Program-made: the position numbers and the translations under genes
The notes under the pieces: model-generated
Database searches by the model: none
The model's input: only the letters and a program-made list of their open reading frames with translations
Told to the model about the DNA's origin: nothing
Sequence record: OQ689734.1
Source: Escherichia phage 4E8
Direction: 5' to 3' (one strand)
DNA length: 64,000 bases
Part shown: positions 1-64,000 of the stretch, piece after piece
Position numbering within the stretch: the first letter of the stretch is position 1
Layout of the letters: every line of letters starts with the position of its first letter

Positions 1-636
1 TTGCCAACAGGTATTGGCTTCTACAGTCAAGATGTTTCCCCATTCCCAGGAGGTAACGGAGCACCATACCCCTATGCAGAAATCATGACAATATCAGAAG
101 GAGGTCGTGGTGGCAATTGGTCTCAGATTGGTTTCTCTACTATTACCCACCAAGCTCCTCGGTATCGTCAAAGAACTAATGACCCAGCTTTGATCACTAA
201 CTGGAGAGACTTCTTGGTCAGAGACTTAAACACAACTGTGGATGTTAACGGTTTTGTTAAAATAGCATCCCCTATTGTCAAGCTTAAACCAGACGGCTCC
301 TCTGAAGTTAATGATCAAGCACAAGGCGTAATCACAGAAAGATTAGATGTTGGTGTTTATAAGATCTCTGGAGTCTTAGGTTTTAACTCCGACCCTTCTT
401 GGGGTGGTAATGGGGGTGGATTCTCTATTCCTCAAAACTCTAATGGACTTCCTTTACTGTGGGTGGATTATGAAGTGGATGAAGAAGGTGATATTACTCT
501 GAAAACTTATCATCGAACTCACGAGGGAGTTCCTTCTTTTGCAAGTAATGTAATAGAAGGTGTGGTGGATGGAGAACCTGTTGACATTCCAGAAGGACGT
601 TGGGTAGATCTTCGTGTAGAGATGCCAACCGAGTAA
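1..636 (+). CDS. virion/tail-fibre-like protein, C-terminal fragment (5' end outside window)
   Basis: ORF open at window edge; Gly/Asn-rich sequence; directly upstream of tail fibre genes. Confidence 0.5.
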   Translation: MPTGIGFYSQDVSPFPGGNGAPYPYAEIMTISEGGRGGNWSQIGFSTITHQAPRYRQRTNDPALITNWRDFLVRDLNTTVDVNGFVKIASPIVKLKPDGSSEVNDQAQGVITERLDVGVYKISGVLGFNSDPSWGGNGGGFSIPQNSNGLPLLWVDYEVDEEGDITLKTYHRTHEGVPSFASNVIEGVVDGEPVDIPEGRWVDLRVEMPTE

Positions 637-645
637 ATTAACAAT

Positions 646-664
646 GCTCCCTTCGGGGAGCTTT
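646..664 (+). terminator. UUCG-tetraloop hairpin, terminator-like
   Basis: gctccc-ttcg-gggagc stem-loop followed by TTT, then RBS AAGGAG of next gene. Confidence 0.4.
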
Positions 665-676
665 AAGGAGATTTAA

Positions 677-2863
677 ATGTCTAGAGAATTAATGCCCAAA
701 TCTGGGATAATGATGCCTCATGTTGTTATTAACCGAGATGCTGCAGTAGTGGGTGTATCTACTGTAGATGGGGCCGCTGGTGCTATCAACTTAACAGAAA
801 AATACCTTCAGAAGTCTGACGCTGAAGCAACCTATCAAACGAAAGCAGAAGGGGCTACTAAGCAATATGTAACCGACGCTATCAACCCCATTATGACAAA
901 TGCTCTTTTTAAAGATGACCCCTTTGTTAATAATGACACACCTATTCGCTCTGGCGGTGGTAATGGTGTTGAATCGGTAGATATGATTAAAGTCACCCCT
1001 GAGAACACCATCAAACTAGGGAGCTATGCTTCTTCTGTTCAGGGGGTTGAGATTCATTCTGCTGGTCGTCTTCAGGTTGTTGATCAGAACGATTCTGGAG
1101 TCGAAACTAAATATCCGGTATACTCCAAAAGATATCGCCCAGAAGTTGAGGATTTACCTTTCGCTTCAATTGGCTCCTATGTTAAAGACTCCAAAGGACG
1201 CACAATTGGTGTAACTCGTACTGGTATCAACTCTGATATCAAACAGTTTACGCAGAAGGTAACTTTCCAGCAACCTGTTACTATTCCTGATGCTGTAGGT
1301 GATTATGATGCAGTTACACTAAGACAGCTTCGTAACAGTGGTGGAGGTTCTGGTGGTCCTACCATGAGCGGTATCTCCAACTTTGGTATTGGTGATTTCC
1401 ATCTTCGTGATAGTCGTGCTTTTATCCCAGCTTTTGAAGTGTTATCTGACGGTCAGCTTCTAAATCGTGCAGACTATCCGGACCTGTGGGCTTATGCTCA
1501 ACTGCTATCCCCAATAACTGATGAGGATTGGCGCTCTTCTATGTATAATAGAGGTAAATATTCCACTGGTGATGGTTCTACTACTTTCCGCGTTCCTGAC
1601 AGGAATGGTATCCAAAGGAGTGGTGTTAATGGTTTTGTTGGGGAAGACTCTCTGGGAGCGCTGTATGGTCGAGGTGATGGTGGAGCTTCGGCTGCGAACG
1701 GTCTGGTATTTGATTCAGCTGCACCAAACATCTACGGCAACATTGGCGGCGTGGTAGCCTATGGGCAGACTGGTGCTATCGTCAGGGGGCAGGAAGAAAT
1801 GGCTTTGGCACCACAACCCACAACAGGCAATGGTGTTTTAAGAGTAAGTTTGGATGCGTCAAAAGTAAGCCCAATTTATGGTCGGTCAAACAGTGAAATC
1901 ATGGGTCGTAACTTTGTTGGTGTTTGGACTATTCGCGCTCATGGTGGTTTTACTGCTGCTAATACTTCTTGGTCTGTTATTGATAGTGACTCGACAGAGC
2001 CTGCATCCGGAACAGTTGTCAGGGGCGGTAGTGTCAAATCTGAATACAAGATTGGTACAAGCCCAAAATATCAAGCATATCTTCAGGCATATGGGAAAAT
2101 TGGTGGGTTAGCAATTGACCGAGGTGCAGTTCTATCAAACGGGGTACAGGAGTGGTTCTTTAATCAAGATGGGACTTTGTATTTCCCAGACGCAGAGACG
2201 CAAATTGGTACATTAAGGTCTGATGGCGCGTTACATATTAGCGCATACGTCAGGCCAAAGGATATCGTTGTAAATCCATTAAACTCTGTTGGGGTTGCAG
2301 CTTCAGAAAGAAACGCCATCAGAATGATCAACTACGCAAATGTACCAGAAGGGGGTTATATTAACTCAGTTGGTGGCGACTGGTACGACGGAACGTGGAC
2401 CCTCGGTGGGGTTAGGAGTGGTTCAACCTTATTGGACCGTGCACAGCTTAACGTCTATGATGGGCTTAGTGGCAGTGCCTCGTATTTATTCGGTTCTGAC
2501 GGCATAGCAAGGTGTCAGGAATGGCGAAGCACATCTGACGAACGGATTAAAAGCAATATTGAGCGTATCAGTGATCCACTCTCCAAGATGAAAAACATCA
2601 AGGGGGTTACGTGGGTTCTGGAAACCAACGGCTCGGTAGGGTACGGATTCATCGCACAGGACGTAGAGAAGGATTTTCCTGAAGCTGTATCAGAAATAAA
2701 GGCTTCACCAGTCACTCTGCGAGACGGGTCTGTGTTGGACAATGTAAAGTCAGTTAACACCTCGGGAGTTGCTGCTGCGTTGCACCATGAAGCTATTCTT
2801 GAACTTATGAAGCAGGTTGAAGATCTTAAGAAAGAGGTGTCAGAGCTTAAGTCTAGTAAGTAA
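677..2863 (+). CDS. tail fibre with C-terminal intramolecular-chaperone (S74-type autoproteolytic) domain
   Basis: AAGGAG RBS; C-terminal SDERIKSNIE...GVTWV motif typical of self-cleaving tail-fibre/endosialidase chaperone domains; Gly-rich repeats. Confidence 0.8.
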   Translation: MSRELMPKSGIMMPHVVINRDAAVVGVSTVDGAAGAINLTEKYLQKSDAEATYQTKAEGATKQYVTDAINPIMTNALFKDDPFVNNDTPIRSGGGNGVESVDMIKVTPENTIKLGSYASSVQGVEIHSAGRLQVVDQNDSGVETKYPVYSKRYRPEVEDLPFASIGSYVKDSKGRTIGVTRTGINSDIKQFTQKVTFQQPVTIPDAVGDYDAVTLRQLRNSGGGSGGPTMSGISNFGIGDFHLRDSRAFIPAFEVLSDGQLLNRADYPDLWAYAQLLSPITDEDWRSSMYNRGKYSTGDGSTTFRVPDRNGIQRSGVNGFVGEDSLGALYGRGDGGASAANGLVFDSAAPNIYGNIGGVVAYGQTGAIVRGQEEMALAPQPTTGNGVLRVSLDASKVSPIYGRSNSEIMGRNFVGVWTIRAHGGFTAANTSWSVIDSDSTEPASGTVVRGGSVKSEYKIGTSPKYQAYLQAYGKIGGLAIDRGAVLSNGVQEWFFNQDGTLYFPDAETQIGTLRSDGALHISAYVRPKDIVVNPLNSVGVAASERNAIRMINYANVPEGGYINSVGGDWYDGTWTLGGVRSGSTLLDRAQLNVYDGLSGSASYLFGSDGIARCQEWRSTSDERIKSNIERISDPLSKMKNIKGVTWVLETNGSVGYGFIAQDVEKDFPEAVSEIKASPVTLRDGSVLDNVKSVNTSGVAAALHHEAILELMKQVEDLKKEVSELKSSK

Positions 2864-2869
2864 TCTAGT

Positions 2870-2887
2870 AGCCCCTTCGGGGGCTTT
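2870..2887 (+). terminator. weak UUCG-tetraloop hairpin
   Basis: agcccc-ttcg-ggggct followed by short T stretch. Confidence 0.3.
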
Positions 2888-2957
2888 AGTAGTAAGTATG
2901 TTCAAGAAGTAATGAAACTACTATATCACAAAAGGAATACACATAGGAGATACGAAG

Positions 2958-3176
2958 ATGAAAATGATGAAACAAATTAGTTATGGGTTAGCTTGTGTTG
3001 CTACCGGTTTTGCTGTGTCAGTGGCTGTCCCTGTTAATGCAGTGCACCCCCTGGTCACGCAACCTGCACCAATCGAGAAGTTAAGTGCATCTTGTAAGCA
3101 GCGTACAATTCAGAATAACCTTGTGGTTATCTGTCCGGACTCTGATTCTAGTGCTCTGAGAAACATGCTTCAGTAA
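2958..3176 (+). CDS. small secreted or membrane-anchored protein (possible holin-like partner of endolysin)
   Basis: RBS GGAGA; N-terminal hydrophobic segment ISYGLACVATGFAVSVAVPVNA; immediately upstream of lysozyme. Confidence 0.5.
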   Translation: MKMMKQISYGLACVATGFAVSVAVPVNAVHPLVTQPAPIEKLSASCKQRTIQNNLVVICPDSDSSALRNMLQ

Positions 3177-3206
3177 TTTAGGGCTGACTGGAAAGGGAGG
3201 TGAGAA

Positions 3207-3698
3207 ATGGATAATGTCGCATTGCCACCGATACAACTGAGCTTAAGCCCAGACGGGATGGAATTCATCATGAAGCATGAAGGTATGAGAACTCGTGCTT
3301 ACCAAGATTCCGCAGGTATCTGGACGATATGTGTTGGGGCTACGCGCGATATGAATGGGTATCCAGTAAGACAAGGATTAACGTATTCTATAGAGGATTG
3401 TCTAGCTCTGCTAGATAGAGACACACAAGACTCTGTTCGTGCTACTCAGAAAAATATAAGAGTTCCTATGTTAGCTCACGAGTTTGATGCTGTCACTTCT
3501 TTCAATTTTAATGTTGGTGGTGGTGCTCTTTCAACCTCAAAACTTAGGAAAGTAATCAACGGGGACGTAAAGGGTGATGTTTATTCAGAGTTCTTACGTT
3601 GGGATAAGATAACTGTTAAGGGTGTAAAACAGCAGAGTCCGGGGCTTCACAATCGTAGGGTTGCAGAAGCAGACCTATACACCACAGGAAAATATTAA
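3207..3698 (+). CDS. endolysin, GH24 lysozyme (T4-lysozyme/lambda R-like)
   Basis: RBS GGGAGG; motif HEGMRTRAYQDSAGIWTICVG matches catalytic Glu / Asp / Thr region of phage lysozymes. Confidence 0.8.
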   Translation: MDNVALPPIQLSLSPDGMEFIMKHEGMRTRAYQDSAGIWTICVGATRDMNGYPVRQGLTYSIEDCLALLDRDTQDSVRATQKNIRVPMLAHEFDAVTSFNFNVGGGALSTSKLRKVINGDVKGDVYSEFLRWDKITVKGVKQQSPGLHNRRVAEADLYTTGKY

Positions 3699-3710
3699 TG
3701 GAGGTGCCTT

Positions 3711-4514
3711 TTGGCTATCGAAACAACTGCGGTAGTTACTACCGATTTAAACCCTCTGTACCCACGGGACAGGGATTATCTTTATGAAGGGGCTGCCCAG
3801 ATACGACTGGTCAAACAAGTATTAATTAACACCTTTCCTAACATCACAGAGCCAGTTCAACTTGACTCAGATTCTTTCAACATCTTAGCAAACAAGGTTT
3901 CCTTTACTGGAGATTCTATGGATGTTGGAGGTTTGACGATCAAAAACTTAACTCCGGGAACTGGTGATAAAGATGCTGTAACCAAAGGTCAGATGGAAGC
4001 TTTCATGTTAAACTGGATGCAGAATAAACTCTATCGTATTGGGGCTTACTATATCACTGAAGAAGATATCAACCCCGGAGATTCTAGCTCTCTTGGTTTT
4101 GGTTCTTGGGCTAAAGTAACTGGTGTTGTTATGGGTACTGGTGTTGTTAACCCTGATGGCTCTGTTCCTAATGCTCAGCGTGTAGAGTTCCAAGCAGGTG
4201 GTACTGGTGGTCGTGTATTTAACACAATTCGTGCTGACAACATGCCTCTGACTACAATCAATGGTTCTAGTTTTCAAGTTAGTTCTTATTCTCACTCACA
4301 TAATATCACAATGGGTCGTGGAGATGCTAGTGGTCACAACAGCAGTCCTAATTGGTATAGTCCGGGTGGTGGTTATACTCAGGTAACTGACACTAACACC
4401 CACTCTCACTCAATTACAGGTTCTGTTAGTTTTGGACGTGATGATGTATCAAGACAACCTATTAACACTTTGCCGCCTTTCAGAGCAGCGCATATCTGGA
4501 GACGTATTAGCTAA
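3711..4514 (+). CDS. tail fibre tip / receptor-binding protein with HxH repeats
   Basis: TTG start after GGAGGTG RBS; HSHNITMG and THSHSITG HxH motifs as in metal-binding tail-fibre tips. Confidence 0.6.
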   Translation: MAIETTAVVTTDLNPLYPRDRDYLYEGAAQIRLVKQVLINTFPNITEPVQLDSDSFNILANKVSFTGDSMDVGGLTIKNLTPGTGDKDAVTKGQMEAFMLNWMQNKLYRIGAYYITEEDINPGDSSSLGFGSWAKVTGVVMGTGVVNPDGSVPNAQRVEFQAGGTGGRVFNTIRADNMPLTTINGSSFQVSSYSHSHNITMGRGDASGHNSSPNWYSPGGGYTQVTDTNTHSHSITGSVSFGRDDVSRQPINTLPPFRAAHIWRRIS

Positions 4515-4523
4515 GGAGGAACT

Positions 4524-7500
4524 ATGGCGCTTTATCCAATAAAATCTTTAGGGGCTGTAGGGGTTATTGCTGACCAAGCTCCGACTGATTTAGCACCTAA
4601 TGCTTTCACTAATGCTATCAATGCCCGCTTTGTAGAGCAAAGAGTTTTTAAGACGGGGGGCAATGCCCCTCTTTCTTATGTAGAAGAAGATAAAGAGATT
4701 ACACCACTTTCTTTTATATCAATGCCTTTTGACTACTATAGTGCAGGTAATAGCTTTCTGATTGTTGGTACAGACAAAAAGCTATACAAGCTAACAGATG
4801 AAAGTTTGACAGATATTAGCCGAAAGGTTGCTACTGTCACAAAAAGAGCTTCCGCTTCTATTAAGATATATCCGGTTGTTTCTCAGATTGTTCCTAAAGA
4901 AACTTCTATTTCAATGAATTTCAATCAAACTAAAACCTTGGAAGTTTCTATTCTTCCTGAAGATGCTAACAACACAGCTTTAGTTTGGGAGGTTAGTAAT
5001 TCTTCTTATGGTAAAGTAGAAGCTGATACCGAGAACCCTAAAACTGCAACCTTGACGTCTTATGAAAAAGAAGGGAATTTAGTAGTTACTGTATCAACAG
5101 CTGATAAATCTATTAGTGCTCAGATTGCAGTAAACATCATAGACGGTGATTCTGGTATCTTCTTAAGTCAGGATACAATAACTGTCCGCAAAGGTGGTAA
5201 CACAACGCTAACTGCTGTTACTGGAAAAACTCCTGTAACTTGGGTCTCTAGTAATGCTTCTGTTGTGTCTGTAACACCTAATGCTAATACACTGACAGCT
5301 ACTTTGTCTGCTAATGGTGAGGGTACTGTAACAATAACTGCTGATAACGGAACTAAGAGTGCTTCTTGTCAAATTACTGTTATACCTCAGATAGACAGTA
5401 TCACTCTGAGTCAGACAAGCGTTCAAATGAGCAGGGGTACTCAGTATGTTTTAACTGCTACGATTAATCCTTCAGATGCTCCCAATAAAAGCATAACTTG
5501 GACTTCCTCTAATCCTGCCATTGCCACAGTTTCTGGAAATAGTACAGAAGCGGTAATAACAGGGTTACTAGCTGGGTTTACTGAAATCACAGCTGTTACT
5601 CAAGAGGGTGATAGATCAGCAACCTGTACAGTGAGAGTTGATTTAGCTGGGAGAATGATGCGAACTTCTGCAATGGCTTTATCAGAACCTGTTGTAGATT
5701 CTATACAAGAAGAAGAAACCAATAATACTCCTACCGAATCAGAAGAGGTTTTATATTTTGTTAATGAGCCATCTGGAGTTGATACCTCAGGAATGTATGA
5801 AGGTAACAACTTCTATGATTACTCAAACGTCAATGATATGGAAGGTTTTGCACGAGCTGCACTTATGTCCAGCGATACTCCGTTGCAATCTTTATCACTA
5901 GATATCATCGATGCCTCTCTTGATGTTGGGGAAGATATTGTAATTACAGCCAATGCTTTGCCTGAGGGAGAGTATTTCTATCAGTGGACAGTGGACAAAG
6001 CAGGATATGTTTCAACCACATCTACTACCGGGAAATCTCTAAAACTGACAGCTATTCGTAAAGGTGAGATCAAAGTTACTTGTACTGCTAGTCAAATGAC
6101 TCAGAAAGATTATGATGCTTTTGACGACTATCCTTGGTATCACACCATAATCTCTAACTGTGCAGTGGCTACCACTCACTATGAAACACCACAGGTCAAA
6201 GAATTTGAATCTGAGTATTTCGTAGATCTTCCGGGATGGGGTGAGCAAACAGTCGTTGATAATGATGGCAACCCTTCTGTTAAGAAATTTAACTGGAAGT
6301 GTGAGCGTATTCGTGCATTCAACAACAGACTTTTTGCTCTGAATATGAGGGAATCTAATGCATCTGGTGTAACTACTCACTACCCTCTAAGACTTCGGTG
6401 GTCGAATTTCGCTAACGAAAACAAAGCTCCATCTCTTTGGGATGATTATGCTTATGATCGTTTAACAACTTCAGACCTATCAGCAAACATTGTTGGTCAA
6501 ACTGAGGCTTTGGAAAATGGGTACGCTGGGTATATAGATTTAGCAGATTCTAACGGAAGCTTGATTGATGTACTTCCTCTGAAAGATTACCTTTTTGTTT
6601 ACACGGAGTTCGAAACCTACATTGGTTCTCCAACCAATAACACATATCAGCCCCTTATGTTTAAGAAGCTGTTTAATGACTCTGGCATACTTGCTCCTGA
6701 GTGTGCAGTTGAAGTCGAAGGTGGACACTTCGTAGTAACTCAAAATGATGTGATCTTACATAATGGTGCATCTAAAAAATCTATAGCATCTAACCGAGTC
6801 AAGAATCTTCTCATTAATGAGATCTGTCTAGTAAACCCTCTAGCTACTAGAGTTCACCTACACCAAGACAAGAAAGAGGTTTGGGTTTTATATGTAGGTC
6901 CGGGAGAGCCTAAAGAGAGTTTTGCTTGTAATAAAGCCGCTGTTTGGAATTATGAGTTTGACACTTGGTCTTTCCGTACAATACCATATGCTCAGTGTAT
7001 TGGGTTAGTCGATCCACCAGTTCTTGAGAGAGGTCCAATCTGGGCAGATTTTCAAGAGATCACTTGGGATGATCCCTCTATTAACCAATTAGTCTGGAGA
7101 AAGGATGCTAATAACTTCCGTCAAAGGATTACAATAGTTGGCTCTTTCCTGAAGGGATTCTATCAAGTGGATGTTGGTGCTCTGGACTACATCTATGACA
7201 GAACCAATGATAGGATTATAGAAAAACCTTTAGAAATGAGGCTAGAAAGAACTGGTATTGATTTTGATAGTGTCACTAACGAGTGGAATCAAAAACATAT
7301 TAATAGATTTAGACCTCAAGTCACTGGTACGGGTACTTATACTTTTGAAGTCGGTGGAAGTCAATTCTCAAACGAGTATGGACACAATCACTCAACTAAA
7401 GAGTTTAAGGTAGGCTCAGACCGTCATGTATCTGTGAGGCTGAACCATCCATACCTATTCTATAATGTTATAGATAATGATGTTAACAGTAATGCTTCTA

Positions 7501-7544
7501 TGAATGGTTTAACCATAGAGTTTAATGTTGGCGGTCGAAGATAA
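4524..7544 (+). CDS. large tail structural protein with tandem Ig-like (Big_2-type) domains
   Basis: AAGGAGG RBS; repeated ~80-aa T/S/V-rich modules (TVSTADKSISAQIAVNII, TVTITADNGTKSASCQITVI, TAVTQEGDRSATCTVRV). Confidence 0.75.
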   Translation: MALYPIKSLGAVGVIADQAPTDLAPNAFTNAINARFVEQRVFKTGGNAPLSYVEEDKEITPLSFISMPFDYYSAGNSFLIVGTDKKLYKLTDESLTDISRKVATVTKRASASIKIYPVVSQIVPKETSISMNFNQTKTLEVSILPEDANNTALVWEVSNSSYGKVEADTENPKTATLTSYEKEGNLVVTVSTADKSISAQIAVNIIDGDSGIFLSQDTITVRKGGNTTLTAVTGKTPVTWVSSNASVVSVTPNANTLTATLSANGEGTVTITADNGTKSASCQITVIPQIDSITLSQTSVQMSRGTQYVLTATINPSDAPNKSITWTSSNPAIATVSGNSTEAVITGLLAGFTEITAVTQEGDRSATCTVRVDLAGRMMRTSAMALSEPVVDSIQEEETNNTPTESEEVLYFVNEPSGVDTSGMYEGNNFYDYSNVNDMEGFARAALMSSDTPLQSLSLDIIDASLDVGEDIVITANALPEGEYFYQWTVDKAGYVSTTSTTGKSLKLTAIRKGEIKVTCTASQMTQKDYDAFDDYPWYHTIISNCAVATTHYETPQVKEFESEYFVDLPGWGEQTVVDNDGNPSVKKFNWKCERIRAFNNRLFALNMRESNASGVTTHYPLRLRWSNFANENKAPSLWDDYAYDRLTTSDLSANIVGQTEALENGYAGYIDLADSNGSLIDVLPLKDYLFVYTEFETYIGSPTNNTYQPLMFKKLFNDSGILAPECAVEVEGGHFVVTQNDVILHNGASKKSIASNRVKNLLINEICLVNPLATRVHLHQDKKEVWVLYVGPGEPKESFACNKAAVWNYEFDTWSFRTIPYAQCIGLVDPPVLERGPIWADFQEITWDDPSINQLVWRKDANNFRQRITIVGSFLKGFYQVDVGALDYIYDRTNDRIIEKPLEMRLERTGIDFDSVTNEWNQKHINRFRPQVTGTGTYTFEVGGSQFSNEYGHNHSTKEFKVGSDRHVSVRLNHPYLFYNVIDNDVNSNASMNGLTIEFNVGGRR

Positions 7545-7549
7545 CAAAT

Positions 7550-7580
7550 AGGGGCTTCGGCCCCTTTTATTGTTTTTTTT
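7550..7580 (+). terminator. rho-independent terminator
   Basis: aggggc-ttcg-gcccct hairpin followed by TTTTATTGTTTTTTTT. Confidence 0.6.
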
Positions 7581-7594
7581 AATTGGAGGTACTT

Positions 7595-8563
7595 ATGGGT
7601 GCTGGAGGTTTTCGAAAGAATACTGGTAGAAACAACACCACACTTCCGTACAATGTTGGTTTTCTAAACAATGTGCAGGATACAGAAACTTACAACGTTG
7701 CTGTCTATGATGAACTACAAAAAGTTAGTACAGCAACCAATCAAATGTTTCAAGCCATTGATGAAATACATGAAGAAATTGATGTTAGGATTAAAGCTCT
7801 TAATGCGATGAATCTTCAATTTGATGAACTTGAAAATAGAATTACTACAGAGATCGAAACAGCTATTGCTGATATTCAAACACAGATGGGTAACCTATCC
7901 ACTGAAGATATTTGGGATAATTCAGTACAACCGCCAGTTAAGCTAGAAAGTTCTATGGCAGGATTTAAGACCTCTATAGAAGGTAATGAGGTTAAGATAC
8001 AATCTGTTGAGGGAATCGTAAACCAGCAGGGAGAGGAAATTGGCTTAGTTCAAACAGAGATCTCTAATATCAACAGCAGCCTATCTTCTTATATGAAGCT
8101 ATCTGACTACGAGGCTACGTGGGGGGTTAACTCAAATGTCAACGGTAGGTATGCTGGTGTCAAACTAACTAACAATGGCACGAATAGTCAATTCCAAGTA
8201 ACAGCTAACAAGTTTATTGTCGGTGATGGTAACTCTGGTAACACTCCTTTTGTTTTTGAAGGTGGTAGAGCTAGAATGGAATTCGCTGATATCAAGAATG
8301 TCAACATTACAACTGCTCAGATTGCTAATGCTCGAATCCAATTTGCTCAGATTGATAACGTGTGGATTCAAGATGGACAGATTGCTAACCTTACTGCTAA
8401 CAAGATTACTGCTGGCTCTATGTCCGGTTCTAACTGGAGACTTACAGTAGGTGGAGATTTTGTAATGGGTGGTACAGGCGGTTCTCAGTTGTGGATGAAC
8501 GGTAATAGAATAGATTTTTATGATGGGAGTGGAACTCTTCGCATAAGAATAGGGAGTTGGTAA
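7595..8563 (+). CDS. tail fibre-like protein (coiled coil + beta-helix repeats)
   Basis: ATG 5 nt after GGAGGT (ORF track starts at an upstream TTG that lies on the RBS); repeats AQIANARIQFAQIDNVWIQDGQIANLTANKITAG. Confidence 0.65.
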   Translation: MGAGGFRKNTGRNNTTLPYNVGFLNNVQDTETYNVAVYDELQKVSTATNQMFQAIDEIHEEIDVRIKALNAMNLQFDELENRITTEIETAIADIQTQMGNLSTEDIWDNSVQPPVKLESSMAGFKTSIEGNEVKIQSVEGIVNQQGEEIGLVQTEISNINSSLSSYMKLSDYEATWGVNSNVNGRYAGVKLTNNGTNSQFQVTANKFIVGDGNSGNTPFVFEGGRARMEFADIKNVNITTAQIANARIQFAQIDNVWIQDGQIANLTANKITAGSMSGSNWRLTVGGDFVMGGTGGSQLWMNGNRIDFYDGSGTLRIRIGSW

Positions 8564-8564
8564 T

Positions 8565-9599
8565 ATGGCATATGGAATATGGACAAGACCTGTTGGTCCG
8601 GGTCCGGCGGCACCTGCTGACATTTACATCGATAGTGGTAGCACGTTTCCTCAACTCAAGAATAGAGTTAGCGGTAACTTTGCATTTAGTGGAAACATTT
8701 GTGACCTCCCTATAAACGGGTGGGATGGAAGTGGTCAAATAGTTATTGTCCCAACAGGCTCTGTGGTATGGGAAAGATATATACCGCCTAATGTGACCTC
8801 TGACGTATACTGGATAAATAACATCTCAGTTATTAATAACTCTACTTTTCGAGTTACTATGGATTATAATGTTAATGGGTGGATATTTGATATGGCTTTT
8901 AATGTGTATCAGATATGGCCTAGAGCTAATAGAAACTACGGAATTACTTTTTCTAACACAGCTGATTACTTCTCTATTTCTGACTCTGGTACTGTTGGTC
9001 AGTGTATCTGGGCTTGGGAAGGTGACATAAACGGCTCTCTTCAGATACCAGATATTGGAGGTTTTGATATGAGCCGGGCAACTGTTTATGCAAACTGGAG
9101 TCACGGAGGGGCTGGGTTGTTATATAACCCGTCTAACAGGGTTGTTTATGTGTACCAAAACAGGTCTCACGATAACAGTAACACAAACCAAACAGGCTAT
9201 ATTGGTGGTGTTAGGATTGCTGTTTTCTGCGATGGTTCTGGGGTACCAACTCACAACGGTGGCCTAAATATCTTTTCCCCAAATGGGTCTCAGTGCGTAT
9301 TCTCTACCTACAGAACCCCTTTTAGTGTTGAGGGGTTTATGCCTATGAGTGGAGGTAATACATCTCTGGCCTATCCAATGATACCACTGTCTTATGGGGC
9401 TGGGGCTATACGAGGAAGTGCTAGTGGTTGGTACTTTCAACACACAAGATCTCATATGATGAATGGATCTTCTTTTGGGACAGGGTATGGAAGAATGATA
9501 TACTCTTGGTCAAATCGGTATGATCTCGGTGGTGGGGGTGCTCTAGGATTAAGTATTCCGGTATTAGACGCCAAGAAGATTTTTAGAAGCATACAATAA
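8565..9599 (+). CDS. virion structural protein
   Basis: tightly coupled to upstream gene; Asn/Gly/Ser-rich beta-type composition. Confidence 0.6.
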   Translation: MAYGIWTRPVGPGPAAPADIYIDSGSTFPQLKNRVSGNFAFSGNICDLPINGWDGSGQIVIVPTGSVVWERYIPPNVTSDVYWINNISVINNSTFRVTMDYNVNGWIFDMAFNVYQIWPRANRNYGITFSNTADYFSISDSGTVGQCIWAWEGDINGSLQIPDIGGFDMSRATVYANWSHGGAGLLYNPSNRVVYVYQNRSHDNSNTNQTGYIGGVRIAVFCDGSGVPTHNGGLNIFSPNGSQCVFSTYRTPFSVEGFMPMSGGNTSLAYPMIPLSYGAGAIRGSASGWYFQHTRSHMMNGSSFGTGYGRMIYSWSNRYDLGGGGALGLSIPVLDAKKIFRSIQ

Positions 9600-9608
9600 G
9601 GAGAGGAT

Positions 9609-10406
9609 ATGGATAGGATTTTAGGAGTTTCAGAACTAGACCCACTGGTTCAACAAGCTGCTAAGAAGTATGGTATTCCTGCTGCTCTTGTTCATGCGGT
9701 GATTCAGAGGGAGTCTAGTGGTAAACCCTCTGCCGCTTCAGGAACAGGGCCAGTAGGATTGATGCAGATTAGTAAAGGCTTGGCTAAAGATTATGGATAT
9801 AAACTTGAAGATAGGTTAGACCCTGCAAAGAATATTGACATGGGTGCTAGATATTTAAGAGATAACCTGAAAGCTTTTGACGGCGATGTGAGGAAGGCTT
9901 TGGTGGGGTATTCAGAAGGGACTGGTGGTGCTAAGCAAATGTTTGCTGGTAAGAAAGGGTTTACACCTCAAGCTTTAGATTCAATGAATAATAAGCTGTT
10001 CCTACCATTCTTTGATAAGAATACAGCAGCGGCACAAGTGGCTAATCCTGTAGGTGCTTTGAAAGCAGTACAGCCTGTGGACCAGTTTGATTCTAATACG
10101 CTGACTAGAGAAGGTGCTGCAAACGCTCCTACTCAAGCAGAGATAGCTGCAAGCAAGGCTGGAGCTTTAGGTGGTCGTCCTGTAGAGTTTTACTCTGATG
10201 AACAATCTACTGGGGAAAATCAAAAACCTCAACAGAACTTTGGAAATGCTGTATTGGCAGCTGCTTCTATGCTTGCAGGAAAACAGCCTAACTCTCAAAC
10301 CGTACAGAGAGCACATGCCCCTACTCAAGCAGGTTCTCGATACAGTCCACAAACACAAGCCGTGCTGAGACGTTTGTCTAGCATAGGTACTGATATTTAC
10401 AGATAA
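9609..10406 (+). CDS. lytic transglycosylase (SLT domain), probably virion-associated
   Basis: AAGGAGAGG RBS; motif VIQRESSGKPSAASGTGPVGLMQI (catalytic Glu-Ser ... G-x-MQ). Confidence 0.8.
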   Translation: MDRILGVSELDPLVQQAAKKYGIPAALVHAVIQRESSGKPSAASGTGPVGLMQISKGLAKDYGYKLEDRLDPAKNIDMGARYLRDNLKAFDGDVRKALVGYSEGTGGAKQMFAGKKGFTPQALDSMNNKLFLPFFDKNTAAAQVANPVGALKAVQPVDQFDSNTLTREGAANAPTQAEIAASKAGALGGRPVEFYSDEQSTGENQKPQQNFGNAVLAAASMLAGKQPNSQTVQRAHAPTQAGSRYSPQTQAVLRRLSSIGTDIYR

Positions 10407-10415
10407 GGAGGACGT

Positions 10416-11468
10416 ATGTCTCTTTTCGGTTCTGCTCCTAAATCTAAGACTACGGTAGCTCCGTCTTCTCAGGTTGATGCTCTTCTGAAACAGATTGTAG
10501 CAAATGCTCAGGCTATGAATCAAAACGATCAAGGTTTTATTGGTCGTAACGTAGCGGGTTTTAATGAAAACCAAACAGCAGCTCTTTCTAATTTAGCAAA
10601 TTCTAACACACTCAACCAACTCAGTCAGATGTACACCCCTAGAACTCAACAAGGGTTGGACCAGATGAATGAGTTGGCTCAGAAATATCAAAACCTAGTT
10701 AATAAAGGTGGTATCACTGCTCAGGATGTTAATAATTTTAGCTCTGGATTGAATAGCTCTGCTTTAGCTAAGTCTACAGGTAAAGCTGCTGCTAATGTAT
10801 CTCTTGGTAATGGTTCTGATTCAGGTTCTCTTAGACGTGCTGCTGCTCAAGGTGCTGCTCTCTCTTCAGCGAATACAAACCTTTCTCGTTCTATTCAAGG
10901 TAAAAACATGGGTGTTAGCAATCTTATGAATAACAACTCCTATCAGCAAGGTTTGCTCAATGCTCAATCGGGTCTAGCAAATCAGAATCTGAATCTAGGA
11001 GCTGCTGGGGTACAAGCTGGTCAACAGGCAATACAGAATCAGCTCACTGCTGGGAATCTTCAACAACAGCAAGATCAACTCCAATCTAACAACAATTGGG
11101 AGAATGCTATTGGCAATCAGCAGTATGGTTGGAATCGGCTTAACAACCAGCTTAATGTATTAAACTCAGTAAGCCCAATGGCTGGGTACACCATTACTAA
11201 CAAAGGTGCTGCCCCTAATGTTTCACAACAAATCCTTGGTGCTGGGGTTACTGGTCTTGGTATTGCTGGACGTCTAGGTGCTTTTACCCCTAATCAGCAA
11301 ACTACTAATGCTTGGAACTCATACAATGCTTCTGGAGGTCAAGCTGGGATGGCTGGTCCTATGATTGGTGGCTCAAACCTGTCTCAACAGAATGGTCAGA
11401 GCAACTGGTTATCTACCGCAGGAAGTAATATCTTAGGTGGTGTTCTAGGAGCCTTTGGAGCAAATTAA
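10416..11468 (+). CDS. Q/N-rich internal virion protein, paralog 1
   Basis: AAGGAGG RBS; MSLFGSAPKSKTT N-terminus; Gln/Asn-rich; Gly-rich C-terminus. Confidence 0.7.
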   Translation: MSLFGSAPKSKTTVAPSSQVDALLKQIVANAQAMNQNDQGFIGRNVAGFNENQTAALSNLANSNTLNQLSQMYTPRTQQGLDQMNELAQKYQNLVNKGGITAQDVNNFSSGLNSSALAKSTGKAAANVSLGNGSDSGSLRRAAAQGAALSSANTNLSRSIQGKNMGVSNLMNNNSYQQGLLNAQSGLANQNLNLGAAGVQAGQQAIQNQLTAGNLQQQQDQLQSNNNWENAIGNQQYGWNRLNNQLNVLNSVSPMAGYTITNKGAAPNVSQQILGAGVTGLGIAGRLGAFTPNQQTTNAWNSYNASGGQAGMAGPMIGGSNLSQQNGQSNWLSTAGSNILGGVLGAFGAN

Positions 11469-11477
11469 GGAGGAGCT

Positions 11478-12446
11478 ATGGCTTTATTCGGTGGTGGGAG
11501 TAGCAAGACTACTTCTAAAATGACAAGACCTGACTACATTCAGTCCTATATTGATCAGTTGGTCAATCAGGTTAATAACACTAGTTCAGGCGATTATGTG
11601 TATCGAGAAAATGTTGGACTTAATCAAAACCAGCAAGAAGCTCTGAACAATCTATCACAATCTGGTGCATTAGGTGCACTTTCTTCTCAGTATATGGATG
11701 CTGCTCAATCTGGCTTAGGTTATCTAGATAACGCATACTCTGGATATAACAACCTATCTAACTCTGGTCAAATCACTGGAGAACAGATTGGTGCTCTTGC
11801 AGGCCAGCTCTATGACGACGAGGCTGTGCAAGCAGCTATTGCAGCGAATAATGAACAAACCCAACAGAGTTTGGCTAGGAATGCACTTCCTCAAATCTCT
11901 CAGCAGTTTGCTGGTCAGCAAGGTTCTGGTGCACGTATGGCTAAATCTTTTGCTCAGGGTGATGCTCTGAACCAGATGCAGAACACAGCAACTAATATTA
12001 CTAATAGTGCCTATGACTCCGCTCTAACCCAAGCACAGAACATTCTTTCTGGTAATAGACAAACACAAGCATCTGCTTTAGGTGGTTTATCTAACATTGG
12101 CTCCAATCTTGCTAATCTAGGAAACCAAGCTGGTCAGTTATCACAACAGCAAATGATGAATCAGTGGAATGCAGGACTGCAACAGCAGCAACAACAGCAA
12201 TCTGATTTGAACAATGCTTATGAGAATGCTCAGAATGCTGCTAATTGGGGTTGGCAGGATATTAACAATCAACTAGGTGCTGCCGGGGTTCTTAATGGGG
12301 CTTTAGGGACAACCACAACTACTAAAACATCTGGTGGTAGTGGAGGCTTCCTAGGTGGTGCTGCGAGTGGTGCTGCTGCTGGTTCAGCTTTTGGCCCTTG
12401 GGGTGCTTTAGCTGGCGGTGTTATCGGTGGATTAGCTAGCTCTTAA
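11478..12446 (+). CDS. Q/N-rich internal virion protein, paralog 2
   Basis: AAGGAGG RBS; MALFGGGSSKTTS N-terminus aligns with paralog 1 (shared NVAGFNENQ / NVGLNQNQ block). Confidence 0.7.
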   Translation: MALFGGGSSKTTSKMTRPDYIQSYIDQLVNQVNNTSSGDYVYRENVGLNQNQQEALNNLSQSGALGALSSQYMDAAQSGLGYLDNAYSGYNNLSNSGQITGEQIGALAGQLYDDEAVQAAIAANNEQTQQSLARNALPQISQQFAGQQGSGARMAKSFAQGDALNQMQNTATNITNSAYDSALTQAQNILSGNRQTQASALGGLSNIGSNLANLGNQAGQLSQQQMMNQWNAGLQQQQQQQSDLNNAYENAQNAANWGWQDINNQLGAAGVLNGALGTTTTTKTSGGSGGFLGGAASGAAAGSAFGPWGALAGGVIGGLASS

Positions 12447-12460
12447 TTAGGAGAATAATT

Positions 12461-14128
12461 ATGCAACAAACTTCTTATGCGTATCTTCGCAGTCAAGACC
12501 CAAGAAATCAGATTTATGGTGTTAAACAAGGGGCCGCTTCGGCCTCTCCATACATGGCAAGACCTGCTTATCCAGCTGCTGATGTTTCTATGTATAACCG
12601 GAGACCTCCTGCTTCTCCTGTAGGTTTGTCTTCTCTTGTTGCCAATGCTCAAGAAGACCAAGAAGCTATGTTAAATCCGGGATTTAGACAGCGCCTTATG
12701 GAAGCAGAGAATCAAGGAACTCCTACAAGCCTTCAGGGTATTGATATTGGTGAACCAGCTCCTGCTATGAATAACCCAGATCTATCCTCTGATGAGGGTC
12801 TACAAGCTGCTGGGTTGATGCCTAGTGACCCACTTCCTGTTACTCCTCCTCGTAAACCTCTGGAAGAAACAGATAAAGAGTTCTCTCCAGTTCAAGTGGA
12901 ACAGGCTCAGAATGTTATTAACACTTTAGCTAATAGTAATCCAGCTCCTGAAGGTATGGCTGGTGCAACTCGTGCTAAAGACCAAGAACGTATTAATAAT
13001 GATATTATGGAAGTAGCTAAAGCTAAAGACCCAGCACAAGCTTGGAATGAGCTTCAGAAGCAACCGTTCTATCAGAAGTCTAGTTTCTACACTGGCTTAA
13101 TGGGTGTTGGTCTTTCTATCATGTCAGGTAAATCCCCTATTGAAGCTTTCCAGATTGGTTCTGGCTTAGCTGCTCAGGATGAAACTAAACAACAACTAGA
13201 AGCCAATCGCGATGCTCTGTTAGAACAAGGCTACTCTCAAGATTCAGTTGCTGCTGCAATTGCTTCGGGAGATCCTTCTCTTCTCAAGATGCGTCAGATG
13301 AGTCCTCAGGAGAAAATGGCTCTTGCTGCTCAGGATGAAGAACGTGCCAATCGTGAGTGGGATAGACGTCAACAGATTCAAGAGAATTCGATGCGGGAAC
13401 GTGCTGCTGAAACTCGTCGTGCTGCTGAAGAACGTGCTAATGCTCAGTTCGAGAAACAGAAAGAACTTATTGGATATCGTGATCAAGTTAAAGCAGAGCG
13501 TGCAGAGAAAGCTGCTCAGAGCTTTACTTTCAACCCTAAAGAAGTTCGTCTGGCTCAGAATACAGCAGAAGGTACTGTTGCTAAACAGTGGGCAGAAAAA
13601 GCAGGTCTGTTTAATCAGTCTCACAAAGACTTGGATTTAGCTGACAAAGCTATTAAAGATAAGGATTATCAAACTGCTCGTTCTGCTTACATGCAGGCTA
13701 TCATGAACTCCGCAAGGGCAGAAATTGGTGCTAACCGCTCTCTCCAAGCTGATGACTTGGCTCACTTTGCAGAAGACCCGTCAATCTTTGTTAAGGTTGG
13801 TAATACTTGGTCCCTTAAAGCAGGTTATCGTCCTTCTGATGCTGCTCTATCATACGCTCGTAAGCAGGCAACTGTTGGTGCTACTTCCGCTGAGAAAGGT
13901 GTGAAGGATGCTAAGAAAGCAACGATCGAAGCGTATATCGGCTCTGGTATGGATAAGAAACGAGCGACAGCTCTTGTCAACCGTGCTATTCCTTCTGCTG
14001 GTTTCTATGACCCATTCGGTACGTTTGAGAGTGAAGCTGAAGCAGCTGTTGGTGGAGATGCTACAAATCCTCGACTAACAGGTGCTCTTTCTTCTTCAGC
14101 GGCAGATACGAGTTGGATGTTCCAGTAA
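12461..14128 (+). CDS. internal virion protein
   Basis: AGGAGA RBS; Pro/Ala-rich N-terminal half, charged coiled-coil C-terminal half. Confidence 0.7.
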   Translation: MQQTSYAYLRSQDPRNQIYGVKQGAASASPYMARPAYPAADVSMYNRRPPASPVGLSSLVANAQEDQEAMLNPGFRQRLMEAENQGTPTSLQGIDIGEPAPAMNNPDLSSDEGLQAAGLMPSDPLPVTPPRKPLEETDKEFSPVQVEQAQNVINTLANSNPAPEGMAGATRAKDQERINNDIMEVAKAKDPAQAWNELQKQPFYQKSSFYTGLMGVGLSIMSGKSPIEAFQIGSGLAAQDETKQQLEANRDALLEQGYSQDSVAAAIASGDPSLLKMRQMSPQEKMALAAQDEERANREWDRRQQIQENSMRERAAETRRAAEERANAQFEKQKELIGYRDQVKAERAEKAAQSFTFNPKEVRLAQNTAEGTVAKQWAEKAGLFNQSHKDLDLADKAIKDKDYQTARSAYMQAIMNSARAEIGANRSLQADDLAHFAEDPSIFVKVGNTWSLKAGYRPSDAALSYARKQATVGATSAEKGVKDAKKATIEAYIGSGMDKKRATALVNRAIPSAGFYDPFGTFESEAEAAVGGDATNPRLTGALSSSAADTSWMFQ

Positions 14129-14153
14129 TCTAAGACCTAAGTCCTATCTCTTA

Positions 14154-14164
14154 TAATGTATATA
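14154..14164 (+). promoter_or_regulatory. TAATGTATATA motif, candidate phage-sigma-dependent promoter element
   Basis: exact motif ~35 nt upstream of the 1481-aa gene start; same 11-mer recurs at 23855 (+) and 23782 (-), near-copies at 30561 (-) and 35382 (-). Confidence 0.4.
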
Positions 14165-14198
14165 GGAGGTAGGACATTTTTATTTATAAGGAGACGTT

Positions 14199-17100
14199 AT
14201 GGCTAATTTAAAATCGTGGGAAGAAGCTTCCAAAGCTCCTGCGTATCTGAATGCCTCTCCAGAGCAACAGGCTCAAATGAGAGAACAATACAAGGCAGCA
14301 GGGGGCACTATTCCTGAGACTCAACCACAAGAGCAACCACAACAAGAAGAACGAGGTGTTATTGGGGAGTTTGCTCAAGGTGTGTCTAACGCTCTTCAAT
14401 CAGGTGGTGCTAACATTGCAGCTAGTGCTGCTAAAGGTTTAGGTGGGCTGGTAGAGATTGGTGAAAACCTAACTGGTTCGGAAACAAGCTATGGTAAGCG
14501 CATTCAAGAGAACTCTAAGCAATTGCTGGAAGAACGCTTATCCAAGATAGAAGATGGTTTTGGTAAAACAGCTGGCCAGTATGCTGGTGTTGCTGCTGAT
14601 ATTGGTTTGACAGTTGCAAACCCTGCTGTTGCTGCTGCTGTTATCGCAGCTCGTGAAACAGGTCGTGCTTATGCTGATCAAACTCCTAAAGAAGATGAAG
14701 ATAAGTCAATCTTAGATGCTGCTCTTGTTGGTGGTGCTAACTACGCTGCTCAGAAGATACTTCCGGGCATGACTGGTACAGCTTCTACTACTCTAGGTCG
14801 TGTAGGACAAAGCGTAGCCTCTAACGCGGTTGCTGGTGCTAAGGGTGGTGCTATTGTTGGTGCTGCTGAAGCTCAGAACAAATATGGAGATGATACTACT
14901 CTAGCTAATGTCTTGGAAGGGGCTATTGAAGAAGGTGCACTCGGTGCCGCTTATGGTGGGGCGATTGGTGGGGTTCATGGGTTAATAAGTCGTCCTAGTC
15001 CTCAAGTGTTTGATCGTACTCCTGAGCATGTTAAGACTGACATTGCTGCTGAAGATGAGGCTATTCGTAAAGCTGCTAACGCTGATGAACTTCGTGAAGC
15101 CTATGCTAAAGCTGAGAATGCTAATGCTGCCTCTGCTTTAAACCTTCTGGATGAAAATGGTTTCCGAATCACAGATGCAGTTGCTATGGACTCTCCTGCT
15201 GTTCAGCGTATCTTAAATACAGACCAAAGTCGTGCAGAGAAGGCTGCTACGGTTCAGAAAGATAGCTCTAACGTTCCCGGTCTTAATCCTTTAGCTTCTC
15301 CTAAGAAGACTCAAGGTAAAGCTTTTGCTGACAATGAATACAACCAGAAACAAGCTGTGGCAATGAAAGATGCAATGGCTGACTACACTAAAGATAACAC
15401 CAAAGCCCTTACTGATGTTCTAGACAATCTAGACCGAGAGTTAGTAGCTCTGAGAGCAAGTGGTGATTTTACTGGTAGTGCTATTGACATTAAAAACCGT
15501 ACTCAAGCTGATCGTGATTTTATTGATGCTTATAAAACTTTTTACAGTGAAGCTAATCGTTTCAAAGCTCGTGATGGTGAAGACCTAAACAACTTCATTG
15601 ATAAAGCTACTCAGTTGCAGAAGCTCTCTGAAAATGTTTCTCCAGAAATGAAGAAGGCCATTGGTGGATTAAAGAAACTAAAAGGTATGCCTGAAGGTTT
15701 TAACCCTATCCAAGATGCTTTCACTCTGAATAATACAGCTAAGTTCATGAGTAACCAAGACCGTGGTTGGACCTCTCTGACTGATGACGGTTTTCGTGAA
15801 GCTCCGGCTCCTGTGTTAGTTAAGAATCCTCTCGGTGCAGCCAAGTATGTACTTAACCGCTTTACTTCCGATCGTGCTCGTGCTCAACGTGAGAAGCAAC
15901 AGTCAGCTAATAGTGAAGCTATCCGCTCTTTGGCTAGGGCTGATTTAGAAGTACAACGAGCTAGGACTCAGGCTGAAGAAGCAAGAGCAAAAATGGAAGA
16001 AGAACCAACCACAGAAGACATCAAATTCCGTACTCAAAATGATGCACCTTCCGAACCGGTTCGTGAGGAGCCTTCTGCTACTACTGTGACGGAAGAAATT
16101 CCTTCCTCTCCAGCTCCAACTGAAACACCTCTTACTGCGAGGGATTTGGTTGCTCAAAGACGTGCTCTCCAACAAGCAGAGCTTAGACGTCAAGAAGCTG
16201 AAGCTGCTCAGGCTCAAGAAAGTGCTACACCAGAACCTGAACCACAGCAAGAAGCTCTTACAGCTAGAGAATTAGTAGCTCAGCGTAGGGCTGTAGCAGA
16301 GGCTAAGAAACGTCAAGAGGCAGAAGAAGCAGAACGTGCTAAAGAAGCTCCTGAGGAAGCCGTAGAAGAGCCTAAAGAGAAACCTGAGCCATTACCTGCT
16401 CGTGCTCCTAAAGCTCCTGAGAAGGCTCCTGAGCCTGTTAAACCGTCACTTGGTGTAGAGCGTCTAGCTTCTATGTCAACTGCTGCTCGTCAAGCAACGA
16501 AAGACCGTGCTGATCGATTTGCTCGTTCTTTGTATTCGGCTGCTGCTAAAGCTAAAGCCACTGCGGAAAACTTCCTTTCTTACAAAGGAGATCCTAAAGA
16601 GCTTATGCGTCGTATCCGTCAGGAAGACCAAGCAAACAACACACAGCGTCATGAAGAGATGGCTAGAAATCAACTAGCTTCTCAGCAAGGCATTGCTTCT
16701 GCTAAATCTCAACATGTTCGTGCTTCTTTTGCTGATTGGGTGAAAGAACGTGGGTTGCCTTCTGATATCGCTACTAAAGCCTTACGGGCTGAAGAGAAAG
16801 GTTTAGGTGGGAACGTCACAAGTCTAGATTCACTGAAGCGAAGAGCTGAGCGTTTATATCAGAAACAAAGAGATGATGAGTTTGACCGCCTCTATCGAGA
16901 GGCTCTGGAAGAGAATAAAGCTTTTGATAAGAGAGATGCTCCTAAACTGGTAGACCAGAAGAAAGAGCTTCAGGATGAAATTGGTGCGTTGCTTGATGCT
17001 GAACCGTTACGTCCTGCTCAGAAAGATGCTATGCGTAGGATTATGGAAGACTTCGTGGAGAGTAAGTTTAAATCTTCAGAGAGAGCTGGAAGGGTTGAGG

Positions 17101-18644
17101 CTTTGGAAGTTGGTCAGATGAAGGATGTGTGGGATGGGTTTATTAATACCTATAACCGAGAAGTTAACATGTTCAACAAGGCTAACAAGAATTCTCAATA
17201 CGAAGCAGCAGCTAAACACTTGCAAGCACGTCAAGAACGTCTTGAGACGCTCCGTAACAGAGCTAAAGCTCGCAGTGATGCTAAGGCAGCCATGGAGGCT
17301 GAGAAGCAGTCCTTGGAGGCTATAGCGGCTCAGAAATCAGAGATAGAGAAGATGTTCAAAGAATTGCCTGAAAGTGTCAGAGAGGCTCAGGAAGGGCGTA
17401 CTTTGAAACAGCTTGCTGCTCACCATGATAAGAACTCTCCAGTACCACCAGAGCGTTTCCGTAGTATCATTGAACGTATTCACAACGCTGAGAGTGATTA
17501 CCTCGATCGCAAACGTCGTTTGACCGAAGCAGAGGAAGATGCTCGTGAAGCTAAGTGGAATAGGATGTATGAACAGGCTGAGGAAATGAACCGTAAGTTT
17601 GATATCGACTCTAGAGTGAAGAGAGATAAGGCTCTGAAGGAAGCTCAAGAACGAGAGAATGACTTAATGGCAGTTCAACGTCAGCGTGATGACATTCATA
17701 AGCGTTTAGTCAATACTCTGGAAGAGAAGGGAGTTTCTAGGGAAGATGCTGAAGCGTATGCTGGGTCTTACATGGATAATCGGTATGCTTTGTTAGAGAA
17801 ACCAATGACTCCAGTGGAACATCAGAATGCTCGTGCTCGTATTGAATCTGACGTAGAGAAGTTTGTTAAGAAATACGAAACAGCTACTCCAATCGAAAGA
17901 GAGATTGCTAAAGCAACTGGTGATGCAGATGGAAAACCTTCTGACTTAGATGCAGAAACATTAAAAGCTATTGAAGATGCTCGTAAAGTTGATTCCGATT
18001 TTAAGAAACTCTTAGATGAAGAGAAGGAAATGGAGAAGATTCGTTCAGCTCTACCTGAAGATGAAAGATCTCAGGCGAACTCTGATATTCTGGAAAGTAT
18101 TAAGAAACAGGAAGATGATTTTGCTAGCAAAGCAGAGAAAGCTTTTATTGAAGGGAAAGATTTGCAGGAGTTAGCAAGTGTTGCAGAAGTTCTAGATAGG
18201 GTTCATGGTGCAGACAAGGCTGGTAACAACCGTCGATTTGTACGTGCTCTACAGACTGCTGCCGAGAACAAGAAACGTTATGGGGATAATCCAGTGGCTT
18301 GGTTTAGTGCTGATGATTACTCTGCTATTGCGAAACTTGGTGCTGCTTCGGCAGGTGGTAACAAATCTCGAGCACTTGAGAAAATCTTTGGTTCTACAGC
18401 AGAACAAGCTAAAGGGAAACTTTTAGGGCGGGATGATGTAGCTAAGATTAGACGTGTGATTGAAGCGAATCCCAATGTTAAGATTCCTTCTTACAAGACA
18501 ACTACTCGACAAGAGTACATGCAGTTCTTGGAGAAGTATAATGACGAGGGAGAGTTGAAAGTCAAACGTGGTTCTCTGTCTGACAAGTTGGAGAGAGGTA
18601 AGCGTCAAGCTAAACTCCGTGTTAGAGTTCGAGCTAAGGAGTAA
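14199..18644 (+). CDS. large internal virion / ejection protein (1481 aa)
   Basis: AAGGAGA RBS; very long Ala/Glu/Lys/Arg-rich coiled-coil protein; internal tandem repeat LTAR[DE]LVAQRRA...RQEAE at ~16130-16330. Confidence 0.8.
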   Translation: MANLKSWEEASKAPAYLNASPEQQAQMREQYKAAGGTIPETQPQEQPQQEERGVIGEFAQGVSNALQSGGANIAASAAKGLGGLVEIGENLTGSETSYGKRIQENSKQLLEERLSKIEDGFGKTAGQYAGVAADIGLTVANPAVAAAVIAARETGRAYADQTPKEDEDKSILDAALVGGANYAAQKILPGMTGTASTTLGRVGQSVASNAVAGAKGGAIVGAAEAQNKYGDDTTLANVLEGAIEEGALGAAYGGAIGGVHGLISRPSPQVFDRTPEHVKTDIAAEDEAIRKAANADELREAYAKAENANAASALNLLDENGFRITDAVAMDSPAVQRILNTDQSRAEKAATVQKDSSNVPGLNPLASPKKTQGKAFADNEYNQKQAVAMKDAMADYTKDNTKALTDVLDNLDRELVALRASGDFTGSAIDIKNRTQADRDFIDAYKTFYSEANRFKARDGEDLNNFIDKATQLQKLSENVSPEMKKAIGGLKKLKGMPEGFNPIQDAFTLNNTAKFMSNQDRGWTSLTDDGFREAPAPVLVKNPLGAAKYVLNRFTSDRARAQREKQQSANSEAIRSLARADLEVQRARTQAEEARAKMEEEPTTEDIKFRTQNDAPSEPVREEPSATTVTEEIPSSPAPTETPLTARDLVAQRRALQQAELRRQEAEAAQAQESATPEPEPQQEALTARELVAQRRAVAEAKKRQEAEEAERAKEAPEEAVEEPKEKPEPLPARAPKAPEKAPEPVKPSLGVERLASMSTAARQATKDRADRFARSLYSAAAKAKATAENFLSYKGDPKELMRRIRQEDQANNTQRHEEMARNQLASQQGIASAKSQHVRASFADWVKERGLPSDIATKALRAEEKGLGGNVTSLDSLKRRAERLYQKQRDDEFDRLYREALEENKAFDKRDAPKLVDQKKELQDEIGALLDAEPLRPAQKDAMRRIMEDFVESKFKSSERAGRVEALEVGQMKDVWDGFINTYNREVNMFNKANKNSQYEAAAKHLQARQERLETLRNRAKARSDAKAAMEAEKQSLEAIAAQKSEIEKMFKELPESVREAQEGRTLKQLAAHHDKNSPVPPERFRSIIERIHNAESDYLDRKRRLTEAEEDAREAKWNRMYEQAEEMNRKFDIDSRVKRDKALKEAQERENDLMAVQRQRDDIHKRLVNTLEEKGVSREDAEAYAGSYMDNRYALLEKPMTPVEHQNARARIESDVEKFVKKYETATPIEREIAKATGDADGKPSDLDAETLKAIEDARKVDSDFKKLLDEEKEMEKIRSALPEDERSQANSDILESIKKQEDDFASKAEKAFIEGKDLQELASVAEVLDRVHGADKAGNNRRFVRALQTAAENKKRYGDNPVAWFSADDYSAIAKLGAASAGGNKSRALEKIFGSTAEQAKGKLLGRDDVAKIRRVIEANPNVKIPSYKTTTRQEYMQFLEKYNDEGELKVKRGSLSDKLERGKRQAKLRVRVRAKE

Positions 18645-18650
18645 ACAAGA

Positions 18651-18693
18651 GAAGCCCCCTTCCTGTAAAAAGGAAGGGGGCTTCTTTATTTCT
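18651..18693 (+). terminator. strong rho-independent terminator at convergence point (probably bidirectional)
   Basis: gaagcccccttcct-gtaaaa-aggaagggggcttc 14-bp stem followed by TTTATTTCT; A-run on other side. Confidence 0.65.
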
Positions 18694-18761
18694 AGATGTT
18701 AGAATCCATCAAATTCATCATACATCCCAATTTTCTTCTTCAAAGTCAATCATAAAACCTC

Positions 18762-19001
18762 CTAGATTAAATCGTAATACTTAATAATATCAGAGAGCTT
18801 AAACTCTCTAATGTCATTCTTGTCATTATCCCAAGCGGTCATTATCCAACAAGGTTTGCCCCCATTATGATAACGGGAAGAAGCAACTGAGGTTCGTATA
18901 GGAATAACGGAGCGGTCTGCAATCTCGCCTCTCCAGTTACGATAGCTAAAGCGAAGAGTTTGTTTCGTAGATACTTGATCATTTGTGCTTTCCTTGTTCA
19001 T
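18762..19001 (-). CDS. hypothetical protein
   Basis: ORF track gives 18762-19121 but that overlaps the upstream HNH gene by 98 nt; internal Met gives a non-overlapping start. Confidence 0.45.
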   Translation of the reverse strand: MNKESTNDQVSTKQTLRFSYRNWRGEIADRSVIPIRTSVASSRYHNGGKPCWIMTAWDNDKNDIREFKLSDIIKYYDLI

Positions 19002-19023
19002 GGATTCAAAGACTTCCTTTTCT

Positions 19024-19428
19024 TCAGGAGTCTCTAGATTTTTTAAATTCGCGTCTTGCATCGTTTTCTTCCTTAGTTTTAATCTTATGGCAGGGTTCTT
19101 TACACAAGACTTGAAAGCCATCTACTTCAACCAAAGCTCTTTCGATGATTTCATCCCAAGATGCTTCATGGTCCACTGGAACAATGGGATTGATGTGGTC
19201 AACAGCTACTTCCTTAAGAGGGTAGTCATTACCACACATGGCACACTTATAGTGCATTGCCAGCTTACCAGTCTTAGGGTTGATCTTGCGTTCTGTCTGA
19301 GCTTCTTTAAGAGAGTCAAACATAGGCTTCCACTTTCTAGTCAGAGAACGAATCCCTGACTTGATGAAGGAATTGTAACGTGCTTCAGTCCATGTCCCAG
19401 AGCACCTAGTCTTCTCAGCCTTCGCCAT
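19024..19428 (-). CDS. HNH endonuclease
   Basis: CAMCG...VDHINPIVPVDHE...LCKEPCH zinc/HNH motif; first ~56 codons of the track ORF look out of frame, start moved to MAKAEK. Confidence 0.65.
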   Translation of the reverse strand: MAKAEKTRCSGTWTEARYNSFIKSGIRSLTRKWKPMFDSLKEAQTERKINPKTGKLAMHYKCAMCGNDYPLKEVAVDHINPIVPVDHEASWDEIIERALVEVDGFQVLCKEPCHKIKTKEENDARREFKKSRDS

Positions 19429-19606
19429 AACCAACATCCATATCAGCATCTTCCCAAATACGTTTGTTAATACGATGTGATTCTTTTTCAGCACGAGGGA
19501 TACGTCCAGTACGACGATCAAATGCTTGATGTTTAATCTTCTGGTCTTTGCGAGACTCACGATTAGAGGAATTTTCATCATACGAACGATAATCAAACTT
19601 ACCCAT
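19415..19606 (-). CDS. small basic hypothetical protein
   Basis: Arg/Lys-rich 63-aa ORF, start overlaps stop of upstream gene. Confidence 0.45.
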   Translation of the reverse strand: MGKFDYRSYDENSSNRESRKDQKIKHQAFDRRTGRIPRAEKESHRINKRIWEDADMDVGYGEG

Positions 19607-20136
19607 TATTCAGTTCCTTCTGTTTTTAAGTAATCACGATCCATATAGTAGGTTTTAACGGAATCTTGAGATGGTGTTGGGTCAAAAACTACCAACATAC
19701 TCCCTTTTGTGTTTCCGTTAACAGGGACTCTAGTATCAGCTCTTACAAAACTAATACGTCCTCCTGTTATAAACATTATACTATTAGCATTTATCCTACA
19801 CTTATCAAACCATCGAACTGAAGTATCCGCTGGAATAAGTAGAACTGTTCCAACATTGTGGTCCTGTTGATTTCTAATTGCCAAGTCAACCCACGGTCCA
19901 ATATCTGAATATGGTGGATTACACCAAACATAACTACCTCTAAACACTTCAAAGTCATAAGTCAGAGCATTATCTTCCTCTGATATGAAAGTGCTAACTA
20001 GGTGATTGTCTTGACTTGCTGCAATATCACATACGAAGTGTTTATTCTTATTAACATAATTAAACAACCACTGAGGTGTTTGCCACAAATCTCTTATATC
20101 TACCGGAGTGTGTGAGCTTCTATAATCTGTTACCAT
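19606..20136 (-). CDS. dam: DNA N6-adenine methyltransferase (phage Dam-type)
   Basis: motifs WQTPQWLF and VWCNPPYS (NPPY catalytic motif IV). Confidence 0.8.
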   Translation of the reverse strand: MVTDYRSSHTPVDIRDLWQTPQWLFNYVNKNKHFVCDIAASQDNHLVSTFISEEDNALTYDFEVFRGSYVWCNPPYSDIGPWVDLAIRNQQDHNVGTVLLIPADTSVRWFDKCRINANSIMFITGGRISFVRADTRVPVNGNTKGSMLVVFDPTPSQDSVKTYYMDRDYLKTEGTE

Positions 20137-20948
20137 GTTTTATCCAACCAAGTCCATTCGAATAAGTCACCTTCAGCTTGTCCAACGAATAGCAATCGAG
20201 CATTTTCTAACATCTTAGCTTCTGCTTCTTCCTCGAACCTCTTATAGTATTCCATTCGTATAATATGATAAAGAGTCCACTTATCGAATACCTTCTCAAT
20301 AAGTTTGATAGCAGCTTTGCTACCAATACCCTTACGACGCATAACTAAATTACCGCCCCACATCATTTCAACTTTCTCACCACACCCGGGGATGTTATCT
20401 GTACTATCCCCAATCAACATCTGATAGAAGAAGTTCTGCCATGCTACTTCCTCTGATACATAATGAGGGGGTACTTCTTTCTGTCGTTCACCACAAGCCC
20501 AGCGATAATGCCATCCGGGAGTGATTAACAAATCCTTATCACGAGTACAGATGATTGTGTTCTTTTCTATACGCTGTCGTTCAGCGAGTGCATCATCTGC
20601 TTCTCTGCCAAACACTTCAACATACTGGTAATGTTCTTTGATATAATCACTAACGTTCTGCCAGTGATGAGGTCTTTCTCCCGGTGGTCGATTAGCTTTA
20701 TAACCTTGCTGCTTAGCAATATCAAACCGAAAATTACCACCTTCGCTGAAATAGAAGACAGTTTTCTCACAACCTGACCTTGCAATGATTACGTCAATTT
20801 TGTGTTGAAGGCGTTCGATCAAGAATCCATAATCAACTGGAACACGACCTGTGTCTAGGAAAGGATGCTCTTGTGTAAGAGCACCAACCTCATACCGTAG
20901 AACATCTGCATCCACAATTGCTACTTCAGGATAGATTACATCAGACAT
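20130..20948 (-). CDS. 5'-3' exonuclease / flap endonuclease (PIN-53EXO)
   Basis: DADVLRY, GREADD, TRDKDL, IGDSTDNIPG acidic motifs; start placed at MSDVIY to avoid a 35-nt overlap. Confidence 0.75.
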   Translation of the reverse strand: MSDVIYPEVAIVDADVLRYEVGALTQEHPFLDTGRVPVDYGFLIERLQHKIDVIIARSGCEKTVFYFSEGGNFRFDIAKQQGYKANRPPGERPHHWQNVSDYIKEHYQYVEVFGREADDALAERQRIEKNTIICTRDKDLLITPGWHYRWACGERQKEVPPHYVSEEVAWQNFFYQMLIGDSTDNIPGCGEKVEMMWGGNLVMRRKGIGSKAAIKLIEKVFDKWTLYHIIRMEYYKRFEEEAEAKMLENARLLFVGQAEGDLFEWTWLDKTW

Positions 20949-21537
20949 AGAGATCTCTCCGTGTCCTTTCAACAATCCAATTTAAATAATCTACTGCATC
21001 TTCTACGGTAGAGTCGTTTACTAAATAGTATGTGTTTCTCTGACTGCCTTCGATGTAAGAACGAGAGTCTCCTTCAAATGAGCAGTCATCACGAAGAATC
21101 TGAACTACCTGAACATGGAAATGCTCTTCCAGTTCTGAAACCTCTGCTTTGAATCCACCGTCAGAGAAGACGATAACATCTTTCTGCCCTAACAACTGTT
21201 GCTTGATACTACTAACAGCCAACTTACCCATACAGGTATCACCAAACATTGGCTTCAAGTAGCTCTCACTAGTTGCAATCATCAAATCTCGAACTGACTT
21301 ACCGCCCCACTCAGGACGGCTTCGTTCTTTCCATTCTCGGTCGTTGTACAGCTCCATGAACCCATAAAGAGGGAGACCTAATGCAGCAGCAGCCACTCGA
21401 TACATAGGCTCCTTAAAAGCCTTTACATGCGGTCTAAACTCATCATTACCAGTGGTCTTCTCTAACCAAGCATTAGCGATTGTATCTTTACCACAACCCG
21501 GAGGTCCATTCAGAATTACTACTAATGGTTTACTCAT
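20941..21537 (-). CDS. P-loop nucleotide kinase (dNMP-kinase-like)
   Basis: Walker A ILNGPPGCGKDT; ~200 aa. Confidence 0.55.
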   Translation of the reverse strand: MSKPLVVILNGPPGCGKDTIANAWLEKTTGNDEFRPHVKAFKEPMYRVAAAALGLPLYGFMELYNDREWKERSRPEWGGKSVRDLMIATSESYLKPMFGDTCMGKLAVSSIKQQLLGQKDVIVFSDGGFKAEVSELEEHFHVQVVQILRDDCSFEGDSRSYIEGSQRNTYYLVNDSTVEDAVDYLNWIVERTRRDLYV

Positions 21538-22187
21538 TATTGAATCATCCCTTGAAGATCTTCTTTATCAAAGTGCTTCTCTACTACAGCTTCATACAGA
21601 TCACGATTCTCTGCATAACGGCGATAGAAGGTTCCGTGTGAAATTCCCAGCTCCTGCTGGATGTGATCATGTGGGATACCGAGAAAGAGCATTGAGAACA
21701 TGCTTGCCATCTTACGGTTTTCCATAATATCACTCAAGTCTTGGAAGAAGAAAAAGATTCTAGATTCCAAGAACGGGTCTCCAGTAGAATCATGCTTATC
21801 CATCGCAATCTCTAAAGGACTTTCCCATGAATTCATCTCAGGAGGTCTAAACATATCAGCCTCTGGAATAGAGTAGATACGTCGGTCTCCAACTGTCTGA
21901 CGATTAGAACGAATCGACCAGATGATATTCTTGACACGATAAGTCATGTGCTCAATATCTTTTTCATCAGTGAGCAGAAGTTCTTCTTGCTTTGCAAATA
22001 CAAAACGCCAAGCGTTCAGTAACACTTCCTGAGCAACATCCTCTGCCTCGTGATAATCTTTAATGTCATACATAAAATACTTATGCACAACTTTCCAGTT
22101 CTCTCGATAAAATTCATCGAAGGTTGGATAATACTTAATAGGAATGCCATGAATACGATAGCGTGTAGGTGTTGTCTTTTTCTTCAT
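21537..22187 (-). CDS. phage-encoded sigma factor (ECF-like regions 2 and 4)
   Basis: [17 protein letters not shown] resembles sigma region 2; C-terminal [16 protein letters not shown] resembles region 4 HTH. Confidence 0.65.
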
Positions 22188-22211
22188 AAGTCATCCTTAA
22201 CTTACTTTACA

Positions 22212-22436
22212 TTAAACTACACAGAACAAATACATTGCTGTGTCAGGACAAGGGATGTGATCACTAGGTTGCCTAATTCTATCCCATTCATCATCTTCTG
22301 CTATATAATAAGCCCAATAAGACTCACCATCGTTGATGAAGAATTTGAATGTTCGTCCCCAAATCTGATTATTATGTTCCCATACTGCATGAAACTGAGT
22401 AACACCTTCTGGTATTGTAAGTTCCGCTCTGATCAT
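22212..22436 (-). CDS. hypothetical protein
   Basis: 74-aa ORF, stop overlaps start of downstream gene. Confidence 0.45.
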   Translation of the reverse strand: MIRAELTIPEGVTQFHAVWEHNNQIWGRTFKFFINDGESYWAYYIAEDDEWDRIRQPSDHIPCPDTAMYLFCVV

Positions 22437-22693
22437 TGTATCCCTCTCTCCTTGAGAGCTTTAAGCAAACCATTGTGGTTAGCGGCACAGGTTGTATAAT
22501 TATCCTGATACCACTCAAGTGTTGTTGCAAATGCCACTCCCTGTGCACTCTGAAGTAAAGGGAGGTCTACATCACACTCAGCTTTTAGGTTTGTTGGTAA
22601 GGGCACTAGCTGCCTGCTGTTGTCGCTCATTGAACAAGCTGACATACTCATCGCTAGCACACACATTGTAAAAAACTGGCTTAGTCTTTTCAT
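22433..22693 (-). CDS. o-spanin (outer-membrane lipoprotein, Rz1-like)
   Basis: signal peptide ending in lipobox-like AMSMSAC; Pro-rich; start embedded in 3' end of the i-spanin gene in another frame. Confidence 0.55.
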   Translation of the reverse strand: MKRLSQFFTMCVLAMSMSACSMSDNSRQLVPLPTNLKAECDVDLPLLQSAQGVAFATTLEWYQDNYTTCAANHNGLLKALKERGIQ

Positions 22694-22925
22694 AATGCAT
22701 CTCTTTGTAAACAGTTTCCGTGTTCTTCTTCCAGTTTGATAAACCAGTTAGAACTTTCTGAGCCACTTCATCAGCAGCCTTAGCTCTCTCAATCTCAATC
22801 TCTTGCTGTTTCTTCTCTTGGTCAAGAGCATTGCTGTCATTTCGATATTGCTCAAACTTGACACCACCAAAGAAAACCAGAGCTGTGAAGATTAAAAAAC
22901 CTATATTGTTTTGAAGCTTTTCCAT
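22578..22925 (-). CDS. i-spanin (Rz-like)
   Basis: N-terminal TM helix IGFLIFTALVFFGG then coiled coil; start at MEKLQ with GGAG RBS (longer track ORF would run into the terminator). Confidence 0.55.
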   Translation of the reverse strand: MEKLQNNIGFLIFTALVFFGGVKFEQYRNDSNALDQEKKQQEIEIERAKAADEVAQKVLTGLSNWKKNTETVYKEMHYEKTKPVFYNVCASDEYVSLFNERQQQAASALTNKPKS

Positions 22926-22934
22926 TTTAACTCC

Positions 22935-22961
22935 AACGAAAAAAGCCACCCGAAGGTGGCT
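22935..22961 (-). terminator. rho-independent terminator (minus strand)
   Basis: agccacc-ttcg-ggtggct hairpin followed by TTTTTTCG on minus strand, downstream of SSB gene. Confidence 0.6.
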
Positions 22962-22983
22962 AAGCTATTACAAGGAGAGATTC

Positions 22984-23724
22984 TTAGAATGGGCTATCAT
23001 CTTCTTCAAAGGTTGATTGCGGCTCTTCATTAATGGTAGGGATGCTTGGAGTAGCATCTTTCTGTTCAGTATCAGAAGCTTTAGTAACTTCACGACCAGC
23101 CAGAGGGATATTCTTAGCATCGTTAGCTTGAGTCAAGAGGTTACGTTGGAATGGGAAGATTGCTTGATAAGCAGCTAAGTTAGCATCAGTCTCAGCATAC
23201 GGTTCGAAGAAGATCAACTCACTACGAGGAGCACCTACCGCGTCACGATATTTAGTCGGGATTGGAGTGATGCTTTTAATGGAGTTTTTCTTCTCACCAG
23301 CTTTATTGGTGTAAGAGTTAACCAGAATGTTAACAGGCTGACCTAACAGCATATCTTTAAACCAACCCAAATCACCTTTCAGTGCTTGAACACTTGGGTC
23401 GATCATTTTAATCAGATTTAGAATACCAGAGTTCTTAGCTCGTGGGTTTACATCGAAAGATTTAAACTGGCAAGCAGGACGAGGGTCCAGAGATTTGCCT
23501 TCATTATCAGTCCCTGTTGCATCTACGCCAATCAGCTCAAAAGCTAAGTCCATACGGAAAGCTGGGTTCTTAGGGGTAACTGCTTTGGTCTTAGGGTCAA
23601 TCCAAGGGTCACGATTGTGAACACCTAAACCTACAACACGAACAATACGTGCTTCGTACTCACCATCAGGGATTACATCGTAGTTGGATTTACGGGATAC
23701 AGACAGTTCAGGGATCATAGACAT
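22984..23724 (-). CDS. single-stranded DNA-binding protein
   Basis: acidic C-terminal tail ending EEDDSPF (terminal Phe as in E. coli SSB DDDIPF and T7 gp2.5). Confidence 0.6.
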   Translation of the reverse strand: MSMIPELSVSRKSNYDVIPDGEYEARIVRVVGLGVHNRDPWIDPKTKAVTPKNPAFRMDLAFELIGVDATGTDNEGKSLDPRPACQFKSFDVNPRAKNSGILNLIKMIDPSVQALKGDLGWFKDMLLGQPVNILVNSYTNKAGEKKNSIKSITPIPTKYRDAVGAPRSELIFFEPYAETDANLAAYQAIFPFQRNLLTQANDAKNIPLAGREVTKASDTEQKDATPSIPTINEEPQSTFEEDDSPF

Positions 23725-23781
23725 ATTAATATTTCCTTATATAAATTTAAGATTGTTGCTCTCTTTGAGCGGTTTGTATAC

Positions 23782-23792
23782 TATATACATTA
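23782..23792 (-). promoter_or_regulatory. TAATGTATATA motif (minus strand)
   Basis: exact 11-mer read on minus strand in AT-rich ORF-free intergenic region. Confidence 0.35.
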
Positions 23793-23854
23793 CACTTATA
23801 CAGATAAGGTTCTATTATACTATAACCTTTTTGGTAGTAGATAATAACAAATAG

Positions 23855-23865
23855 TAATGTATATA
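23855..23865 (+). promoter_or_regulatory. TAATGTATATA motif (plus strand), divergent from the copy at 23782
   Basis: exact 11-mer; no + strand gene follows, so may drive an antisense or noncoding transcript. Confidence 0.3.
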
Positions 23866-24139
23866 TGGTATAGCTAGTAAAGCTATTGCAGGCTTGTATA
23901 TTGGGCAATTCATAGAATCCCTTGCAAGTACCGAAGGGCAGGAGCCACCTGCGAGATAAAAATAGAGAATTAAGGAATCCTTGATTTAGGTTGTAGGGAC
24001 TCCTAGGGACTTTGATTCTCTATTTAAAAGAATATTAATTACTTACTACCTAAATAATTAACTAACTTACTTAAACCAAATTCAAGAATAATAGATAAAA
24101 AGATTATTCCTAAGAAAGCTAAAAAGTAAAGGATATAAG

Positions 24140-24304
24140 TTACCATTCAAGTAAACCTTTAAAGTTAGTTTGTTCTACTATCCTCTGATAACGAAGATTA
24201 GAATCAGCTTGTTTCTTTAACATCTCATTATATTTATCTCTGATAGAGTCTTTATAAACTACAGGTTCTTTAAATAACGAGATCTTGTTCTTTTCTTCTT
24301 TCAT
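24140..24304 (-). CDS. hypothetical protein
   Basis: track ORF 24140-24388 overlaps phosphatase gene heavily; internal Met MKEEKNK reduces overlap. Confidence 0.35.
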   Translation of the reverse strand: MKEEKNKISLFKEPVVYKDSIRDKYNEMLKKQADSNLRYQRIVEQTNFKGLLEW

Positions 24305-24773
24305 CGAAAACCTTCCTAATCTCTTGCAGAGAAACAGCTTTATAATTAATTTGCTCCATTGATGTACAGAAATATCTCCAATCATCAATTACATGATTAT
24401 GGGTATGAGCATAAATATTAAACTTCCCTCTCATTTCATCAGTGTGAATAGGAATATGAGTTACCCAAAACTCTTTGTACTTATAATCACCACTGATGTG
24501 TCTAAAGACTTTCATCATATCAGGGAGAAGTTCTAATCTGTCATGATTTCCTAAGACAAGATGTTTCTCTCCTTTTACTTCAGCGATAATATCAAGTGCA
24601 TATTTCTCAAACACCCAATCACCTGTAAAGAAAGTTTTATCACGTTTAGTAACATGATCAAACGCTGCTAAGATAGCTTTGTCGTGTTCTTCAATACTAC
24701 TAAACTTCTTCCTAAAGTTACAGATGTTACGATGGCCTAGGTGACCATCACCTGCAAAATAAACTTCAGCCAT
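24270..24773 (-). CDS. metallophosphoesterase (calcineurin-like)
   Basis: GDGHLGH, TGDWVF, LGNHD, HTHNH metal-binding motifs. Confidence 0.7.
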   Translation of the reverse strand: MAEVYFAGDGHLGHRNICNFRKKFSSIEEHDKAILAAFDHVTKRDKTFFTGDWVFEKYALDIIAEVKGEKHLVLGNHDRLELLPDMMKVFRHISGDYKYKEFWVTHIPIHTDEMRGKFNIYAHTHNHVIDDWRYFCTSMEQINYKAVSLQEIRKVFDERRKEQDLVI

Positions 24774-24933
24774 TCTCGTATGTATCCTCATAATATGAGT
24801 AGTTGAAGGATTCAGCTTTCGTTTCAGCCTCCTCCATGTCGTCTGTTTCCAGAATCACTTTCCAGCCAGAACCATCAGGATACTCAGCTCCTTCGTCTAG
24901 CCAGACTTTATATCGTTTAGATAGTGCAACCAT
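24766..24933 (-). CDS. small acidic hypothetical protein (55 aa)
   Basis: sub-threshold ORF; stop TGA overlaps phosphatase start ATG. Confidence 0.3.
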   Translation of the reverse strand: MVALSKRYKVWLDEGAEYPDGSGWKVILETDDMEEAETKAESFNYSYYEDTYENG

Positions 24934-25120
24934 CGCAGATGTAATCTCCGCTTAGAGACTCTTGCAAGAGCCGGGATTGTTCATCTGATACTAACTTGTC
25001 AACCTCTTCTTTCAGAGCCATAAGGTCAACAAAGGTTAGTAGCTCGTGTCGGTCAGCAATCACTTGGTATTTGTAGTCATTAATATGTGGTGCGCTTTGT
25101 ACGACGTAAATATTAGACAT
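24917..25120 (-). CDS. hypothetical protein
   Basis: 67-aa ORF. Confidence 0.45.
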   Translation of the reverse strand: MSNIYVVQSAPHINDYKYQVIADRHELLTFVDLMALKEEVDKLVSDEQSRLLQESLSGDYICDGCTI

Positions 25121-25344
25121 TATAAGATCTCCCTTTGTTTAGCGTTAATGACTGACATTGCTGTGATTGGGTTGTTTGTTCCAAGATACTCTAGAACAGG
25201 TGGACTACTAACTGGTTTACCAGCCTCCACGTAATTCTTAACCTTTCCACCAAGAACTGCTAGAGAAGCCTGAGCTTCTGCTTCATCAGTATGAACTCGG
25301 TCAACTACTTTCTTTCCAATCTTATAAGTGTGAACCCAAATCAT
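25120..25344 (-). CDS. hypothetical protein
   Basis: 74-aa ORF, start/stop coupling with neighbours. Confidence 0.45.
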   Translation of the reverse strand: MIWVHTYKIGKKVVDRVHTDEAEAQASLAVLGGKVKNYVEAGKPVSSPPVLEYLGTNNPITAMSVINAKQREIL

Positions 25345-25493
25345 TTAACTTCCTCAATATCAACTAATTCAAAACTCCCTATTTCTTCACGCTGGATAAT
25401 CTCTTTAACCTTCTCAACAGCTTTAATAGGGTTCTCTTCTTCTACAACTTTACACCCCGATACGACGAGACTTCCTTGCCCACGGAGAAGCAT
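25341..25493 (-). CDS. small acidic hypothetical protein
   Basis: track ORF 25341-25577; internal Met start avoids overlap with small membrane ORF upstream. Confidence 0.35.
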   Translation of the reverse strand: MLLRGQGSLVVSGCKVVEEENPIKAVEKVKEIIQREEIGSFELVDIEEVK

Positions 25494-25522
25494 TCTTAAC
25501 TTATAAATCACTTTGTAATATT

Positions 25523-25702
25523 TCACCTTGATAAAACCCTTCCCCATTCCTTGATGTAACAGCGACCATCGACCCACTTGGTCTCTGATTTAAACTCTTG
25601 AGAGATTCTTGTTTCACAGTCTTCTTTGCTAGCATCCCCAAGAGCATCCATCACCCAAAGAAACAGAGCAATTACAATAGACCAGATTAGAAACTTCTTC
25701 AT
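25523..25702 (-). CDS. small membrane/secreted protein (59 aa)
   Basis: sub-threshold ORF MKKFLIWSIVIALFLWVMDALG...; ATGA overlap with stop of upstream gene. Confidence 0.4.
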   Translation of the reverse strand: MKKFLIWSIVIALFLWVMDALGDASKEDCETRISQEFKSETKWVDGRCYIKEWGRVLSR

Positions 25703-26091
25703 CGTATCACCAGAGGCTCTTCAGAGTACACAGGAGAGGCTATTTCTACCGGAGGTGCTGCTCTAAGGTCATTAAGCCTTACGCCCTTCAGCATACCATC
25801 TAGGTGGTCCATTTTAGGGATACCTACAGGGAAGTCATCAATCCAAACATCCACAAAGAAACCCAAGCTCTGAGTGACGGAATCCTTCTGAACACCATTG
25901 CAAAAGATAACAGGAATATCTAGACTTGCTGCATCTGCTAGAAGCTCCTCATTTGAATACCCATTAGGTTGAGCAAAACGATAGGTGACAATACGAACAT
26001 CATGTCCACGAGATTTCATAAGACCTACAATGTGGGTCCACATCTCTTTGTCCACTGTAAAAGTATCATCATAATCTAAACCAATATTCAT
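25699..26091 (-). CDS. small HAD-like phosphatase / nucleotidase (tentative)
   Basis: N-terminal DxDxT-type motif LDYDDT and later VWIDD. Confidence 0.45.
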   Translation of the reverse strand: MNIGLDYDDTFTVDKEMWTHIVGLMKSRGHDVRIVTYRFAQPNGYSNEELLADAASLDIPVIFCNGVQKDSVTQSLGFFVDVWIDDFPVGIPKMDHLDGMLKGVRLNDLRAAPPVEIASPVYSEEPLVIR

Positions 26092-26100
26092 ATTAGCCTC

Positions 26101-26130
26101 TTAGACAAGAAAAGCCACCCGAAGGTAGCT
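26101..26130 (-). terminator. rho-independent terminator (minus strand)
   Basis: agctacc-ttcg-ggtggct hairpin followed by TTTCTTGTCT on minus strand. Confidence 0.55.
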
Positions 26131-26375
26131 TATTTATCCTGTGTTTCCAGTTCGCTGATACGAACTTTCAAACCATTAATCTCAGCCTGAGCAGCTTCTA
26201 GTTTAATTAGAGCTTCTTCAGCGTCAGCTTCTGTTTGAAGAACCGCAGTGGTTAGTTCGTATAAAGCTTGGCGGAGAGAATCTTTGCCCATAGCATGAAT
26301 CTGTGCAACAAAGAATTGCTTACCTTCCGTGGTTTCCAAAGTCTCTTTTAATTCTTTAGATGTTAAAGTCATCAT
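26130..26375 (-). CDS. coiled-coil hypothetical protein
   Basis: 81-aa helical ORF. Confidence 0.5.
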   Translation of the reverse strand: MMTLTSKELKETLETTEGKQFFVAQIHAMGKDSLRQALYELTTAVLQTEADAEEALIKLEAAQAEINGLKVRISELETQDK

Positions 26376-26542
26376 TACTCCCTTTCATAAATTTTAAGAA
26401 CTGTACCGCCATCTGCTTCAATCTGAGCAACTACTTCATCGCGCTCTTCATCAGAATAAACCAGTTGGTTGTGAAATTTGCCTGTACTATCTTGGAAATA
26501 TACATTCCATTTTGGAGCAGGTTTACGAATCAAATCCATCAT
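26375..26542 (-). CDS. small hypothetical protein (55 aa)
   Basis: sub-threshold ORF with GAGGAG RBS; stop overlaps next start. Confidence 0.35.
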   Translation of the reverse strand: MMDLIRKPAPKWNVYFQDSTGKFHNQLVYSDEERDEVVAQIEADGGTVLKIYERE

Positions 26543-26673
26543 TGATCTTTCTCCTCTCGTTCAACCCATGTACGGAAAAGCTCCCCATACACTTTGGCAT
26601 CATCAAAACGTCCTTCTTCCTGTGCGAGTTTTTGTTGCTTCAAGCACCATTCAGAACTTTTTACTTCTTCCAC
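26539..26673 (-). CDS. small hypothetical protein (44 aa, GTG start)
   Basis: AAGGAG RBS 8 nt before GTG; TGA overlaps next ATG. Confidence 0.25.
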   Translation of the reverse strand: MEEVKSSEWCLKQQKLAQEEGRFDDAKVYGELFRTWVEREEKDQ

Positions 26674-26730
26674 TTCCTTGTCTCCTTAAAAAGAACTAAT
26701 CAATAAGACTAGTTCATTTCGTAATACGAT

Positions 26731-26922
26731 TCAGCTCTTCCACGGGAGGTTGATGGTTAAATTCTTAATGGAGAAATCTTTATCAGGAAACTCTTCCATT
26801 AACTCAGCCGCTTCTTGAATAGCTTTTCTTTCTGTGTTATAGATGCAGAAATGTCCATTACAGCAAACAATTGCATCTTTTGCTCCCGTAATGGCCCATG
26901 TTTCATGTACATGTCTAGTCAT
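26731..26922 (-). CDS. hypothetical protein
   Basis: 63-aa ORF immediately upstream of polymerase gene. Confidence 0.4.
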   Translation of the reverse strand: MTRHVHETWAITGAKDAIVCCNGHFCIYNTERKAIQEAAELMEEFPDKDFSIKNLTINLPWKS

Positions 26923-26939
26923 TATTCCTCCACTACAAA

Positions 26940-28787
26940 TTAGTGAGTGTGATTCCAGTTTAACCCAATCTTACAGTCAGATGCCAGAGGGCATTCCATT
27001 TTGAGATACTCACCTGCTTTACGAACACACTCTTCAGTGAGGGTACGAAGTTTGTTAACATCGTCACGATGTACAGTGAACTGGCCTTCATCATGCATGT
27101 CAATAACCTTCGCACAACGAACACCATCACGCTCAATCCATTTATTGAGGAATAGCATTGCATACTTCATAACAATCGCCCCAGCGCTCTGTAAGAGTGT
27201 ATTTAAGGCTTTATGGACCATAACCTTTCCAGTTGCATCTCTTCTCATTGTAATACGACGTCCATCCACACCGTAGATATATCCACTTTGTGCTTTCTCT
27301 GTCATACGTTCAATAAGGATTGCAATACAAGGATTCTCTGCTAAGAATCTTGCTCTCATGATAGCCCCTTCGTCAGAGCCTCCACCAACGATAGAACCGA
27401 GCTTAGCATCACCTGCACCATAGTTAAAGGCATATATAAACGTCTTAGCGTTATCACGAGTAGGAAGACCAGCAAGTTTTTGGTTATGTGAGTGAATGTC
27501 TCCTTCTAAAAGAATATCTCTGTACATAACAGCAGAAGCTAGACCGCGTTCAGCTTCTCGTTTCTTAGCTGGGTTGTTTTCTCGCTCTGCTTCAGCGAGC
27601 ATCTCACGACATTCTTTAATAAGGTAGTGAGCTAGCATCCTCAGCTCAAGACCAGAGCCATCGTAACCTAAGAAGATTTCACGACCAGCAGGTACATAGA
27701 ACTTATAGGCACCTACAGGTTTGTCTTTCTTGCCCGGTTTTCCCACTTCGTAGATAATGTTAGTACCTTTTCGTACGTAACACCCATCAGGGATATGGTT
27801 GGTAATGATGAAAGGATGGTTATGACTGTCGTCTGAGGAATAGTCAGATTGAAAAAGACTGCGGCACTCGTGACCAAACAAACCGCGAGAAGGAATATTA
27901 ACAACAATGCGATGTTTAAAACGAAATGTCGGAGTAGCGCAGCTATTAGCTTCGGCGGACAACTTACCATCTTTACGTTCCTTGTCGATAAGCCCGCTAA
28001 TCAAACCTAGCCTGTGAGCCGCTACAACACGTCTCTTAAGCAAGCTTCCTACACCCCCTAGCTCACCCCCAAGCCCCTCTTCAAGAGTCTCCTCAAGGTT
28101 TGTAGGGGCTGTGGGCCACTTGTTTGATGTAGCCAAAGCTTTTTTGATTTCATCAAAGGTTACAGGTTTCTTCCTATTCGGATTAAGACCTAAACCACTG
28201 ACGTAGGCTTTCATGTAGTTGACAGTGTGATAACGGAAATGTTTATCCAAAAATCTTCGGATATCAGCATCTATCATCTCCGCTATCTGTTTCTCTTTAG
28301 CATTACCTCGAATCCAAGCAGAATACCATGCAGAGTATGTACCATACTTCTTCATAGCTTTACGAATTTCAAAAGTATTCCAAGGTTTCTTAGAATAATT
28401 CCACTCTGGAGGTATAAAACCTTCATCCATCAAGGCTTCTTTAATACGTGCATCTTTTGATGGGTCAAAATCTACATACTCAACGCAAGTAAACGCCCCA
28501 CCGATATCTTCTCTTTTAAGACCAACCCTATCGCAATAGAGCTGAGGCCACTTCTGTAAAGCACCTGATTTCTTAAAAGGCTTAGCATAAGTTGAACCGT
28601 CCACCCGCATTTTGGGGAGGAGAGGAATCAGTTCTTTATCAATATTGACAATAATCTCTTTGAGAAGGTGAACAAACCACCGAGCGTTTCTTCTGTTGAA
28701 GTTGACTCCATGCTTCGCCTGTTTTGAGATTATATCAGCGACTGTCATCTCCGTTATGAAAGGTAACTTATCAGGGTTATCCATCAC
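26940..28787 (-). CDS. DNA polymerase, family A, polymerase domain only (no exonuclease domain)
   Basis: motif A YDGSGLELRMLAHY, motif B RDNAKTFIYAFNYGAGDAKLG, motif C VIDMHDEGQF. Confidence 0.9.
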   Translation of the reverse strand: MMDNPDKLPFITEMTVADIISKQAKHGVNFNRRNARWFVHLLKEIIVNIDKELIPLLPKMRVDGSTYAKPFKKSGALQKWPQLYCDRVGLKREDIGGAFTCVEYVDFDPSKDARIKEALMDEGFIPPEWNYSKKPWNTFEIRKAMKKYGTYSAWYSAWIRGNAKEKQIAEMIDADIRRFLDKHFRYHTVNYMKAYVSGLGLNPNRKKPVTFDEIKKALATSNKWPTAPTNLEETLEEGLGGELGGVGSLLKRRVVAAHRLGLISGLIDKERKDGKLSAEANSCATPTFRFKHRIVVNIPSRGLFGHECRSLFQSDYSSDDSHNHPFIITNHIPDGCYVRKGTNIIYEVGKPGKKDKPVGAYKFYVPAGREIFLGYDGSGLELRMLAHYLIKECREMLAEAERENNPAKKREAERGLASAVMYRDILLEGDIHSHNQKLAGLPTRDNAKTFIYAFNYGAGDAKLGSIVGGGSDEGAIMRARFLAENPCIAILIERMTEKAQSGYIYGVDGRRITMRRDATGKVMVHKALNTLLQSAGAIVMKYAMLFLNKWIERDGVRCAKVIDMHDEGQFTVHRDDVNKLRTLTEECVRKAGEYLKMECPLASDCKIGLNWNHTH

Positions 28788-28800
28788 CCACTCCTTATAA

Positions 28801-29154
28801 TTATTGGTATATTAAATCTGTGAATGCTTGGTTGTCTTCAACAATATCTAAAGCTTCATATGAATCAGCCAATTCATCCACATAAAAGACTGCTGGAACA
28901 TCTTCTGCTCGCTGTCTACGAGCTTCTCTCCGTTCGTTGCTGTTTCTCTGAACCTGTGCAAGTTTCATACCCCACACCTGCTCATATAACTCTGGATACT
29001 TGTCACTAACCACTACATAGTTTCGAGCTGGTTGGTTTCTATTAATCTTCGCTGTCAACTCAATAAACTGGCGAAACTCTTGAATAGAGAGGTTATCATG
29101 AATATTATCCCACTTGAGAACGCAGTGACGTTCTAGGCGTTGAGGTACTGGCAT
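28801..29154 (-). CDS. hypothetical protein
   Basis: 117-aa ORF. Confidence 0.5.
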   Translation of the reverse strand: MPVPQRLERHCVLKWDNIHDNLSIQEFRQFIELTAKINRNQPARNYVVVSDKYPELYEQVWGMKLAQVQRNSNERREARRQRAEDVPAVFYVDELADSYEALDIVEDNQAFTDLIYQ

Positions 29155-29157
29155 AAC

Positions 29158-29427
29158 TTACTCCAATGTAGGGAATGGTTTTAGGTTGTTCATGGCTGTA
29201 CGAACATCAGCACAGATTTCAGGGTCACGATAAGAGAGGAATTTACCATCCTTACCACGAATCATTACATTAGTCCGTGCTGTTTTATTAGGCAATAAAG
29301 AAATCCCTCCAATAAGATGGTTGGTAGGGTGTTGTCCTTGATTAACTTTGTAATCATGAGTCTGAGCGTCACCGTTAAAGAGATGATCACGAATTTGGAT
29401 TAAACTAATCTTCATATTATGCACCAA
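29158..29427 (-). CDS. hypothetical protein, tandem paralog a
   Basis: shares ARTNV-x-RG-DGKF-S-RD ... NLKPFP with the next gene. Confidence 0.5.
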   Translation of the reverse strand: MVHNMKISLIQIRDHLFNGDAQTHDYKVNQGQHPTNHLIGGISLLPNKTARTNVMIRGKDGKFLSYRDPEICADVRTAMNNLKPFPTLE

Positions 29428-29668
29428 AGTTAGGGAAAGGTTTCAGGTTTTCAATAGACTTAGCAATACGCTTAGGAACACTGCTATCACGGAAGGAGAT
29501 AAACTTTCCATCAGCACCACGAAGAGCTACGTTAGTGCGAGCTGATGTTTGGTTAAACTGAATCATCTCAACAGCACCTGTAACGTTTTCTACAGGGAAG
29601 GTGTAGCTTTCGGTTGCATTCTGAGAGGGGAGAAAATCAGTTACAGTGATATAAGTTACTTTAGACAT
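29417..29668 (-). CDS. hypothetical protein, tandem paralog b
   Basis: shares ARTNVALRGADGKFISFRD ... ENLKPFP. Confidence 0.5.
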   Translation of the reverse strand: MSKVTYITVTDFLPSQNATESYTFPVENVTGAVEMIQFNQTSARTNVALRGADGKFISFRDSSVPKRIAKSIENLKPFPNFGA

Positions 29669-29687
29669 ATTTATTACCTTAGGTTAT

Positions 29688-29720
29688 ATAAAAGAAAAGG
29701 CCACCCGAAATGGGTAGCCT
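29688..29720 (-). terminator. rho-independent terminator (minus strand)
   Basis: ggctaccca-tttc-gggtggcc hairpin followed by TTTTCTTTT on minus strand. Confidence 0.55.
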
Positions 29721-29724
29721 TATA

Positions 29725-30219
29725 TTAACTTGAGCTTAAAGCGTGTCTGATAGCTGTATGGCTTACACCAAACATTCTACCTAAAGCTCTTGTTCCAAAC
29801 TGAGCAGAACCTTTGACATAAAGATTTTTAACTCTTTTAACATCCTCTGTATTAAGTTTCATTCTAGGGTTTATGTTCCTGTGATGGCCTACATTAAGAC
29901 CTGTATCAAAAGAATGTTGAACATTCTCAGAAGCATCTGCCCACTCTAGATTCTCAATACGATTATCACTTTTTACACCATTCTTATGATTTATCTGAGG
30001 TTTGTTTTCAGGGTTAGGTATGAAAAAGGTTGCTATCAACCTATGAGCTTTCCATGACCTCCCTTCAAAATAAACCCTAATATAACCTTTAGTGTCTAAG
30101 TGGCCAGCCTCTTTACCCGGATGGCTCTTATTCCACTTAAGACCTTTTGAAGACGACTCTGTGTAAAACAGACGACCAGAATCTCTATCATAAGAGAGGT
30201 AGTCGGATATAGGAATCAC
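29725..30219 (-). CDS. HNH homing endonuclease
   Basis: GTG start; KAHRL...NP...INHKNG...DNRIENLEW HNH core plus C-terminal HTH-like LGRMFGVSHTAIRHA. Confidence 0.7.
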   Translation of the reverse strand: MIPISDYLSYDRDSGRLFYTESSSKGLKWNKSHPGKEAGHLDTKGYIRVYFEGRSWKAHRLIATFFIPNPENKPQINHKNGVKSDNRIENLEWADASENVQHSFDTGLNVGHHRNINPRMKLNTEDVKRVKNLYVKGSAQFGTRALGRMFGVSHTAIRHALSSS

Positions 30220-30530
30220 TGACTCAGCGCCCCCTTCCTTCCACCATTTGATTTTCCAGCACGATCTCCACTTTTGCCGCCGTTCGAGCGATTTCGAGAG
30301 ACTGATTCAACACGTAAGTTACTTGACGCATTAGAACCTCCCGACTTGATTGATCGTTTGTGTCCAACATCTTTACCTCGGACAGCAGCTTTTCCATCGC
30401 GCTTTTCAACGATGCGACGTGCACGGTGGCGCTGAGCATCTCCGCTCTTGCTACCAACACCTGTCTCACCCCTTGCGATTGCAGTTCTTCGTTCTTGTGC
30501 ATAATCACGTTTCGCCTTATCGGTCATCAT
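30216..30530 (-). CDS. basic Gly/Arg/Lys-rich hypothetical protein
   Basis: ATG with AAGGAG RBS; 4-nt overlap with HNH gene; a second full-length ORF (30224-30508) exists in another frame. Confidence 0.4.
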   Translation of the reverse strand: MMTDKAKRDYAQERRTAIARGETGVGSKSGDAQRHRARRIVEKRDGKAAVRGKDVGHKRSIKSGGSNASSNLRVESVSRNRSNGGKSGDRAGKSNGGRKGALSQ

Positions 30531-30560
30531 AACTCCTTAATATATCAGTGTACACTAAGG

Positions 30561-30571
30561 AGTATACATTA
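30561..30571 (-). promoter_or_regulatory. TAATGTATACT promoter-like motif (minus strand)
   Basis: ~30 nt upstream of the 30530 start. Confidence 0.3.
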
Positions 30572-30574
30572 TAT

Positions 30575-31312
30575 TTATGATTTTTCAGATTCCATTGCTT
30601 TAACAATAGCTTTACAGAAACCTGAACGAACAATATCATCCGATTCGCCATCTACTAGAGCGGCAAATTCAAATAACTGGTGACGGTAGATGAAATCAGT
30701 AGCCCAATCAAGACCGCTCTCACCACGCATGTCGTGCTGGTTAGTGTCCCCCATGCAGAACATCTGAGAGGTTTCACCAAGACGTGTCATGATTGAATAT
30801 GCTTCATCAGGAGTAGTGTTCTGGAACTCATCAACAATCACGATAGCATCGTTGAACGAGCGACCACGTAGATATTCCAGAGGTACGAACTCAATATTAC
30901 CATTACCTACTTGACATTCGTAGAAACCTTTACCGTAGCGCTGAGTAATAACATCAACGATTGGCATTAGGTATGGTTCAAACTTCTCACGAAGCCCACC
31001 GGGAAGTAATCCAAGACTATTACCCATACCAACAGCAGGTCGGCTTAGGATAATCTTCTCAATCTTCCCACTCTTCAGAGCATCAATCACTGTAGAAGTG
31101 ATTACGAAGGTCTTACCACAACCAGCAGGAGCATCTGTGAATACAACCTGTTTGGTTTTAATTGCATCAAGCAGCTCACTCTGGAATTGGTTCTGAGGTA
31201 CTACCGGCTTAGCAAGAACTACTTCTTCAAATTCCCGCTTTCCTTTCTTGGTGACGAGAGCTTCACGACGTAATTCTCTCCGTGATGCTTTCCGAGATTC
31301 TCTACGACTCAT
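30575..31312 (-). CDS. phoH: PhoH-like ATPase
   Basis: Walker A DAPAGCGKTF, Walker B IVDEFQN, PhoH motifs LPGGLREKFEPY and CMGDTNQHD. Confidence 0.85.
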   Translation of the reverse strand: MSRRESRKASRRELRREALVTKKGKREFEEVVLAKPVVPQNQFQSELLDAIKTKQVVFTDAPAGCGKTFVITSTVIDALKSGKIEKIILSRPAVGMGNSLGLLPGGLREKFEPYLMPIVDVITQRYGKGFYECQVGNGNIEFVPLEYLRGRSFNDAIVIVDEFQNTTPDEAYSIMTRLGETSQMFCMGDTNQHDMRGESGLDWATDFIYRHQLFEFAALVDGESDDIVRSGFCKAIVKAMESEKS

Positions 31313-31490
31313 TTCCTACCTCCGTGTTCTTCATATAAGAAGCTACAGGATTTACACTCTGAGCAATGGATACCTATAACCTTAATTTCGACAAACTTCT
31401 TATTCTTCCCTTTAGTCGGGGAGCCTTTGGCAAGCTCCCGTATTACTTTCGAGTCCAAATGGAGAAGAGTTGATTCACATTTAAAACATT

Positions 31491-31811
31491 TCAGATTGAT
31501 TTGTCCTTATGTAAACGGTATACTTCAGTAGCCATACAAGCTATACGCTCGTCATGTGGGAGATGCATACCAGTAGAGCCGTTCCATCCTTCGAACTCTG
31601 AATCAAAGAATCCAATAGGCTCGGGATACATCTCTTGCAAGGTGGTTAAGTCATCAGCCACTTGTTGCCACTTATCGTCAGACCAGATTGGGTCATCCAA
31701 CCAATAATACAAATAGGAGTGGATAAGCATCTGTGTTCTATGTCGTTTAATCACTTCAGCAGGACTAATCTCGTTTCCGTTACCAGTCCTAAATGTATTA
31801 TCATTGATCAT
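31491..31811 (-). CDS. hypothetical protein
   Basis: 106-aa ORF; SYLYYWLDDPIWSDDKW...EMYPE faintly resembles LigA Ia-domain signature (weak). Confidence 0.45.
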   Translation of the reverse strand: MINDNTFRTGNGNEISPAEVIKRHRTQMLIHSYLYYWLDDPIWSDDKWQQVADDLTTLQEMYPEPIGFFDSEFEGWNGSTGMHLPHDERIACMATEVYRLHKDKSI

Positions 31812-32021
31812 TTATTTAACCTCAACAATCCCAAGTTTCCAAACATATCCGGGAGCAGAGTCCTGTACGGCTCCATATTGAAGAACAGTATCACAAGCAT
31901 CACTATCTATACCATCAAGCATCAGCTGACCACGAGTAGGACGTTCTTTGTAATAGGTTACTTTGACTTCTGTGTCATGAGTCCGTTCACTAAAGCATAG
32001 ACTTAATTTGTAGATTCTCAT
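31812..32021 (-). CDS. hypothetical protein
   Basis: 69-aa ORF. Confidence 0.4.
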   Translation of the reverse strand: MRIYKLSLCFSERTHDTEVKVTYYKERPTRGQLMLDGIDSDACDTVLQYGAVQDSAPGYVWKLGIVEVK

Positions 32022-32497
32022 TCTAAAACCCTTTCCTCTAAATCATAAAAGATTTGATTTGTCCCATTGTTTTCAACAAGCACTGTCCCGTTATCTAACA
32101 GGGTAGTAACTTGTGAATAAGGAATGTTCTTTAACATCAGAGCATTGATGGTTGGCTTATTTTTGAAGTAAGCGACCGGCTCAACGTAGAAGGAAATCCC
32201 ACGACTTCCTTTGATTGGTGTGCTTGAAGACAGAACCCAAATCGTTTCTGGCTTGTCTACTTCCTTTTCAACACCAACCTCAACAAGCGAGTCAGCAGCG
32301 AAACCTACAGGACGACTAGAAGAGCCAAGCGCCCGAATAAATCCCGGTAATTTCGACATATTAGACCAACTACCAGTGTTTTCATTAAACACAGGTCTTA
32401 CATCACCATATGCCCAAACCAGATTATCACAGTCACGGGCTATGTATTTGGTCCAATCAGGAACATCATACTCTCTTCCTTCAAAAATAGCTTTCAT
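32018..32497 (-). CDS. hypothetical protein
   Basis: 159-aa ORF. Confidence 0.5.
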   Translation of the reverse strand: MKAIFEGREYDVPDWTKYIARDCDNLVWAYGDVRPVFNENTGSWSNMSKLPGFIRALGSSSRPVGFAADSLVEVGVEKEVDKPETIWVLSSSTPIKGSRGISFYVEPVAYFKNKPTINALMLKNIPYSQVTTLLDNGTVLVENNGTNQIFYDLEERVLE

Positions 32498-32692
32498 TTA
32501 GATAACCTTGTGCTTGTAGATGCTAGGGTTGAAGTAATGCAACCAGTTTATGTATTGTTTCTGTTCAAGGTAGTGTCTGCAATCATGACAAAAAGCATGA
32601 CCCAAACCTGTTTCCTCGTTCAGCTTGAAGTTGATAAGAAGCTTCTGCTTTTGACAGAAGCTACATGCTTTAGTGGGCTTCACGTAGTGCAT
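32498..32692 (-). CDS. small Cys/His-rich (zinc-binding?) protein
   Basis: CSFCQK...HAFCHDCRH; start moved from 32806 to internal Met to limit overlap with thyX. Confidence 0.35.
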   Translation of the reverse strand: MHYVKPTKACSFCQKQKLLINFKLNEETGLGHAFCHDCRHYLEQKQYINWLHYFNPSIYKHKVI

Positions 32693-33320
32693 CCCATGAG
32701 ATTGGGAAAAGTTTACGAAGCTCTTCATCAACAGTTGATGCGAACACTCGTACTTCATACTGAGCATGGTCGGACAGTCGCTGACGACATAACTCTGACC
32801 AGCCATATAAAGAACCTGTCCACACCCACTCAGTGATCATACCTTGAGGTAGAACGAATCGGGCTTGCTCTGGAGCAATAAACTTAATCAACTCATCATA
32901 TGACTCAAGAGCTGTTTCATATGCCCGATTAATCAGAACTAGTGCAGAGTTTTGCGCTCCTGTGGTGAGGAGATTCCCCGCACCTGCATGGAGGTCCGAA
33001 GGTCTTTCAAAAATCTCTTTAGGGATGAAGAGTTCAACTGCTCCATCTTTATACCGCCGGGACATTTCGTTCCACGAGAATCCAACTTGATGCTTGCCCA
33101 GCTGTCTCGCAATTGCGATTGGCGCTTTGCATCGGAAGCTAATTGTCGGATGGCGGAATGGTGTGACATGCTTTTCTCTGGCAAGGAACTTGATAAGGCG
33201 TTCATCTCGTTCATTTAACTCTCCTTCACGAGTAACCCCAAAGGAAACTCGAGCTGCATTAACAACAGATTTATCAGAACCCATTGCTTCAATTAGTGTT
33301 GCTTGTAATTGTTCGTTCAT
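32670..33320 (-). CDS. thyX: flavin-dependent thymidylate synthase (ThyX-like)
   Basis: FRHPTIS ... SWNEMSRRY resembles the ThyX RHR...S...SxRY signature. Confidence 0.65.
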   Translation of the reverse strand: MNEQLQATLIEAMGSDKSVVNAARVSFGVTREGELNERDERLIKFLAREKHVTPFRHPTISFRCKAPIAIARQLGKHQVGFSWNEMSRRYKDGAVELFIPKEIFERPSDLHAGAGNLLTTGAQNSALVLINRAYETALESYDELIKFIAPEQARFVLPQGMITEWVWTGSLYGWSELCRQRLSDHAQYEVRVFASTVDEELRKLFPISWDALREAH

Positions 33321-33334
33321 CCTTGAATTCTTCC

Positions 33335-33550
33335 TTAGTAATGAATCTTTTTATAAACCATGTTGCTTCCACTTTCTGTTTCAATCCCTTTCTGGATTGT
33401 AATCTTAGAAGCACCAGTGTTAACAATTTTTAAAGCTCGCTTAAAGCGGCGAGCCTCTTTCCGTGTGGAGTATGTTGAGAAGCTAGGGATTGTGCTATCA
33501 AAATTAAACCACTTAACTACCCAAAAAGTAATCCAAGGTTTCTTTTCCAT
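33335..33550 (-). CDS. small protein, RKEAR-family paralog 1
   Basis: STRKEARRFKR and C-terminal KKIHY shared with three paralogs at 35417-36038. Confidence 0.5.
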   Translation of the reverse strand: MEKKPWITFWVVKWFNFDSTIPSFSTYSTRKEARRFKRALKIVNTGASKITIQKGIETESGSNMVYKKIHY

Positions 33551-33551
33551 A

Positions 33552-33827
33552 TTAAATACCTTTCAGAGCCGTGTCTAAAAATGCACGGAGATTAGATTCA
33601 GTTTGCATACCTGATAAACTATAATGAGCACCACTATTCTTATCAGGTACGACAAAGGCTGGGATACTGCGAACACCATATTCAATGGCTCGCTCTCGAC
33701 CATCACCTTCAGAGATATTTACTTCTTCAACTTCTACACTGTAGTCAGCCACAACCTTCTTAAACACAGGAGCCATAGCTGCACATGGAGCACAGGAATT
33801 ACTATAAAACTTAATTACTTTACTCAT
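33552..33827 (-). CDS. thioredoxin-fold protein
   Basis: FYSNSCAPCAAMAPVF CxxC active site; ATG with AAGGAA RBS (track ORF begins at upstream TTG). Confidence 0.65.
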   Translation of the reverse strand: MSKVIKFYSNSCAPCAAMAPVFKKVVADYSVEVEEVNISEGDGRERAIEYGVRSIPAFVVPDKNSGAHYSLSGMQTESNLRAFLDTALKGI

Positions 33828-33828
33828 T

Positions 33829-34005
33829 CTATTCCTTGTTAATAAACAGATTGATATGACGCTGGGTAGCAGGAACAACAATAAAAGATTTATACTGACC
33901 TTTTGCTAAGTCATGAGCAATCTTCTTTGTCTGACCAAGACCCATCACACAGCCACTAACGATAATGGCATGTGCTTGTAATTCTTCAGGTAGGTTTAGT
34001 TTCAC
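33829..34005 (-). CDS. small hypothetical protein (58 aa, GTG start)
   Basis: sub-threshold ORF with AAGGAA RBS; fills gap between membrane-protein gene and thioredoxin. Confidence 0.3.
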   Translation of the reverse strand: MKLNLPEELQAHAIIVSGCVMGLGQTKKIAHDLAKGQYKSFIVVPATQRHINLFINKE

Positions 34006-34017
34006 TCTTTGGGTTCC

Positions 34018-34203
34018 TTATAGCATACAAAGAATAATAACAAGAGGTAGTGTTATAGCAAAATGTACCAGAACAACACTACCAAGCTTGATAGCTTTAA
34101 CATCCTCTTCTGCTGGGTTTTCTTTAATTGCTAAATTTCGAGCTTTATATATAACAGTACCAACTATTAATGACCACACGGCCCACACAATCAGTGAAAT
34201 CAT
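34018..34203 (-). CDS. small two-TM membrane protein, tandem paralog a
   Basis: IVWAVWSLIVG...KENP...IKLGS pattern shared with the next gene. Confidence 0.5.
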   Translation of the reverse strand: MISLIVWAVWSLIVGTVIYKARNLAIKENPAEEDVKAIKLGSVVLVHFAITLPLVIILCML

Positions 34204-34212
34204 ATCAAACCC

Positions 34213-34434
34213 TTATGCAGTCAACAGGTGGAGAAGGAAAGGAATGACAACAGAGAAAACTACCAGAGCAATGCTACCATGTTTAATAGGTTTAGCATCA
34301 TTCGGATTCTCTTTAAGCATCTGTTTCTGAGCCAGATAAACGATACCACCAACAAGAATTGCCCACACAGACCATACGATTGCTGAAAACATATTCATAT
34401 CCTTATAAAGAAGTTCGCCCCACCTCTTAAACAA
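34213..34434 (-). CDS. small two-TM membrane protein, tandem paralog b
   Basis: IVWSVWAILVG...KENP...IKHGS. Confidence 0.5.
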   Translation of the reverse strand: MFKRWGELLYKDMNMFSAIVWSVWAILVGGIVYLAQKQMLKENPNDAKPIKHGSIALVVFSVVIPFLLHLLTA

Positions 34435-34455
34435 AGAGACAGGGCGGAGGTTTGA

Positions 34456-35031
34456 TTAGTAAGACACATCACCACTGGAGTGGGACATGTTGCTCTTGAC
34501 GAAGTAACAGAACTTGCCAAGACCTTCATTGATTTCTTGAAGCATACTCTGATCAACTGGATAGGTGCACAAGTCTGAATCAAACTCGTCCATCTTCTCA
34601 ATGATACACATAAGAGTCATGCACATGTCGGAAAGCATGCCGTCCATGTCGAGATCAGCGTTACCTTCTCGGAACCAAGCATGACCTAAATAATTACTAG
34701 CAGTAGCATCCACTTTAACACAATGAAAGCGCATACGCTCTGCTATTCGGTCGCCTGCCTCACGAGCATAATCTTCTAGTTCATCGAACATACCATGAAC
34801 ACCTTGGAAACCAGCTCCAGAGACGTTCCAGTGGTAGTTCTTTGCTTTGATGTGTAGAAGTTCAAGATTAGCTTGCACACCACACAAGATGTGTTCTAAG
34901 CTGTTACCGCTAATCAGTTTATTCATTCCCTCAAGACGAGAGATAGAAGAGTCAGCAGTAGAGAATGGGTTGCTAGAACCCACTCGTGTTAGTTCTGGTA
35001 AGTCGAAGACATTATTATGCATTAGGTGCAT
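34456..35031 (-). CDS. Dps/ferritin-like protein
   Basis: LHIKAKNYHWNVSGAGFQGVHGMFDE...DRIAERM matches the Dps ferroxidase-centre helix pattern. Confidence 0.6.
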   Translation of the reverse strand: MHLMHNNVFDLPELTRVGSSNPFSTADSSISRLEGMNKLISGNSLEHILCGVQANLELLHIKAKNYHWNVSGAGFQGVHGMFDELEDYAREAGDRIAERMRFHCVKVDATASNYLGHAWFREGNADLDMDGMLSDMCMTLMCIIEKMDEFDSDLCTYPVDQSMLQEINEGLGKFCYFVKSNMSHSSGDVSY

Positions 35032-35344
35032 CCCCTTCTAAGTTAGTTGAATTAGCTACATTACGAGCAATGTTATCCATGACCTGTTGTGTGATAACAA
35101 TGCAATTCTGAGGGTCTACTGATTTAGAACGCCCCATTTCAGGGTCATAGACTTTGACTCGCTTGGCTGTTGAGCCAGTAACTTGCAACACTTTGAGAAG
35201 ATAACCTTGATTTCCAATAGACCATGCAACAACATCACGATTCTTGATATAACGACCAAGCATATCACGATGATAGAACTGCTGCATAACTTTAGCTTTG
35301 CTAATCTCTTCGGCTGGCGGAGCCACTTTACTCAAATCTAACAT
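35015..35344 (-). CDS. hypothetical protein
   Basis: 109-aa ORF. Confidence 0.5.
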   Translation of the reverse strand: MLDLSKVAPPAEEISKAKVMQQFYHRDMLGRYIKNRDVVAWSIGNQGYLLKVLQVTGSTAKRVKVYDPEMGRSKSVDPQNCIVITQQVMDNIARNVANSTNLEGDAPNA

Positions 35345-35381
35345 TTCACTCTCTCCTGTTCAATACAATATTCTTATACTG

Positions 35382-35392
35382 TATATACATTT
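35382..35392 (-). promoter_or_regulatory. AAATGTATATA promoter-like motif (minus strand)
   Basis: one mismatch from TAATGTATATA; ~38 nt upstream of the 35344 start. Confidence 0.3.
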
Positions 35393-35416
35393 GAGAGTGA
35401 TCATATCTACTACCAA

Positions 35417-35626
35417 TCAGTAGTAAATTACTTTAGACATAAAAGAACCAGTGTTAGGGTCTTCATACCAGCGATGTATGTCAGCGCTTTTTACTATTGT
35501 GCCCAGAATCTTCAACTGTTTCTTAGCAATACGAGCCTCTTTGCGAGTGTCAAACAATTTGATGCTATCTTTTCTCGTGTGTTGATCAAGATCCCAAACA
35601 ACACGAATCGCCCACATCTTTTTCAT
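35417..35626 (-). CDS. small protein, RKEAR-family paralog 2
   Basis: DTRKEARIAKK ... SKVIYY. Confidence 0.5.
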   Translation of the reverse strand: MKKMWAIRVVWDLDQHTRKDSIKLFDTRKEARIAKKQLKILGTIVKSADIHRWYEDPNTGSFMSKVIYY

Positions 35627-35841
35627 TAGTAGTGCACCTTTCCGCTGATATAAATACGGCCTGAGGTATACTCATAGCCCTTGAGAATCTTAACAGAGGT
35701 AGTGGAGCCATCGTTTAGTGCACAGATTGACTTCTTAAGATTGCGTGCATCTTCTCGTGTCTTCTGGTAGGTCATGGTCACACCCCCACTCTTCCACTCT
35801 GTTTTAACTAACCAAACTATTTTCATAAGACCTGCTCTCAT
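35626..35841 (-). CDS. small protein, RKEAR-family paralog 3
   Basis: KTREDARNLKK ... SGKVHY; start/stop overlap with neighbours. Confidence 0.5.
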   Translation of the reverse strand: MRAGLMKIVWLVKTEWKSGGVTMTYQKTREDARNLKKSICALNDGSTTSVKILKGYEYTSGRIYISGKVHY

Positions 35842-36038
35842 TAGTAGTACACCTTGCTTCCAGCCATGAACGCCCCTGTCGAGCTTATCATGGCTTTGCT
35901 GATAGTAACTTTCTTACACCGTAAACATACCTTCCAATTCTTTTTACAGATTCGAGCTTCTTGTCGAGTGTTACAAAAAATAGCCGAAGATATTTCTTGA
36001 GTGTTGTTGTCATAAACACGAACACACCACTTTTTCAT
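35841..36038 (-). CDS. small protein, RKEAR-family paralog 4
   Basis: NTRQEARICKK ... GSKVYY. Confidence 0.5.
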   Translation of the reverse strand: MKKWCVRVYDNNTQEISSAIFCNTRQEARICKKNWKVCLRCKKVTISKAMISSTGAFMAGSKVYY

Positions 36039-36241
36039 TTTACTAAACCCTTCATGTAATCGTAGAGGTTGTTAGAAGCTTTGCCCCATTCGACATGCTT
36101 CTTATCCATGTAATCCTTAAAGATTTCTCTATTATTTTCGACACACGTATCATACTGCTGACACGCTCTGCCAAATGTCATAGCTGTTAACTGAACCTCA
36201 GTAGTTAAACCTTTAAGTTCTTGAAACTCTTCTTCAGTCAT
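36035..36241 (-). CDS. hypothetical protein
   Basis: 68-aa ORF. Confidence 0.45.
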   Translation of the reverse strand: MTEEEFQELKGLTTEVQLTAMTFGRACQQYDTCVENNREIFKDYMDKKHVEWGKASNNLYDYMKGLVK

Positions 36242-36775
36242 TTAGACACCCTTAGAAGCAACTACACCCTCGCTACCATTATAGCGACCCTTAACTGCAT
36301 AGGAATGTTCACCGGCATGTGAATGCTCAAACATTACCATCTGACCGACACGCATACCAGCACGAACACGTAAGCTGTGGTGCTTGGTTACGTTGTGGAA
36401 TTCGAACGTCAGCTTGCTATTATTAAACCCAGCGTCTGCCCACCCGGCGTGAAGGTGGTTCAAGCCACAACGAGCCATTGAGGAGCGGAGTACAAACAGA
36501 CTTGAGAGGTTATCTGGAAGGTTAAATTCTTCCATTGAGTGAGCTAAGAAGAACTGTCCCGGAGTGATGACAATACCATCTTCAGGGATTTTCACCTCTT
36601 TCCACTTGAGGTTTTCTTTAGCATCAATATCAACAATGCCGTCAGCCTGTTCTTCAACAAGGATAGTATCACCAATACGGATATCCACACTAGCAGCGTT
36701 AACATATTTATGCTCCGCATCTAAAAAGCCATTATCAATAACGCTGTGTAATTCTTGAGAACCTAAAAGACTCAT
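36242..36775 (-). CDS. dcd: dCTP deaminase (dUTPase-fold)
   Basis: SSMARCGL, AGWADAGFNNSKLTFEF, GMRVGQMVMF match the dCTP deaminase core. Confidence 0.8.
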   Translation of the reverse strand: MSLLGSQELHSVIDNGFLDAEHKYVNAASVDIRIGDTILVEEQADGIVDIDAKENLKWKEVKIPEDGIVITPGQFFLAHSMEEFNLPDNLSSLFVLRSSMARCGLNHLHAGWADAGFNNSKLTFEFHNVTKHHSLRVRAGMRVGQMVMFEHSHAGEHSYAVKGRYNGSEGVVASKGV

Positions 36776-38190
36776 GAGTTTCTGTTTCCTTGTACAGATG
36801 ATGCCAAATTGTTAATCATGTTACGAGCTGTTTCACGAGACAGTGTAACACCTGCTAAGTTACTATCAAGTTCACCAACCATTTCACGAGCAGCAGATCG
36901 TAGTTCTGCACCAAGTGCAGTATTAGAGTGAGCCAAACCATTACGACGACTATAAGGGCGAGGGGCTTCGTTAGCGTCATTAGCTAAAGATGCAAAGCCA
37001 GTACGAGCAGCTTCACGAGCCGCTATCGCTGCTACTTGATCTTCCATATGGGTTGGCACATCACCAACTTCTACACGTTCTATATCACTAGCACGTAGAC
37101 CCTGAACAACAGAGCTTACTGTTTCCCATGAACGACGAGAACGCTGTAAATCTCCCATTGACGGAGAAGAAGCAGGACGAATAGTTACCCCACCTGTGTC
37201 ATGAGTTACATGCCATGTATGGTTGTGGGTGTCCGTCCCAGAAGATCGTGCACTACCAAAACTGCCAGTGAAAGTGTCACGTCTGTTAGTTCCTGGAGTC
37301 CAAGGTTGTGTGATTGCTTCAGCACCGATAGTAACTAACCCACTAGACCATTCTGTCTGTAGGTTAACTTCTTCATCCAGATAAATATGACCTACTTCCG
37401 GAGGAATATTTAATGCAACCTCCATCATCTTCAAGGTATAATGACGACGTTGATTCTGATACAAGTTTACACCAGCCATAGGTCCAACTAGATCACTGAT
37501 AAGATGAACTTCTGGCTCACCAAAAGCACCCATCGCAAGGTGCATGTATTCAGTAGAACTGCTATAAACTGCAACAGTTGCTTCAGGCCACTTTTTGTGA
37601 ACATATTTCATTTCACGACTTGATACTACAGGAATGTCACGAGTATACGACATTGCAAACAAACCTTCATCTGACACATACATGTCATCAAGAGTCATGA
37701 AACCCTGACAGATCATAGGGAAGCGACCACATAGAGTGTTCATATCCAGAGGAAGGTTAATCATCATCTGAATCTTCACTTCATCAATCTCAATTTCCAG
37801 AATCTCTTGGAAAATGAAAAGTGCATCAGCGTAAGTTGCTCCGGTGATAGGCTGAGCTAAGCGAGATGTAACTTGAAGCCCCTTACTCTCTGTCCAAGAC
37901 AAGAAGTTGTCAAGGAACAGTGCAGCATTACTTACGTTAGCAGGGCTGTTTTCCTGACGAGTGTTCCAACGTAATCCTCCTTGAACTAGGAAGATATCAA
38001 CATCATTCGGAGTTCGGTTTTGGAAGAACGTATCACGAATAGCACCACCTGCAATAACAGGGTAGATACCATCAGGAACTACGTTGTCTCTGATCAGATT
38101 GCGAATCAGATCAAGCCCTACGCTGAGGGCTTCTCCTTCTTGAAGGTTTAATTCAGACAATGGAATCTTAATCATTTCTACATTTTCCAA
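36772..38190 (-). CDS. pol-beta-superfamily nucleotidyltransferase (CCA-adding / poly(A)-polymerase-like head), 472 aa
   Basis: [10 protein letters not shown]-x9-NDVDIF matches the GGAVRD...DxD head motif; remainder without recognisable motifs. Confidence 0.55.
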
Positions 38191-38726
38191 TTTAGAGATG
38201 GGGGATTCTTATAATCAAATCCAGCCATTTGACAAAGACACATGTAAACTTTAACTGTCAAGTTAACGTCTTGCTCACAATAGGTGAACATGTCTTCAGT
38301 GAATGCGTCCCATGCCTCCTCCTGTTCTCCATAATCTCCTTTCAGCTCCCCAAGAAACTCGCCCCATTGTCTGAGGCCGTGACCACGAGGGCCATGTCTA
38401 GGGTCGCCTTTGGGGTATTCTGGACTATCACCAATACGGTCAGGCTTGAGATATCTACTCAGGCACAAAGTATCGAAGACGTTAAAGCGAAAAGGTATCA
38501 CATGAGAATAAAACTTAAACAAAGCAGGAAGGTCAAAATCAATAATATTGTGACCTATTACTACATCAGCCTCTTTCAGTTTGTGTAGTGCTTCTTCAAT
38601 TTGGTGAGGGCGATACCCCCACCGCTCTCCAGATAATACATCAAATATCCAGATACACCAGACATTCTGAATACCATCATAGAGATTATCCCCCTCAATA
38701 TCAAACGCATACAGTTTCTTTACCAC
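38178..38726 (-). CDS. 3'-5' proofreading exonuclease (DEDDy), stand-alone
   Basis: Exo I FDIEGD, Exo [10 protein letters not shown], Exo III YCEQDV. Confidence 0.8.
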
Positions 38727-40510
38727 GGACGTGCCTCCCCTTCTTGTGCAAGTAAGGAAGCTGCATCCTCTCCATTGGTAACGGTAAAAGGATGCTCTTC
38801 ATCAACTTCATGATCTTCTCGTTCTACAAGACGACCTGTTTCATTGATGTATTTGGTATAGCAAACCCCTGTCTGTCCATAGTTACGCTCTTTGAGCAGT
38901 CGTATGATTGACAAGTTTTTACCTAACCCATCCGCTTGTTTGTTACGTTCAAAACCAATAATACACTGACACCAGCGCATCAATGAACGTGAACCAGTAA
39001 ACTGTACTTCTTTAACCTGACCACCTTCTTCGTGAGGTGCACCACCTGCCGGAGCGTTCAAGTGAGATAATACAAAAGCAGTGAAGTCTAATTCCTTACA
39101 CATACCAGCAAGCTCTGAAGCAATCTTGCTGATTTCTGTGTTTACCTCAGATGGGGTTAAGTGAGATACCAATGCAGTGATGTTATCAAGAATGATAAAT
39201 TTACACTGATTCTCAACTACCCAAAAGCGAATACACTGCTTAATGTCTTCCCACTCGTTCTGCCCAAAATTGTCATACAAGAAAAACTTATCAGCGTATC
39301 GAAGTGCTTCATCTCGTAGCTGGCTTTCTTCGTACTCAACATCTGGTCGGTGGAATGGAATAGATGCAGATTTACCTGCAATGTTCTTAACAGACATGCC
39401 TACCTTCTCTTCCAAGAAGAAGCCACCACCATTAAAACCATGCTCAAGGCAAAGCCATGCTACTAGTTCGTGTGCGATTAAGGTTTTACCTGAACCAACA
39501 CCACCGCCGATTGCAACCATCTCTCCCCAACGAATACCAAAGGTCATGTCGTTAAGAGTTTTCCACGGATAAGGAATACCCCATTCCGCTTTCTTCAGAG
39601 CATCTTCGAGGCAATCAAAAACTGTAACAGCGCCGGCAGGAGATTCCCGCTTAGCTGAATATTTCAGATTGTTGAAAAGCTCTTGACCTCTCCCTGCAAG
39701 TAACATGTCGTTTGCATCTTTGATTTCCTTTTCTTGTCCGTTATAAGTGAACGTACCTTTTGGAATCCTTGCAAACTTAACATGCGGGTACAGAGAACGA
39801 CCCTTAGTTAAAGCAATCTCACCTGCATCATCATTGTCCATGCAGAGTACAATCTCCTCGAAACCATTAATAAAATCACGGTTTCTTGATAATACAGAAG
39901 AGATTGAACCTGCACCGAACGGAAGAGAGACGCAAGCAGGTTTGATGTTAGTTGCGTTTGTAAACGCGGTAAGTACGTGGAACCCAGACATACAAGAGAG
40001 AGGATCTTCAAAGATGAAGAGTTTCTTGTTGTATACGTCACCACGTTGTGCTTGAGCCATACCAAACAAGTCGGCTTCTTTCACATTACCTACATAATAG
40101 AACTTCTTGCTGTCTAGAAGTTTTACTTCATATCCAACAATGTTCCCATCACGTTCACGAGGGAAGAAGTAGCTGTCAGGAGTTTGACCATCTGTTTGGC
40201 TTAAACCGATACGGCATCCATAACGTTCAGATACAGCTTTAGGAATTAAGCGACGAGTCAACTCTCCCTGAGGAAGCTCTAAGCAATCGTCTAAGACTTC
40301 TCGGAGTTCTTCAGGGGACAGCTCTTTCTTTTCATTAGGAGTGGGCGTCGTTCCTTTCTCGAAGATTTCATACGCACCACATCTGTTACATGAACCCCAC
40401 TCCTCACCGGACTCTTCATTTCGGAAGAGAATCATGTGATTGCGGGTCTTATCACGACCATGAGAGATACACTCTTTACAGCCTGTGTCTCCCAAAATGA
40501 TCTTTGACAT
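38720..40510 (-). CDS. DNA primase-helicase (T7 gp4-like)
   Basis: N-terminal Zn ribbon CKEC...CNRC, TOPRIM acidic motifs (CMDNDDAGE), helicase Walker [10 protein letters not shown]. Confidence 0.9.
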
Positions 40511-40545
40511 GCTCTATCCTCCTTGGAATTCCTTGAGCAATCTTC

Positions 40546-40752
40546 TTAGTAAAACGATCGTATTTCTTCCCACACATCATCTTGCAAGTTTCTAAAACCC
40601 TGCAAGGTTTGCTTTGTTCTGTGAATAAATTCTTCAGAGTGCTTGTCGGGTGTGAGCATACTGACAAACTTTTCATAGCGATTAATCTTCCACCGCATCT
40701 TCAAGTAGTCAGATTCCAGCTTTCTTAACTTCTGCCTGTCAGTTACTGTCAT
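40546..40752 (-). CDS. hypothetical protein
   Basis: track ORF 40546-40848 overlaps upstream gene by 110 nt; internal Met start used. Confidence 0.35.
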   Translation of the reverse strand: MTVTDRQKLRKLESDYLKMRWKINRYEKFVSMLTPDKHSEEFIHRTKQTLQGFRNLQDDVWEEIRSFY

Positions 40753-41170
40753 CCTTCTCACCTGCCAGATATGCTGTCCAGTCACCAGATTCAACCAGAA
40801 CATCTTGTTCTTCGTCGATGTGATAAATCCACGCTTCCACAGTTTCACCGCTGTCCAATAATACTGGAATCAGTGTACGCTTGTAAAAGGTGTATGGGTT
40901 ATCATTACCACGATGACCTTCCAGACCGTCATACGGACCTTCCAGACCAGCTTGGGTTGTTTCAAAGACTTCTACACGAACAGGCTTACCATTGCTGTCA
41001 TGCTCCAAAGATACACTTGGGAAGTATGCTGTGCAATACTGATACAGGTTACAGTTGTTTACTGTCCACCCTTCACCAATAGACACACCACCTGCACGAG
41101 CATTGATAGCGTGGTTGTGTTGACCTTTACGAAGAGAACCATACGTTGCAACTAATACTTTATCAGACAT
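40739..41170 (-). CDS. gamma-glutamyl cyclotransferase-like (AIG2/GGCT fold) protein
   Basis: N-terminal VATYGSLRKGQHNH (YGSL-x-G motif) and downstream conserved Glu region. Confidence 0.6.
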   Translation of the reverse strand: MSDKVLVATYGSLRKGQHNHAINARAGGVSIGEGWTVNNCNLYQYCTAYFPSVSLEHDSNGKPVRVEVFETTQAGLEGPYDGLEGHRGNDNPYTFYKRTLIPVLLDSGETVEAWIYHIDEEQDVLVESGDWTAYLAGEKDDSN

Positions 41171-41174
41171 TACA

Positions 41175-41372
41175 TTACCTTTTGTTTAAAATTTCTTTTG
41201 TACAAGAAGTCCCGTTACACACGAGAACTGTTTGAGTTATAGAATCGACAACTGTTACATGGCTGCCGCATTGAGTTATGATTTGACCTCTCCCTGAATC
41301 TTTAGAGATGCATTCATCAGCGGCGATCGCTGACACACTGAATAAGGAGAGGAAAAATAGAATCTTTTTCAT
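41175..41372 (-). CDS. small secreted Cys-rich protein
   Basis: signal peptide MKKILFFLSLFSVSAIA; six Cys in mature part. Confidence 0.5.
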   Translation of the reverse strand: MKKILFFLSLFSVSAIAADECISKDSGRGQIITQCGSHVTVVDSITQTVLVCNGTSCTKEILNKR

Positions 41373-41378
41373 GGCTGC

Positions 41379-41795
41379 TTACCAATCATGTTGGAAACCA
41401 GAATATCCAGAGAAGATGATTGATCGGATTGGCTTTTCAGGGAATTCTTCAAAACATCCCTTAATGGCTTTCTTGGTTTCATCAGAAATTGACTCTTTTT
41501 CACCAAACCAGTATTCTTCAAAAATATCAGAGAAGATATAAGTTCGGTATCTTTCCAAGTCATAAAAACCTTCCACTGCACTTGTAACAGCTCTACTAAT
41601 TACACTTGAAGCTACAGGAAATAAGTCACCGTGTTCCAGAAACAAGCACCAACGATCAAAGAGAGGAATCTCTTCATCTTTCAGAAGACTTTCTAACTCT
41701 TCCTTTGCCTCTTTCTTGTGCTTATCAAAGAGGTTTTTGGAATACTCTACATCTAAGATACGACTTTTAAACATATCCAGTTTATTATTAACCAT
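41379..41795 (-). CDS. hypothetical protein
   Basis: 138-aa ORF. Confidence 0.5.
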   Translation of the reverse strand: MVNNKLDMFKSRILDVEYSKNLFDKHKKEAKEELESLLKDEEIPLFDRWCLFLEHGDLFPVASSVISRAVTSAVEGFYDLERYRTYIFSDIFEEYWFGEKESISDETKKAIKGCFEEFPEKPIRSIIFSGYSGFQHDW

Positions 41796-41852
41796 TTTAC
41801 AACCTCTAGTTAAATTCGAACTAGCCTCCTCTTTCGAAGAGGCTAAAGCAAA

Positions 41853-42038
41853 TTATTCTACTTCGAAGTGTTTGATCACACCAGTCAGTACATCAGATTG
41901 GAACGTACCTACTAGCTCTGTGCCTCGGAAAAAGTTAACACTTGTTCCAAGTGATTCAAAGCGATCTGCTTGAATGTCCAGAGATTGAATATTTCCTTCT
42001 GCTGACATTGTACGAAACATGATTGTGTATTTATTCAC
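41853..42038 (-). CDS. hypothetical protein
   Basis: 61-aa ORF. Confidence 0.4.
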   Translation of the reverse strand: MNKYTIMFRTMSAEGNIQSLDIQADRFESLGTSVNFFRGTELVGTFQSDVLTGVIKHFEVE

Positions 42039-42277
42039 AGACTTGTTACTCCCTTATCTGCTTGTGCAATTGCGATGATACGCTCAGCACATTCCATTGA
42101 ATATTTATCACCTCGTTTGAGGAAGGTGATGATTGCAGAGAACTGATTACCAATCATTCTCTTATTTGTGATACCAAACTCTTCACAGAGTTGGTTGATA
42201 GCTTTACGAGAGCCTACAATCAGAGGCTCTTTTTCTTCGGTCATTCCACGGCTGATCAAATCTTCGATAGACAACAT
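42035..42277 (-). CDS. hypothetical protein
   Basis: 80-aa ORF, ATGA coupling with downstream gene. Confidence 0.45.
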   Translation of the reverse strand: MLSIEDLISRGMTEEKEPLIVGSRKAINQLCEEFGITNKRMIGNQFSAIITFLKRGDKYSMECAERIIAIAQADKGVTSL

Positions 42278-42303
42278 TACAAATTCCTTTTTGTTTAATT
42301 TAA

Positions 42304-43539
42304 TTACAGAGTTACTGCTACTTCGCTACCTTCAACACTGACAGACTCTAACTTGCGAGGGTTATGAATCTGGACTGGATTGACCGGAACGTTCCAACCA
42401 CTGCGGTAGAAGTTACGACCATCACAGAACAGGATGACATTGGCAGACATTGCATTCGGTTGCAGGTTGTTGTGGACATGACGGATATTTGCAATCCAGT
42501 AGCCACGAGACAAAGTGTAGCCAGTAGGTGCATTACGAATAGTTTGAGTATTCATCTGACCTTCCAGTTGCATTTCTTCAGGAACCACATCAACTGAATC
42601 AATCGGCTGTGCTACTTGTCCTTCCAGTGCAAAGTTTTCATCATCAGCACTTTCAATATCATCCACCAACTCACCGTCTCCATCTTCAATCGGAGTCTGG
42701 TAAACCACTTTATACTGAGGAGTATAGAGAGGGTTCTGAGCTTTAACAAACTCAAGAATGTTATGACGGTAGGTATCCAGAGTTGTACCAGTCAGGCCCG
42801 GTGCTGTATTAACTTCCAGTACCCACGCTTCTTGACCTTTGGTGATAATATCAACTGCACCGAAATCCAGACCCATTGATTCAACAGCTTTCACCGCATT
42901 GATCAGAGAGGCGTCATTCGGAGCATCTGTGAAGGAGCTTGAGTAAACCCAGCCAGTGTGGTGATTACGAATATCTTCACGATAGTTAGGGTCTTCTCGA
43001 TAACCGTTGCGACGAATCTTCTTCTGAACATAGGTGATTACACCTTTGAACACATGGACACGCCACTCACGACGTGGGCCTTGAATGCCTTTAGTGTACA
43101 GTTCAGCTCGACCAAGACCATCACCCGGTTCTACAACAACAATGCCCGAACCAGAGTGACCAGTCAGCTCATGGCGCTCATACACAATATTACCAGTGTT
43201 TGACCACTCTTGAGCAGTCTCTTGAACATCTGTGTATTCCACAGTTTTAACACCTGCTTGGTCCATCACGCTGAAAGCACGACGTTTGTTCGCTGCCATA
43301 TGTAAGGCTGCGGTACGGTTAAGGACGGTTGCAGAACCAAAGAATGATTCAGGATAGCGACGGTTCCCGTAGTTAACAACCACATCACCTTCACGAGAAC
43401 GCCAGCGGCTATTCTCTGAAAGAAGACCCATCACGTTAGCATTGATGCGTTCATCACGGATAGTATCACTGATAGCAGATACTAGAGCGTTAACAGAATC
43501 AGACGGGCCATACGGAAGAACACGGATACGAGTAGTCAT
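42304..43539 (-). CDS. ATP-grasp ligase (RimK / glutathione-synthetase-like)
   Basis: EWRVHVFKGVITYV and GLDFGAVDIITKGQEAWVLEVNTAPGL match the ATP-grasp C-terminal signature. Confidence 0.7.
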   Translation of the reverse strand: MTTRIRVLPYGPSDSVNALVSAISDTIRDERINANVMGLLSENSRWRSREGDVVVNYGNRRYPESFFGSATVLNRTAALHMAANKRRAFSVMDQAGVKTVEYTDVQETAQEWSNTGNIVYERHELTGHSGSGIVVVEPGDGLGRAELYTKGIQGPRREWRVHVFKGVITYVQKKIRRNGYREDPNYREDIRNHHTGWVYSSSFTDAPNDASLINAVKAVESMGLDFGAVDIITKGQEAWVLEVNTAPGLTGTTLDTYRHNILEFVKAQNPLYTPQYKVVYQTPIEDGDGELVDDIESADDENFALEGQVAQPIDSVDVVPEEMQLEGQMNTQTIRNAPTGYTLSRGYWIANIRHVHNNLQPNAMSANVILFCDGRNFYRSGWNVPVNPVQIHNPRKLESVSVEGSEVAVTL

Positions 43540-43541
43540 TT

Positions 43542-43772
43542 TTAGATACCTTTTAGTTTAAGGATTTCGTTACGACAGGATTGAATTTTAGCTTCGATTG
43601 CCCAATACTCAGCGAACATTTCGTCTTCTTGGGCATCGCTTGGAGAGTCGATTAAGTTAAAAGCAAACGGATACAGCTTTCGCTGCTCCGTTACCAGTTG
43701 TTGAAGTCGGAGTTGTTGATACTCCAGCATTGTCAGGTGAGGCTTAGCTCCCTTGCTTGACATGAGGCTCAA
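43542..43772 (-). CDS. hypothetical protein
   Basis: 76-aa ORF. Confidence 0.45.
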   Translation of the reverse strand: MSLMSSKGAKPHLTMLEYQQLRLQQLVTEQRKLYPFAFNLIDSPSDAQEDEMFAEYWAIEAKIQSCRNEILKLKGI

Positions 43773-43977
43773 CTTTAATCCCCTTCATTTTAACATAGTC
43801 AGCCAACACGTTATTGATAACGGTTGGAAAAGGGATTTCTACTGGAGAGTCAACCAGCTTCCCAATACCTTCTTGCATCCACTTCTGGATTGCTCGGAGG
43901 TTATCACATCCTGTGCTTGTCATCGGAATACGGCGGGTAGTTACCACGTTATCCAACATCAGTTTACGAACTTCCAT
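43744..43977 (-). CDS. hypothetical protein
   Basis: 77-aa ORF. Confidence 0.45.
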   Translation of the reverse strand: MEVRKLMLDNVVTTRRIPMTSTGCDNLRAIQKWMQEGIGKLVDSPVEIPFPTVINNVLADYVKMKGIKVEPHVKQGS

Positions 43978-43988
43978 AACTATACCTC

Positions 43989-45992
43989 TTAGTGTTTACC
44001 TTTACAGTAATCTGAATTACAGATCACCCTGTTTTCTTTGTTCAGTGAGCAAGTTTCTGCATCACGCCACGGAATTTGTTTATAACAGACTGCACAAAAC
44101 CCAATTGAAGTCCAGAGGGCTTTTGTAAACTCAGCTGTTCGTTGTCCATCGTAACTGACAACTGTTTTTCGGAGAGAGGTTGACTTTTCTGGAAATGTCT
44201 CCGCTTTCTCAGCGGGTACCTCCTTTGGGGCATTCTTTGGACCATAAACAGAGATGGCATAAGTATCACCACCACGTTTTTCCAAATACGAATTAGGAAC
44301 ATCTGCAAGTGTGATGTCCCCTGAACGTTTTGCTGAGCTGACCATTACAATCATACGGCTAAGCATACGTTCATCAACACGAACAGCTACTTCAGGACGA
44401 CGTGGGTTGGTTGTGTCTACTGCTTTAGTCCAAATATAACCTTCAGATAGAGTAACATTCTTTACTTTATCTTTGATTTCTTTGGAGCAGATATAACAAA
44501 CGTCTTCACCACGAAGTTTACTCATTTCATTGTCAAACTCGAAATCAGTCTTGACTTCACCACAGATAGCACATACACCCAAAGGCACATCTTCTTCCTC
44601 TTCAGAGGTTTTAGATAACGCTTCGAAGCATTCTGGATGCCAGTATGCCTGATAAGCAAACACAGCCTTACGAGCATCTTTCCAGTCAATGTGCTTATCA
44701 CAACCACCACAGTCACCATGAGAGTGAGATTCCCAGAACTTACGAGTGACTTCTACACCATTCTTAGTGATGAAGGAGTCCTCTGCATCAAAAGGGATAT
44801 CATCATCAAAATCAGCAGTAGTGCTTTGAGGCTCCTTATCTGTAGCATCAACAAACAGCCCTGAAGTTAGTACGAGGCGAATCATACTGTCCACTTCGGA
44901 GATACAAGCAATCGTCCCGCGATATACTACCTTTGGGTTTTCAAGAGCCTTAAGATATTCATCTTTGGCTACGTTGTGAACATCCCCTTCGACATACTCT
45001 TGAGCTTTATCATCGTAGATGTAACCAACCATCTTACCACGATCTGTGTTGTTATAAGCATGGAACTCGTGAGGAATAATATCCACACGACCATCACGAC
45101 GATAAGGAAGACCACGATCGGCAGCCAGTTTGTTCTGGTCTTCAATCGCTTTACGACGACGAATGTCTCCGCTTGTCACGCCGGGCTTGTCGTCTTTGTT
45201 TCCGTAAATGTCGCTTGTGCTGCTGCTTGATTTGTTTGTCTGTTGGTTCTGATAAAGAGAGGAGTTCGAGTAATAGCCGCCCCAGCGACTCGTTACCGTA
45301 AAAACCGGAAGCGTGTGCTCCACCTCTTGAACCAGAGTCATACGACTGTTAGACACATCAAAGATATACTCAGTTCCCACTTTACATTCGAAGTGGTCAT
45401 TGATACGGTTCTTATGGGACTTAGAACGCTCTAAAATCCACATAAGCATAGCTTCTTCAGAAGCTCCAAACCAATCCAAACCACAGCGGGCTAGGTGGAA
45501 AGGACGCTCATCATTACGGATAATGTGAAGTGTGTTGTCTTTAGCATCATGCCAAATCAAAGTGAATGCACCATCCAGTTTTTGGATAGTCTCTGCTGCT
45601 CCAATGGTGTTAATTGAGTGGCAGATGTTTTCACTATCAACTTCGAAACGCTTACTGTCAGGAAGGAGATCTTGATCTAACAGGGTTCCATTATGAACCA
45701 GAGTAATATCCCCGTAAGTAAATGGGTGAGCATTTCGAGCATTGACAGCCCCACGAGTGGCATGTCGGCTGTGACCAACAATCCACGAAGGAGGAACTAC
45801 GTAGTTCGTAAGCCCTTTGGTAATATTTGTATATTCTGTCTGGAGCATAAAAGCATAAGAAGGAAGAGCTTCTTTATAAGAGAAGACTTGCTTTTCACCT
45901 TTACGCTGACCAAACACACCAGTTGAGTGCTGTCCACGGAAAACACCAGCATACAGAAGTTGGTTGAAAATGTCCAAATCTGCTGAGGTCAT
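43989..45992 (-). CDS. class-II (Ntn) glutamine amidotransferase domain fused to a Cys-rich zinc-ribbon C-terminal region, 667 aa
   Basis: FRGQHSTGV and HSRHATRG...NAHPF...LVHNGTL GATase-II motifs; several CxxC pairs in C-terminal half; true start is probably ATT at 46020-46022 (see findings). Confidence 0.75.
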   Translation of the reverse strand: MTSADLDIFNQLLYAGVFRGQHSTGVFGQRKGEKQVFSYKEALPSYAFMLQTEYTNITKGLTNYVVPPSWIVGHSRHATRGAVNARNAHPFTYGDITLVHNGTLLDQDLLPDSKRFEVDSENICHSINTIGAAETIQKLDGAFTLIWHDAKDNTLHIIRNDERPFHLARCGLDWFGASEEAMLMWILERSKSHKNRINDHFECKVGTEYIFDVSNSRMTLVQEVEHTLPVFTVTSRWGGYYSNSSLYQNQQTNKSSSSTSDIYGNKDDKPGVTSGDIRRRKAIEDQNKLAADRGLPYRRDGRVDIIPHEFHAYNNTDRGKMVGYIYDDKAQEYVEGDVHNVAKDEYLKALENPKVVYRGTIACISEVDSMIRLVLTSGLFVDATDKEPQSTTADFDDDIPFDAEDSFITKNGVEVTRKFWESHSHGDCGGCDKHIDWKDARKAVFAYQAYWHPECFEALSKTSEEEEDVPLGVCAICGEVKTDFEFDNEMSKLRGEDVCYICSKEIKDKVKNVTLSEGYIWTKAVDTTNPRRPEVAVRVDERMLSRMIVMVSSAKRSGDITLADVPNSYLEKRGGDTYAISVYGPKNAPKEVPAEKAETFPEKSTSLRKTVVSYDGQRTAEFTKALWTSIGFCAVCYKQIPWRDAETCSLNKENRVICNSDYCKGKH

Positions 45993-46099
45993 GTTGCCGC
46001 CAGCTAATACGATACCACAAATTTTCTAATCCACCTGAAGGGTAAACCCTTTCATCTAATTAACCTTTAAATGCGCCCTGTATAAGAGCGCCCGTTGTG

Positions 46100-47200
46100 T
46101 TACAGCAGTCGTTCTAATTGCATTTCCAGATGGTCTGGAATATAACCAGTGACGTTATCATCACTGCTACCTGATTCACGCATCAATGCAAACATGTGAC
46201 GAATTTCACGAACCGTTGCGATTCGAGTGCTTTCAATCTGAGGGGTGTAGTAGGTCATGATCTCTTCGTAGACACTGTTGGCATTACCGCGCACATATCC
46301 CAAGAAACCATAGAAGTCATTCATATCACGTAAGTTGATAAGGACTTCACCATCAGGGCCAGTCTGTTGCACACGAACACGACCAACCAAAGTTACAGAT
46401 TGCTCACGACAGAAGAGAATATCACGAGCAAGACGATACCCTTCAGTGAGATCACTGTCTCTTGGAGTATAGTCTAGGGGTAGATGTTGAATCATAGGAG
46501 CGAAGCGCAGCTCATTCAACTTCTCAACATAAGCTTCATTGTCTAAATCTGCATATTCAACAGCCAGTTTCTTGAGAACCAAGAAGCGGTTGACCAGATT
46601 CAGAAGTTGGCTCTTTTTCCACTTCGGCTCTGAGATACGGAACTCAACAGAACCAAATTGAGATAGAGGCAAAAGATTAAGGGAGGTATATTTATCCCAG
46701 CTATTAACAAGAGAGTGGAAGAAAGCTTCCCCGTCTCGGTTGAACGCTGACGAAGCATTCATAACTTGTGCTTGAACGACAGCAAAAGCTGGACAGAAGT
46801 TGCTACGATAGCGATGGTATCCAGAACATTTGAACATCATCTTTTCATAGAACGTCCATCCAAGAATAACTTTCTTAAGGATATTACTATCAGCGTCACG
46901 CATATCCATATGAACGTGAGTGGAGCAGCGCCAAGTTCCCTCGGCTCCAGAATCCTGTACTGCTTCACTCAGATTGTTAATAGCACGAAGTAATTCTTCA
47001 CCGTTGTAAGGTCGTGCACATACTAATTCACAACCATCACGAAGAGAGCCATCTTCAGTACAAACCCACATATCAGCGTCAATGTCAGTTGTACCTTCGA
47101 CTTCTAACTCAATACCAACACCACACTGAAAAGCAATACTTGGATGCGGTTCAGATAAGCGAGGGTTACGGTATCCAAAAACTTGTGCTACGGTTGTCAT
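46100..47200 (-). CDS. GCS / glutamine-synthetase-like amidoligase (COOH-NH2 ligase type)
   Basis: GVGIELEVEG ... DGSLRDGCELV ... STHVHMD pattern typical of the amidoligase / GCS2 superfamily. Confidence 0.6.
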   Translation of the reverse strand: MTTVAQVFGYRNPRLSEPHPSIAFQCGVGIELEVEGTTDIDADMWVCTEDGSLRDGCELVCARPYNGEELLRAINNLSEAVQDSGAEGTWRCSTHVHMDMRDADSNILKKVILGWTFYEKMMFKCSGYHRYRSNFCPAFAVVQAQVMNASSAFNRDGEAFFHSLVNSWDKYTSLNLLPLSQFGSVEFRISEPKWKKSQLLNLVNRFLVLKKLAVEYADLDNEAYVEKLNELRFAPMIQHLPLDYTPRDSDLTEGYRLARDILFCREQSVTLVGRVRVQQTGPDGEVLINLRDMNDFYGFLGYVRGNANSVYEEIMTYYTPQIESTRIATVREIRHMFALMRESGSSDDNVTGYIPDHLEMQLERLL

Positions 47201-55829: not shown

Positions 55830-55858
55830 AGCCCTCTGATAAACACAAGGGCTATAAG
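55830..55858 (-). repeat. conserved hairpin element, copy 2
   Basis: ATAGCCCT-loop-AGGGCTAT 7 nt after stop of 55865 gene; flanks (CTCACAT...GTTACT) conserved with copy 1. Confidence 0.5.
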
Positions 55859-55864
55859 TCGGTG

Positions 55865-56176
55865 TTACTTAACTGCTTCCATCATTTTACGAACGTTATC
55901 CACACCTTTCTGAATCAAAGGCAGGAACTCATCACCCAAATTAGAAGGCAGAAGACTTAAGCTTCCAGTCTTGATGCCACGACATGCTGACTCTACTTCT
56001 TCCGGAAACAATGTCATATTAAACCACGGAGATTTAATCTCTACTGTAAACCCGGGATTGTATCGGCTCTCACTGTGGTCAAACTCCAGATAAGTAACAC
56101 CAGGACAATGTTTTATTTGAGCACGAATTGTTACAGTAGGCTTACACATCACAAAAGAAGAAACAAACATAATCAC
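55865..56176 (-). CDS. hypothetical protein
   Basis: 103-aa ORF. Confidence 0.5.
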   Translation of the reverse strand: MIMFVSSFVMCKPTVTIRAQIKHCPGVTYLEFDHSESRYNPGFTVEIKSPWFNMTLFPEEVESACRGIKTGSLSLLPSNLGDEFLPLIQKGVDNVRKMMEAVK

Positions 56177-56430
56177 TTACCTTTATTGGTAATCACTGCA
56201 TCAGGGATAAGGACTACAGGAAGATCTGAAGCGAGTTTCATAACCTGATTAGTACTTAAACTAAGTACAACTGTTCCAGAATCTTTCTTGTTTGACTCTG
56301 TTACGTGTGGAGTAAATAAACCAACAACCAAATAGTGACCGAAGCGTGTAGCTTTAACTTGGAACACGTCCCCAAGCTTTAAATCACCCACTGTAAGATC
56401 TGGGTCTTTCAACTCAAGATCAATCTTCAT
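56173..56430 (-). CDS. small protein, GDVF-family paralog E
   Basis: LKLGDVF...YLVV...VVLSLSTNQVMKL. Confidence 0.5.
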   Translation of the reverse strand: MKIDLELKDPDLTVGDLKLGDVFQVKATRFGHYLVVGLFTPHVTESNKKDSGTVVLSLSTNQVMKLASDLPVVLIPDAVITNKGK

Positions 56431-56680
56431 CTTTAACCTCGATGTTAGTTATGTGAAGATCACTGCGTACTTGGCAAACTTCATCCCGTTTAAAAGGCAT
56501 GAGCTTTCCAGTTACCACATCAACACAGTTGACATAATTGTCTGCGTACAATGAGTCGGTTCTAATGTAAAGGGACTCTTTACGCTCAAATAGAACCCCC
56601 GGCTTTATATTATTTAAGCGAAGCATTGTACGGTTAGATTTAATATTAACCTTCACTGTTGATCTCCTGTTGCTTGGCAA
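56420..56680 (-). CDS. small protein, GDVF-family paralog F
   Basis: IKPGVLF...LYIRT...VNCVDVVTGKLMPF; real start probably an internal GTG/ATG (track ORF overlaps upstream gene). Confidence 0.45.
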   Translation of the reverse strand: MPSNRRSTVKVNIKSNRTMLRLNNIKPGVLFERKESLYIRTDSLYADNYVNCVDVVTGKLMPFKRDEVCQVRSDLHITNIEVKDED

Positions 56681-56951
56681 TAGCTACTTGCAAGTCTTCA
56701 TTAGCACGAGCAAGGCGTTTAACTTCATGATCAAGGCTGATAAGGCGCTTATTTCTGTCTTCAACCTGTTCAACCAGATCAAAAAGCTTAACTCTCACCT
56801 TTTCTGTATACATCTCCTCTACTTTAACCAGACTGTTATAGCGACGTTCCCAGCTGGCTGCTTTGTTTCTTAGGATAATAAAACCCAACACAGCAACAGT
56901 TAACAGCAATACAAGTAAGAATTTATATACTTCAATACTCATCTTATTCAC
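56646..56951 (-). CDS. TM-anchored coiled-coil protein (FtsB/spanin-like topology)
   Basis: N-terminal TM helix FLLVLLLTVAVLGFIIL followed by heptad-rich helical region. Confidence 0.5.
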   Translation of the reverse strand: MNKMSIEVYKFLLVLLLTVAVLGFIILRNKAASWERRYNSLVKVEEMYTEKVRVKLFDLVEQVEDRNKRLISLDHEVKRLARANEDLQVAIAKQQEINSEG

Positions 56952-57140
56952 CTTTAAAGTAAGTTATTATAAGAAATATTATTTAGAATTATTATTTTCT
57001 AAACATAATTTCTATAATCTTTTTCAGAGGTCTATATACAGTCATTACCCCTAGTTCCAAATTGCTTCCACTTTTCAGCGACTATTTTCTAAGTGGCTGT
57101 TTTATAAGGGAATTTAGTTTGTCAATTCTGGCACCTATGA

Positions 57141-57527
57141 TTATTCATGAGCATCATTATTGAACACTAAATCACCACAATACATCGGATTGGTGTACCA
57201 CTTTGGCACCCCCTCGCTCTTACTCTGAAAGTAGGTTCCACTATACAGAGGAACATAGTTCTTCTTGAGAGCACGTCTAGCAAGCTGCTCGCTTTCTCTT
57301 ATGGCTTGTTTAGTCATAGGATTATCATCACGAATCAGCTTTACGTAACGCTTAAAAGGTTTCTCCTTTCTAAGTAATACAGGAATCCACTCAAACTGGT
57401 TCTTTTGTCTTATCACCTGTTCAGCGGTCAGTTTTCGTTGTGACATTCTGTTTATTACGGTATCCGCAACTAATGCTTTACATGCGGTTGGCTGATTCCC
57501 TGCCTCATAATAAATAGTCAATGTCAA
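57141..57527 (-). CDS. SleB/CwlJ-type cell-wall hydrolase domain protein
   Basis: IYYEAGNQPTACKALVADTVINR matches the Hydrolase_2 (SleB) N-terminal signature. Confidence 0.6.
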   Translation of the reverse strand: MTLTIYYEAGNQPTACKALVADTVINRMSQRKLTAEQVIRQKNQFEWIPVLLRKEKPFKRYVKLIRDDNPMTKQAIRESEQLARRALKKNYVPLYSGTYFQSKSEGVPKWYTNPMYCGDLVFNNDAHE

Positions 57528-57660
57528 AAGTAGCTGGGCCGTTGTTATCAGAACTTACTACCCCCCTATTCTATGGGTACAAAAAAGCCCCAGCCGTAGC
57601 CGGGGCAAACCTGAAAGCAATACATGACTATTGCAGTAAAAACACTCGTAAATGCGCTTA

Positions 57661-57691
57661 CGGCAACGACAAAAGCCGCTCAAAGGCGGCT
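57661..57691 (-). terminator. terminator-like hairpin (minus strand)
   Basis: agccgc-tttgag-gcggct hairpin followed by TTTTGTCGTT on minus strand. Confidence 0.4.
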
Positions 57692-57767
57692 ATGTGGAAG
57701 CTTCAAATGGGGAGAGGGCACGGGGCACAGAGAAACGTCACAGTAGCTGCAAAGAAGCCTCTCGCTA

Positions 57768-58211
57768 TTACTTAACTCTCGCTTCCTTGATGGGGTCAAT
57801 GTATTTTTCGACTCCCCATTTGTGCTGACTGTCAGCGTAGAAAACATCAGGTGCACACTGGCTTGTTTTAGGGAAGGCTTGCGGGTCTTTGGTGCTCCCT
57901 TTAAACTTCTGTTTACCACGGGTGCGACCATTACAGAAGATTTCTAACTTCTTCTCTTCTTCTGTTTTAGCACCCCCGCTCTGTAACAAAGATCGTTTAT
58001 GATCAGCTAACAATAACGCATCAGCACGATGAACGCGATGGCCTACACGTTTTGCCACACTAGAAGGAATATGAGATTCAGCCTCAGCCCTTGCAGCACG
58101 ACGTTTTAAACTACGCTTACTAACGTGATTAGTTGCCTTCGGTTTCTCTTTCTCCAGTTCAGAGATAGCAAAACAACGCCCGCCCTTCATGCTGATTTTA
58201 GATTTAGCCAC
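57768..58211 (-). CDS. basic hypothetical protein
   Basis: 147-aa Lys/Arg-rich ORF. Confidence 0.5.
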   Translation of the reverse strand: MAKSKISMKGGRCFAISELEKEKPKATNHVSKRSLKRRAARAEAESHIPSSVAKRVGHRVHRADALLLADHKRSLLQSGGAKTEEEKKLEIFCNGRTRGKQKFKGSTKDPQAFPKTSQCAPDVFYADSQHKWGVEKYIDPIKEARVK

Positions 58212-58280
58212 AATCTTATTCCTTTTAGTGATAAATTATATCGGGCAAGCCCATCGTAGGGATAGGCTTGAACAAACAAT

Positions 58281-58490
58281 TCAATCAAGTAAACTAAATG
58301 ACTTCCAACTGCGCAGCAGGATTGTACCATCATCCAGAGTCACGCATAACTTTAACAGTTTCTTGTTAGCACTGCTCACCGTTGTAATTTGTCCGGTTGT
58401 GCATTTACCTTTATTGCTATAAAGATATATAACACGACGACCTAACAGACGAGATGGAGCTTTCTTAAATTCAGATATATTAGTTATCAT
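58281..58490 (-). CDS. hypothetical protein
   Basis: 69-aa ORF; ATGA overlap with upstream gene. Confidence 0.45.
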   Translation of the reverse strand: MITNISEFKKAPSRLLGRRVIYLYSNKGKCTTGQITTVSSANKKLLKLCVTLDDGTILLRSWKSFSLLD

Positions 58491-58711
58491 GATGCTTGAT
58501 ACCTTTGAATGTGTTCAATACGGGTTGATTGAGCAAATGACGCTTTAACAGCCATTTTCCTAACTTCTTCTTTACGCTGGTTAGTGTGTACAGTATCCCA
58601 GTGGTTGTTATCACGTTGGCGCTGTAATATCTTACTACATTTGCGATGGTTTCCCGTGCTGCGATGTTTCTCACAAATAGGACACTTGCCAAAATTGCTA
58701 CTGAATATCAT
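58487..58711 (-). CDS. small zinc-finger-like protein
   Basis: CPICEKH...HRKC; chosen over overlapping frame 58480-58692 because both ends make 4-nt coupled overlaps. Confidence 0.45.
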   Translation of the reverse strand: MIFSSNFGKCPICEKHRSTGNHRKCSKILQRQRDNNHWDTVHTNQRKEEVRKMAVKASFAQSTRIEHIQRYQAS

Positions 58712-58935
58712 TTTCTCAATCCCAACTTTCTTAAGATACGGCCTAACGTTGTTTCTTGCGTGATAATATAGCTGATCGCTTCACGTTCCAACGTTTCAAC
58801 CTTCATTGGCGACGGATACCATTCACCGGTAATAATACATTTACATTCAACGCCATACTTTTTAGATAGGCGGTAATGTTGACCGTTGACAAGGTTTCTA
58901 TAAACCGTGGTATGCGTAATTAACATGATCATCAC
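58708..58935 (-). CDS. hypothetical protein
   Basis: 75-aa ORF. Confidence 0.45.
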   Translation of the reverse strand: MMIMLITHTTVYRNLVNGQHYRLSKKYGVECKCIITGEWYPSPMKVETLEREAISYIITQETTLGRILRKLGLRK

Positions 58936-59037
58936 CTTTGATTAAATTCTTTGATTAATGCACTGAATCAATGCACTGATAAAAGAAAAGGCGCTACCCG
59001 TTAAGATAGCGCCTTATGTTTATTTAGATTGTCTTAC

Positions 59038-59946
59038 TTATGCCACCTGACGTGCCGCCATAATCTCAGCCGCTTTACGCAATACTTCTTCCTCTTCTGC
59101 TTTCGCCGCTTGTTCGGTACGGGTAGCAACCGTTGAAGAGATACGACCGCGCAGATTATCTAACTTTTCCTGCATAGCTGTAACAGCTTTTTCCATTTCA
59201 TCAGCGTATGAATCGAGTGATTCTAATTCCTTGCTTGATGCGTTCATCAGATAATCGTCAGAGATCGCTACCGTTGAAGCCGTGACTTTCTTGATGAGTG
59301 AATCAAAGGACTTTTTAACTTTGCCGACTTCTTCACTCAGGGCGATAGTATTGTCACTGGTAGCGCCGTTACGCTCATCAGCCAACAATTTTGCTTCAAT
59401 ACGGATTGCATTCAATCGTTCGACCAGTGCATAAATATCCTGATTAAAATCCTCTTTAACTTTCGCCGGGATTTGCAGGTGTGCCGCGACGTTATCGTTA
59501 CAGCCTTTAAAGAAGTTAGGATTATCGACTTCAATTTCATCACCCTTTGCAAATTTTTCGAAAGAGTTTGACCAGCGAGCGCGGTTTTGTTCCATTTTCG
59601 CCTTGATTTGCGATTCTTTCGCACCTTCTTTCGCTTTCGCCTCACCTTCCAGATTAATCCACTTCTTACGACCGTTCGCCGCCTCGGTGTTATATTTGAT
59701 AGGAGTTAAGAAGGTAATTGCAGTGGCGATCACATCCATATCGCGGAAACGTTCAGTTAACAGAAAATCGATCGCTGCCTGCAATACGTCTAACTTTTTA
59801 CCGTTGCTGCGGAAGTGCTGCAAATGACCTAACAAGAAGTTAGAAACATCTTGCTTAATCGCCGCGTTATTGCTACGGATATTGTTAGCCAGTGCATTAA
59901 AACCGGATTCGTTAACCAGATTAAAGATTTTAGCCATGATATTCAC
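59038..59946 (-). CDS. hypothetical protein, 302 aa, compositionally distinct
   Basis: long ORF with visibly GC-richer codon usage than the rest of the window; Ala/Lys/Glu-rich helical C-terminal half. Confidence 0.6.
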   Translation of the reverse strand: MNIMAKIFNLVNESGFNALANNIRSNNAAIKQDVSNFLLGHLQHFRSNGKKLDVLQAAIDFLLTERFRDMDVIATAITFLTPIKYNTEAANGRKKWINLEGEAKAKEGAKESQIKAKMEQNRARWSNSFEKFAKGDEIEVDNPNFFKGCNDNVAAHLQIPAKVKEDFNQDIYALVERLNAIRIEAKLLADERNGATSDNTIALSEEVGKVKKSFDSLIKKVTASTVAISDDYLMNASSKELESLDSYADEMEKAVTAMQEKLDNLRGRISSTVATRTEQAAKAEEEEVLRKAAEIMAARQVA

Positions 59947-61265
59947 CTTTCAATTGTAAGGGCACTATGCCCCGCTCTCTATGAGCTTTTTAAGCCATTA
60001 TTGACTTATCGATAACCACTCATTTTTAAGTAGTTATTGATAAGTAAGGGAGTCTTATCAGGAGTTAACCTTGCTCCCTTATTATCTGCGATGTTTCATC
60101 TGGTATCTTTAATTAGTCGCTATAAACTAAGCCGACCTGATAGCGATGATCAATCATCACAATAAGGCAGTGTGCCCGACTCTAATTAGTTACTTTATTG
60201 TAACCGTCGGTAATATCGTTTACTTTGCTTTCGCTCCCGCCTATCCTTTTATACTAACTCTCAATCGCTAACCATCGCCCACTACGGGAGGTTATTGCGA
60301 AAGAGTCATTAGCCGTCTAATATTCCGACGTTTTATATCTTTCGGCAAGTTTACTACATAACCCGACTATGTACTTTCATCTTATGATGAATCTCAAGCC
60401 GTTCACATCGTAAACGTTCACACTAAACCTTATTGTTAAATAGCAATTTGCCACTTTTTAACCATTCCCCGCCGCTCTCAATTGAGCGTTAATTCGTCGG
60501 GCTTGTCTACCCTGATTCACTTCTTCCACCGTAGCGCCTTGTTAGCGATGGCCGCCGCTACCCTTTAACCGTGGGCGATTAGCTTAAGCCTTTGCGTGCA
60601 CTCGATGAGTCCGCTTATCAGTGGTGACGTTTCCAGTTAAGGGATTGTGAGATTGTTTTCTCTGATAGTCTAGAGAATCTCACACCGTTTTATCTGGTAT
60701 GCTTTCCGATGGTTATTATCATCAAGCATATTCAACCGATATAGGAGAATGTTTAAATTGTTAAAGAGCGGTAAATCTATCAACGTGCTTTCTCACGTTA
60801 TGCAACTGTTAGCCGTTGTTACGCTTTTCACTGAAGCGGTGATTTGCTTAAGTGTGCTCATTATGAATCATGCTGATTTAGCTGTCAACCGCTTTTTTAA
60901 TCTTTTTCGTCGTTCCCTTTATTGGGAGGATATATCAATCAGCTATATTTGATTGAAGATTAAGCGGTAATGCTTAACCCATGATTCATATTTTTAAAGA
61001 GCATTTAGCCTTTTATAGTGTCTGCTAATCACTGCATCATTAAAGGCTTACTTATTCATTAACGGGGCGCCTAAGCCCGAACTACTCGCTGCACTATGTG
61101 CCACCTTTCCCGCGATACGTTGATTTGGGAACTAGTTAACGTTGTTTTGTTAACTTGTGGTTAGTATGGACTACTTTAACCACGTTTGCAACCTCTTTTT
61201 TATCATCTTCTTTTATTCCGTTCCCTTATCTCGCTTGAATCTATGCGAAAGGGCAAGATGATAAG

Positions 61266-61281
61266 TTTTTAAAGAGCGGGG
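61266..61281 (+). repeat. TTTTTAAAGAGCGGGG direct repeat, copy 3 of 4
   Basis: exact 16-mer repeated at 61376; shorter versions at 60761 (TTAAAGAGCGG) and 60991 (TTTTTAAAGAGC). Confidence 0.5.
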
Positions 61282-61375
61282 ATCTTTTGATTCATCGCTG
61301 AATATGTGCTCATTATACGTTAGGCTTTTCAGTTGTCAACATTCTTTTCAGAATGTTTTTCACTTTCCAGCCTAC

Positions 61376-61391
61376 TTTTTAAAGAGCGGGG
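61376..61391 (+). repeat. TTTTTAAAGAGCGGGG direct repeat, copy 4 of 4
   Basis: identical to 61266-61281. Confidence 0.5.
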
Positions 61392-61620
61392 CAATTTCTT
61401 GCCTTGTATGTTTTACATCGTACCCGATGAAATGAAGTATACACTAATCAGATGAGGTTGCAATAGGGTAAAGCAAATTATTTTAAACTTTTTTGAAAGG
61501 TGGGAAGTATAAGAGAATGCGCGCGGGATAACATACGCAAAACAGGCTGTAAATCACTTTCTAACGTCCTGTAAGCCATCCTAACGAGCTAAAAGGGAGT
61601 AAGGCATACAATCACCCTAT

Positions 61621-61647
61621 AAATGAAAAAAGCCTCACAGTGAGGCT
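61621..61647 (-). terminator. rho-independent terminator (minus strand)
   Basis: agcctcac-t-gtgaggct hairpin followed by TTTTTTCATTT on minus strand, downstream of 61725 gene. Confidence 0.55.
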
Positions 61648-61724
61648 CATAGGGAGGTTTTAAAGCATTAAGTAAATTATGACCATAGGCATGACTACGG
61701 CACAATATAGGAGAAAGATTAAGC

Positions 61725-62102
61725 CTATGGATTTGCACATTGACCATTACCGGATGCTATTTCATTCATTGACTCATCAAACAAGGTTAGGGATGAGCGC
61801 ATCAGATGATCAATCATGACTTGTTTACCAGTGGTTTCATTTACCAGTTGAATAGTTTTATCATATGATTGTACATGATCGAAATCATTTACATGTAAAA
61901 TAATAACCTTAGGTGACTGTTTACCGGTATCATAATTTTCTATAAGATAGGTACATTGCAAGCCTTCGATAGTCTTAGGCGTGAATGTTGCAGCCTTAAC
62001 ACTACCTATAGACGATAGGAGAACGCCCAGCAGGAGAACGACAAGGAAAAAGCCCACGAATACTTTTACTACAAATTTGATAATACCCATGATAATAATC
62101 AC
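61725..62102 (-). CDS. membrane-anchored hypothetical protein
   Basis: N-terminal TM segment FVGFFLVVLLLGVLL. Confidence 0.5.
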   Translation of the reverse strand: MIIIMGIIKFVVKVFVGFFLVVLLLGVLLSSIGSVKAATFTPKTIEGLQCTYLIENYDTGKQSPKVIILHVNDFDHVQSYDKTIQLVNETTGKQVMIDHLMRSSLTLFDESMNEIASGNGQCANP

Positions 62103-62187
62103 CTATAGTTAGAGAATATAAGAATAAAGCATATCAGCGACAAATAGCGCCACTGTAGCGACGAACAAGCAACGCCAAAAATAATCA

Positions 62188-62457
62188 TTAATCATCGTTG
62201 CTACCCTCGCCAAAAAAGGATATACTGATTTGTTCCACTTCTTCCAGCGACAGGAGAATCCCGCGTTGGGCTAAATACTTTCCAACAGTCAGATAGTCCT
62301 GTACTAAACAGACAACAGGAAAGCGGATAGTCTGTATTTCACCCTTAGAAAGAAAGGATAGATAGCCAACGTCGACTGATTCATCAAAGGATAACGTAAC
62401 GCCACCGTAATTATGCGTGTCAATCAATGCAATAGTTTCATTTCCCATTCGTAACAT
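62188..62457 (-). CDS. hypothetical protein
   Basis: 89-aa ORF. Confidence 0.45.
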   Translation of the reverse strand: MLRMGNETIALIDTHNYGGVTLSFDESVDVGYLSFLSKGEIQTIRFPVVCLVQDYLTVGKYLAQRGILLSLEEVEQISISFFGEGSNDD

Positions 62458-62704
62458 CCTCGATTAGCCCGTGATTGAGCAGGTTAGCCAGCGATAATCC
62501 ACCGTCAAAATAAATTGAGCGGAAATCATCGCGGTTAATTTCAAGATCAGCAAACATTAGCCAATTTTTAGCCTGCTTAAAATCCATCTTGCAAAAAGTG
62601 ATAATAGGAACTGTTAACTGACCATCTAGGGTGTTAAACATAATTTCGGAACGACCGACAAAACAAGAAAAACCATTAGCAAACTTAACTTCTTTGATAG
62701 CCAT
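62438..62704 (-). CDS. hypothetical protein
   Basis: 88-aa ORF. Confidence 0.45.
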   Translation of the reverse strand: MAIKEVKFANGFSCFVGRSEIMFNTLDGQLTVPIITFCKMDFKQAKNWLMFADLEINRDDFRSIYFDGGLSLANLLNHGLIEDVTNGK

Positions 62705-62730
62705 TATTTACACTCCCAAAAATAGGTTAT

Positions 62731-63222
62731 TTACTTACTAGCCTTAATGCAGTTGGCTAAATTAACGTGAACGGTATAAACAGCGTTATCAGCGTTATTG
62801 TAAACAGTAGTCGCAATCATCGACTGATTAACCGGGCCATAACTCACTAGATTGGTTACAGCTTTAACGTCTTCGTAACGTTGTACAGTGCCAAATGTAA
62901 CCATATCCGCATCGTTATCAGTACGCTTGAGAACTAGATCACTGTTAGGCTGATTGTCTAGTGTTTTGGTACTAACGACCAGACCATCACGGGAAACGTT
63001 ACTAAATTTAACCTTTAAAACGACTTGATTGGTGTCACTATCCGCACCGTTGCAAATCATCCAACCCTTATCAATGGAACTAGCGAAAACGTCAGCGGCA
63101 TTAGTTGCAGGAGCAGGACTAGCGATAGCCTTATCAGAAAAAGAAGTTACCAGTGCACTGACACCGATGACTGTAACCAGCGCATAACTTGCCAGATTAA
63201 CAACCTGCATCACTTTCGCCAT
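62731..63222 (-). CDS. secreted/periplasmic hypothetical protein
   Basis: signal-peptide-like N-terminus YALVTVIGVSALVTSFS...AIASPA. Confidence 0.55.
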   Translation of the reverse strand: MAKVMQVVNLASYALVTVIGVSALVTSFSDKAIASPAPATNAADVFASSIDKGWMICNGADSDTNQVVLKVKFSNVSRDGLVVSTKTLDNQPNSDLVLKRTDNDADMVTFGTVQRYEDVKAVTNLVSYGPVNQSMIATTVYNNADNAVYTVHVNLANCIKASK

Positions 63223-63399
63223 TTTTGTTACTCCTTAGATAGAATCAATTAACTATCGCCACTATATATTAAAGGAAAGGACTGTCAACCATTTATTTTC
63301 TAACTTTCTCATAACTCACTGAATCAAAAAGGAATTTAATTTACTAAACTTTCTTACTCAGAGCATAGTTTACTACTTCTATTGTTACACTATCACATA

Positions 63400-63930
63400 A
63401 CGCCAGACATACGGGGAGAACAGGCCGCATAAACAGACCAACGGGGCAACGGTACAACGTAACCAGCACGGGGGAAGGATAAACGGGTGGGTTATAATGT
63501 AATGTTGTTACATGATGCTATTGTTAGCGGCTTGCGGAAGTAATATACCAATCAAATAATTCACTCATCAAACTATCACGCACTGCGTGCAACGCTGAAA
63601 AAGAAAGTAATAAAAGAAACAATTAAAAGAATGATAATAACATCAATTATTAAACCCAATCTAACTATTACATACATCATTAATCCACTCATAATCATTA
63701 CACTAATCATTATTTACATTCAAACTATGGGGCGATGTGATAGGTAGTATTAGTCTACCCTTTACTAGTTCGTCATCAGTTCGTTATCAGGGCTGGCCTC
63801 TCATACCCTCCCAATTAATGAGTGAAATAAACGGGGTGAAAGTAATGGGTACTATATTACACGGGGCATTATTAACACGGGATAGGACACGGGGGAAGGT
63901 TAGGACGTTCAGGCATGTTCACGGGGAAAG
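63400..63930 (+). repeat. ORF-free region with dispersed CACGGGG / AACGGGG direct repeats
   Basis: CACGGGGGAAGG at ~63468 and ~63888, CACGGGGAAAGG ~63912, AACGGGGCAACGG ~63442, ACGGGGAGAAC ~63410. Confidence 0.45.
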
Positions 63931-64000
63931 GAGGAAGTGAGGGAATAGCCACAATTTTAATGAGGACTCCCCCTTTTTAGGAAACGCGCGGCGAGCACCT

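What the first reader, a model, noticed from the sequence alone, without database searches (positions are those of the whole stretch)
2958..3698. Lysis functions are dispersed and embedded in the tail module; no classical holin seen
The GH24 endolysin (3207-3698) lies between tail-fibre genes, preceded by a 72-aa protein with a single N-terminal hydrophobic segment (2958-3176). A Rz/Rz1-type spanin pair with an embedded o-spanin frame is about 19 kb away on the opposite strand (22433-22925). Two further peptidoglycan hydrolases are present: a virion-type lytic transglycosylase (9609-10406) and a SleB-like hydrolase (57141-57527) in the early region. No multi-TM holin is evident. The 72-aa protein or the tandem two-TM proteins at 34018-34434 are candidates.
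Basis: partly seen in the sequence, partly recalled or inferred. Interest (0 to 1): 0.45.

Follow-up and report, generated by a model that had tools for sequence, protein, structure and literature searches.

The report
Known phiEco32-type phage lysis genes
This is the standard lysis gene set of a phiEco32-like E. coli phage, whose small gene next to the lysozyme has been labelled "putative holin" since 2008, so the layout is ordinary, although nobody appears to have tested that label.

Summary
The window is a phiEco32-like podophage (Gordonclarkvirinae). One detail is wrong: the spanin pair is overlapped, not embedded.

The layout is already described. The 72-aa gene is annotated "putative holin" in phiEco32, "holin" in RefSeq relatives and "holin class III" in phage Paul. 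Three papers describe a holin plus lysozyme pair inside the morphogenesis module. I found no experimental test of that label.

What I could add:
- **Narrow family, fixed position.** About 26 sequence clusters, always directly upstream of the GH24 endolysin.
- **Only late candidate.** It is the only small membrane-type protein in the late gene cluster. A relative's left arm, which the window lacks, encodes no membrane protein.
- **No detectable homology.** It matches no other holin family, including T4 T and RI.
- **Ambiguous N-terminal segment.** It is weakly hydrophobic and ends in an invariant signal-peptidase-like V/T-x-A motif. It also carries a conserved Y9/C13/G17/S21 stripe on one helix face.
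- **Conserved C-terminus.** It is a nearly invariant hairpin flanked by two cysteines.

Best reading: an N-in/C-out single-pass holin (about 0.55). A releasable or cleaved periplasmic regulator cannot be excluded. Novelty: already known. Interest: low.

The parts
2865..2889 (+). Conserved stem-loop (AGCCCC-TTCG-GGGGCT, short U tract) just after the tail-fibre gene and upstream of the lysis cassette
   Evidence: RNA fold -13.9 kcal/mol, z=-2.1. The stem is invariant in 7 relatives, including divergent metagenomic ones. The consensus terminator scan did not call it.
2907..2929 (+). Conserved intergenic block AAGTAATGAAACTACTATATCAC, role unknown
   Evidence: Conserved in all 7 aligned relatives. 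Unique in the window. Does not match the phage sigma promoter consensus tAATGTAtA.
2958..3176 (+). 72-aa 'putative holin' (phrog_11161). Layout: n-region MKMMKQ; weakly hydrophobic segment 7-28 (YGxxCxxxGxxxS stripe, P-V-x-A end); variable linker 29-40; nearly invariant hairpin 41-61 flanked by C46 and C59.
3207..3698 (+). Soluble GH24 (T4-lysozyme-type) endolysin, 163 aa, E25/D34/T40, with no signal or SAR (signal-anchor-release) segment
   Evidence: PF00959 E=6e-31. Best PDB relatives 8APP, 7M5I, P22 lysozyme 2ANV and R21 3HDE. Hydropathy.
22578..22925 (-). i-spanin, 115 aa from ATG 22925 (RBS GGAG 22931-22934), with an N-terminal TMD and a periplasmic coiled coil. The GTG at 22949 lies inside the upstream hairpin 22945-22960.
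   Evidence: phrog_1152 'Rz-like spanin' E=1.5e-36. Sequence. Paul annotation.
22433..22693 (-). o-spanin, 86 aa, lipobox M-S-A-C20. Overlaps the i-spanin gene by 116 nt and extends 145 nt past its stop.
   Evidence: Paul homologue annotated o-spanin with an SpII site at 19/20. Listed as 'overlapped' in PMC6139136.
23784..23792 (-). Exact match to the phage-sigma (phi32 gp36) promoter element TAATGTATA. It lies 60 nt upstream of gene 22984-23724, which precedes the spanins and the sigma gene (21537-22187).
   Evidence: Consensus and positions (genes 6, 13, 26, 40, 58, 68) from PMC8948821. Activity here is inferred, not shown.
14154..14162 (+). Exact TAATGTATA late-promoter element upstream of gene 14199-18644. 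It marks the next late unit downstream of the one holding the lysis cassette.
   Evidence: The SU10 paper places a promoter between CDS 23 and 24.
9609..10406 (+). Internal virion protein with an SLT lytic transglycosylase domain. It serves entry, not lysis.
   Evidence: PF01464 E=8e-26. phrog_12507 and phrog_342 'internal virion protein with endolysin domain'. Paul annotation.
57141..57527 (-). Hydrolase_2 (SleB/CwlJ-type) cell-wall hydrolase domain protein in the early region, with no signal sequence. Role unknown.
   Evidence: PF07486 32.4 bits, E=1.5e-7. Conserved in ~98 relatives.
34018..34434 (-). Two tandem two-TM paralogues (61 and 73/59 aa), phrog_9296, in the middle-gene cluster. They are alternative holin candidates.
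   Evidence: Single-copy in most relatives.

Best explanation
The window carries the standard lysis system of phiEco32-like phages, split into two units.

Unit 1 lies in the late, phage-sigma-dependent structural operon. It is a two-gene cassette wedged between the long tail-fibre gene and the short-fibre gene. It encodes a 72-aa protein followed by a soluble GH24 muramidase with no export signal.

The 72-aa protein most likely stays in the inner membrane as a single-pass protein, with its N-terminus inside and its C-terminus outside. Its helix would self-associate through a conserved small-residue face (Y9/G10-C13-G17-S21). Its small periplasmic hairpin would be stapled by a C46-C59 disulfide. 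At the end of infection it would permeabilise the membrane and release the endolysin, that is, act as a holin with class III topology.

Unit 2 lies 18.7 kb away on the other strand. It is an overlapped i-spanin/o-spanin pair downstream of a phage-sigma promoter element, in the same unit as the sigma gene. It would disrupt the outer membrane once the wall is degraded.

The SLT protein is an ejected virion protein used at entry. The early Hydrolase_2 protein has no assigned lysis role.

Shown: gene identities, synteny, conservation pattern and promoter-motif positions. Inferred: membrane retention, topology, disulfide, hole formation and timing.
For: - **Identity of the phage.** 85-96% nucleotide identity to EP335, Bas89, SU7, UKE3 and HC-25922.
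- **Invariant synteny.** The small gene sits immediately upstream of PF00959 and Gp10_C genes in 99 phage records. The same holds in the most divergent metagenomic homologues, at 39-56% identity.
- **Linked inheritance.** The small gene and the lysozyme are both absent from 7-11, GAP52 and Privateer.
- **The endolysin needs a holin.** It has no hydrophobic N-terminus.
- **Only late candidate.** The 72-aa protein is the only small protein with a hydrophobic segment in the late + strand cluster. Paul's left arm has none.
- **A constrained hydrophobic segment.** Mean entropy is 0.97 in the segment against 1.64 in the linker. Y9, G10, C13 and G17 are invariant down to 39% identity. Conservation has i,i+4 periodicity with permutation p=0.016. 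A disposable signal peptide would not be expected to show this.
- **Topology.** Two N-terminal lysines and two invariant cysteines flanking the predicted hairpin 47-51/54-58 fit N-in/C-out.
- **Hydrophobicity is compatible.** Its score is in the range of the lambda S holin TMDs.
- **Transcription.** Promoter elements at 14154(+) and 23784(-) match the published phi32 gp36 consensus and positions.
- **Annotation.** 'Holin' in phiEco32, RefSeq relatives and the Paul record.
Against: - **No experiment found.** The label traces back to position plus one hydrophobic segment.
- **No homology to any holin family.** Pfam and NCBIfam give nothing. hhalign gives 0.15% probability against T4 T. A profile search of 1.84 billion proteins found only two further family members.
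- **The segment is weakly hydrophobic.** The Hessa-scale sum is +4.1 here and +3.2 on average for the family, with 37-53% Gly/Ala/Ser/Thr. That resembles the window's own cleavable signal peptides (+3.8 and +4.2) and the T4 RI SAR (signal-anchor-release) domain (+2.2). It does not resemble the T4 T or lambda Rz anchors (-1.4 and -2.5).
- **A signal-peptidase-I-like end.** The pattern is P(-4), V/T(-3), variable(-2), invariant A(-1), variable(+1).
- **An atypical C-terminus.** It is not the highly charged tail typical of holins.
- **Weak structure model.** AF2 mean pLDDT is 55.
Confidence: 0.55

Rival explanations
1. The 72-aa protein is a lysis regulator, not the hole-former. Its N-terminal segment would be a weakly hydrophobic signal-anchor-release (SAR) domain, as in the T4 RI antiholin. 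The conserved periplasmic hairpin would bind a partner. The true holin would be another membrane protein of the phage.
For: - The architecture matches T4 RI feature for feature: a short basic N-terminus, a Gly/Ala/Ser/Thr-rich segment (GAST 0.42 in both), an AXA-like end, and a small periplasmic domain with two cysteines.
- The weak hydrophobicity is conserved across the family.
- The near-invariance of residues 41-61 suggests binding to a conserved partner.
- Other conserved membrane proteins exist in the genome.
Against: - No sequence homology to RI (hhalign probability 1%).
- No T-like holin with a periplasmic domain was found for it to bind.
- T4 rI is not adjacent to the endolysin gene, whereas this gene always is.
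- The crude hydrophobicity scale also scores the genuine lambda S holin TMDs as weak, so it does not discriminate.
Confidence: 0.2
2. The N-terminal 28 residues are an ordinary Sec signal peptide cleaved after V-x-A28. The product would be a secreted ~44-residue disulfide-bonded periplasmic peptide. Its job would be something other than forming holes in the inner membrane, such as acting on the envelope, on the spanins, or in superinfection exclusion.
For: - The -4/-3/-1 pattern is invariant, with variable -2 and +1 positions. The n-region is basic.
- The hydrophobic score equals those of the window's clear signal peptides.
- The linker after the putative site is the most variable part and contains indels.
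- The phage encodes several other small secreted Cys-rich proteins.
Against: - Y9, G10, C13, G17 (invariant) and S21 (over 90%) lie within the would-be h-region down to 39% identity, on one helix face. That is unexpected for a discarded peptide.
- The uncharged run 6-29 is 24 residues, long enough to span the membrane.
- The divergent homologue P0026 has no basic n-region.
- The phage would be left with a soluble endolysin and no late-expressed holin candidate.
Confidence: 0.15
3. The two-TM proteins at 34018-34434 (phrog_9296) are the real holin, or a holin/antiholin pair, as the first reader suggested as an alternative.
For: - They are small, with two strongly hydrophobic TMDs (Hessa sums -1.4 and 0.0).
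- They are conserved in 97 relatives, about the same distribution as the 72-aa gene.
- The spanins show that lysis genes can sit in the middle-gene cluster.
Against: - They are not adjacent to any muralytic gene. Their neighbours are thioredoxin-like and Dps-like genes.
- They have no charged C-terminal tail. The charged loop between the TMDs predicts N-out/C-out, which is not the class II topology.
- The tandem copy is lineage-specific. phiEco32, SU10 and Paul have one copy.
- No annotation or family link to lysis.
Confidence: 0.08

Closest known systems
phiEco32 'putative holin' plus lysozyme cassette (also Paul 'holin class III', and SU10, YF01, EP335, Bas89)
   Same: Same gene family (68-100% amino-acid identity). 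Same position between the tail-fibre and short-fibre genes. Same endolysin and same overlapped spanins next to the sigma gene.
   Different: Nothing of substance. This genome is a mosaic: the small gene is EP335/Bas89-like and the short-fibre gene is SU7-like.
Phage T4 lysis system (holin T, lysozyme e, antiholin RI, separate spanin genes)
   Same: Soluble GH24 lysozyme. A candidate holin with one TMD and N-in/C-out topology. Lysis genes scattered around the genome. The holin gene t sits directly after tail-fibre genes 37/38.
   Different: No sequence homology to T. T is 218 aa with a large periplasmic domain and a strongly hydrophobic TMD (-1.4 against +4.1). [quoted passage not shown]
T4 RI antiholin (SAR domain plus small periplasmic domain)
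   Same: Size class. A weakly hydrophobic Gly/Ala/Ser/Thr-rich N-terminal segment with an AXA-like end. A small periplasmic domain with two cysteines.
   Different: No homology. rI is not next to an endolysin gene. No T-like partner was identified here.
Lambda S-R-Rz/Rz1 cassette
   Same: The order holin then endolysin, both late-expressed. A two-component spanin. Lambda S TMDs are about as weakly hydrophobic on the same scale.
   Different: Lambda S has three TMDs, a charged cytoplasmic tail and a functional dual start. Rz1 is embedded in Rz and contiguous with S and R. Here there is one hydrophobic segment, the second Met is not conserved, and the spanins are overlapped and 18.7 kb away.
JH2/Felix O1-type overlapped i-spanin family (Kongari et al. 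2018)
   Same: phiEco32, NJ01, ECBP2 and KBNP1711 are listed in this overlapped i-spanin family. The window's i-spanin hits phrog_1152 at E=1.5e-36.
   Different: None noted.

Membership tests
Holin (functional definition, Young laboratory criteria) | Small protein (about 60-150 aa) with at least one transmembrane domain | tested here: inconclusive
   72 aa with a 24-residue uncharged segment (6-29). The segment is weakly hydrophobic and ends in a signal-peptidase-like motif, so it could be a stable TMD, a SAR domain or a cleaved signal.
Holin (functional definition, Young laboratory criteria) | Gene adjacent to, and co-expressed with, the endolysin gene | tested here: met
   30-nt gap to the GH24 gene on the same strand. 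This arrangement is invariant in 99 phage records and in divergent metagenomic loci. Co-expression is inferred from position within the late unit.
Holin (functional definition, Young laboratory criteria) | Highly charged, hydrophilic C-terminal domain | tested here: not met
   The C-terminal 44 residues carry only 4 basic and 4 acidic residues. They are predicted to be periplasmic, with a Cys-flanked hairpin. Class III holins such as T4 T also depart from this feature.
Holin (functional definition, Young laboratory criteria) | Lethal, timed permeabilisation of the inner membrane that releases endolysin, and can be triggered early by energy poisons | not testable with these tools
   No experimental report was found in three literature searches or in the papers read.
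T4 holin T family (class III, Pfam Phage_holin_T) | Sequence homology to T | tested here: not met
   No Pfam hit at E<=0.01. hhalign probability 0.15%. No such proteins among the hits of the 1.84-billion-protein profile search.
T4 RI antiholin family | Sequence homology to RI | tested here: not met
   hhalign probability 1.1%, with only the hydrophobic segments aligned.
Sec-type cleavable signal peptide | Basic n-region, hydrophobic h-region, small residues at -3 and -1 | tested here: met
   K2 and K5; segment 7-24; P25-V26-x-A28 with A28 invariant and position 26 always V or T. Actual cleavage was not testable. No SignalP-type predictor was available.
Bacterial lipoprotein (lipobox at C13) | [LVI][ASTVI][GAS]C with an adequate preceding h-region | tested here: not met
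   Position -3 is an invariant Gly. Position -1 is A, V, L or I. Only 12 residues precede C13.
GH24 / T4-lysozyme-type endolysin (3207-3698) | PF00959 domain with the Glu-x8-Asp-x5-Thr triad | tested here: met
   107.7 bits against a cut-off of 22.3. E25, D34 and T40 read from the sequence. PDB relatives at E down to 4e-28.
Two-component spanin, overlapped architecture | An i-spanin with an N-terminal TMD, plus an o-spanin lipoprotein whose gene starts inside the i-spanin gene and ends beyond it | tested here: met
   Coordinates 22578-22925 and 22433-22693; lipobox MSAC; phrog_1152. The literature agrees.

The most novel reading that the evidence does not exclude
The phiEco32-family 'holin' may not be a conventional holin. 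It could be a new kind of lysis factor with a marginally hydrophobic, releasable N-terminal helix. The invariant Cys13 in that helix, together with the invariant C46-C59 periplasmic hairpin, could act as a thiol/disulfide switch that times endolysin release. This would resemble the Cys13 switch of the P1 Lyz SAR endolysin (recalled from memory, not tested here). In that case the hole-former for a soluble endolysin in this phage group would either be this atypical protein working by a new mechanism, or remain unidentified.
Probability: 0.12. Interest if true: 0.55.

Novelty: already known. Interest (0 to 1): 0.2.

Why it matters
The layout itself adds nothing new. It is the textbook arrangement of phiEco32-like phages and is already in GenBank, RefSeq, PHROGs and several papers.

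The useful residue is a caution. The 'holin' label on this family has been propagated into about 100 genomes and into therapy-oriented phage papers. As far as I could find, it rests only on position and one weakly hydrophobic segment. That segment looks as much like a cleavable signal or a SAR domain as like a membrane anchor.

A simple expression and fractionation experiment would either validate a compact 72-aa single-TMD holin or show that this phage group's holin is still unknown. A validated holin of this size would be a convenient model and an engineering part.

Tried and rejected
- **Dual-start (lambda S-like M1-K2-M3) antiholin motif.** The window has MKMMKQ, but the second Met is not conserved (MKTTKQ, MKNAKC, MKILKQ, M-IIKQ, MIAKQ). 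An extra N-terminal charge would not matter for an N-in helix. Rejected.
- **Lipoprotein or unimolecular spanin.** The phrog_812 'Rz-like spanin' hit is weak (E=0.006). The lipobox test fails, the protein is too short to span the periplasm, and a spanin pair already exists. Rejected.
- **A dedicated promoter for the cassette.** The sigma-70 scan found nothing upstream. There is no tAATGTAtA element there. The conserved block at 2907-2929 is unique in the window. It starts with GTAATG, like the first element of the phage 7-11 late promoter, but lacks the 16-nt spacing to aCTA. Left unexplained.
- **Hydrophobicity scales as a discriminator.** The crude Hessa sum separates T4 T and lambda Rz anchors from signal peptides. 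It scores the genuine lambda S TMDs as weakly as the 72-aa segment, so it cannot decide the question.
- **Structure.** The AF2 model is low-confidence (pLDDT 55), so I ran no fold search. The PDB profile search found nothing.
- **Other holin candidates.** Ten further small proteins with hydrophobic segments gave only unknown-function or mislabelled PHROG families, or none.
- **Primary literature.** The phiEco32 papers (Savalia 2008, Pavlova 2012) are not held in the library. I could not read the original reasoning behind 'putative holin' or the primary transcript mapping.
Full report
**What the window is.** The region 2600-4600 matches 110 phage records, almost all Escherichia or Shigella phages of the subfamily Gordonclarkvirinae (phiEco32-like, prolate C3 podophages). 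The best matches are EP335 and KarlSchell_Bas89. The middle of the window is 96% identical to HC-25922, UKE3, IME267 and MLP3. Late structural genes occupy the + strand from 1 to 18644. Middle and early genes occupy the - strand from about 18.8 kb to the end. The window's right end coincides with the right end of related genomes. Its left end corresponds to about position 12.1 kb of EP335. So the window lacks only the ~12 kb left arm, which holds the terminase, portal, scaffold, capsid, adaptor and first fibre genes.

**Checking the observation.**
- The 72-aa ORF at 2958-3176 has a good ribosome binding site.
- The 163-aa ORF at 3207-3698 is a Phage_lysozyme/GH24 protein (E=6e-31). It has the Glu25-x8-Asp34-x5-Thr40 triad and clear relatives among solved endolysins. 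It has no hydrophobic N-terminus, so it is a soluble, holin-dependent type.
- Upstream lies a tail fibre with an S74 chaperone domain. Downstream lies a Gp10_C-type short fibre.
- The SLT protein (9609-10406), the Hydrolase_2 protein (57141-57527) and the two two-TM paralogues (34018-34434) are confirmed.
- The spanin pair is confirmed, but it is overlapped, not embedded. The o-spanin gene (22433-22693, lipobox MSA|C20) begins inside the i-spanin gene and ends 145 nt beyond it. The spanin survey lists phiEco32 the same way.
The upstream GTG lies inside a GC-rich hairpin.

**The layout is already known.** The 72-aa protein belongs to phrog_11161, which is named 'holin'.
- Its homologues are annotated 'putative holin' in the original phiEco32 record.
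- RefSeq entries for EP335, SU7, SU10, ECBP2 and others call it 'holin'.
- The Center for Phage Technology annotation of phage Paul calls it 'holin class III', justified there only by BLAST similarity to the phiEco32 entry.

The YF01 paper states that a holin and an endolysin lie in the middle of the morphogenesis module. [quoted passage not shown] The SU10 paper notes that both genes are conserved in the phiEco32 subgroup and both are absent from 7-11 and GAP52. None of the papers I could read reports an experiment on this protein. I could not obtain the two primary phiEco32 papers.

**Transcription explains the dispersal.** Phage-sigma (phi32 gp36) promoters consist of the single element tAATGTAtA. 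In phiEco32 they lie upstream of genes 6, 13, 26, 40, 58 and 68. In SU10 the late ones lie between CDS 3/4, 10/11 and 23/24.

The window has exact matches at two informative places:
- 14154(+), upstream of the 1481-aa gene.
- 23784(-), 60 nt upstream of gene 22984-23724. That gene is followed by a hairpin, the i- and o-spanin genes, a 74-aa gene and the sigma gene.

By position these correspond to P26 and P40. No such element lies directly upstream of the 72-aa gene. There I found only a conserved hairpin (2865-2889, -13.9 kcal/mol) and a conserved 23-nt block of unknown role. The cassette therefore appears to belong to the late unit that starts at the adaptor gene, outside the window. These assignments are inferred from motif positions and were not measured here.

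**What the 72-aa protein looks like.** The family is very small.
- It comprises 24 clusters at 90% identity.
- A profile search of 1.84 billion proteins added only two more divergent representatives.
- It has no Pfam, NCBIfam or PDB match and no profile similarity to T4 T or RI.
- Wherever context could be read, including the 39%- and 56%-identical homologues, the gene sits immediately upstream of a GH24 endolysin gene.

The 27-sequence alignment shows four zones:
- A short basic N-terminus.
- A hydrophobic segment 7-28. Y9, G10, C13, G17 and A28 are invariant. S21, A23, P25 and V26 are over 90% conserved.
- A highly variable linker 29-40 with indels.
- A nearly invariant stretch 41-61 containing invariant C46 and C59.

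The low-confidence AF2 model (pLDDT 55) places a helix at 3-23. It places a hairpin at 47-51/54-58 whose ends are C46 and C59. This fits a disulfide-stapled periplasmic hairpin and an N-in/C-out orientation.

**Anchor, releasable domain or cleaved signal?** The evidence points both ways.

For a functional membrane helix:
- The segment is more constrained than the linker (entropy 0.97 against 1.64).
- Conservation follows an i,i+4 stripe (Y9-C13-G17-S21-P25), with permutation p=0.016. This is a small-residue face of the kind that mediates helix-helix packing.
- It persists in the most divergent homologues.
- The uncharged run is 24 residues long.

For a signal peptide or SAR (signal-anchor-release) domain:
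- The segment is weakly hydrophobic and rich in Gly, Ala, Ser and Thr throughout the family.
- It scores like the window's own cleavable signal peptides and like the T4 RI SAR domain. It does not score like the T4 T or lambda Rz anchors.
- The P-V-x-A end shows conserved -3 and -1 positions with variable -2 and +1 positions, which is the signal peptidase I signature.

The same crude scale also rates the three lambda S holin TMDs as weak, so hydrophobicity alone cannot settle the matter.

**Other holin candidates.** A six-frame hydropathy scan found that the 72-aa protein is the only small membrane-type protein in the late cluster. No protein encoded in Paul's left arm has a hydrophobic segment.

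On the - strand there are about ten small proteins with hydrophobic segments. All fall in unknown-function or mislabelled PHROG families, or in none.
- **The two-TM paralogues.** They are core to the subfamily but single-copy in most members. They lack a charged tail and sit between thioredoxin-like and Dps-like genes.
- **The 101-aa protein at 56646-56951.** It has an N-terminal TMD and a highly charged coiled coil, and lies next to the early Hydrolase_2 gene. The pair is conserved across the subfamily. The 101-aa protein gives only a weak 'holin' PHROG hit (E=0.005). Its best PHROG family (phrog_12154, E=1e-51) is labelled 'DNA helicase', a label that does not fit this protein. I did not resolve its role.

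**Verdict.** There is indeed no classical multi-TM holin, and the 72-aa protein is the leading candidate. However, this is the long-standing annotation of the phage group, not a new finding.

My best estimate is that the protein is a single-pass N-in/C-out holin (about 0.55). A SAR-type regulator (0.2), a cleaved secreted peptide (0.15) and the two-TM proteins as the holin (0.08) remain as rivals.

The nearest functional analogue is the T4 system. It too has scattered lysis genes, a one-TMD holin gene placed right after the tail-fibre genes and a soluble GH24 lysozyme. There is no homology between the holins. Novelty is 'already known' and interest is low. The only open point is that the holin label has apparently never been tested.

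Noticed in passing
window 56646-57527 (- strand): The early-region Hydrolase_2 (SleB-type) gene is followed by a 101-aa protein with an N-terminal TMD (11-27) and a highly charged coiled-coil C-terminus. Charge distribution suggests N-out/C-in. The pair is conserved in ~98 relatives. The 101-aa protein is widely annotated 'DNA helicase' (phrog_12154), which looks like a propagated error. It has a weak hit to a holin PHROG (E=0.005). It could be a second hydrolase plus membrane-protein pair of unknown purpose.
   Followed up: partly
window 2958-4514: A mosaic junction lies inside the lysis cassette. The 72-aa protein is 98.6% identical to EP335 (100% to Bas89) but 70.8% to SU7. The short-fibre protein is 99.6% identical to SU7 but 85% to EP335. 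The endolysin is ~94% identical to both. The small gene therefore travels with the upstream tail fibre, and the recombination point is in or near the endolysin gene.
   Followed up: partly
L004 4262-4498 (Privateer gp011) and L005 4253-4504 (GAP52 gp098): In the related Grimontviridae phages, which lack the 72-aa gene and the GH24 gene, the same position holds an unrelated 78-83 aa protein with an N-terminal TMD and a coiled coil. That position is just upstream of the Gp10_C-like gene. The Privateer paper reports that no holin could be identified. GAP52 labels its copy a virion structural protein.
   Followed up: no
window 2907-2929: A 23-nt intergenic block, AAGTAATGAAACTACTATATCAC, lies between the conserved hairpin and the 72-aa gene. 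It is conserved even in metagenomic relatives whose small protein is only 54% identical. It is unique in the window and does not match the phage sigma promoter consensus.
   Followed up: partly
window 19024-19596 (- strand): An HNH endonuclease ORF (phrog_3106, E=3e-38) lies near the junction of the late and middle gene clusters. It is likely a homing endonuclease.
   Followed up: no
window 41175-41372, 25523-25702, 51179-51346, 53844-54149, 61725-62102, 62731-63222 (- strand): These are small middle/early proteins with signal peptides or N-terminal anchors. Several are Cys-rich, and one has a lipobox (LTGC, 53844-54149). All are in unknown-function PHROGs or none, except 61725-62102, which hits a PHROG labelled 'terminase' that looks mislabelled. 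They are plausibly envelope-targeted host-takeover or exclusion factors.
   Followed up: partly
window 34018-34434 (- strand): The two-TM protein of phrog_9296 is duplicated in tandem here and in the SU7, UKE3 and ECBP2 lineage. It is single-copy in phiEco32, SU10 and Paul. The upstream copy's TTG-initiated N-terminal extension (14 aa) is probably an artefact of taking the first possible start codon.
   Followed up: partly

What the first reader, a model, noticed from the sequence alone, without database searches (positions are those of the whole stretch)
23725..24139. A 415-bp AT-rich ORF-free gap with nested inverted and direct repeats
Besides the divergent TAATGTATATA pair, the gap has a perfect 10-bp inverted repeat AATAGAGAAT...ATTCTCTATT (~23960-24022). 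This encloses the direct repeat TAGGGACT-CC-TAGGGACT and a CCTAGG palindrome. On the minus strand the inverted repeat is followed by TTTTTATCTCG, so it could terminate transcription. The density of symmetric elements also fits an origin of replication or an operator cluster at a transcription-unit boundary.
Basis: seen in the sequence. Interest (0 to 1): 0.45.

Follow-up and report, generated by a model that had tools for sequence, protein, structure and literature searches.

The report
Hidden promoter and small RNA gene
This gap in a phiEco32-like coliphage holds a published phage-sigma promoter for the next gene. On the opposite strand it also holds an unlisted twin of a second published promoter, which most likely makes a conserved, folded RNA of about 155 nt that codes for no protein and whose role is unknown.

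Summary
One at a time they are only mildly unusual, so their meaning comes from context. The window is a phiEco32-like podophage.

- **Minus-strand copy.** The minus-strand TAATGTATATA is the published gp36 (phage sigma) middle promoter P40, which drives gene 40, a probable ssDNA-binding protein.
- **Plus-strand copy.** This is a complete gp36 promoter. Its -35 block (TTGGTAGTAGATA), spacing and -10 element match the structurally characterised promoter P68, and it points away from every gene. It is not among the six mapped phiEco32 gp36 promoters.
- **Conservation.** Both promoter elements are 97-100% conserved while the spacer between them drifts to 53%.
- **Predicted RNA.** The predicted start (23870) is the first base of a hairpin kept by compensatory changes. 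A variable cassette follows, then a 93-nt block that is 99% conserved, against 87-88% for the flanking coding sequence. That block contains the 10-bp inverted repeat.
- **Strand.** G·U pairs and folding energies favour the plus strand.
- **Minus-strand reading of the hairpin.** It sits right after the upstream gene and is followed by a T-run, so it plausibly ends that operon.

There is no Rfam match, no conserved ORF, no host homologue and no sign of an origin. The best reading is a transcription-unit boundary that also contains an unannotated small RNA gene of about 155 nt. Its function is unknown.

The parts
22984..23724 (-). Gene 40 homologue (246 aa), the gene served by promoter P40. Probably an OB-fold ssDNA-binding protein with an acidic C-terminal tail ending in F.
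   Evidence: ORF list. It is the homologue of phi32_40. The C-terminus reads ...TFEEDDSPF. The AlphaFold model has pLDDT 82, and its best PDB fold matches are SSB, PrgE, RPA and PriB, all weak. Pfam and PDB sequence searches found nothing.
23725..23777 (-). Predicted 53-nt 5' UTR of gene 40, running from the predicted P40 start at 23777 to the ATG, with a Shine-Dalgarno AAGGA at 23738-23734.
   Evidence: The start is placed 14 nt after the first A of AATGTA, as in the P68 structure (PMC12276001). Mean pairwise identity is 91.7%.
23784..23792 (-). -10-type element TAATGTATA of the gp36-dependent middle promoter P40. This promoter is already known.
   Evidence: Exact motif. The same site is listed as the SU10 middle promoter 'between CDS37 and CDS38'. 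Gene 40 is one of the six phiEco32 genes preceded by a mapped gp36 promoter (PMC8948821). The element is conserved in all relatives.
23831..23843 (+). -35 block TTGGTAGTAGATA of the plus-strand gp36-type promoter, with G at -37 (23833) and A at -34 (23836).
   Evidence: The block and its spacing are identical to the window's P68 homologue at 35382-35414, minus strand. G-37 and A-34 are the bases contacted by the gp36 C-terminal domain in the P68 cryo-EM structure (PMC12276001). Mean pairwise identity is 97.5%, against 53% for the adjacent spacer.
23855..23865 (+). -10-type element TAATGTATATA of the plus-strand promoter. AATGTA occupies -14 to -9, which puts the predicted +1 at A23870.
   Evidence: Exact motif. 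It is 100% invariant in 11 genomes and present in all 20 aligned sequences. Metagenomic relatives with 72-74% gp40 identity have TAATGAATA at the same place.
23870..23886 (+). H1, a 5'-terminal stem-loop (AUAGCU-AGUAA-AGCUAU) that starts at the predicted +1.
   Evidence: Four of its 6 pairs show changes on both sides, and 97% of cells are paired. RNAalifold predicts it independently. Seven sequences have a G·U pair that would be A·C on the minus strand. In the L025/L032-type relatives a different hairpin, ACAUC-AAAY-GAUGU, again starts at the predicted +1.
23887..23932 (+). Variable middle domain of the predicted RNA. Invariant UUGCA is followed by a cassette that exists in at least four unrelated versions among relatives.
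   Evidence: Alignment A1 and metagenomic variants.
23933..24025 (+). Ultra-conserved 3' domain. It consists of GAAGGGCAGGAG, hairpin H2 (23938-23942 with 23948-23952), an A-rich linker, and the long hairpin H3 (23960-23975 with 24010-24025). H3 encloses TAGGGACU-CC-UAGGGACU.
   Evidence: Mean pairwise identity is 99.1% and 98% of columns are invariant, against 87-88% identity for neighbouring coding sequence. H3 has 16 contiguous pairs on the plus strand, including 2 invariant G·U pairs. Its folding energy is -23.5 kcal/mol on the plus strand and -18.2 on the minus strand. Homology in relatives without genes 41/42 stops at the end of H3.
23953..24025 (-). The same hairpin read on the minus strand (an 11-bp AT-rich stem), followed by UUUUUAUCUCG. 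It is a candidate terminator or 3' stabiliser for the operon upstream of gene 40.
   Evidence: Minus-strand fold of -18.8 kcal/mol, z-score -2.2. T-run. It always lies directly after the upstream stop codon. The consensus terminator scan did not call it.
24039..24146 (-). Gene 41 homologue, a 35-aa hydrophobic peptide.
   Evidence: Annotated in phiEco32, SU10 and SU7. The reading frame is kept, with conservative changes, in most relatives and is absent in the Bas87, Paul, XT32 and ECBP2 types. PHROG 24970.

Best explanation
The gap is a transcription-unit boundary in a phiEco32-like phage, and it also contains an unannotated small RNA gene. Three elements work here.

1. **P40 (shown by others in phiEco32).** The minus-strand TAATGTATA is the gp36-dependent middle promoter P40. 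It starts a one-gene transcript for gene 40 at about 23777. That transcript ends at the strong terminator at 22944-22961.

2. **A second, plus-strand promoter (inferred).** 72 nt away on the other strand sits a second gp36 promoter, a twin of P68 with the same -35 block, spacing and -10 element. In the middle and late phase, host RNA polymerase carrying gp36, helped by gp79, should start at A23870 and transcribe rightwards, against the direction of all neighbouring genes. The product is a non-coding RNA of about 155 nt:
   - a 5'-terminal stem-loop that would protect the 5' end;
   - a swappable middle cassette;
   - an almost invariant 3' domain made of a short GC hairpin and a 66-nt hairpin.

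3. **The long hairpin read on the minus strand (inferred).** There it is followed by a U-run and lies right after the upstream gene. The plus-strand RNA and the upstream operon's mRNA therefore converge on it and share it.

The most likely role is a stable regulatory RNA made once gp36 appears. Its 3' domain is perfectly complementary to the 3' end of the upstream operon's mRNA, so it could pair with that hairpin and expose the mRNA to RNase III and exonucleases, much as lambda OOP acts on cII. This functional step is a guess. A role through a protein partner or in trans is equally open.
For: **Identity of the phage and the motif.**
- The nearest relatives are MLP3, HC-25922 and SU7, and phiEco32 itself is about 92% identical over the gap.
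- tAATGTAtA is the gp36 promoter element, with the start 6-8 nt downstream (PMC8948821; PMC4281155).
- Gene 40 is one of the six genes behind a mapped gp36 promoter, and the same site is listed for SU10.

**Plus-strand promoter.**
- GGTAGTAGATA-N12-AATGTATATA occurs exactly twice in the window, here and at the P68 homologue, against 0.00 expected (context).
- G-37 and A-34 are the bases gp36 contacts in the P68 structure.
- The footprint is sharp: -35 block 97.5%, spacer 53%, -10 element 100%.
- In ES17-type genomes a 140-nt insertion separates it from P40, yet it stays attached to the RNA region.

**RNA.**
- H1 starts at the predicted +1 in two unrelated sequence versions.
- Four of H1's 6 pairs covary. 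In the whole structure 97% of cells are paired, against 33-53% when the partners are slid, and 0 of 500 shuffles reach the observed covariation score.
- RNAalifold finds H1, H2 and H3 on its own.

**Strand.**
- The G·U pairs are standard only on the plus strand.
- The plus strand folds more stably in 20 of 21 sequences.
- H3 folds at -23.5 kcal/mol on the plus strand and -18.2 on the minus strand.
- Local GC skew is positive across 23800-24050 and negative in the flanking minus-strand genes.

**Not coding.** The small ORFs in the gap are broken in relatives.

**Conservation and range.**
- The 3' domain is 99.1% identical, against 87-88% for coding flanks.
- The gap matched in 98 GenBank phage records, the same number that carry gp40 at 80% identity or more.
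- It is also present in metagenomic relatives at 72-74% gp40 identity.
Against: - There is no transcript evidence of any kind. I could not read the paper that mapped the promoters (Pavlova 2012), so it may have tested and dismissed this site.
- The plus strand has no proper terminator. Only UUU follows H3, and the scan finds none within 1.5 kb, so the 3' end and the 155-nt length are assumptions.
- Covariation supports H1 only. H2 and H3 never vary, which says nothing for or against pairing and would also fit a DNA-level constraint.
- The control shuffles do not correct for relatedness, and the independent lineages are few.
- No target was found. The longest complementarity elsewhere in the window is 12 nt, which is chance level, and nothing similar exists in E. 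coli genomes.
- One metagenomic contig has AATATA in the -10 element.
Confidence: 0.6

Rival explanations
1. Only the minus-strand functions are real: promoter P40, plus a terminator or an RNase III-type processing hairpin at the end of the upstream operon. On this reading the plus-strand motif is a silent or decoy gp36 site, for example a leftover of a duplication of P68. The invariant block is conserved for its role in the minus-strand mRNA or as a protein-binding DNA site.
For: - The hairpin plus T-run lies right after the upstream stop codon in all relatives.
- H2 and H3 show no covariation, so the strand cannot be proved from them.
- The published sets list six promoters and not this one.
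Against: - A silent site would not keep both the -35 block and the -10 element at 97-100% while the 10-nt spacer between them falls to 53%.
- H1 covaries, starts exactly at the predicted +1 in two unrelated versions, and uses G·U pairs that are A·C on the minus strand.
- The plus strand folds better in 20 of 21 sequences.
- A terminator does not need an invariant 44-nt interior.
Confidence: 0.15
2. The gap is an origin of replication primed by transcription. The gp36 promoter fires into the ORF-free region, and the transcript forms a persistent hybrid that primes rightward DNA synthesis. This is the logic of T4 oriF/oriG (a middle promoter plus an unwinding element), of the T7 primary origin (promoters plus an AT-rich stretch), and of ColE1 RNA II.
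For: - A phage-specific promoter points into non-coding DNA.
- An AT-rich stretch of 22-23% GC follows at 24000-24150.
- The next gene is a probable SSB.
- No origin is reported for this group in the searchable literature.
Against: - The AT-rich stretch is mostly the coding sequence of gene 41 and is absent in relatives that lack genes 41/42, whereas the conserved module ends at the hairpin.
- Cumulative GC skew turns at about 18 kb, where the direction of transcription switches, and not here.
- No iterons are conserved. The TAGGGACT repeats change spacing from 10 to 9 nt in several relatives.
Confidence: 0.12
3. The symmetric elements are operators for a phage DNA-binding protein: a palindromic site at 23870-23886 and direct repeats at 23994-24011.
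For: The region has a high density of inverted and direct repeats. Both TAGGGACT copies change together in some relatives.
Against: - The palindrome changes sequence freely while keeping its pairing, and in 7 sequences its half-sites differ (G·T), which is RNA behaviour.
- The coordinated change in the repeats is matched by a change in the UCC(C) segment that can pair with them.
- Repeats of this size are common in shuffles of this AT-rich gap.
Confidence: 0.04
4. The gap encodes an unannotated small protein.
For: The window has ORFs of 20-53 codons on both strands.
Against: Each of these frames is broken by stops or frameshifts in close relatives, while the nucleotide sequence stays 99% conserved.
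Confidence: 0.02

Closest known systems
phiEco32 gp36-dependent middle promoters P40 and P68 (Pavlova et al. 2012, as summarised in PMC8948821; P68 cryo-EM structure in PMC12276001)
   Same: The minus-strand copy is P40 itself. The plus-strand copy has the same -10 element AATGTATATA, and the same -35 block TTGGTAGTAGATA at the same spacing as P68, including the contacted bases G-37 and A-34.
   Different: The plus-strand copy is not one of the six mapped promoters, which precede genes 6, 13, 26, 40, 58 and 68. It faces away from all genes and is followed by non-coding sequence. Its activity is untested.
Lambda OOP RNA (from my own knowledge: a 77-nt antisense RNA convergent with cII; pairing leads to RNase III cleavage)
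   Same: It is a short non-coding phage RNA with its own promoter, oriented against the neighbouring operon and overlapping that operon's 3' end. Like OOP, it sits where a replication-priming role could also be argued.
   Different: There is no sequence or Rfam similarity. The RNA is about twice as long. The overlap is with a 3' untranslated hairpin, not with coding sequence. It lacks a clear terminator of its own. It depends on a phage sigma factor.
Bidirectional or convergent intrinsic terminators, and T7-type RNase III processing hairpins (from my own knowledge)
   Same: A single long hairpin with an A-run on one side and a T-run on the other lies between convergent transcription units. It has lower and upper stems separated by internal loops.
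   Different: The stem is AT-rich and the interior long, so the consensus scan does not call it. The U-run is good only on the minus strand. The whole interior is invariant, which a terminator does not require.
Transcription-primed phage origins: T4 oriF/oriG and the T7 primary origin (from my own knowledge)
   Same: A phage-specific promoter fires into non-coding DNA next to an AT-rich stretch and replication genes.
   Different: The AT-rich stretch is not conserved, there is no skew signal, and no initiation data exist.

Membership tests
gp36-dependent promoter of phiEco32-like phages | -10-type element tAATGTAtA, with AATG at -14 to -11 | tested here: met
   TAATGTATATA at 23855-23865 on the plus strand and TAATGTATA at 23792-23784 on the minus strand. 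The exact motif occurs 4 times against 0.72 expected.
gp36-dependent promoter of phiEco32-like phages | -35 region contacted by the gp36 C-terminal domain (G at -37 and A at -34 in P68) | tested here: met
   The plus-strand copy has G23833 at -37 and A23836 at -34, within a 13-nt block identical to that of P68. P40 has T at -37 and A at -34.
gp36-dependent promoter of phiEco32-like phages | Conserved at the same place in relatives | tested here: met
   Both elements are 97-100% identical while the spacer is 53% identical. At 72-74% gp40 identity the element is kept with AATGAA.
gp36-dependent promoter of phiEco32-like phages | Lies upstream of a middle or late protein-coding gene on the same strand | tested here: not met
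   The plus-strand copy has no conserved ORF downstream, and every neighbouring gene is on the minus strand. P40 does meet this feature.
gp36-dependent promoter of phiEco32-like phages | Transcription by the gp36 holoenzyme in vitro or in infected cells | not testable with these tools
   This needs primer extension or in vitro transcription. It has been published for P40 only.
Rho-independent terminator (minus strand) | G+C-rich stem with a short loop | tested here: not met
   The stem has 11 pairs with only 2 G-C pairs and a 44-nt structured interior. The consensus scan did not report it.
Rho-independent terminator (minus strand) | U-run directly after the stem | tested here: met
   AUUCUCUAUUUUUAUCUCG on the minus strand. 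It is invariant in relatives.
Rho-independent terminator (minus strand) | Placed just after the stop codon of the upstream transcription unit | tested here: met
   It lies 13 nt after the stop codon of gene 41 in the window, and 0-36 nt after the upstream stop codon in relatives that have other upstream genes.
Any described RNA family (Rfam 15) | Covariance-model match at the gathering score | tested here: not met
   There is no match in the gap at the gathering score. The best sub-threshold hits have E-values of 2.5-7.4.
Cis-antisense phage RNA of the lambda OOP type | Own promoter, convergent with an operon, with the transcript overlapping that operon's 3' end | tested here: inconclusive
   The orientation and the promoter fit. 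The overlap of about 70 nt depends on untested 3' ends on both strands.
Transcription-primed phage origin (T4 oriF / T7 primary origin type) | A conserved AT-rich unwinding region next to the promoter | tested here: not met
   The AT-rich stretch at 24026-24139 is mostly gene 41 and is absent in relatives of the Bas87, Paul, XT32 and ECBP2 types.
Transcription-primed phage origin (T4 oriF / T7 primary origin type) | DNA synthesis starts here | not testable with these tools
   The only proxy is GC skew, which turns at about 18 kb and not at this gap.

The most novel reading that the evidence does not exclude
All phiEco32-like coliphages carry an unrecognised seventh gp36/gp79-dependent transcription unit. 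It makes a stable, highly structured non-coding RNA of about 155 nt belonging to no known RNA family. The RNA has an invariant 3' domain and an exchangeable middle cassette. It would act in the middle and late phase as a regulator (of the upstream operon's mRNA, or of a host or phage protein) or as a replication primer.
Probability: 0.55. Interest if true: 0.6.

Novelty: new member of a known kind. Interest (0 to 1): 0.5.

Why it matters
phiEco32 is the model for how a phage-encoded sigma factor (gp36) and its partner gp79 reprogram E. coli RNA polymerase. Its promoter set is taken to be six, and all six sit in front of protein genes.

A seventh promoter, identical in both elements to the one used for the cryo-EM structure, would show that the gp36 programme also makes a non-coding RNA. 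It would add a phage RNA family to a group that is being isolated widely for therapy; 98 GenBank genomes carry the region without annotating it.

The prediction is cheap to test because the start site, strand, size and timing are all specified. The swappable middle cassette between invariant ends is also a natural handle for asking what the RNA recognises.

Tried and rejected
- **Known RNA families.** Rfam scans of the whole window at gathering score and of the gap at E up to 10 found nothing relevant. ARAGORN found only a distant tRNA-Arg.
- **Small ORFs.** ORFs on both strands were translated in 20 relatives, and none is conserved.
- **Trans targets.** The longest complementarity to the predicted RNA elsewhere in the window is 12 nt, which is chance level.
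- **Second copy.** A search for a second copy in the window found only the shared promoter blocks.
- **Host homologue.** blastn against 5,426 complete E. coli genomes gave no match.
- **Wider distribution.** Pattern scans of IMG/VR and JGI metagenomes returned only genomes of the same phage group, plus one chance hit.
- **Deeper relatives.** Relatives found through gp40 at 61-65% identity, and phages 7-11 and GAP52, have a short gap or none, and lack the element.
- **Sigma-70 promoters.** Promoter-like sites in the region are at chance level, 7 found against 7.0 expected.
- **GC skew.** It gave no origin signal.
- **CsrA sponge.** I considered this because the RNA has four GGA motifs. I dropped it because the complementary TCC is almost as frequent (3 copies), as expected for hairpins.
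- **phi29 pRNA-like or 6S-like RNA.** There is no Rfam match and the 5' and 3' ends do not pair.
- **Literature.** The two primary phiEco32 papers (Savalia 2008, Pavlova 2012) are not in the library. Searches for a phiEco32 or Kuravirus non-coding RNA, transcriptome or origin found nothing relevant.
- **Covariance model.** I did not build one, because BLAST and direct reading of the loci had already defined the range.

Full report
**What the window is**

The gap and its flanks match 98 GenBank phage records. All are phiEco32-like podophages of E. coli or Shigella (Gordonclarkvirinae). The nearest are MLP3, HC-25922 and SU7, and phiEco32 itself is about 92% identical over the gap.

All genes around the gap are on the minus strand. 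The gap lies between two homologues:
- phi32_41, a 35-aa peptide at 24039-24146;
- phi32_40, a 246-aa protein at 22984-23724.

**Checking the observation**

- the 12-nt perfect inverted repeat GTAATGTATATA, at 23782-23793 and 23854-23865;
- the inverted repeat AATAGAGAAT/ATTCTCTATT, which extends to 23960-23973 and 24012-24025;
- TAGGGACT twice, 10 nt apart, with CCTAGG between the copies;
- the run TTTTTATCTCG on the minus strand.

Two corrections apply. The right-hand 100 nt of the interval encode the small gene 41, which is conserved where present. Only the flanks are AT-rich, and the centre has average G+C.

Taken alone the repeats are weak evidence. In shuffles of the gap, a perfect inverted repeat of at least 10 nt turns up in 13% of cases, one of at least 12 nt in 1%, and an 8-nt short-range direct repeat in 16%.

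**What the TAATGTATATA pair is**

tAATGTAtA is the published promoter element of gp36, the sigma factor that phiEco32 encodes. Transcription starts 6-8 nt downstream of it (PMC8948821; PMC4281155).

Six gp36 promoters have been mapped in phiEco32, in front of genes 6, 13, 26, 40, 58 and 68. The minus-strand copy here is therefore P40. The SU10 paper lists the same site as the middle promoter between its CDS37 and CDS38. That part of the finding is already known.

The P68 cryo-EM paper numbers AATG as -14 to -11. On that numbering P40 starts at 23777, which leaves a 53-nt leader. A canonical terminator follows gene 40 at 22944-22961, so gene 40 forms a one-gene unit.

Gene 40 is probably an ssDNA-binding protein:
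- Its predicted fold (pLDDT 82) best matches OB-fold SSB, PrgE, RPA and PriB structures, although the matches are weak.
- It ends in an acidic tail with a terminal phenylalanine.
- One GenBank record annotates it as an ssDNA-binding protein.

**The plus-strand copy is a complete promoter**

I listed every AATGTA in the window together with its upstream sequence. The plus-strand copy carries TTGGTAGTAGATA at -39 to -27. This is the same block, at the same spacing, as the window's homologue of P68, the promoter used for the cryo-EM structure of the gp36/gp79 open complex. It includes G at -37 and A at -34, the two bases the gp36 C-terminal domain contacts and whose mutation abolishes transcription.

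The pattern GGTAGTAGATA-N12-AATGTATATA occurs exactly twice in 64 kb, even with three mismatches allowed, against 0.00 expected.

Across 11 genomes the conservation has the shape of a bipartite promoter:

| Segment | Mean pairwise identity |
|---|---|
| -35 block | 97.5% |
| 10-nt spacer between the elements | 53% |
| -10 element | 100% |
| DNA between the two promoters | 71% |

In ES17-type genomes a 140-nt insertion separates the two promoters. The plus-strand promoter stays with the sequence to its right, so it is not an upstream element of P40.

It points away from all genes. The small ORFs downstream of it are broken in relatives. It is not among the six published promoters, and none of the GenBank records I inspected annotates it.

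**What it would transcribe**

The predicted start is A23870, which is the first base of a 6-bp stem-loop (H1).

- **Covariation in H1.** In an alignment of 21 distinct relatives, four of the six H1 pairs show changes on both sides. Over the whole proposed structure 97% of cells pair, against 33-53% when partners are slid by one to three columns, and none of 500 shuffles reaches the observed covariation score. That shuffle control does not correct for relatedness, and the independent lineages are few.
- **A second version of H1.** Metagenomic relatives with 72-74% gp40 identity have the -10 element TAATGAATA and a completely different H1 sequence (ACAUC-AAAY-GAUGU). It again begins exactly at the predicted +1.
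- **Middle cassette.** After H1 comes invariant UUGCA, then a middle segment that exists in at least four unrelated versions.
- **3' domain.** A 93-nt block follows that is 99.1% identical, against 87-88% for the coding flanks.
- **End of the conserved module.** In relatives that lack genes 41/42, homology stops at the end of H3, so the conserved module runs from 23725 to about 24030.

RNAalifold predicts H1, H2 and H3 without guidance.

**Which strand**

H2 and H3 never vary, so they carry no covariation signal. Several asymmetries favour the plus strand:
- Seven sequences have a G·U pair in H1.
- Two invariant G·U pairs extend H3 to 16 contiguous pairs on the plus strand.
- One relative changes A-U to G·U in H3. 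All of these pairs would be A·C mismatches on the minus strand.
- The plus strand folds more stably in 20 of 21 sequences.
- H3 folds at -23.5 kcal/mol on the plus strand and -18.2 on the minus strand.
- Local GC skew is positive over 23800-24050, as it is for genes transcribed rightwards in this phage.

Inside H3, both TAGGGACU copies shorten together to AGGACU in six relatives. The UCC segment that can pair with either copy becomes UCCC in three others. That again reads as pairing rather than as protein-binding iterons. The interior fold remains ambiguous, because my model and RNAalifold disagree there.

**The hairpin on the minus strand**

Read leftwards, H3 is an 11-bp AT-rich stem followed by UUUUUAUCUCG. 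It lies 0-36 nt after the stop codon of whichever gene is upstream in each relative.

It is not a textbook terminator, however, and the scan did not call it. On the plus strand only UUU follows the stem, and no other terminator is found within 1.5 kb. The 3' end of the plus-strand RNA is therefore an assumption. It could be set by weak termination, by Rho or by processing.

**Function**

Nothing computed here identifies a function:
- no Rfam family matches;
- no E. coli sequence is similar;
- no second copy exists in the window;
- no complementary target longer than chance was found.

What the anatomy does show is an RNA with protective hairpins at both ends, an invariant 3' domain and an exchangeable middle. 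It would be made when gp36 and gp79 are present, and its 3' part is perfectly complementary to the 3' end of the upstream operon's mRNA.

My preferred mechanism is a stable regulatory RNA that acts on that mRNA end, on the lambda OOP model. I hold that step loosely. An RNA that primes replication is a live alternative, but it lacks a conserved AT-rich partner and any skew signal. An operator cluster and a hidden small protein are both unlikely.

**Range**

The gap matched in 98 GenBank phage records, the same number that carry gp40 at 80% identity or more. It is also present in metagenomic relatives at 72-74% identity. It is absent at 65% identity or less, and in phages 7-11 and GAP52, where the corresponding gap is 103 nt and zero.

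**Verdict**

The origin and operator readings are not supported.
- One promoter is already known. The new item is a probable seventh gp36 promoter with a conserved non-coding RNA behind it.
- I did not find this described in the searchable literature, but I could not read the primary mapping paper.
- Confidence that a plus-strand RNA is made is about 0.6. Interest is moderate.

Noticed in passing
window 22944-22961 (minus strand): A canonical GC-rich terminator, AGCCACC-TTCG-GGTGGCT followed by a T-run, lies directly after the stop codon of gene 40. Gene 40 is therefore a self-contained unit running from P40 to this terminator. The 7-11 paper notes a conserved stem-loop at the corresponding place between its genes 48 and 47.
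   Followed up: partly
window 22984-23724 (minus strand): Gene 40 has no Pfam or PDB sequence match. Its AlphaFold model (pLDDT 82) best matches OB-fold ssDNA-binding proteins, although weakly. The protein ends in an acidic tail with a terminal phenylalanine, as T7 gp2.5 does. It is annotated 'hypothetical' in nearly all of the records listed.
   Followed up: partly
window 23887-23932, compared with L012, L016, L019, L025, L032 and L034: The middle of the predicted RNA exists in at least four unrelated sequence cassettes, set between invariant UUGCA and GAAGGGCAGGAG. One cassette type adds its own 7-bp hairpin (UCUCUCA/UGAGAGA).
   Followed up: partly
L016 380-523 (phage ES17); also L041-L043, L045 and L046: ES17-type genomes carry an insertion of about 140 nt between the two divergent promoters, with an annotated 47-codon ORF. 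Its start codon abuts the -35 block of the plus-strand promoter.
   Followed up: no
window 23994-24011, compared with L013, L014, L017-L019, L025, L032 and L034: Both TAGGGACT copies lose a G together in six relatives, which changes their spacing from 10 to 9 nt. The UCC segment at 23978-23982 gains a C in three others. Either repeat copy could pair with that segment, which hints at alternative folds.
   Followed up: partly
L030, L031 and L035 (Logan metagenome contigs): Three independent contigs end 33-203 nt upstream of the gene 40 homologue, which is inside this gap. The likely cause is assembly breaking at the variable cassette in mixed populations. L031 still shows a plus-strand gp36-type promoter (G at -37, A at -34, AATGAA) just before the contig ends.
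   Followed up: no
window 24038-24054: An imperfect inverted copy (82%) of the -35 block region, ATTACTTACTACCTAAA, lies at the 3' end of gene 41. No -10 element sits at the right distance, and the copy is absent in relatives without gene 41. It is probably chance or a relic.
   Followed up: partly
L041 (metagenome contig ERZ1034915 NODE-75): One relative has AATATA instead of AATGTA in the plus-strand -10 element. This changes the G at -11 that gp36 reads. It may be a natural knock-down variant or a sequencing error.
   Followed up: no
window 24039-24146 (minus strand): A 35-aa, very hydrophobic peptide (gene 41, PHROG 24970) is conserved with conservative substitutions in most relatives. It is missing as a block, together with gene 42, in others.
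   Followed up: partly
window 54415-54491 (minus strand): tRNA-Arg (anticodon TCT). It is the only tRNA and the only Rfam gathering-score hit in the window.
   Followed up: no

What the first reader, a model, noticed from the sequence alone, without database searches (positions are those of the whole stretch)
23782..23865. Recurrent TAATGTATATA motif, a candidate promoter element for the phage sigma factor
The 11-mer TAATGTATATA occurs exactly at 14154 (+, ~35 nt before the 1481-aa late gene), at 23855 (+) and at 23782 (minus). Near-copies read on the minus strand lie at 30561 (TAATGTATACT), 35382 (AAATGTATATA) and ~57036 (TGTATATAG core), each 30-80 nt upstream of a minus-strand start. The phage encodes an ECF-like sigma factor (21537-22187). 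From memory, a similar TAATGTATA-type element was reported for phiEco32 middle/late promoters; that needs checking. The divergent pair at 23782/23855 sits in a 415-bp ORF-free AT-rich gap; the + copy has no gene to drive.
Basis: partly seen in the sequence, partly recalled or inferred. Interest (0 to 1): 0.6.

Follow-up and report, generated by a model that had tools for sequence, protein, structure and literature searches.

The report
Known phage-sigma promoters plus hidden RNA
The repeated TAATGTATATA is the already-published promoter signal of this phiEco32-type phage's own sigma factor, so the motif is ordinary; but its one 'orphan' copy is an unlisted, fully conserved promoter pointing at a ~157-nt non-coding block kept in all 98 related phage genomes, probably an undescribed small RNA.

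Summary
TAATGTATATA occurs exactly at 14154(+), 23782(-) and 23855(+), against 0.04 expected. The window is a phiEco32-like coliphage. Four copies are position-for-position orthologs of mapped phiEco32 promoters: 14155+ is P26, 23785- is P40, 30564- is P58 and 35385- is P68. The ~57036 site is not a match.

The added result concerns the 'orphan' + copy at 23855. It is present in phiEco32 and in all but one of the relatives examined, but is absent from the published list of six promoters. It shares with P68 the upstream block TTGGTAGTAGATA at identical spacing, including the -37G and -34A contacted by gp36 in the cryo-EM structure. It faces a ~157-nt ATG-free block (23870-24026). That block is at least 90% identical in 96 of 98 genomes, while the neighbouring gene 40 is mostly 80-90%. 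The block begins with a covarying 5' hairpin at the predicted start site and ends in a long terminator-like hairpin. It matches no Rfam family.

Best reading: a seventh gp36 promoter driving an unannotated small RNA. No transcript data exist, and the RNA's function is unknown.

The parts
14154..14164 (+). Ortholog of phiEco32 late promoter P26 (-10-like element TAATGTATATA). The predicted start is about 14169, and the ATG of the 1481-aa gene is at 14199.
   Evidence: Exact motif. The flanks match phiEco32 P26, including AAGACCTAAGTCCT upstream and TATAGGnGGTAGGAC downstream. P26 is transcribed by the gp36 holoenzyme in vitro (PMC12276001).
23782..23792 (-). Ortholog of phiEco32 middle promoter P40. 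The predicted start is about 23777. It drives gene 40 (22984-23724) and the downstream operon that includes the sigma gene.
   Evidence: Exact motif. TAATGTATA is invariant in all aligned relatives. P40 is in the published promoter table.
23750..23773 (-). Invariant leader segment of the P40 transcript (5' UTR of gene 40).
   Evidence: Every column is identical in 15 genomes. Its function was not examined.
23831..23843 (+). Upstream (-39 to -27) block TTGGTAGTAGATA of the orphan promoter 'Pplus'. It is identical to the block upstream of P68.
   Evidence: There are only two exact copies in the window, here and at 35404-35416(-). Both have the same 12-nt spacing to AATGTA. The block places G at -37 and A at -34, the bases contacted by the gp36 C-terminal domain on P68 (PMC12276001). 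TGGTAGTA.AT is invariant in 24 sequences while the spacer varies.
23855..23865 (+). -10-like element of Pplus (TAATGTATATA), the orphan copy. The predicted start is A23870.
   Evidence: Exact motif. The TAATG plus TATA core columns are invariant in all 24 aligned rows, although HC-25922 has a 2-nt TA insertion inside the element and L076 reads AATGTATAC. It is present in phiEco32 at 36705+. The one clear exception is metagenome contig L075, which reads AATATATA. The site is not in the published list of six promoters.
23870..24026 (+). Candidate ~157-nt non-coding RNA. It consists of 5' hairpin H1 (23870-23886), a swappable central module H2 (about 23892-23929), hairpin H3 (23938-23952) and a long 3' hairpin H4 (23960-24025).
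   Evidence: Positions 23887-24035 are 100% identical to phiEco32, although the gene-40 protein is only 83.9% identical. The 205-nt promoter-plus-RNA block is at least 90% identical in 96 of 98 phage records and is almost never annotated. An equal-length piece of gene 40 falls at 80-90% in 76 of 98 records. Only 20- and 21-aa TTG ORFs exist on the + strand. There is no Rfam or tRNA hit. Folds are, and covariation in H1 is shown.
23960..24025 (.). Terminator-like long hairpin shared by both strands. On the minus strand it is followed by UUUUUAU and would end the gene-41 operon. On the plus strand it is followed by UUUAAAA and would end the candidate RNA.
   Evidence: Sequence and folds. It is nearly invariant in all relatives. 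The simple terminator scan did not call it, because the loop is too large for that scan.
30561..30571 (-). Ortholog of phiEco32 middle promoter P58 (TAATGTATACT). The ATG is at 30530.
   Evidence: The downstream 30 nt match phiEco32 P58.
35382..35416 (-). Ortholog of phiEco32 middle promoter P68: the AAATGTATATA element (35382-35392) plus the TTGGTAGTAGATA block (35404-35416). The ATG is at 35344.
   Evidence: The context is nearly identical to phiEco32 P68. P68 was the promoter used in the cryo-EM open complex.
21537..22187 (-). Sigma factor gene, the ortholog of phiEco32 gp36.
   Evidence: 80% identity to gp36. Residues E79, H80, Y83, R84, W90, S91, S94, N95, Y186 and R187 are all conserved when the alignment is read. 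It matches PDB 9m7y_F at E=3.5e-118. The Pfam Sigma70_r2 hit is weak.
42035..42277 (-). Ortholog of gp79, the sigma-70 inhibitor and co-activator of the gp36 holoenzyme.
   Evidence: 76% identity to phi32_79. The role is taken from PMC12276001.

Best explanation
The motif is the -10-like recognition element of promoters read by host RNA polymerase carrying the phage's gp36-type sigma factor, helped by the gp79 homolog. gp36's N-terminal domain reads A-14, A-13, T-12 and G-11 and opens the DNA from -11. Its C-terminal domain touches the -35 region, and transcription starts about 7 nt after TAATGTATA.

In this window four copies are the orthologs of phiEco32 promoters P26 (late) and P40, P58 and P68 (middle). 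The fifth copy (23855+, 'Pplus') is a complete P68-type promoter pointing away from gene 40. I infer that in the middle and late phases it starts at about A23870 and makes a ~157-nt non-coding RNA. That RNA begins directly with a protective 5' hairpin, carries an exchangeable central module, and ends at the long hairpin that also terminates the converging gene-41 operon.

Shown here: motif identity, orthology, conservation, promoter architecture, absence of coding potential, and covariation in the 5' hairpin. Inferred: that Pplus fires, where the RNA ends, and what the RNA does. My best guess for its role is a stable regulatory RNA. It would act either through its swappable module or as antisense to the 3' end or read-through of the converging operon.
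For: Motif identity: the published consensus and six mapped promoters.

Host machinery in the window: a gp36 ortholog with all contact residues and a gp79 ortholog.

Orthology: one-to-one mapping of the window sites to phiEco32 P26, P40, P58 and P68.

Pplus as a promoter:
- It is present in phiEco32.
- It shows a bipartite footprint: TGGTAGTA.AT and the TAATG/TATA core are invariant, while the 12-nt spacer varies in sequence but not in length.
- Its upstream block is identical to that of P68, with G-37 and A-34.
- In ES17-type phages a ~150-bp insertion separates Pplus from P40, yet Pplus stays next to the downstream block.

Downstream block:
- It is more conserved than the flanking coding DNA across 98 genomes.
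- It is non-coding, with indels and a module swap that break any frame.
- The 5' hairpin starts exactly at the predicted +1 and shows compensatory changes: C-G, A-U and U-A at one pair and U-A and G-C at another; 0 of 500 shuffles reach the covariation score.
- One-sided changes give G.U on the + strand but would give A.C on the - strand: H1 pair 6:18 in 4 of 13 and 5 of 7 sequences, and H4 pair 107:149 in one sequence.
Against: There are no transcript data for this strand in any source I could read. The primary paper (Pavlova et al. 2012) and the genome paper (Savalia et al. 2008) are not held, so I cannot exclude that they tested or mentioned this site.

Covariation is confined to the first hairpin. 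The other helices never vary, which is neutral for structure. The + strand's lower folding energy (20 of 20 variants) is mostly compositional, because the z-scores of the two strands are similar at -2.34 and -2.60.

The + strand U-tract after the 3' hairpin is short (UUU then AAAA), so termination may be leaky. One metagenome contig has G-11 changed to A with the block intact. No target was found: the longest complementarity elsewhere in the window is 12 nt, the same as for shuffled controls, and there is no similarity to E. coli genomes.
Confidence: 0.7

Rival explanations
1. Pplus binds the gp36 holoenzyme, but its purpose is at the DNA level. Transcription into the conserved block would activate or prime a replication origin, as the paired promoters do at the T7 primary origin or as RNA II does for ColE1. 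On this view the block is conserved as an origin rather than as a free RNA.
For: A conserved promoter fires against the direction of every neighbouring gene, and an AT-rich stretch follows at 24030-24140. The block is extremely conserved. No origin has been assigned for these phages in the papers read.
Against: The AT-rich stretch is a conserved 35-aa ORF (PHROG hit), and it is replaced in several relatives that keep the block. No iteron-like repeats were seen apart from TAGGGAC occurring twice inside the 3' hairpin. The compensatory and G.U changes in the 5' hairpin point to RNA structure. GC skew simply follows gene orientation.
Confidence: 0.1
2. The conserved block belongs to the minus strand, as the terminator and 3'-end processing region of the gene-41 operon. 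The + motif copy would then be a non-productive or merely modulatory sigma-binding site that tunes the adjacent P40, for example through back-to-back polymerase competition or recruitment.
For: The 3' hairpin followed by UUUUUAU is a good minus-strand terminator. P40 and Pplus lie back to back with their -40 edges about 3 bp apart (coordinates). P40 drives the operon that contains the sigma gene, so fine control is plausible.
Against: About 90 nt of the conserved block (23870-23959) lie beyond the minus-strand terminator, where terminated minus transcripts do not reach. ES17-type phages insert ~150 bp between P40 and Pplus without disturbing Pplus or the block. Several substitutions keep pairing only on the + strand. 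Pplus has the full -35 block of an active promoter, P68.
Confidence: 0.15
3. The recurrence is chance or a compositional artefact of an AT-rich genome, and the copies have no shared function.
For: The 8-mer core alone is not significantly enriched, and one copy (26499-) is intragenic.
Against: The 11-mer occurs 3 times against 0.04 expected. Five copies sit in intergenic DNA at positions orthologous to mapped promoters. They are invariant across relatives while the neighbouring bases vary.
Confidence: 0.01
4. The + copy drives a small protein-coding gene that annotation missed.
For: Two short TTG-initiated ORFs of 21 and 20 aa exist on the + strand.
Against: There is no ATG anywhere in 23870-24030 and no ribosome-binding site. 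Single-base indels and a complete swap of the central module across relatives destroy any reading frame.
Confidence: 0.02

Closest known systems
[quoted passage not shown] 2012, as cited in PMC8948821, PMC4331800 and PMC12276001)
   Same: The same consensus tAATGTAtA, and a sigma 80% identical with all DNA-contact residues. The gp79 co-activator is present. Four window copies sit at orthologous positions with near-identical flanks. Pplus shares the P68 -35 block, including G-37 and A-34.
   Different: Pplus is not among the six published promoters. It points against the gene cluster and has no protein-coding gene downstream. The published bioinformatic search used only the gene-sense strand of intergenic regions (PMC4331800), which would have missed it.
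Salmonella phage 7-11 gp47-dependent late promoters (GTAAtg-16-aCTA; PMC8948821)
   Same: A phage-encoded sigma of the same wider phage group, with promoters at similar genome positions, including upstream of the gene-40 homolog (P48).
   Different: The consensus is different and bipartite, and the sigma is only about 15% identical. The gap upstream of the gene-40 homolog is only about 75-100 bp or absent in 7-11, GAP52 and Proteus J3S. There is no room for the RNA block, so it is specific to the phiEco32 subgroup.
Small phage RNAs with their own promoter and terminator lying between or against operons (lambda oop RNA, P22 sar RNA; from general knowledge, not checked here)
   Same: A short, non-coding transcript made from a dedicated promoter in the opposite direction to neighbouring genes. 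It ends at a hairpin and overlaps the end of a converging transcript.
   Different: There is no sequence or Rfam relationship. The RNA is longer (~157 nt), with a swappable central module. It depends on a phage sigma rather than host sigma-70. Antisense action is not demonstrated.
T4 middle transcription (AsiA/MotA sigma appropriation)
   Same: It is functionally analogous: a phage inhibitor of sigma-70 region 4 paired with a phage specificity factor switches polymerase to middle promoters. The comparison is made in PMC12276001.
   Different: The proteins are unrelated and the promoter element is different. Here a replacement sigma is used, rather than a remodelled sigma-70.

Membership tests
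phiEco32-type gp36 promoters | Core element AATGTA within the consensus tAATGTAtA | tested here: met
   14154+, 23782-, 23855+, 30561- and 35382- all carry AATGTAT. The 57036 site does not.
phiEco32-type gp36 promoters | The cognate sigma (gp36 type) is encoded by the same genome and has conserved DNA-reading residues | tested here: met
   ORF 21537-22187(-) is 80% identical to gp36. E79, H80, Y83, R84, W90, S91, S94, N95, Y186 and R187 are all conserved (one search read). It matches PDB 9m7y_F.
phiEco32-type gp36 promoters | The gp79 co-activator and sigma-70 inhibitor is present | tested here: met
   ORF 42035-42277(-) is 76% identical to phi32_79.
phiEco32-type gp36 promoters | Located 25-60 nt upstream of a middle or late gene, on the sense strand, at a position orthologous to a mapped phiEco32 promoter | tested here: met
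   This is met for P26, P40, P58 and P68. It is NOT met for Pplus (23855+), which has no sense-strand gene downstream, although the same site exists in phiEco32 at 36705+.
phiEco32-type gp36 promoters | Contacts in the -35 region (G at -37 and A at -34, as on P68) | tested here: met
   Pplus, P68 and P58 have G-37 and A-34 in register. P26 and P40 do not have G at -37 by sequence, so this feature is not universal in the class.
phiEco32-type gp36 promoters | Transcription start 6-8 nt downstream, and initiation by the gp36 holoenzyme in vitro or in vivo | not testable with these tools
   This needs primer extension, 5'-RACE or in vitro transcription. Published data exist only for the six phiEco32 promoters.
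Independent small non-coding RNA gene | A dedicated promoter directly upstream | tested here: met
   Pplus is a bipartite promoter with a phylogenetic footprint. This rests on sequence only.
Independent small non-coding RNA gene | No coding potential | tested here: met
   The block has no ATG, only 20- and 21-aa TTG ORFs. Indels and the module swap break any frame.
Independent small non-coding RNA gene | Conserved secondary structure supported by covariation | tested here: inconclusive
   The 5' hairpin covaries (two pairs with double changes; 0 of 500 shuffles reach the score). The other 37 pairs never vary or vary on one side only.
Independent small non-coding RNA gene | A defined 3' end at an intrinsic terminator | tested here: inconclusive
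   The 3' hairpin is strong, about -23 kcal/mol, but the + strand tail is only UUU followed by AAAA. The scan called no terminator.
Independent small non-coding RNA gene | The transcript is detected | not testable with these tools
   No RNA-seq or Northern data were found for any kuravirus.
Any described RNA family (Rfam 15) | A score at or above the family gathering threshold | tested here: not met
   The only hit in the window is the tRNA-Arg at 54418-54491. The permissive search of 23700-24200 and of the ES17 variant gives only E>0.5 noise.

The most novel reading that the evidence does not exclude
All phiEco32-like phages (about 100 genomes) encode an undescribed small RNA of about 157-185 nt made from a seventh gp36/gp79-dependent promoter. 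Its central module comes in at least two exchangeable versions between an invariant 5' hairpin and 3' domain. This suggests a specificity cassette, for example for different host or competitor targets, in a phage-sigma-controlled riboregulator.
Probability: 0.5. Interest if true: 0.6.

Novelty: new member of a known kind. Interest (0 to 1): 0.42.

Why it matters
The motif itself adds nothing new: it confirms that this phage uses the phiEco32 transcription programme. The useful part is the orphan copy. The phiEco32 gp36/gp79 system is now a structural model for sigma replacement, and the list of its promoters has stood at six. A seventh, universally conserved promoter would extend that regulon to a non-coding product. 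It carries the same -35 contacts as the promoter used for the cryo-EM structure, and it faces a non-coding block more conserved than the surrounding genes. It would also give a simple, directly testable candidate for a phage small RNA in a group of therapeutic coliphages. Finally, it shows that promoter searches restricted to the gene-sense strand can miss such units.

Tried and rejected
- Primary papers: Pavlova 2012 and Savalia 2008 could not be opened. Whether Pplus was ever noticed there remains unchecked.
- Rfam: the gathering and permissive searches found nothing, on the window and on the ES17 variant. ARAGORN found only tRNA-Arg.
- IMG/VR scans: these returned only the same five kuravirus genomes. 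The 15-mer probe gave mostly chance hits.
- Metagenome scan: it added six contigs, plus one chance hit, L078.
- Host mimicry: there is no blastn similarity to 5,426 E. coli genomes. This does not test short seed pairing.
- Trans targets in the phage: the longest complementarity is 12 nt, equal to shuffled controls, so this test is uninformative.
- Strand test by folding energy: the + strand is better in 20 of 20 variants. I reject this as independent evidence because shuffle-normalised z-scores are alike for both strands.
- Distant relatives (7-11, GAP52, Proteus J3S): they have no comparable non-coding block, so they give no deeper comparative signal.
- Small-protein reading: rejected.
- The 57036 and 26499 sites: rejected as promoters.

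Full report
**Observation.** The 11-mer TAATGTATATA occurs exactly three times, at 14154-14164(+), 23782-23792(-) and 23855-23865(+). The expectation is 0.04, and no shuffle out of 100 reaches three copies. With one mismatch allowed, the set gains AAATGTATATA at 35382-35392(-). A scan for the AATGTAT core also finds TAATGTATACT at 30561-30571(-). The 8-mer AATGTATA alone is not significantly enriched, with 6 copies against 2.7 expected. The case therefore rests on the longer match, the position and the conservation.

**Identity of the genome.** The window is a phiEco32-like podovirus of E. coli. It is 96% identical to phage MLP3 and 90-94% identical to SU7, IME267 and others. 98 related phage records were found. 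Genes at 1-18644 run rightward (virion genes). Genes from about 63200 down to 18762 run leftward, as in phiEco32.

**What the motif is.** The literature answers this directly. phiEco32 encodes a sigma factor, gp36. Host RNA polymerase carrying gp36 transcribes the middle and late genes from six experimentally mapped promoters, upstream of genes 6, 13, 26, 40, 58 and 68. Those promoters share the single element tAATGTAtA, and transcription starts 6-8 nt downstream (PMC8948821; PMC4331800; PMC4281155). A 2025 cryo-EM structure of the open complex on P68 places AATGTA at -14 to -9. It shows base-specific contacts to A-14, A-13, T-12 and G-11 by the sigma N-terminal domain, and to G-37 and A-34 by the C-terminal domain. 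It also shows the small protein gp79 stabilising the complex (PMC12276001).

The window encodes a sigma that is 80% identical to gp36. It matches the deposited chain 9m7y_F. Every contact residue named in that paper is conserved (one search read). The window also encodes a gp79 homolog at 76% identity.

**Mapping the copies.** I scanned the whole phiEco32 genome (L021 and L022). AATGTA sites lie exactly upstream of genes 6, 13, 26, 40, 58 and 68. The window copies align with them flank for flank:
- 14155+ is P26.
- 23785- is P40.
- 30564- is P58.
- 35385- is P68.

P6 and P13 lie to the left of the window. The predicted starts give leaders of 26-53 nt.

**The orphan copy.** The + copy at 23855 has no sense-strand gene downstream. 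It is not an accident of this genome. phiEco32 has it at 36705+, and so do all 24 aligned sequences from 14 phage records and six metagenome contigs. The exception is one further contig, L075, with G-11 changed to A. The site is absent from the published table of six promoters. [quoted passage not shown] I could not open the primary 2012 paper.

Three observations argue that this copy is a working promoter.
- It shares with P68, and with no other place in the window, the block TTGGTAGTAGATA. The spacing to AATGTA is the same 12 nt. In the numbering of the structure, this puts G at -37 and A at -34.
- Across relatives the two blocks are invariant. The 12-nt spacer between them changes freely in sequence but never in length.
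- In ES17-type phages about 150 bp, carrying a 47-aa ORF, are inserted between P40 and this promoter. The promoter nevertheless stays attached to what lies downstream of it. It is therefore linked to that downstream block and not to P40.

**What lies downstream.** From the predicted start (A23870) to 24026 the sequence has no ATG and only 20- and 21-aa TTG ORFs. Between this phage and phiEco32, positions 23887-24035 are 100% identical. The adjacent gene-40 protein is only 83.9% identical. Across all 98 records, the 205-nt promoter-plus-block query is at least 90% identical in 96 records and at least 95% identical in 71, with almost no annotation under it. An equal-length piece of gene 40 is 80-90% identical in 76 records. 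A sliding profile shows the same peak.

As + strand RNA the block folds into four elements:
- H1, a hairpin that begins at the very first transcribed base (23870-23886).
- A central module that exists in two unrelated versions: A in this window and phiEco32, B in ECBP2, MN05 and ES17-type phages.
- H3, an invariant hairpin GCAGG-AGMCA-CCUGC whose only variable base is in the loop.
- H4, a long 3' hairpin (23960-25).

Only H1 shows covariation. One pair occurs as C-G, A-U and U-A, and another as U-A and G-C. No shuffle out of 500 reaches the observed covariation score, and slid controls collapse. The remaining helices never vary, which neither supports nor contradicts them.

Two kinds of substitution keep pairing only on the + strand. 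G-C becomes G.U in H1 in many genomes, and A-U becomes G.U in H4 in XT32. The lower folding energy of the + strand is mainly compositional and I do not count it, given the similar z-scores.

The 3' hairpin is followed by UUUUUAU on the minus strand. It is thus also the likely terminator of the converging gene-41 operon. On the + strand the U run is short. No Rfam family matches either version. There is no similarity to E. coli genomes and no significant complementarity elsewhere in the window.

**Distant relatives.** Phages with a different sigma specificity (7-11, GAP52, Proteus J3S) have little or no gap upstream of their gene-40 homolog. The block is therefore specific to the phiEco32 subgroup.

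**Explanation and rivals.** I consider it near certain that the motif is the gp36 promoter element. I consider it more likely than not (about 0.65-0.7) that the orphan copy is a seventh gp36 promoter producing a discrete non-coding RNA of about 157 nt in the middle and late phases. Its function is open. A 5'-terminal hairpin and a strong 3' hairpin suit a stable RNA. The swappable module suggests a specificity determinant. Overlap with the end of the converging operon allows an antisense role.

The main rivals are these:
- A transcription-activated origin (about 0.1).
- A minus-strand terminator region with a merely modulatory sigma site next to P40 (about 0.15).
- Chance, or a missed small protein; both are effectively excluded.

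**Verdict.** The finding as written is correct but already known. The orphan copy is a new, testable member of the known promoter class, with a plausible new small RNA attached. The interest is moderate.

Noticed in passing
window 59950-61720: A stretch of about 1.8 kb with almost no ORFs; the matching phiEco32 region between genes 124 and 125 is also unannotated. It holds consensus sigma-70 promoters on the minus strand: 61339-61312 is TTGACA-16-TATAAT (12 of 12) and 60888-60860 scores 11 of 12. It also has four copies of TTTTTAAAGAGCGG (60754, 60985, 61262, 61372) and inverted partners at 59968-59988. This is probably the early-promoter cluster. The repeat is unexplained.
   Followed up: partly
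window 23750-23773: The leader of the P40 transcript (AAGATTGTTGCTCTCTTTGAGCGG on the + strand) is invariant in all 15 aligned genomes, although neighbouring bases vary. It may be a regulatory 5' UTR element of gene 40. Its CCGCTC...AAAGAG resembles the repeat in the early region.
   Followed up: no
L016 (phage ES17) 790-945; also L005, L020, L075-L080: ES17-type phages carry a ~150-bp insertion with a 47-aa basic ORF (no PHROG match) between the two divergent promoters. The insertion shares the 11-mer CTACCGGAAGG with the variant-B central module of the RNA block. This hints at a common source or at recombination between the two.
   Followed up: partly
L075 (metagenome contig ERZ1034915 NODE-75): This is the only genome in which the orphan promoter reads AATATATA (G-11 changed to A) while the downstream block is intact. 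The change creates a perfect TATAAT hexamer. It could be a natural promoter variant or an assembly error.
   Followed up: no
window 26499-26506 (-): A sixth AATGTATA lies inside a small minus-strand ORF. It has no upstream TTGGTAGTAGATA-type block and no counterpart among the phiEco32 promoters, so it is probably a chance occurrence.
   Followed up: partly
window 24039-24146 (-): A 35-aa hydrophobic ORF (phiEco32 gene 41, PHROG 24970) lies directly after the 3' hairpin. It is replaced by unrelated sequence in ECBP2, TH34, Bas87, Paul, XT32 and LAMP, and the replacement breakpoint lies at the foot of the hairpin.
   Followed up: partly
window 54415-54491 (-): A tRNA-Arg (anticodon TCT) sits at the same relative position as the annotated tRNA-Arg of phiEco32.
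   Followed up: yes

Follow-up and report, generated by a model that had tools for sequence, protein, structure and literature searches.

A T7-type family-A DNA polymerase encoded by separate exonuclease and polymerase genes in Escherichia phage 4E8

Family-A DNA polymerases are usually presented as single chains with a structurally required exonuclease domain. We found that in Escherichia phage 4E8 (OQ689734.1; the whole 64,000-nucleotide stretch that was analysed is called the window here) the two parts of such an enzyme are encoded by separate genes. We consider it likely that these genes arose by fission of an ancestral T7-type gene 5 and that their products re-form a non-covalent exonuclease-polymerase holoenzyme. 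The two proteins most probably associate physically and proofread within that complex.

The split is real and ordinary for this phage group, as it was already annotated and published for phiEco32-like phages. RefSeq names the small protein of phiEco32 'DNA polymerase exonuclease subunit', the separation is common to the whole phiEco32-like group (PMC9965538), and separate exonuclease and polymerase genes were described for LUZ24-like phages and phiEco32 (PMC3517423, citing Savalia 2008, the phiEco32 paper). It has been documented as a hallmark of both the phiEco32-like and the LUZ24-like phages. The points added here are the exact split point, the lack of an exonuclease relic in the polymerase, a fission before the Kuravirus/LUZ24 divergence and the growth of the gap between the genes.

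The two halves and the position of the split

The original prediction of separate exonuclease and polymerase ORFs was confirmed. Both lie on the minus strand and their translations were checked.

38178..38726, minus strand: stand-alone DEDDy 3'-5' proofreading exonuclease, 182 aa, by homology to T7 gp5 residues 2-198
26940..28787, minus strand: exonuclease-less T7-type family-A DNA polymerase, 614 aa from the probable ATG start at 28784, by homology to T7 gp5 213-704

The exonuclease ORF starts with GTG, with a GGGGAGG Shine-Dalgarno site 7 nt upstream. It carries the expected Exo I (DxE), Exo II (Nx(2-3)F/YD) and Exo III (Yx3D) motifs, and their residues D9 and E11, N60 and D65, and Y149 and D153 are invariant in 36 homologues. 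The motifs align with D5, E7, D65 and the YNVQD motif of gp5. In the profile comparison with T7 gp5 (E = 2.8e-22; hhalign probability 99.5%) aa 6-180 corresponded to gp5 2-198, and the C-terminal 'NPP' segment, with nearly invariant P175 and P176, aligned with the gp5 'FPPEIDF' linker segment. T7 gp5 was the best solved-structure match by sequence and also by fold: with the AlphaFold2 model (pLDDT 91.5), the top 27 Foldseek matches in the PDB were all T7 gp5 chains, other matches were about five orders of magnitude weaker, and no DnaQ chain was among the top matches. The Pfam gathering threshold for PF01612 DNA_pol_A_exo1 was not reached (22.6 vs 23.6 bits, E = 9.9e-5), while several homologues carry a precomputed PF01612 label. 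Judged by sequence and predicted structure, the 182-aa protein belongs specifically with the gp5 exonuclease and is no generic DnaQ/RNase. It is 99.5% identical to its counterpart in EK010 and 79.7% to that in phiEco32.

The mechanical polymerase ORF has 615 codons from a GTG, and an ATG follows one codon downstream at 28784. This ATG is the probable start, giving 614 aa, since it is better spaced from the AAGGAG site and is the annotated start in relatives. As had been predicted, the ORF contains motifs A (DxxxLE), B (RxxxKxxxY/FxxxYG, with Tyr at the discrimination position) and C (HDE), all aligning with those of gp5, and has no exonuclease motifs. In motif A, D376 and E381 never vary among 54 homologues, and the same is true of R444, K448 and Y452 in motif B and of H565, D566 and E567 in motif C. 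Pfam gave DNA_pol_A alone (85.5 bits vs the cut-off of 34.3), no exonuclease domain was found in the ORF, and the exonuclease and polymerase profiles showed no similarity (hhalign probability 0.2%). The start of the ORF corresponds to gp5 residue ~205-213, and no N-terminal exonuclease is carried on the same chain.

Compared with T7 gp5, polymerase aa 9-615 corresponded to gp5 213-704 (E = 1.3e-54; hhalign probability 100%). T7 gp5 was also the closest solved relative (phmmer E = 6e-33) and accounted for the top 27 Foldseek matches of the AlphaFold2 model (pLDDT 91.0). The polymerase has three lineage-specific insertions that are absent from T7 (about aa 145-200, 325-365 and 392-416) and could alter the former interface between the exonuclease and polymerase domains. 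Residues ~55-105 align with the thioredoxin-binding insertion region of gp5 (~258-335), but this region is shorter. The protein is 99.5% identical to the polymerases of NC-B, IME267 and UKE3. On sequence and modelled fold we assign it to the T7-like family-A group (CDD cd08643; cluster #5 of PMC10201439), minus the same-chain exonuclease.

Placed side by side, the two proteins cover T7 gp5 almost exactly, with only ~14 linker residues unaccounted for in the profile alignment, and neither match is due to chance. Since the exonuclease ends at the equivalent of gp5 198 and the polymerase begins at 213, the split maps to the gp5 interdomain linker, about residues 199-212. This tiling and the folds support the earlier proposal that the two ORFs are parts of one T7-type family-A enzyme, and the suggested alignment with a single-chain polymerase locates the break. 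The accompanying statement that both activities share a single chain in T7-type polymerases holds for T7 gp5 but is too general: 74 of 182 exonuclease domains classified among relatives (the 150 best-scoring cluster representatives, close homologues, the window protein and T7) are stand-alone proteins.

The two genes are 9,391 bp apart (38178 - 28787), with 23 minus-strand ORFs between them in a greedy map of ORFs of at least 40 aa. These values are close to the predicted 9.4 kb and 'about 25' genes, and the same interval holds 24 annotated CDS in the close relative Bas87. It is extremely improbable that the split is an artefact, whether through a frameshift error in sequencing, through an intron or intein that went unrecognised, or as the pseudogene remains of a fused gene. 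An artefact would fit the HNH/group-I-intron-like insertion in the polymerase gene of SU7, ECBP2, KBNP1711 and PAS59, which is absent from the window polymerase gene, and the overlapping halves of some cyanophages, as after a frameshift (PMC10201439). It is effectively refuted by the intact intervening ORFs with recognisable functions, by the same arrangement in all the close Kuravirus-group records examined at the annotation level and in independent metagenomic contigs, and by the separate Shine-Dalgarno site and start codon of each half. Moreover, the catalytic residues are invariant, hence both halves are under selection.

Genes around and between the halves

The following features of the locus bear on how the two proteins are made and used.

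38720..40510, minus strand: T7 gp4-like primase/helicase, 596 aa, with an acidic C-terminal tail ending in Trp
33552..33827, minus strand: phage-encoded thioredoxin, 91 aa from an internal ATG, CAPC active site (PF00085, E = 1.3e-12)
20130..20975, minus strand: separate putative 5'-3' exonuclease (FEN / T7 gp6-like; weak PF02739 and PF01367 matches, below cut-offs)
34416..34446, minus strand: terminator-like hairpin, 13-bp stem with a T-rich run after it, intergenic, in the interval that separates the exonuclease gene from the polymerase gene (consensus scan only)
29697..29721, minus strand: terminator-like hairpin, 10-bp stem with a T-rich run after it, intergenic, ~0.9 kb ahead of the polymerase gene (consensus scan only)

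Between the halves lie genes for dCTP deaminase, ThyX, the thioredoxin, PhoH, a ligase-Ia domain protein and HNH endonucleases, together with small ORFs. As T7 gp5 pairs with the thioredoxin of its host, the phage thioredoxin is by analogy a candidate processivity partner, as was put forward for the related phage Privateer (PMC7881722). The counterpart of the 5'-3' exonuclease is annotated 'exonuclease' in Bas87, and this enzyme is listed as a separate subunit (PMC9965538).

The stop codon of the primase/helicase gene overlaps the start of the exonuclease gene, so the two are probably translationally coupled. No other feature of the locus is as well conserved as their adjacency, which is kept in LUZ24-like phages and distant metagenomic relatives. 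Both facts would suit a primase/helicase that brings the exonuclease to the fork, with proofreading in trans and fidelity tunable independently of the polymerase level, and the metagenomic protein P0288 carries a helicase C-terminal domain fused to the exonuclease domain. We consider this arrangement very unlikely. P0288 represents only one cluster and might result from a frameshift or a gene-calling artefact. In T7 itself, gene 5 follows gene 4 at a short distance downstream, and this same order explains the adjacency by ancestry alone. In addition, proofreading tethered to the helicase has, to our knowledge, no precedent in T7-like replisomes.

Since the 9.4 kb between the genes contain two terminator-like hairpins, the exonuclease and polymerase may be transcribed as separate units and produced in unequal amounts. 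That distance with its hairpins was counted against the holoenzyme, together with the sub-threshold DNA_pol_A_exo1 score, the three polymerase insertions and the coupling of the exonuclease to the primase/helicase and not to the polymerase.

The distance and the hairpins, as well as the frequency of stand-alone family members, would also be expected if the exonuclease were now an independent enzyme for recombination/repair, end trimming or host DNA degradation, not docked to a polymerase that lacks intrinsic proofreading. This is improbable. The gp5 homology spans the full length of the exonuclease and takes in the linker segment in contact with the polymerase domain, and an exonuclease-less polymerase accompanies it, diverging in parallel, in every relative inspected. 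Other nucleolytic work could be done by the 5'-3' exonuclease, and the stability of family-A polymerases reportedly depends on the exonuclease domain (PMC10201439).

Relatives and age of the split

The window showed 96.4% nucleotide identity to vB_EcoP-101114UKE3 over 89% of a 15-kb query and a gene order identical to that of Bas87. By these comparisons it is a Kuravirus-group (Gordonclarkvirinae, phiEco32-like) phage. phiEco32 and the Kuravirus group have the same genes in the same order, with no difference of substance. The closest 120 polymerase homologues all lack an exonuclease domain. They measure 369-618 aa, the shortest being partial or intron-interrupted pieces, and include the LUZ24-like 'DNA polymerase part II'.

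The LUZ24-like Pseudomonas podophages (PaP3, tf, NV1) resemble the window in having a primase/helicase followed by a stand-alone exonuclease and then an exonuclease-less polymerase, the halves being annotated 'DNA polymerase part I / part II'. They are 45% (exonuclease) and 42-46% (polymerase) identical to the window proteins and share its upstream amidoligase / glutamine amidotransferase module. However, their gap is only ~2 kb with 7-8 small genes, in genomes of ~45 kb, and in the stretches compared the genes that separate the halves include no thioredoxin, ThyX or dCTP deaminase. The order primase/helicase, exonuclease, N genes, polymerase was found with a gap of 2.0 kb in NV1, 2.3 kb in L009, 3.2 kb in L008 and >10 kb in L007. 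We conclude that inserted genes widened the gap, from about 2 kb to about 9-10 kb.

Across relatives, the identities of primase/helicase, exonuclease and polymerase to the window were 99/99/99%, 58/55/50%, 45/45/46%, 42/40/44% and 33/37/39%. The three proteins diverge in parallel and are co-inherited. We place the fission before the divergence of the Kuravirus group and the LUZ24-like phages, since the gene order is shared across LUZ24-like and metagenomic relatives and all three proteins diverge in step. The split would be old in any case, as it is common to relatives whose polymerases are 42-50% identical. In a neighbour-joining tree of exonuclease domains, the window protein fell into a clade of 39 stand-alone proteins with fused polymerases as the nearest outgroups. 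The tree needs many changes between the fused and stand-alone states, which is a crude estimate.

The proposed holoenzyme and known systems

In the scenario that we favour, the ancestral T7-type gene 5 would have been cut in the exonuclease-polymerase linker before phiEco32-like and LUZ24-like podophages diverged. The exonuclease half would have kept its ancestral, translationally coupled place directly after the primase/helicase, and nucleotide-metabolism genes, HNH endonucleases and small ORFs would then have been inserted, up to the gap seen in this phage. Each half would have stayed catalytically competent. After translation, the two would assemble, as the earlier proposal suggested, into a non-covalent heterodimer that works like single-chain T7 gp5 and passes the primer terminus back and forth between its polymerase site and its exonuclease site. 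The replisome would be built on the gp4-like primase/helicase, possibly with the phage thioredoxin as a clamp.

Natural two-piece polymerases indicate that the domains can fold apart and then reassemble, which bears on the evolution of multi-subunit replicases and on the engineering of polymerases with removable proofreading. There is a slim chance that the phage sets the exonuclease:polymerase ratio separately and thereby controls fidelity, or that the proofreader is loaded onto the fork through the helicase. If true, the proofreading subunit of this T7-type replisome could dissociate and be regulated, possibly together with a phage-encoded thioredoxin clamp in the same replisome.

A similar split at the exonuclease/polymerase boundary of a cluster #5 family-A polymerase was described in S-SBP1-like T7-type cyanopodoviruses (Czernecki et al., NAR 2023, PMC10201439). 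As in the window, there are two genes, DEDDy is kept in the exonuclease and the thioredoxin-binding region is shortened. The AlphaFold2 complex of the S-SBP1 enzyme, split into adjacent genes, superimposes on an unsplit relative, which supports re-association (PMC10201439). The S-SBP1-like halves are adjacent or overlapping, and their split is attributed to a recent +1 frameshift, in contrast to the distant halves and old split of the window. We found the adjacent arrangement in Synechococcus phage WH11-B as well. The window split was probably an event independent of the S-SBP1-like fission.

T7 gp5 is one 704-aa chain that works with host thioredoxin, and T7 encodes no thioredoxin of its own. 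Its catalytic motifs are shared with the window polymerase, Y452 of which corresponds to gp5 Y526, the motif-B discrimination position. Both phages have a gp4-like primase/helicase shortly before gene 5 or its exonuclease half, and a separately encoded 5'-3' exonuclease. The functional logic is shared with bacterial Pol III (alpha and epsilon, DnaQ) and archaeal PolD (DP1/DP2), in which the polymerase and the 3'-5' exonuclease are separate polypeptides of one holoenzyme. PolD was named as an analogy (PMC10201439). However, these polymerases belong to families unrelated to that of the window, and the window exonuclease is gp5-like, not DnaQ/epsilon-like.

Gene layout of a divided family-A polymerase

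According to the original prediction, the exonuclease and polymerase activities of a T7-type enzyme are encoded by two distant genes whose products presumably pair non-covalently, unless the exonuclease has another function. The split was confirmed, and its interpretation as two parts of one T7-type enzyme was supported. Both genes lie in a minus-strand phage module for replication and nucleotide metabolism, with the last three features below placed between them:

38720-40510 (-), gp4-like primase/helicase (Pfam matches DnaB_C and Toprim)
38178-38726 (-), exonuclease, 182 aa, GTG start, GGGGAGG Shine-Dalgarno sequence 7 nt upstream
26940-28787 (-), family-A polymerase (Pfam DNA_pol_A, 85.5 bits)
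34446-34416 (-), terminator-like hairpin (hairpin scan)
33552-33827 (-), phage thioredoxin with a CAPC motif (PF00085, E = 1.3e-12)
29721-29697 (-), terminator-like hairpin (hairpin scan)

The GTG start of the exonuclease overlaps the stop codon of the primase/helicase. The mechanically called polymerase ORF has a GTG start and 615 codons. In relatives the annotated start is instead the ATG found here at 28784, which is better spaced to an AAGGAG site and gives 614 aa. The two genes are 9,391 bp apart, and the window ORF map counts 23 minus-strand ORFs (40 aa or longer) between them, compared with 24 annotated CDS in the near-identical phage Bas87. The identifiable products of the gap are a nucleotidyltransferase, dCTP deaminase, a ferritin-like 'DNA-binding protein', thioredoxin, ThyX, a stand-alone NAD-ligase Ia domain, PhoH and an HNH endonuclease.

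We compared both proteins with gp5, the single-chain T7 DNA polymerase. The exonuclease profile (36 sequences) aligned to gp5 residues 2-198 (probability 99.5%, E = 2.8e-22, 33% identity) and the polymerase profile (54 sequences) to residues 213-704 (probability 100%, E = 1.3e-54). Together they tile gp5. Since the interdomain linker (gp5 ~199-212) is the sole part left uncovered, the break falls exactly between the gp5 domains, and the two proteins are two halves of one enzyme. T7 gp5 was also the best solved-structure match by sequence for both, and when their AlphaFold2 models (pLDDT 91.5 for the exonuclease and 91.0 for the polymerase) were searched against the PDB with Foldseek, the top 27 matches in each case were T7 gp5 chains. 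Tiling, sequence and fold thus agree with separate genes for one T7-type enzyme. The next Foldseek matches of the exonuclease were about five orders of magnitude weaker, which argues against an unrelated enzyme.

The catalytic residues D9/E11, N60/D65 and Y149/D153 are invariant in the 36-sequence exonuclease alignment, as are D376/E381, R444/K448/Y452 and H565/D566/E567 in the 54-sequence polymerase alignment. Compared with T7, the polymerase has three extra ordered insertions, at aa ~145-200 (helical), 325-365 (beta-rich) and 392-416 (helical). We looked for an exonuclease relic in the polymerase ORF by aligning the two profiles with hhalign. None was found (probability 0.2%), in line with the predicted lack of exonuclease motifs in this ORF, and a vestigial exonuclease fold within the first ~360 residues was ruled out. 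An RNase-H-like sheet can be rejected for the extra segment at aa 138-240, which is predicted to be mostly helical with a single short strand.

History of the split

Phages NC-B, IME267 and vB_EcoP-101114UKE3 have polymerases 99.5% identical to that of the window. They are phiEco32-like phages (Gordonclarkvirinae, Kuravirus group), and a 15-kb region of the window shares 96.4% nucleotide identity with the last of them. The small protein is labelled 'DNA polymerase exonuclease subunit' in RefSeq phiEco32 and in Bas87, and a 2023 reclassification of family-A polymerases reported that in S-SBP1-like T7-type cyanophages the exonuclease/polymerase gene has undergone fission (PMC10201439). The split has thus been described before, in this lineage itself and more generally, and it is an established hallmark of these phages. 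In the S-SBP1-like phages the halves are adjacent and were separated by a +1 frameshift, whereas here they are 9,391 bp apart; the AlphaFold2 complex of the two cyanophage products superimposes on an unsplit relative (PMC10201439).

The exonuclease domain was absent from all 120 best polymerase homologues (369-618 aa, the shortest being partial or intron-interrupted pieces); LUZ24-like 'part II' proteins, with 42% identity, are among them. We are almost certain that the split exists, and we rejected a frameshift, intron or pseudogene artefact as its origin, to which we give practically no weight. Relatives keep the order primase/helicase, exonuclease, variable block, polymerase, while the gap differs in length. 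Exonuclease and polymerase are adjacent and overlapping in Synechococcus phage WH11-B and separated by 2.0 kb in Pseudomonas phage NV1, 2.3 kb in a LUZ24-like contig (L009), 3.2 kb in a metagenomic contig (L008), 9.4 kb in the window and >10 kb in a 101-kb contig (L007). The identities of the three proteins drop in parallel, which indicates that they were co-inherited as one module.

Identity to the window proteins (primase/helicase, exonuclease, polymerase)
Bas87: 99%, 99%, 99%
L008: 58%, 55%, 50%
NV1: 45%, 45%, 46%
L009: 42%, 40%, 44%
T7: 33%, 37%, 39%

When 1.84 billion representatives were searched with a profile, 4,473 relatives of the exonuclease were found. We classified 182 domains, namely the best 150 of the 4,473 representatives, close homologues, the window protein and T7; 74 were stand-alone and 108 were followed by polymerase sequence. 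On a crude neighbour-joining tree of these domains the window protein falls in a 39-member clade made up of stand-alone proteins; the outgroups closest to this clade are fused polymerases. Fitch parsimony on this tree gave at least 30 changes between fused and stand-alone states, a count we take as an upper bound only, since both the shortness of the domain and the crudeness of the tree limit it and a protein truncated at a contig end can pass for a stand-alone one. We conclude that a single old fission is common to the phiEco32-like and LUZ24-like lineages and that genes were then inserted between the halves. The split in cyanophages probably arose independently.

A free-standing HNH endonuclease gene (29725-30219, -; PHROG 59, E = 3.5e-32) lies within the gap, which fits mobile elements adding to its growth. 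The primase/helicase gene is preceded by genes for amidoligase, glutamine amidotransferase, DUF7195 and gamma-glutamyl cyclotransferase (GGACT), which form a module (40739-41170, -, and upstream). This module is common to phiEco32-like and LUZ24-like phages (also present in L007, L008, L009 and the comparison sequence L002), and one member is annotated in Bas87 as 'ribosomal protein S6 glutaminyl transferase'.

Association of the two proteins

The best-supported reading is that the two proteins probably associate non-covalently, and they would then form a holoenzyme acting like gp5. It is supported by the tiling of gp5 with both active sites invariant, by an 'NPP' segment at the exonuclease C-terminus that resembles the gp5 linker, and by the strict co-occurrence of both genes in the relatives inspected. 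Family-A polymerases also reportedly depend structurally on the exonuclease domain, which is needed for their stability (PMC10201439).

The exonuclease gene shows coupling to its primase/helicase neighbour but none to the polymerase gene, and the two hairpins (34446-34416 and 29721-29697) stand between the halves. This leaves some room for rival readings. An exonuclease that acts independently of the polymerase is one that we regard as unlikely given the features shared with gp5. A proofreader delivered by the helicase is very unlikely. The latter finds some support in P0288, a metagenomic protein (481 aa, a single cluster representative) in which a helicase C-terminal domain is joined to an exonuclease domain at aa 302-475. 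Besides a natural fusion of helicase and exonuclease, P0288 could reflect a frameshift or an error of gene calling where the two genes overlap.

The C-terminal tail of the primase/helicase (38720-38800, -) is acidic, and its last residue is aromatic (...EGEARPW). It resembles the C-terminal tail of T7 gp4, the primase/helicase, which docks on gp5 (PDB 6P7E), and by this analogy may be a candidate polymerase-docking element.

The window polymerase still has a counterpart of the thioredoxin-binding region of gp5, in shortened form. A phage-supplied processivity factor was hypothesised for the related phage Privateer (PMC7881722), and by analogy the window thioredoxin could be a candidate for such a factor.

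Candidate promoter elements and neighbouring genes

We searched the window for TAATGTATA, which we take to be the phiEco32 middle/late (gp36-sigma) promoter element. Four exact copies were found, against ~0.5 expected from length alone, the first of them between the exonuclease and polymerase genes:

30563-30571 (-)
23784-23792 (-)
14154-14162 (+)
23855-23863 (+)

With one mismatch there was no enrichment in the window (21 matches against 20 expected), and a sigma-70 promoter scan gave no excess (29 sites against 35.6 in shuffled sequence). We therefore assign no promoters from either search.

Directly after the exonuclease is a 472-aa ORF (36772-38190, -) with an N-terminal Pol-beta-type nucleotidyltransferase signature (GGAIRD...DVDIF). 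It matched PHROG 12715 'nucleotidyltransferase' (E = 5e-151) and gave zero matches in a Pfam search; its C-terminal half looks low-complexity. The 106-aa protein at 31491-31811 (-) amounts to a single domain, the NAD+-binding domain Ia found in NAD-dependent DNA ligase (PF22745 Nlig-Ia, E = 8e-34). It is labelled 'DNA ligase' in relatives and is far too short for one. A small homologous ORF lies immediately upstream of the polymerase in the distant contig L008 (11151-11450).

The window polymerase gene is uninterrupted, whereas those of ECBP2, SU7, KBNP1711 and PAS59 are split by a ~600-bp HNH-bearing insert. In ECBP2, the sole mapped case (L006 1986-2591), it sits at motif C (HDE). The insert aligned to the Rfam group I intron model over its full length, with 27.2 bits (below the gathering score of 50; E = 3e-4).

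A ferritin-like domain (PF00210, E = 7e-8) is present in the 191-aa 'DNA binding protein' at 34456-35031 (-). The distant contig L007 has a ferritin-domain gene at a comparable position (12708-13223), and the window protein may be a Dps-like protein of the replication module.
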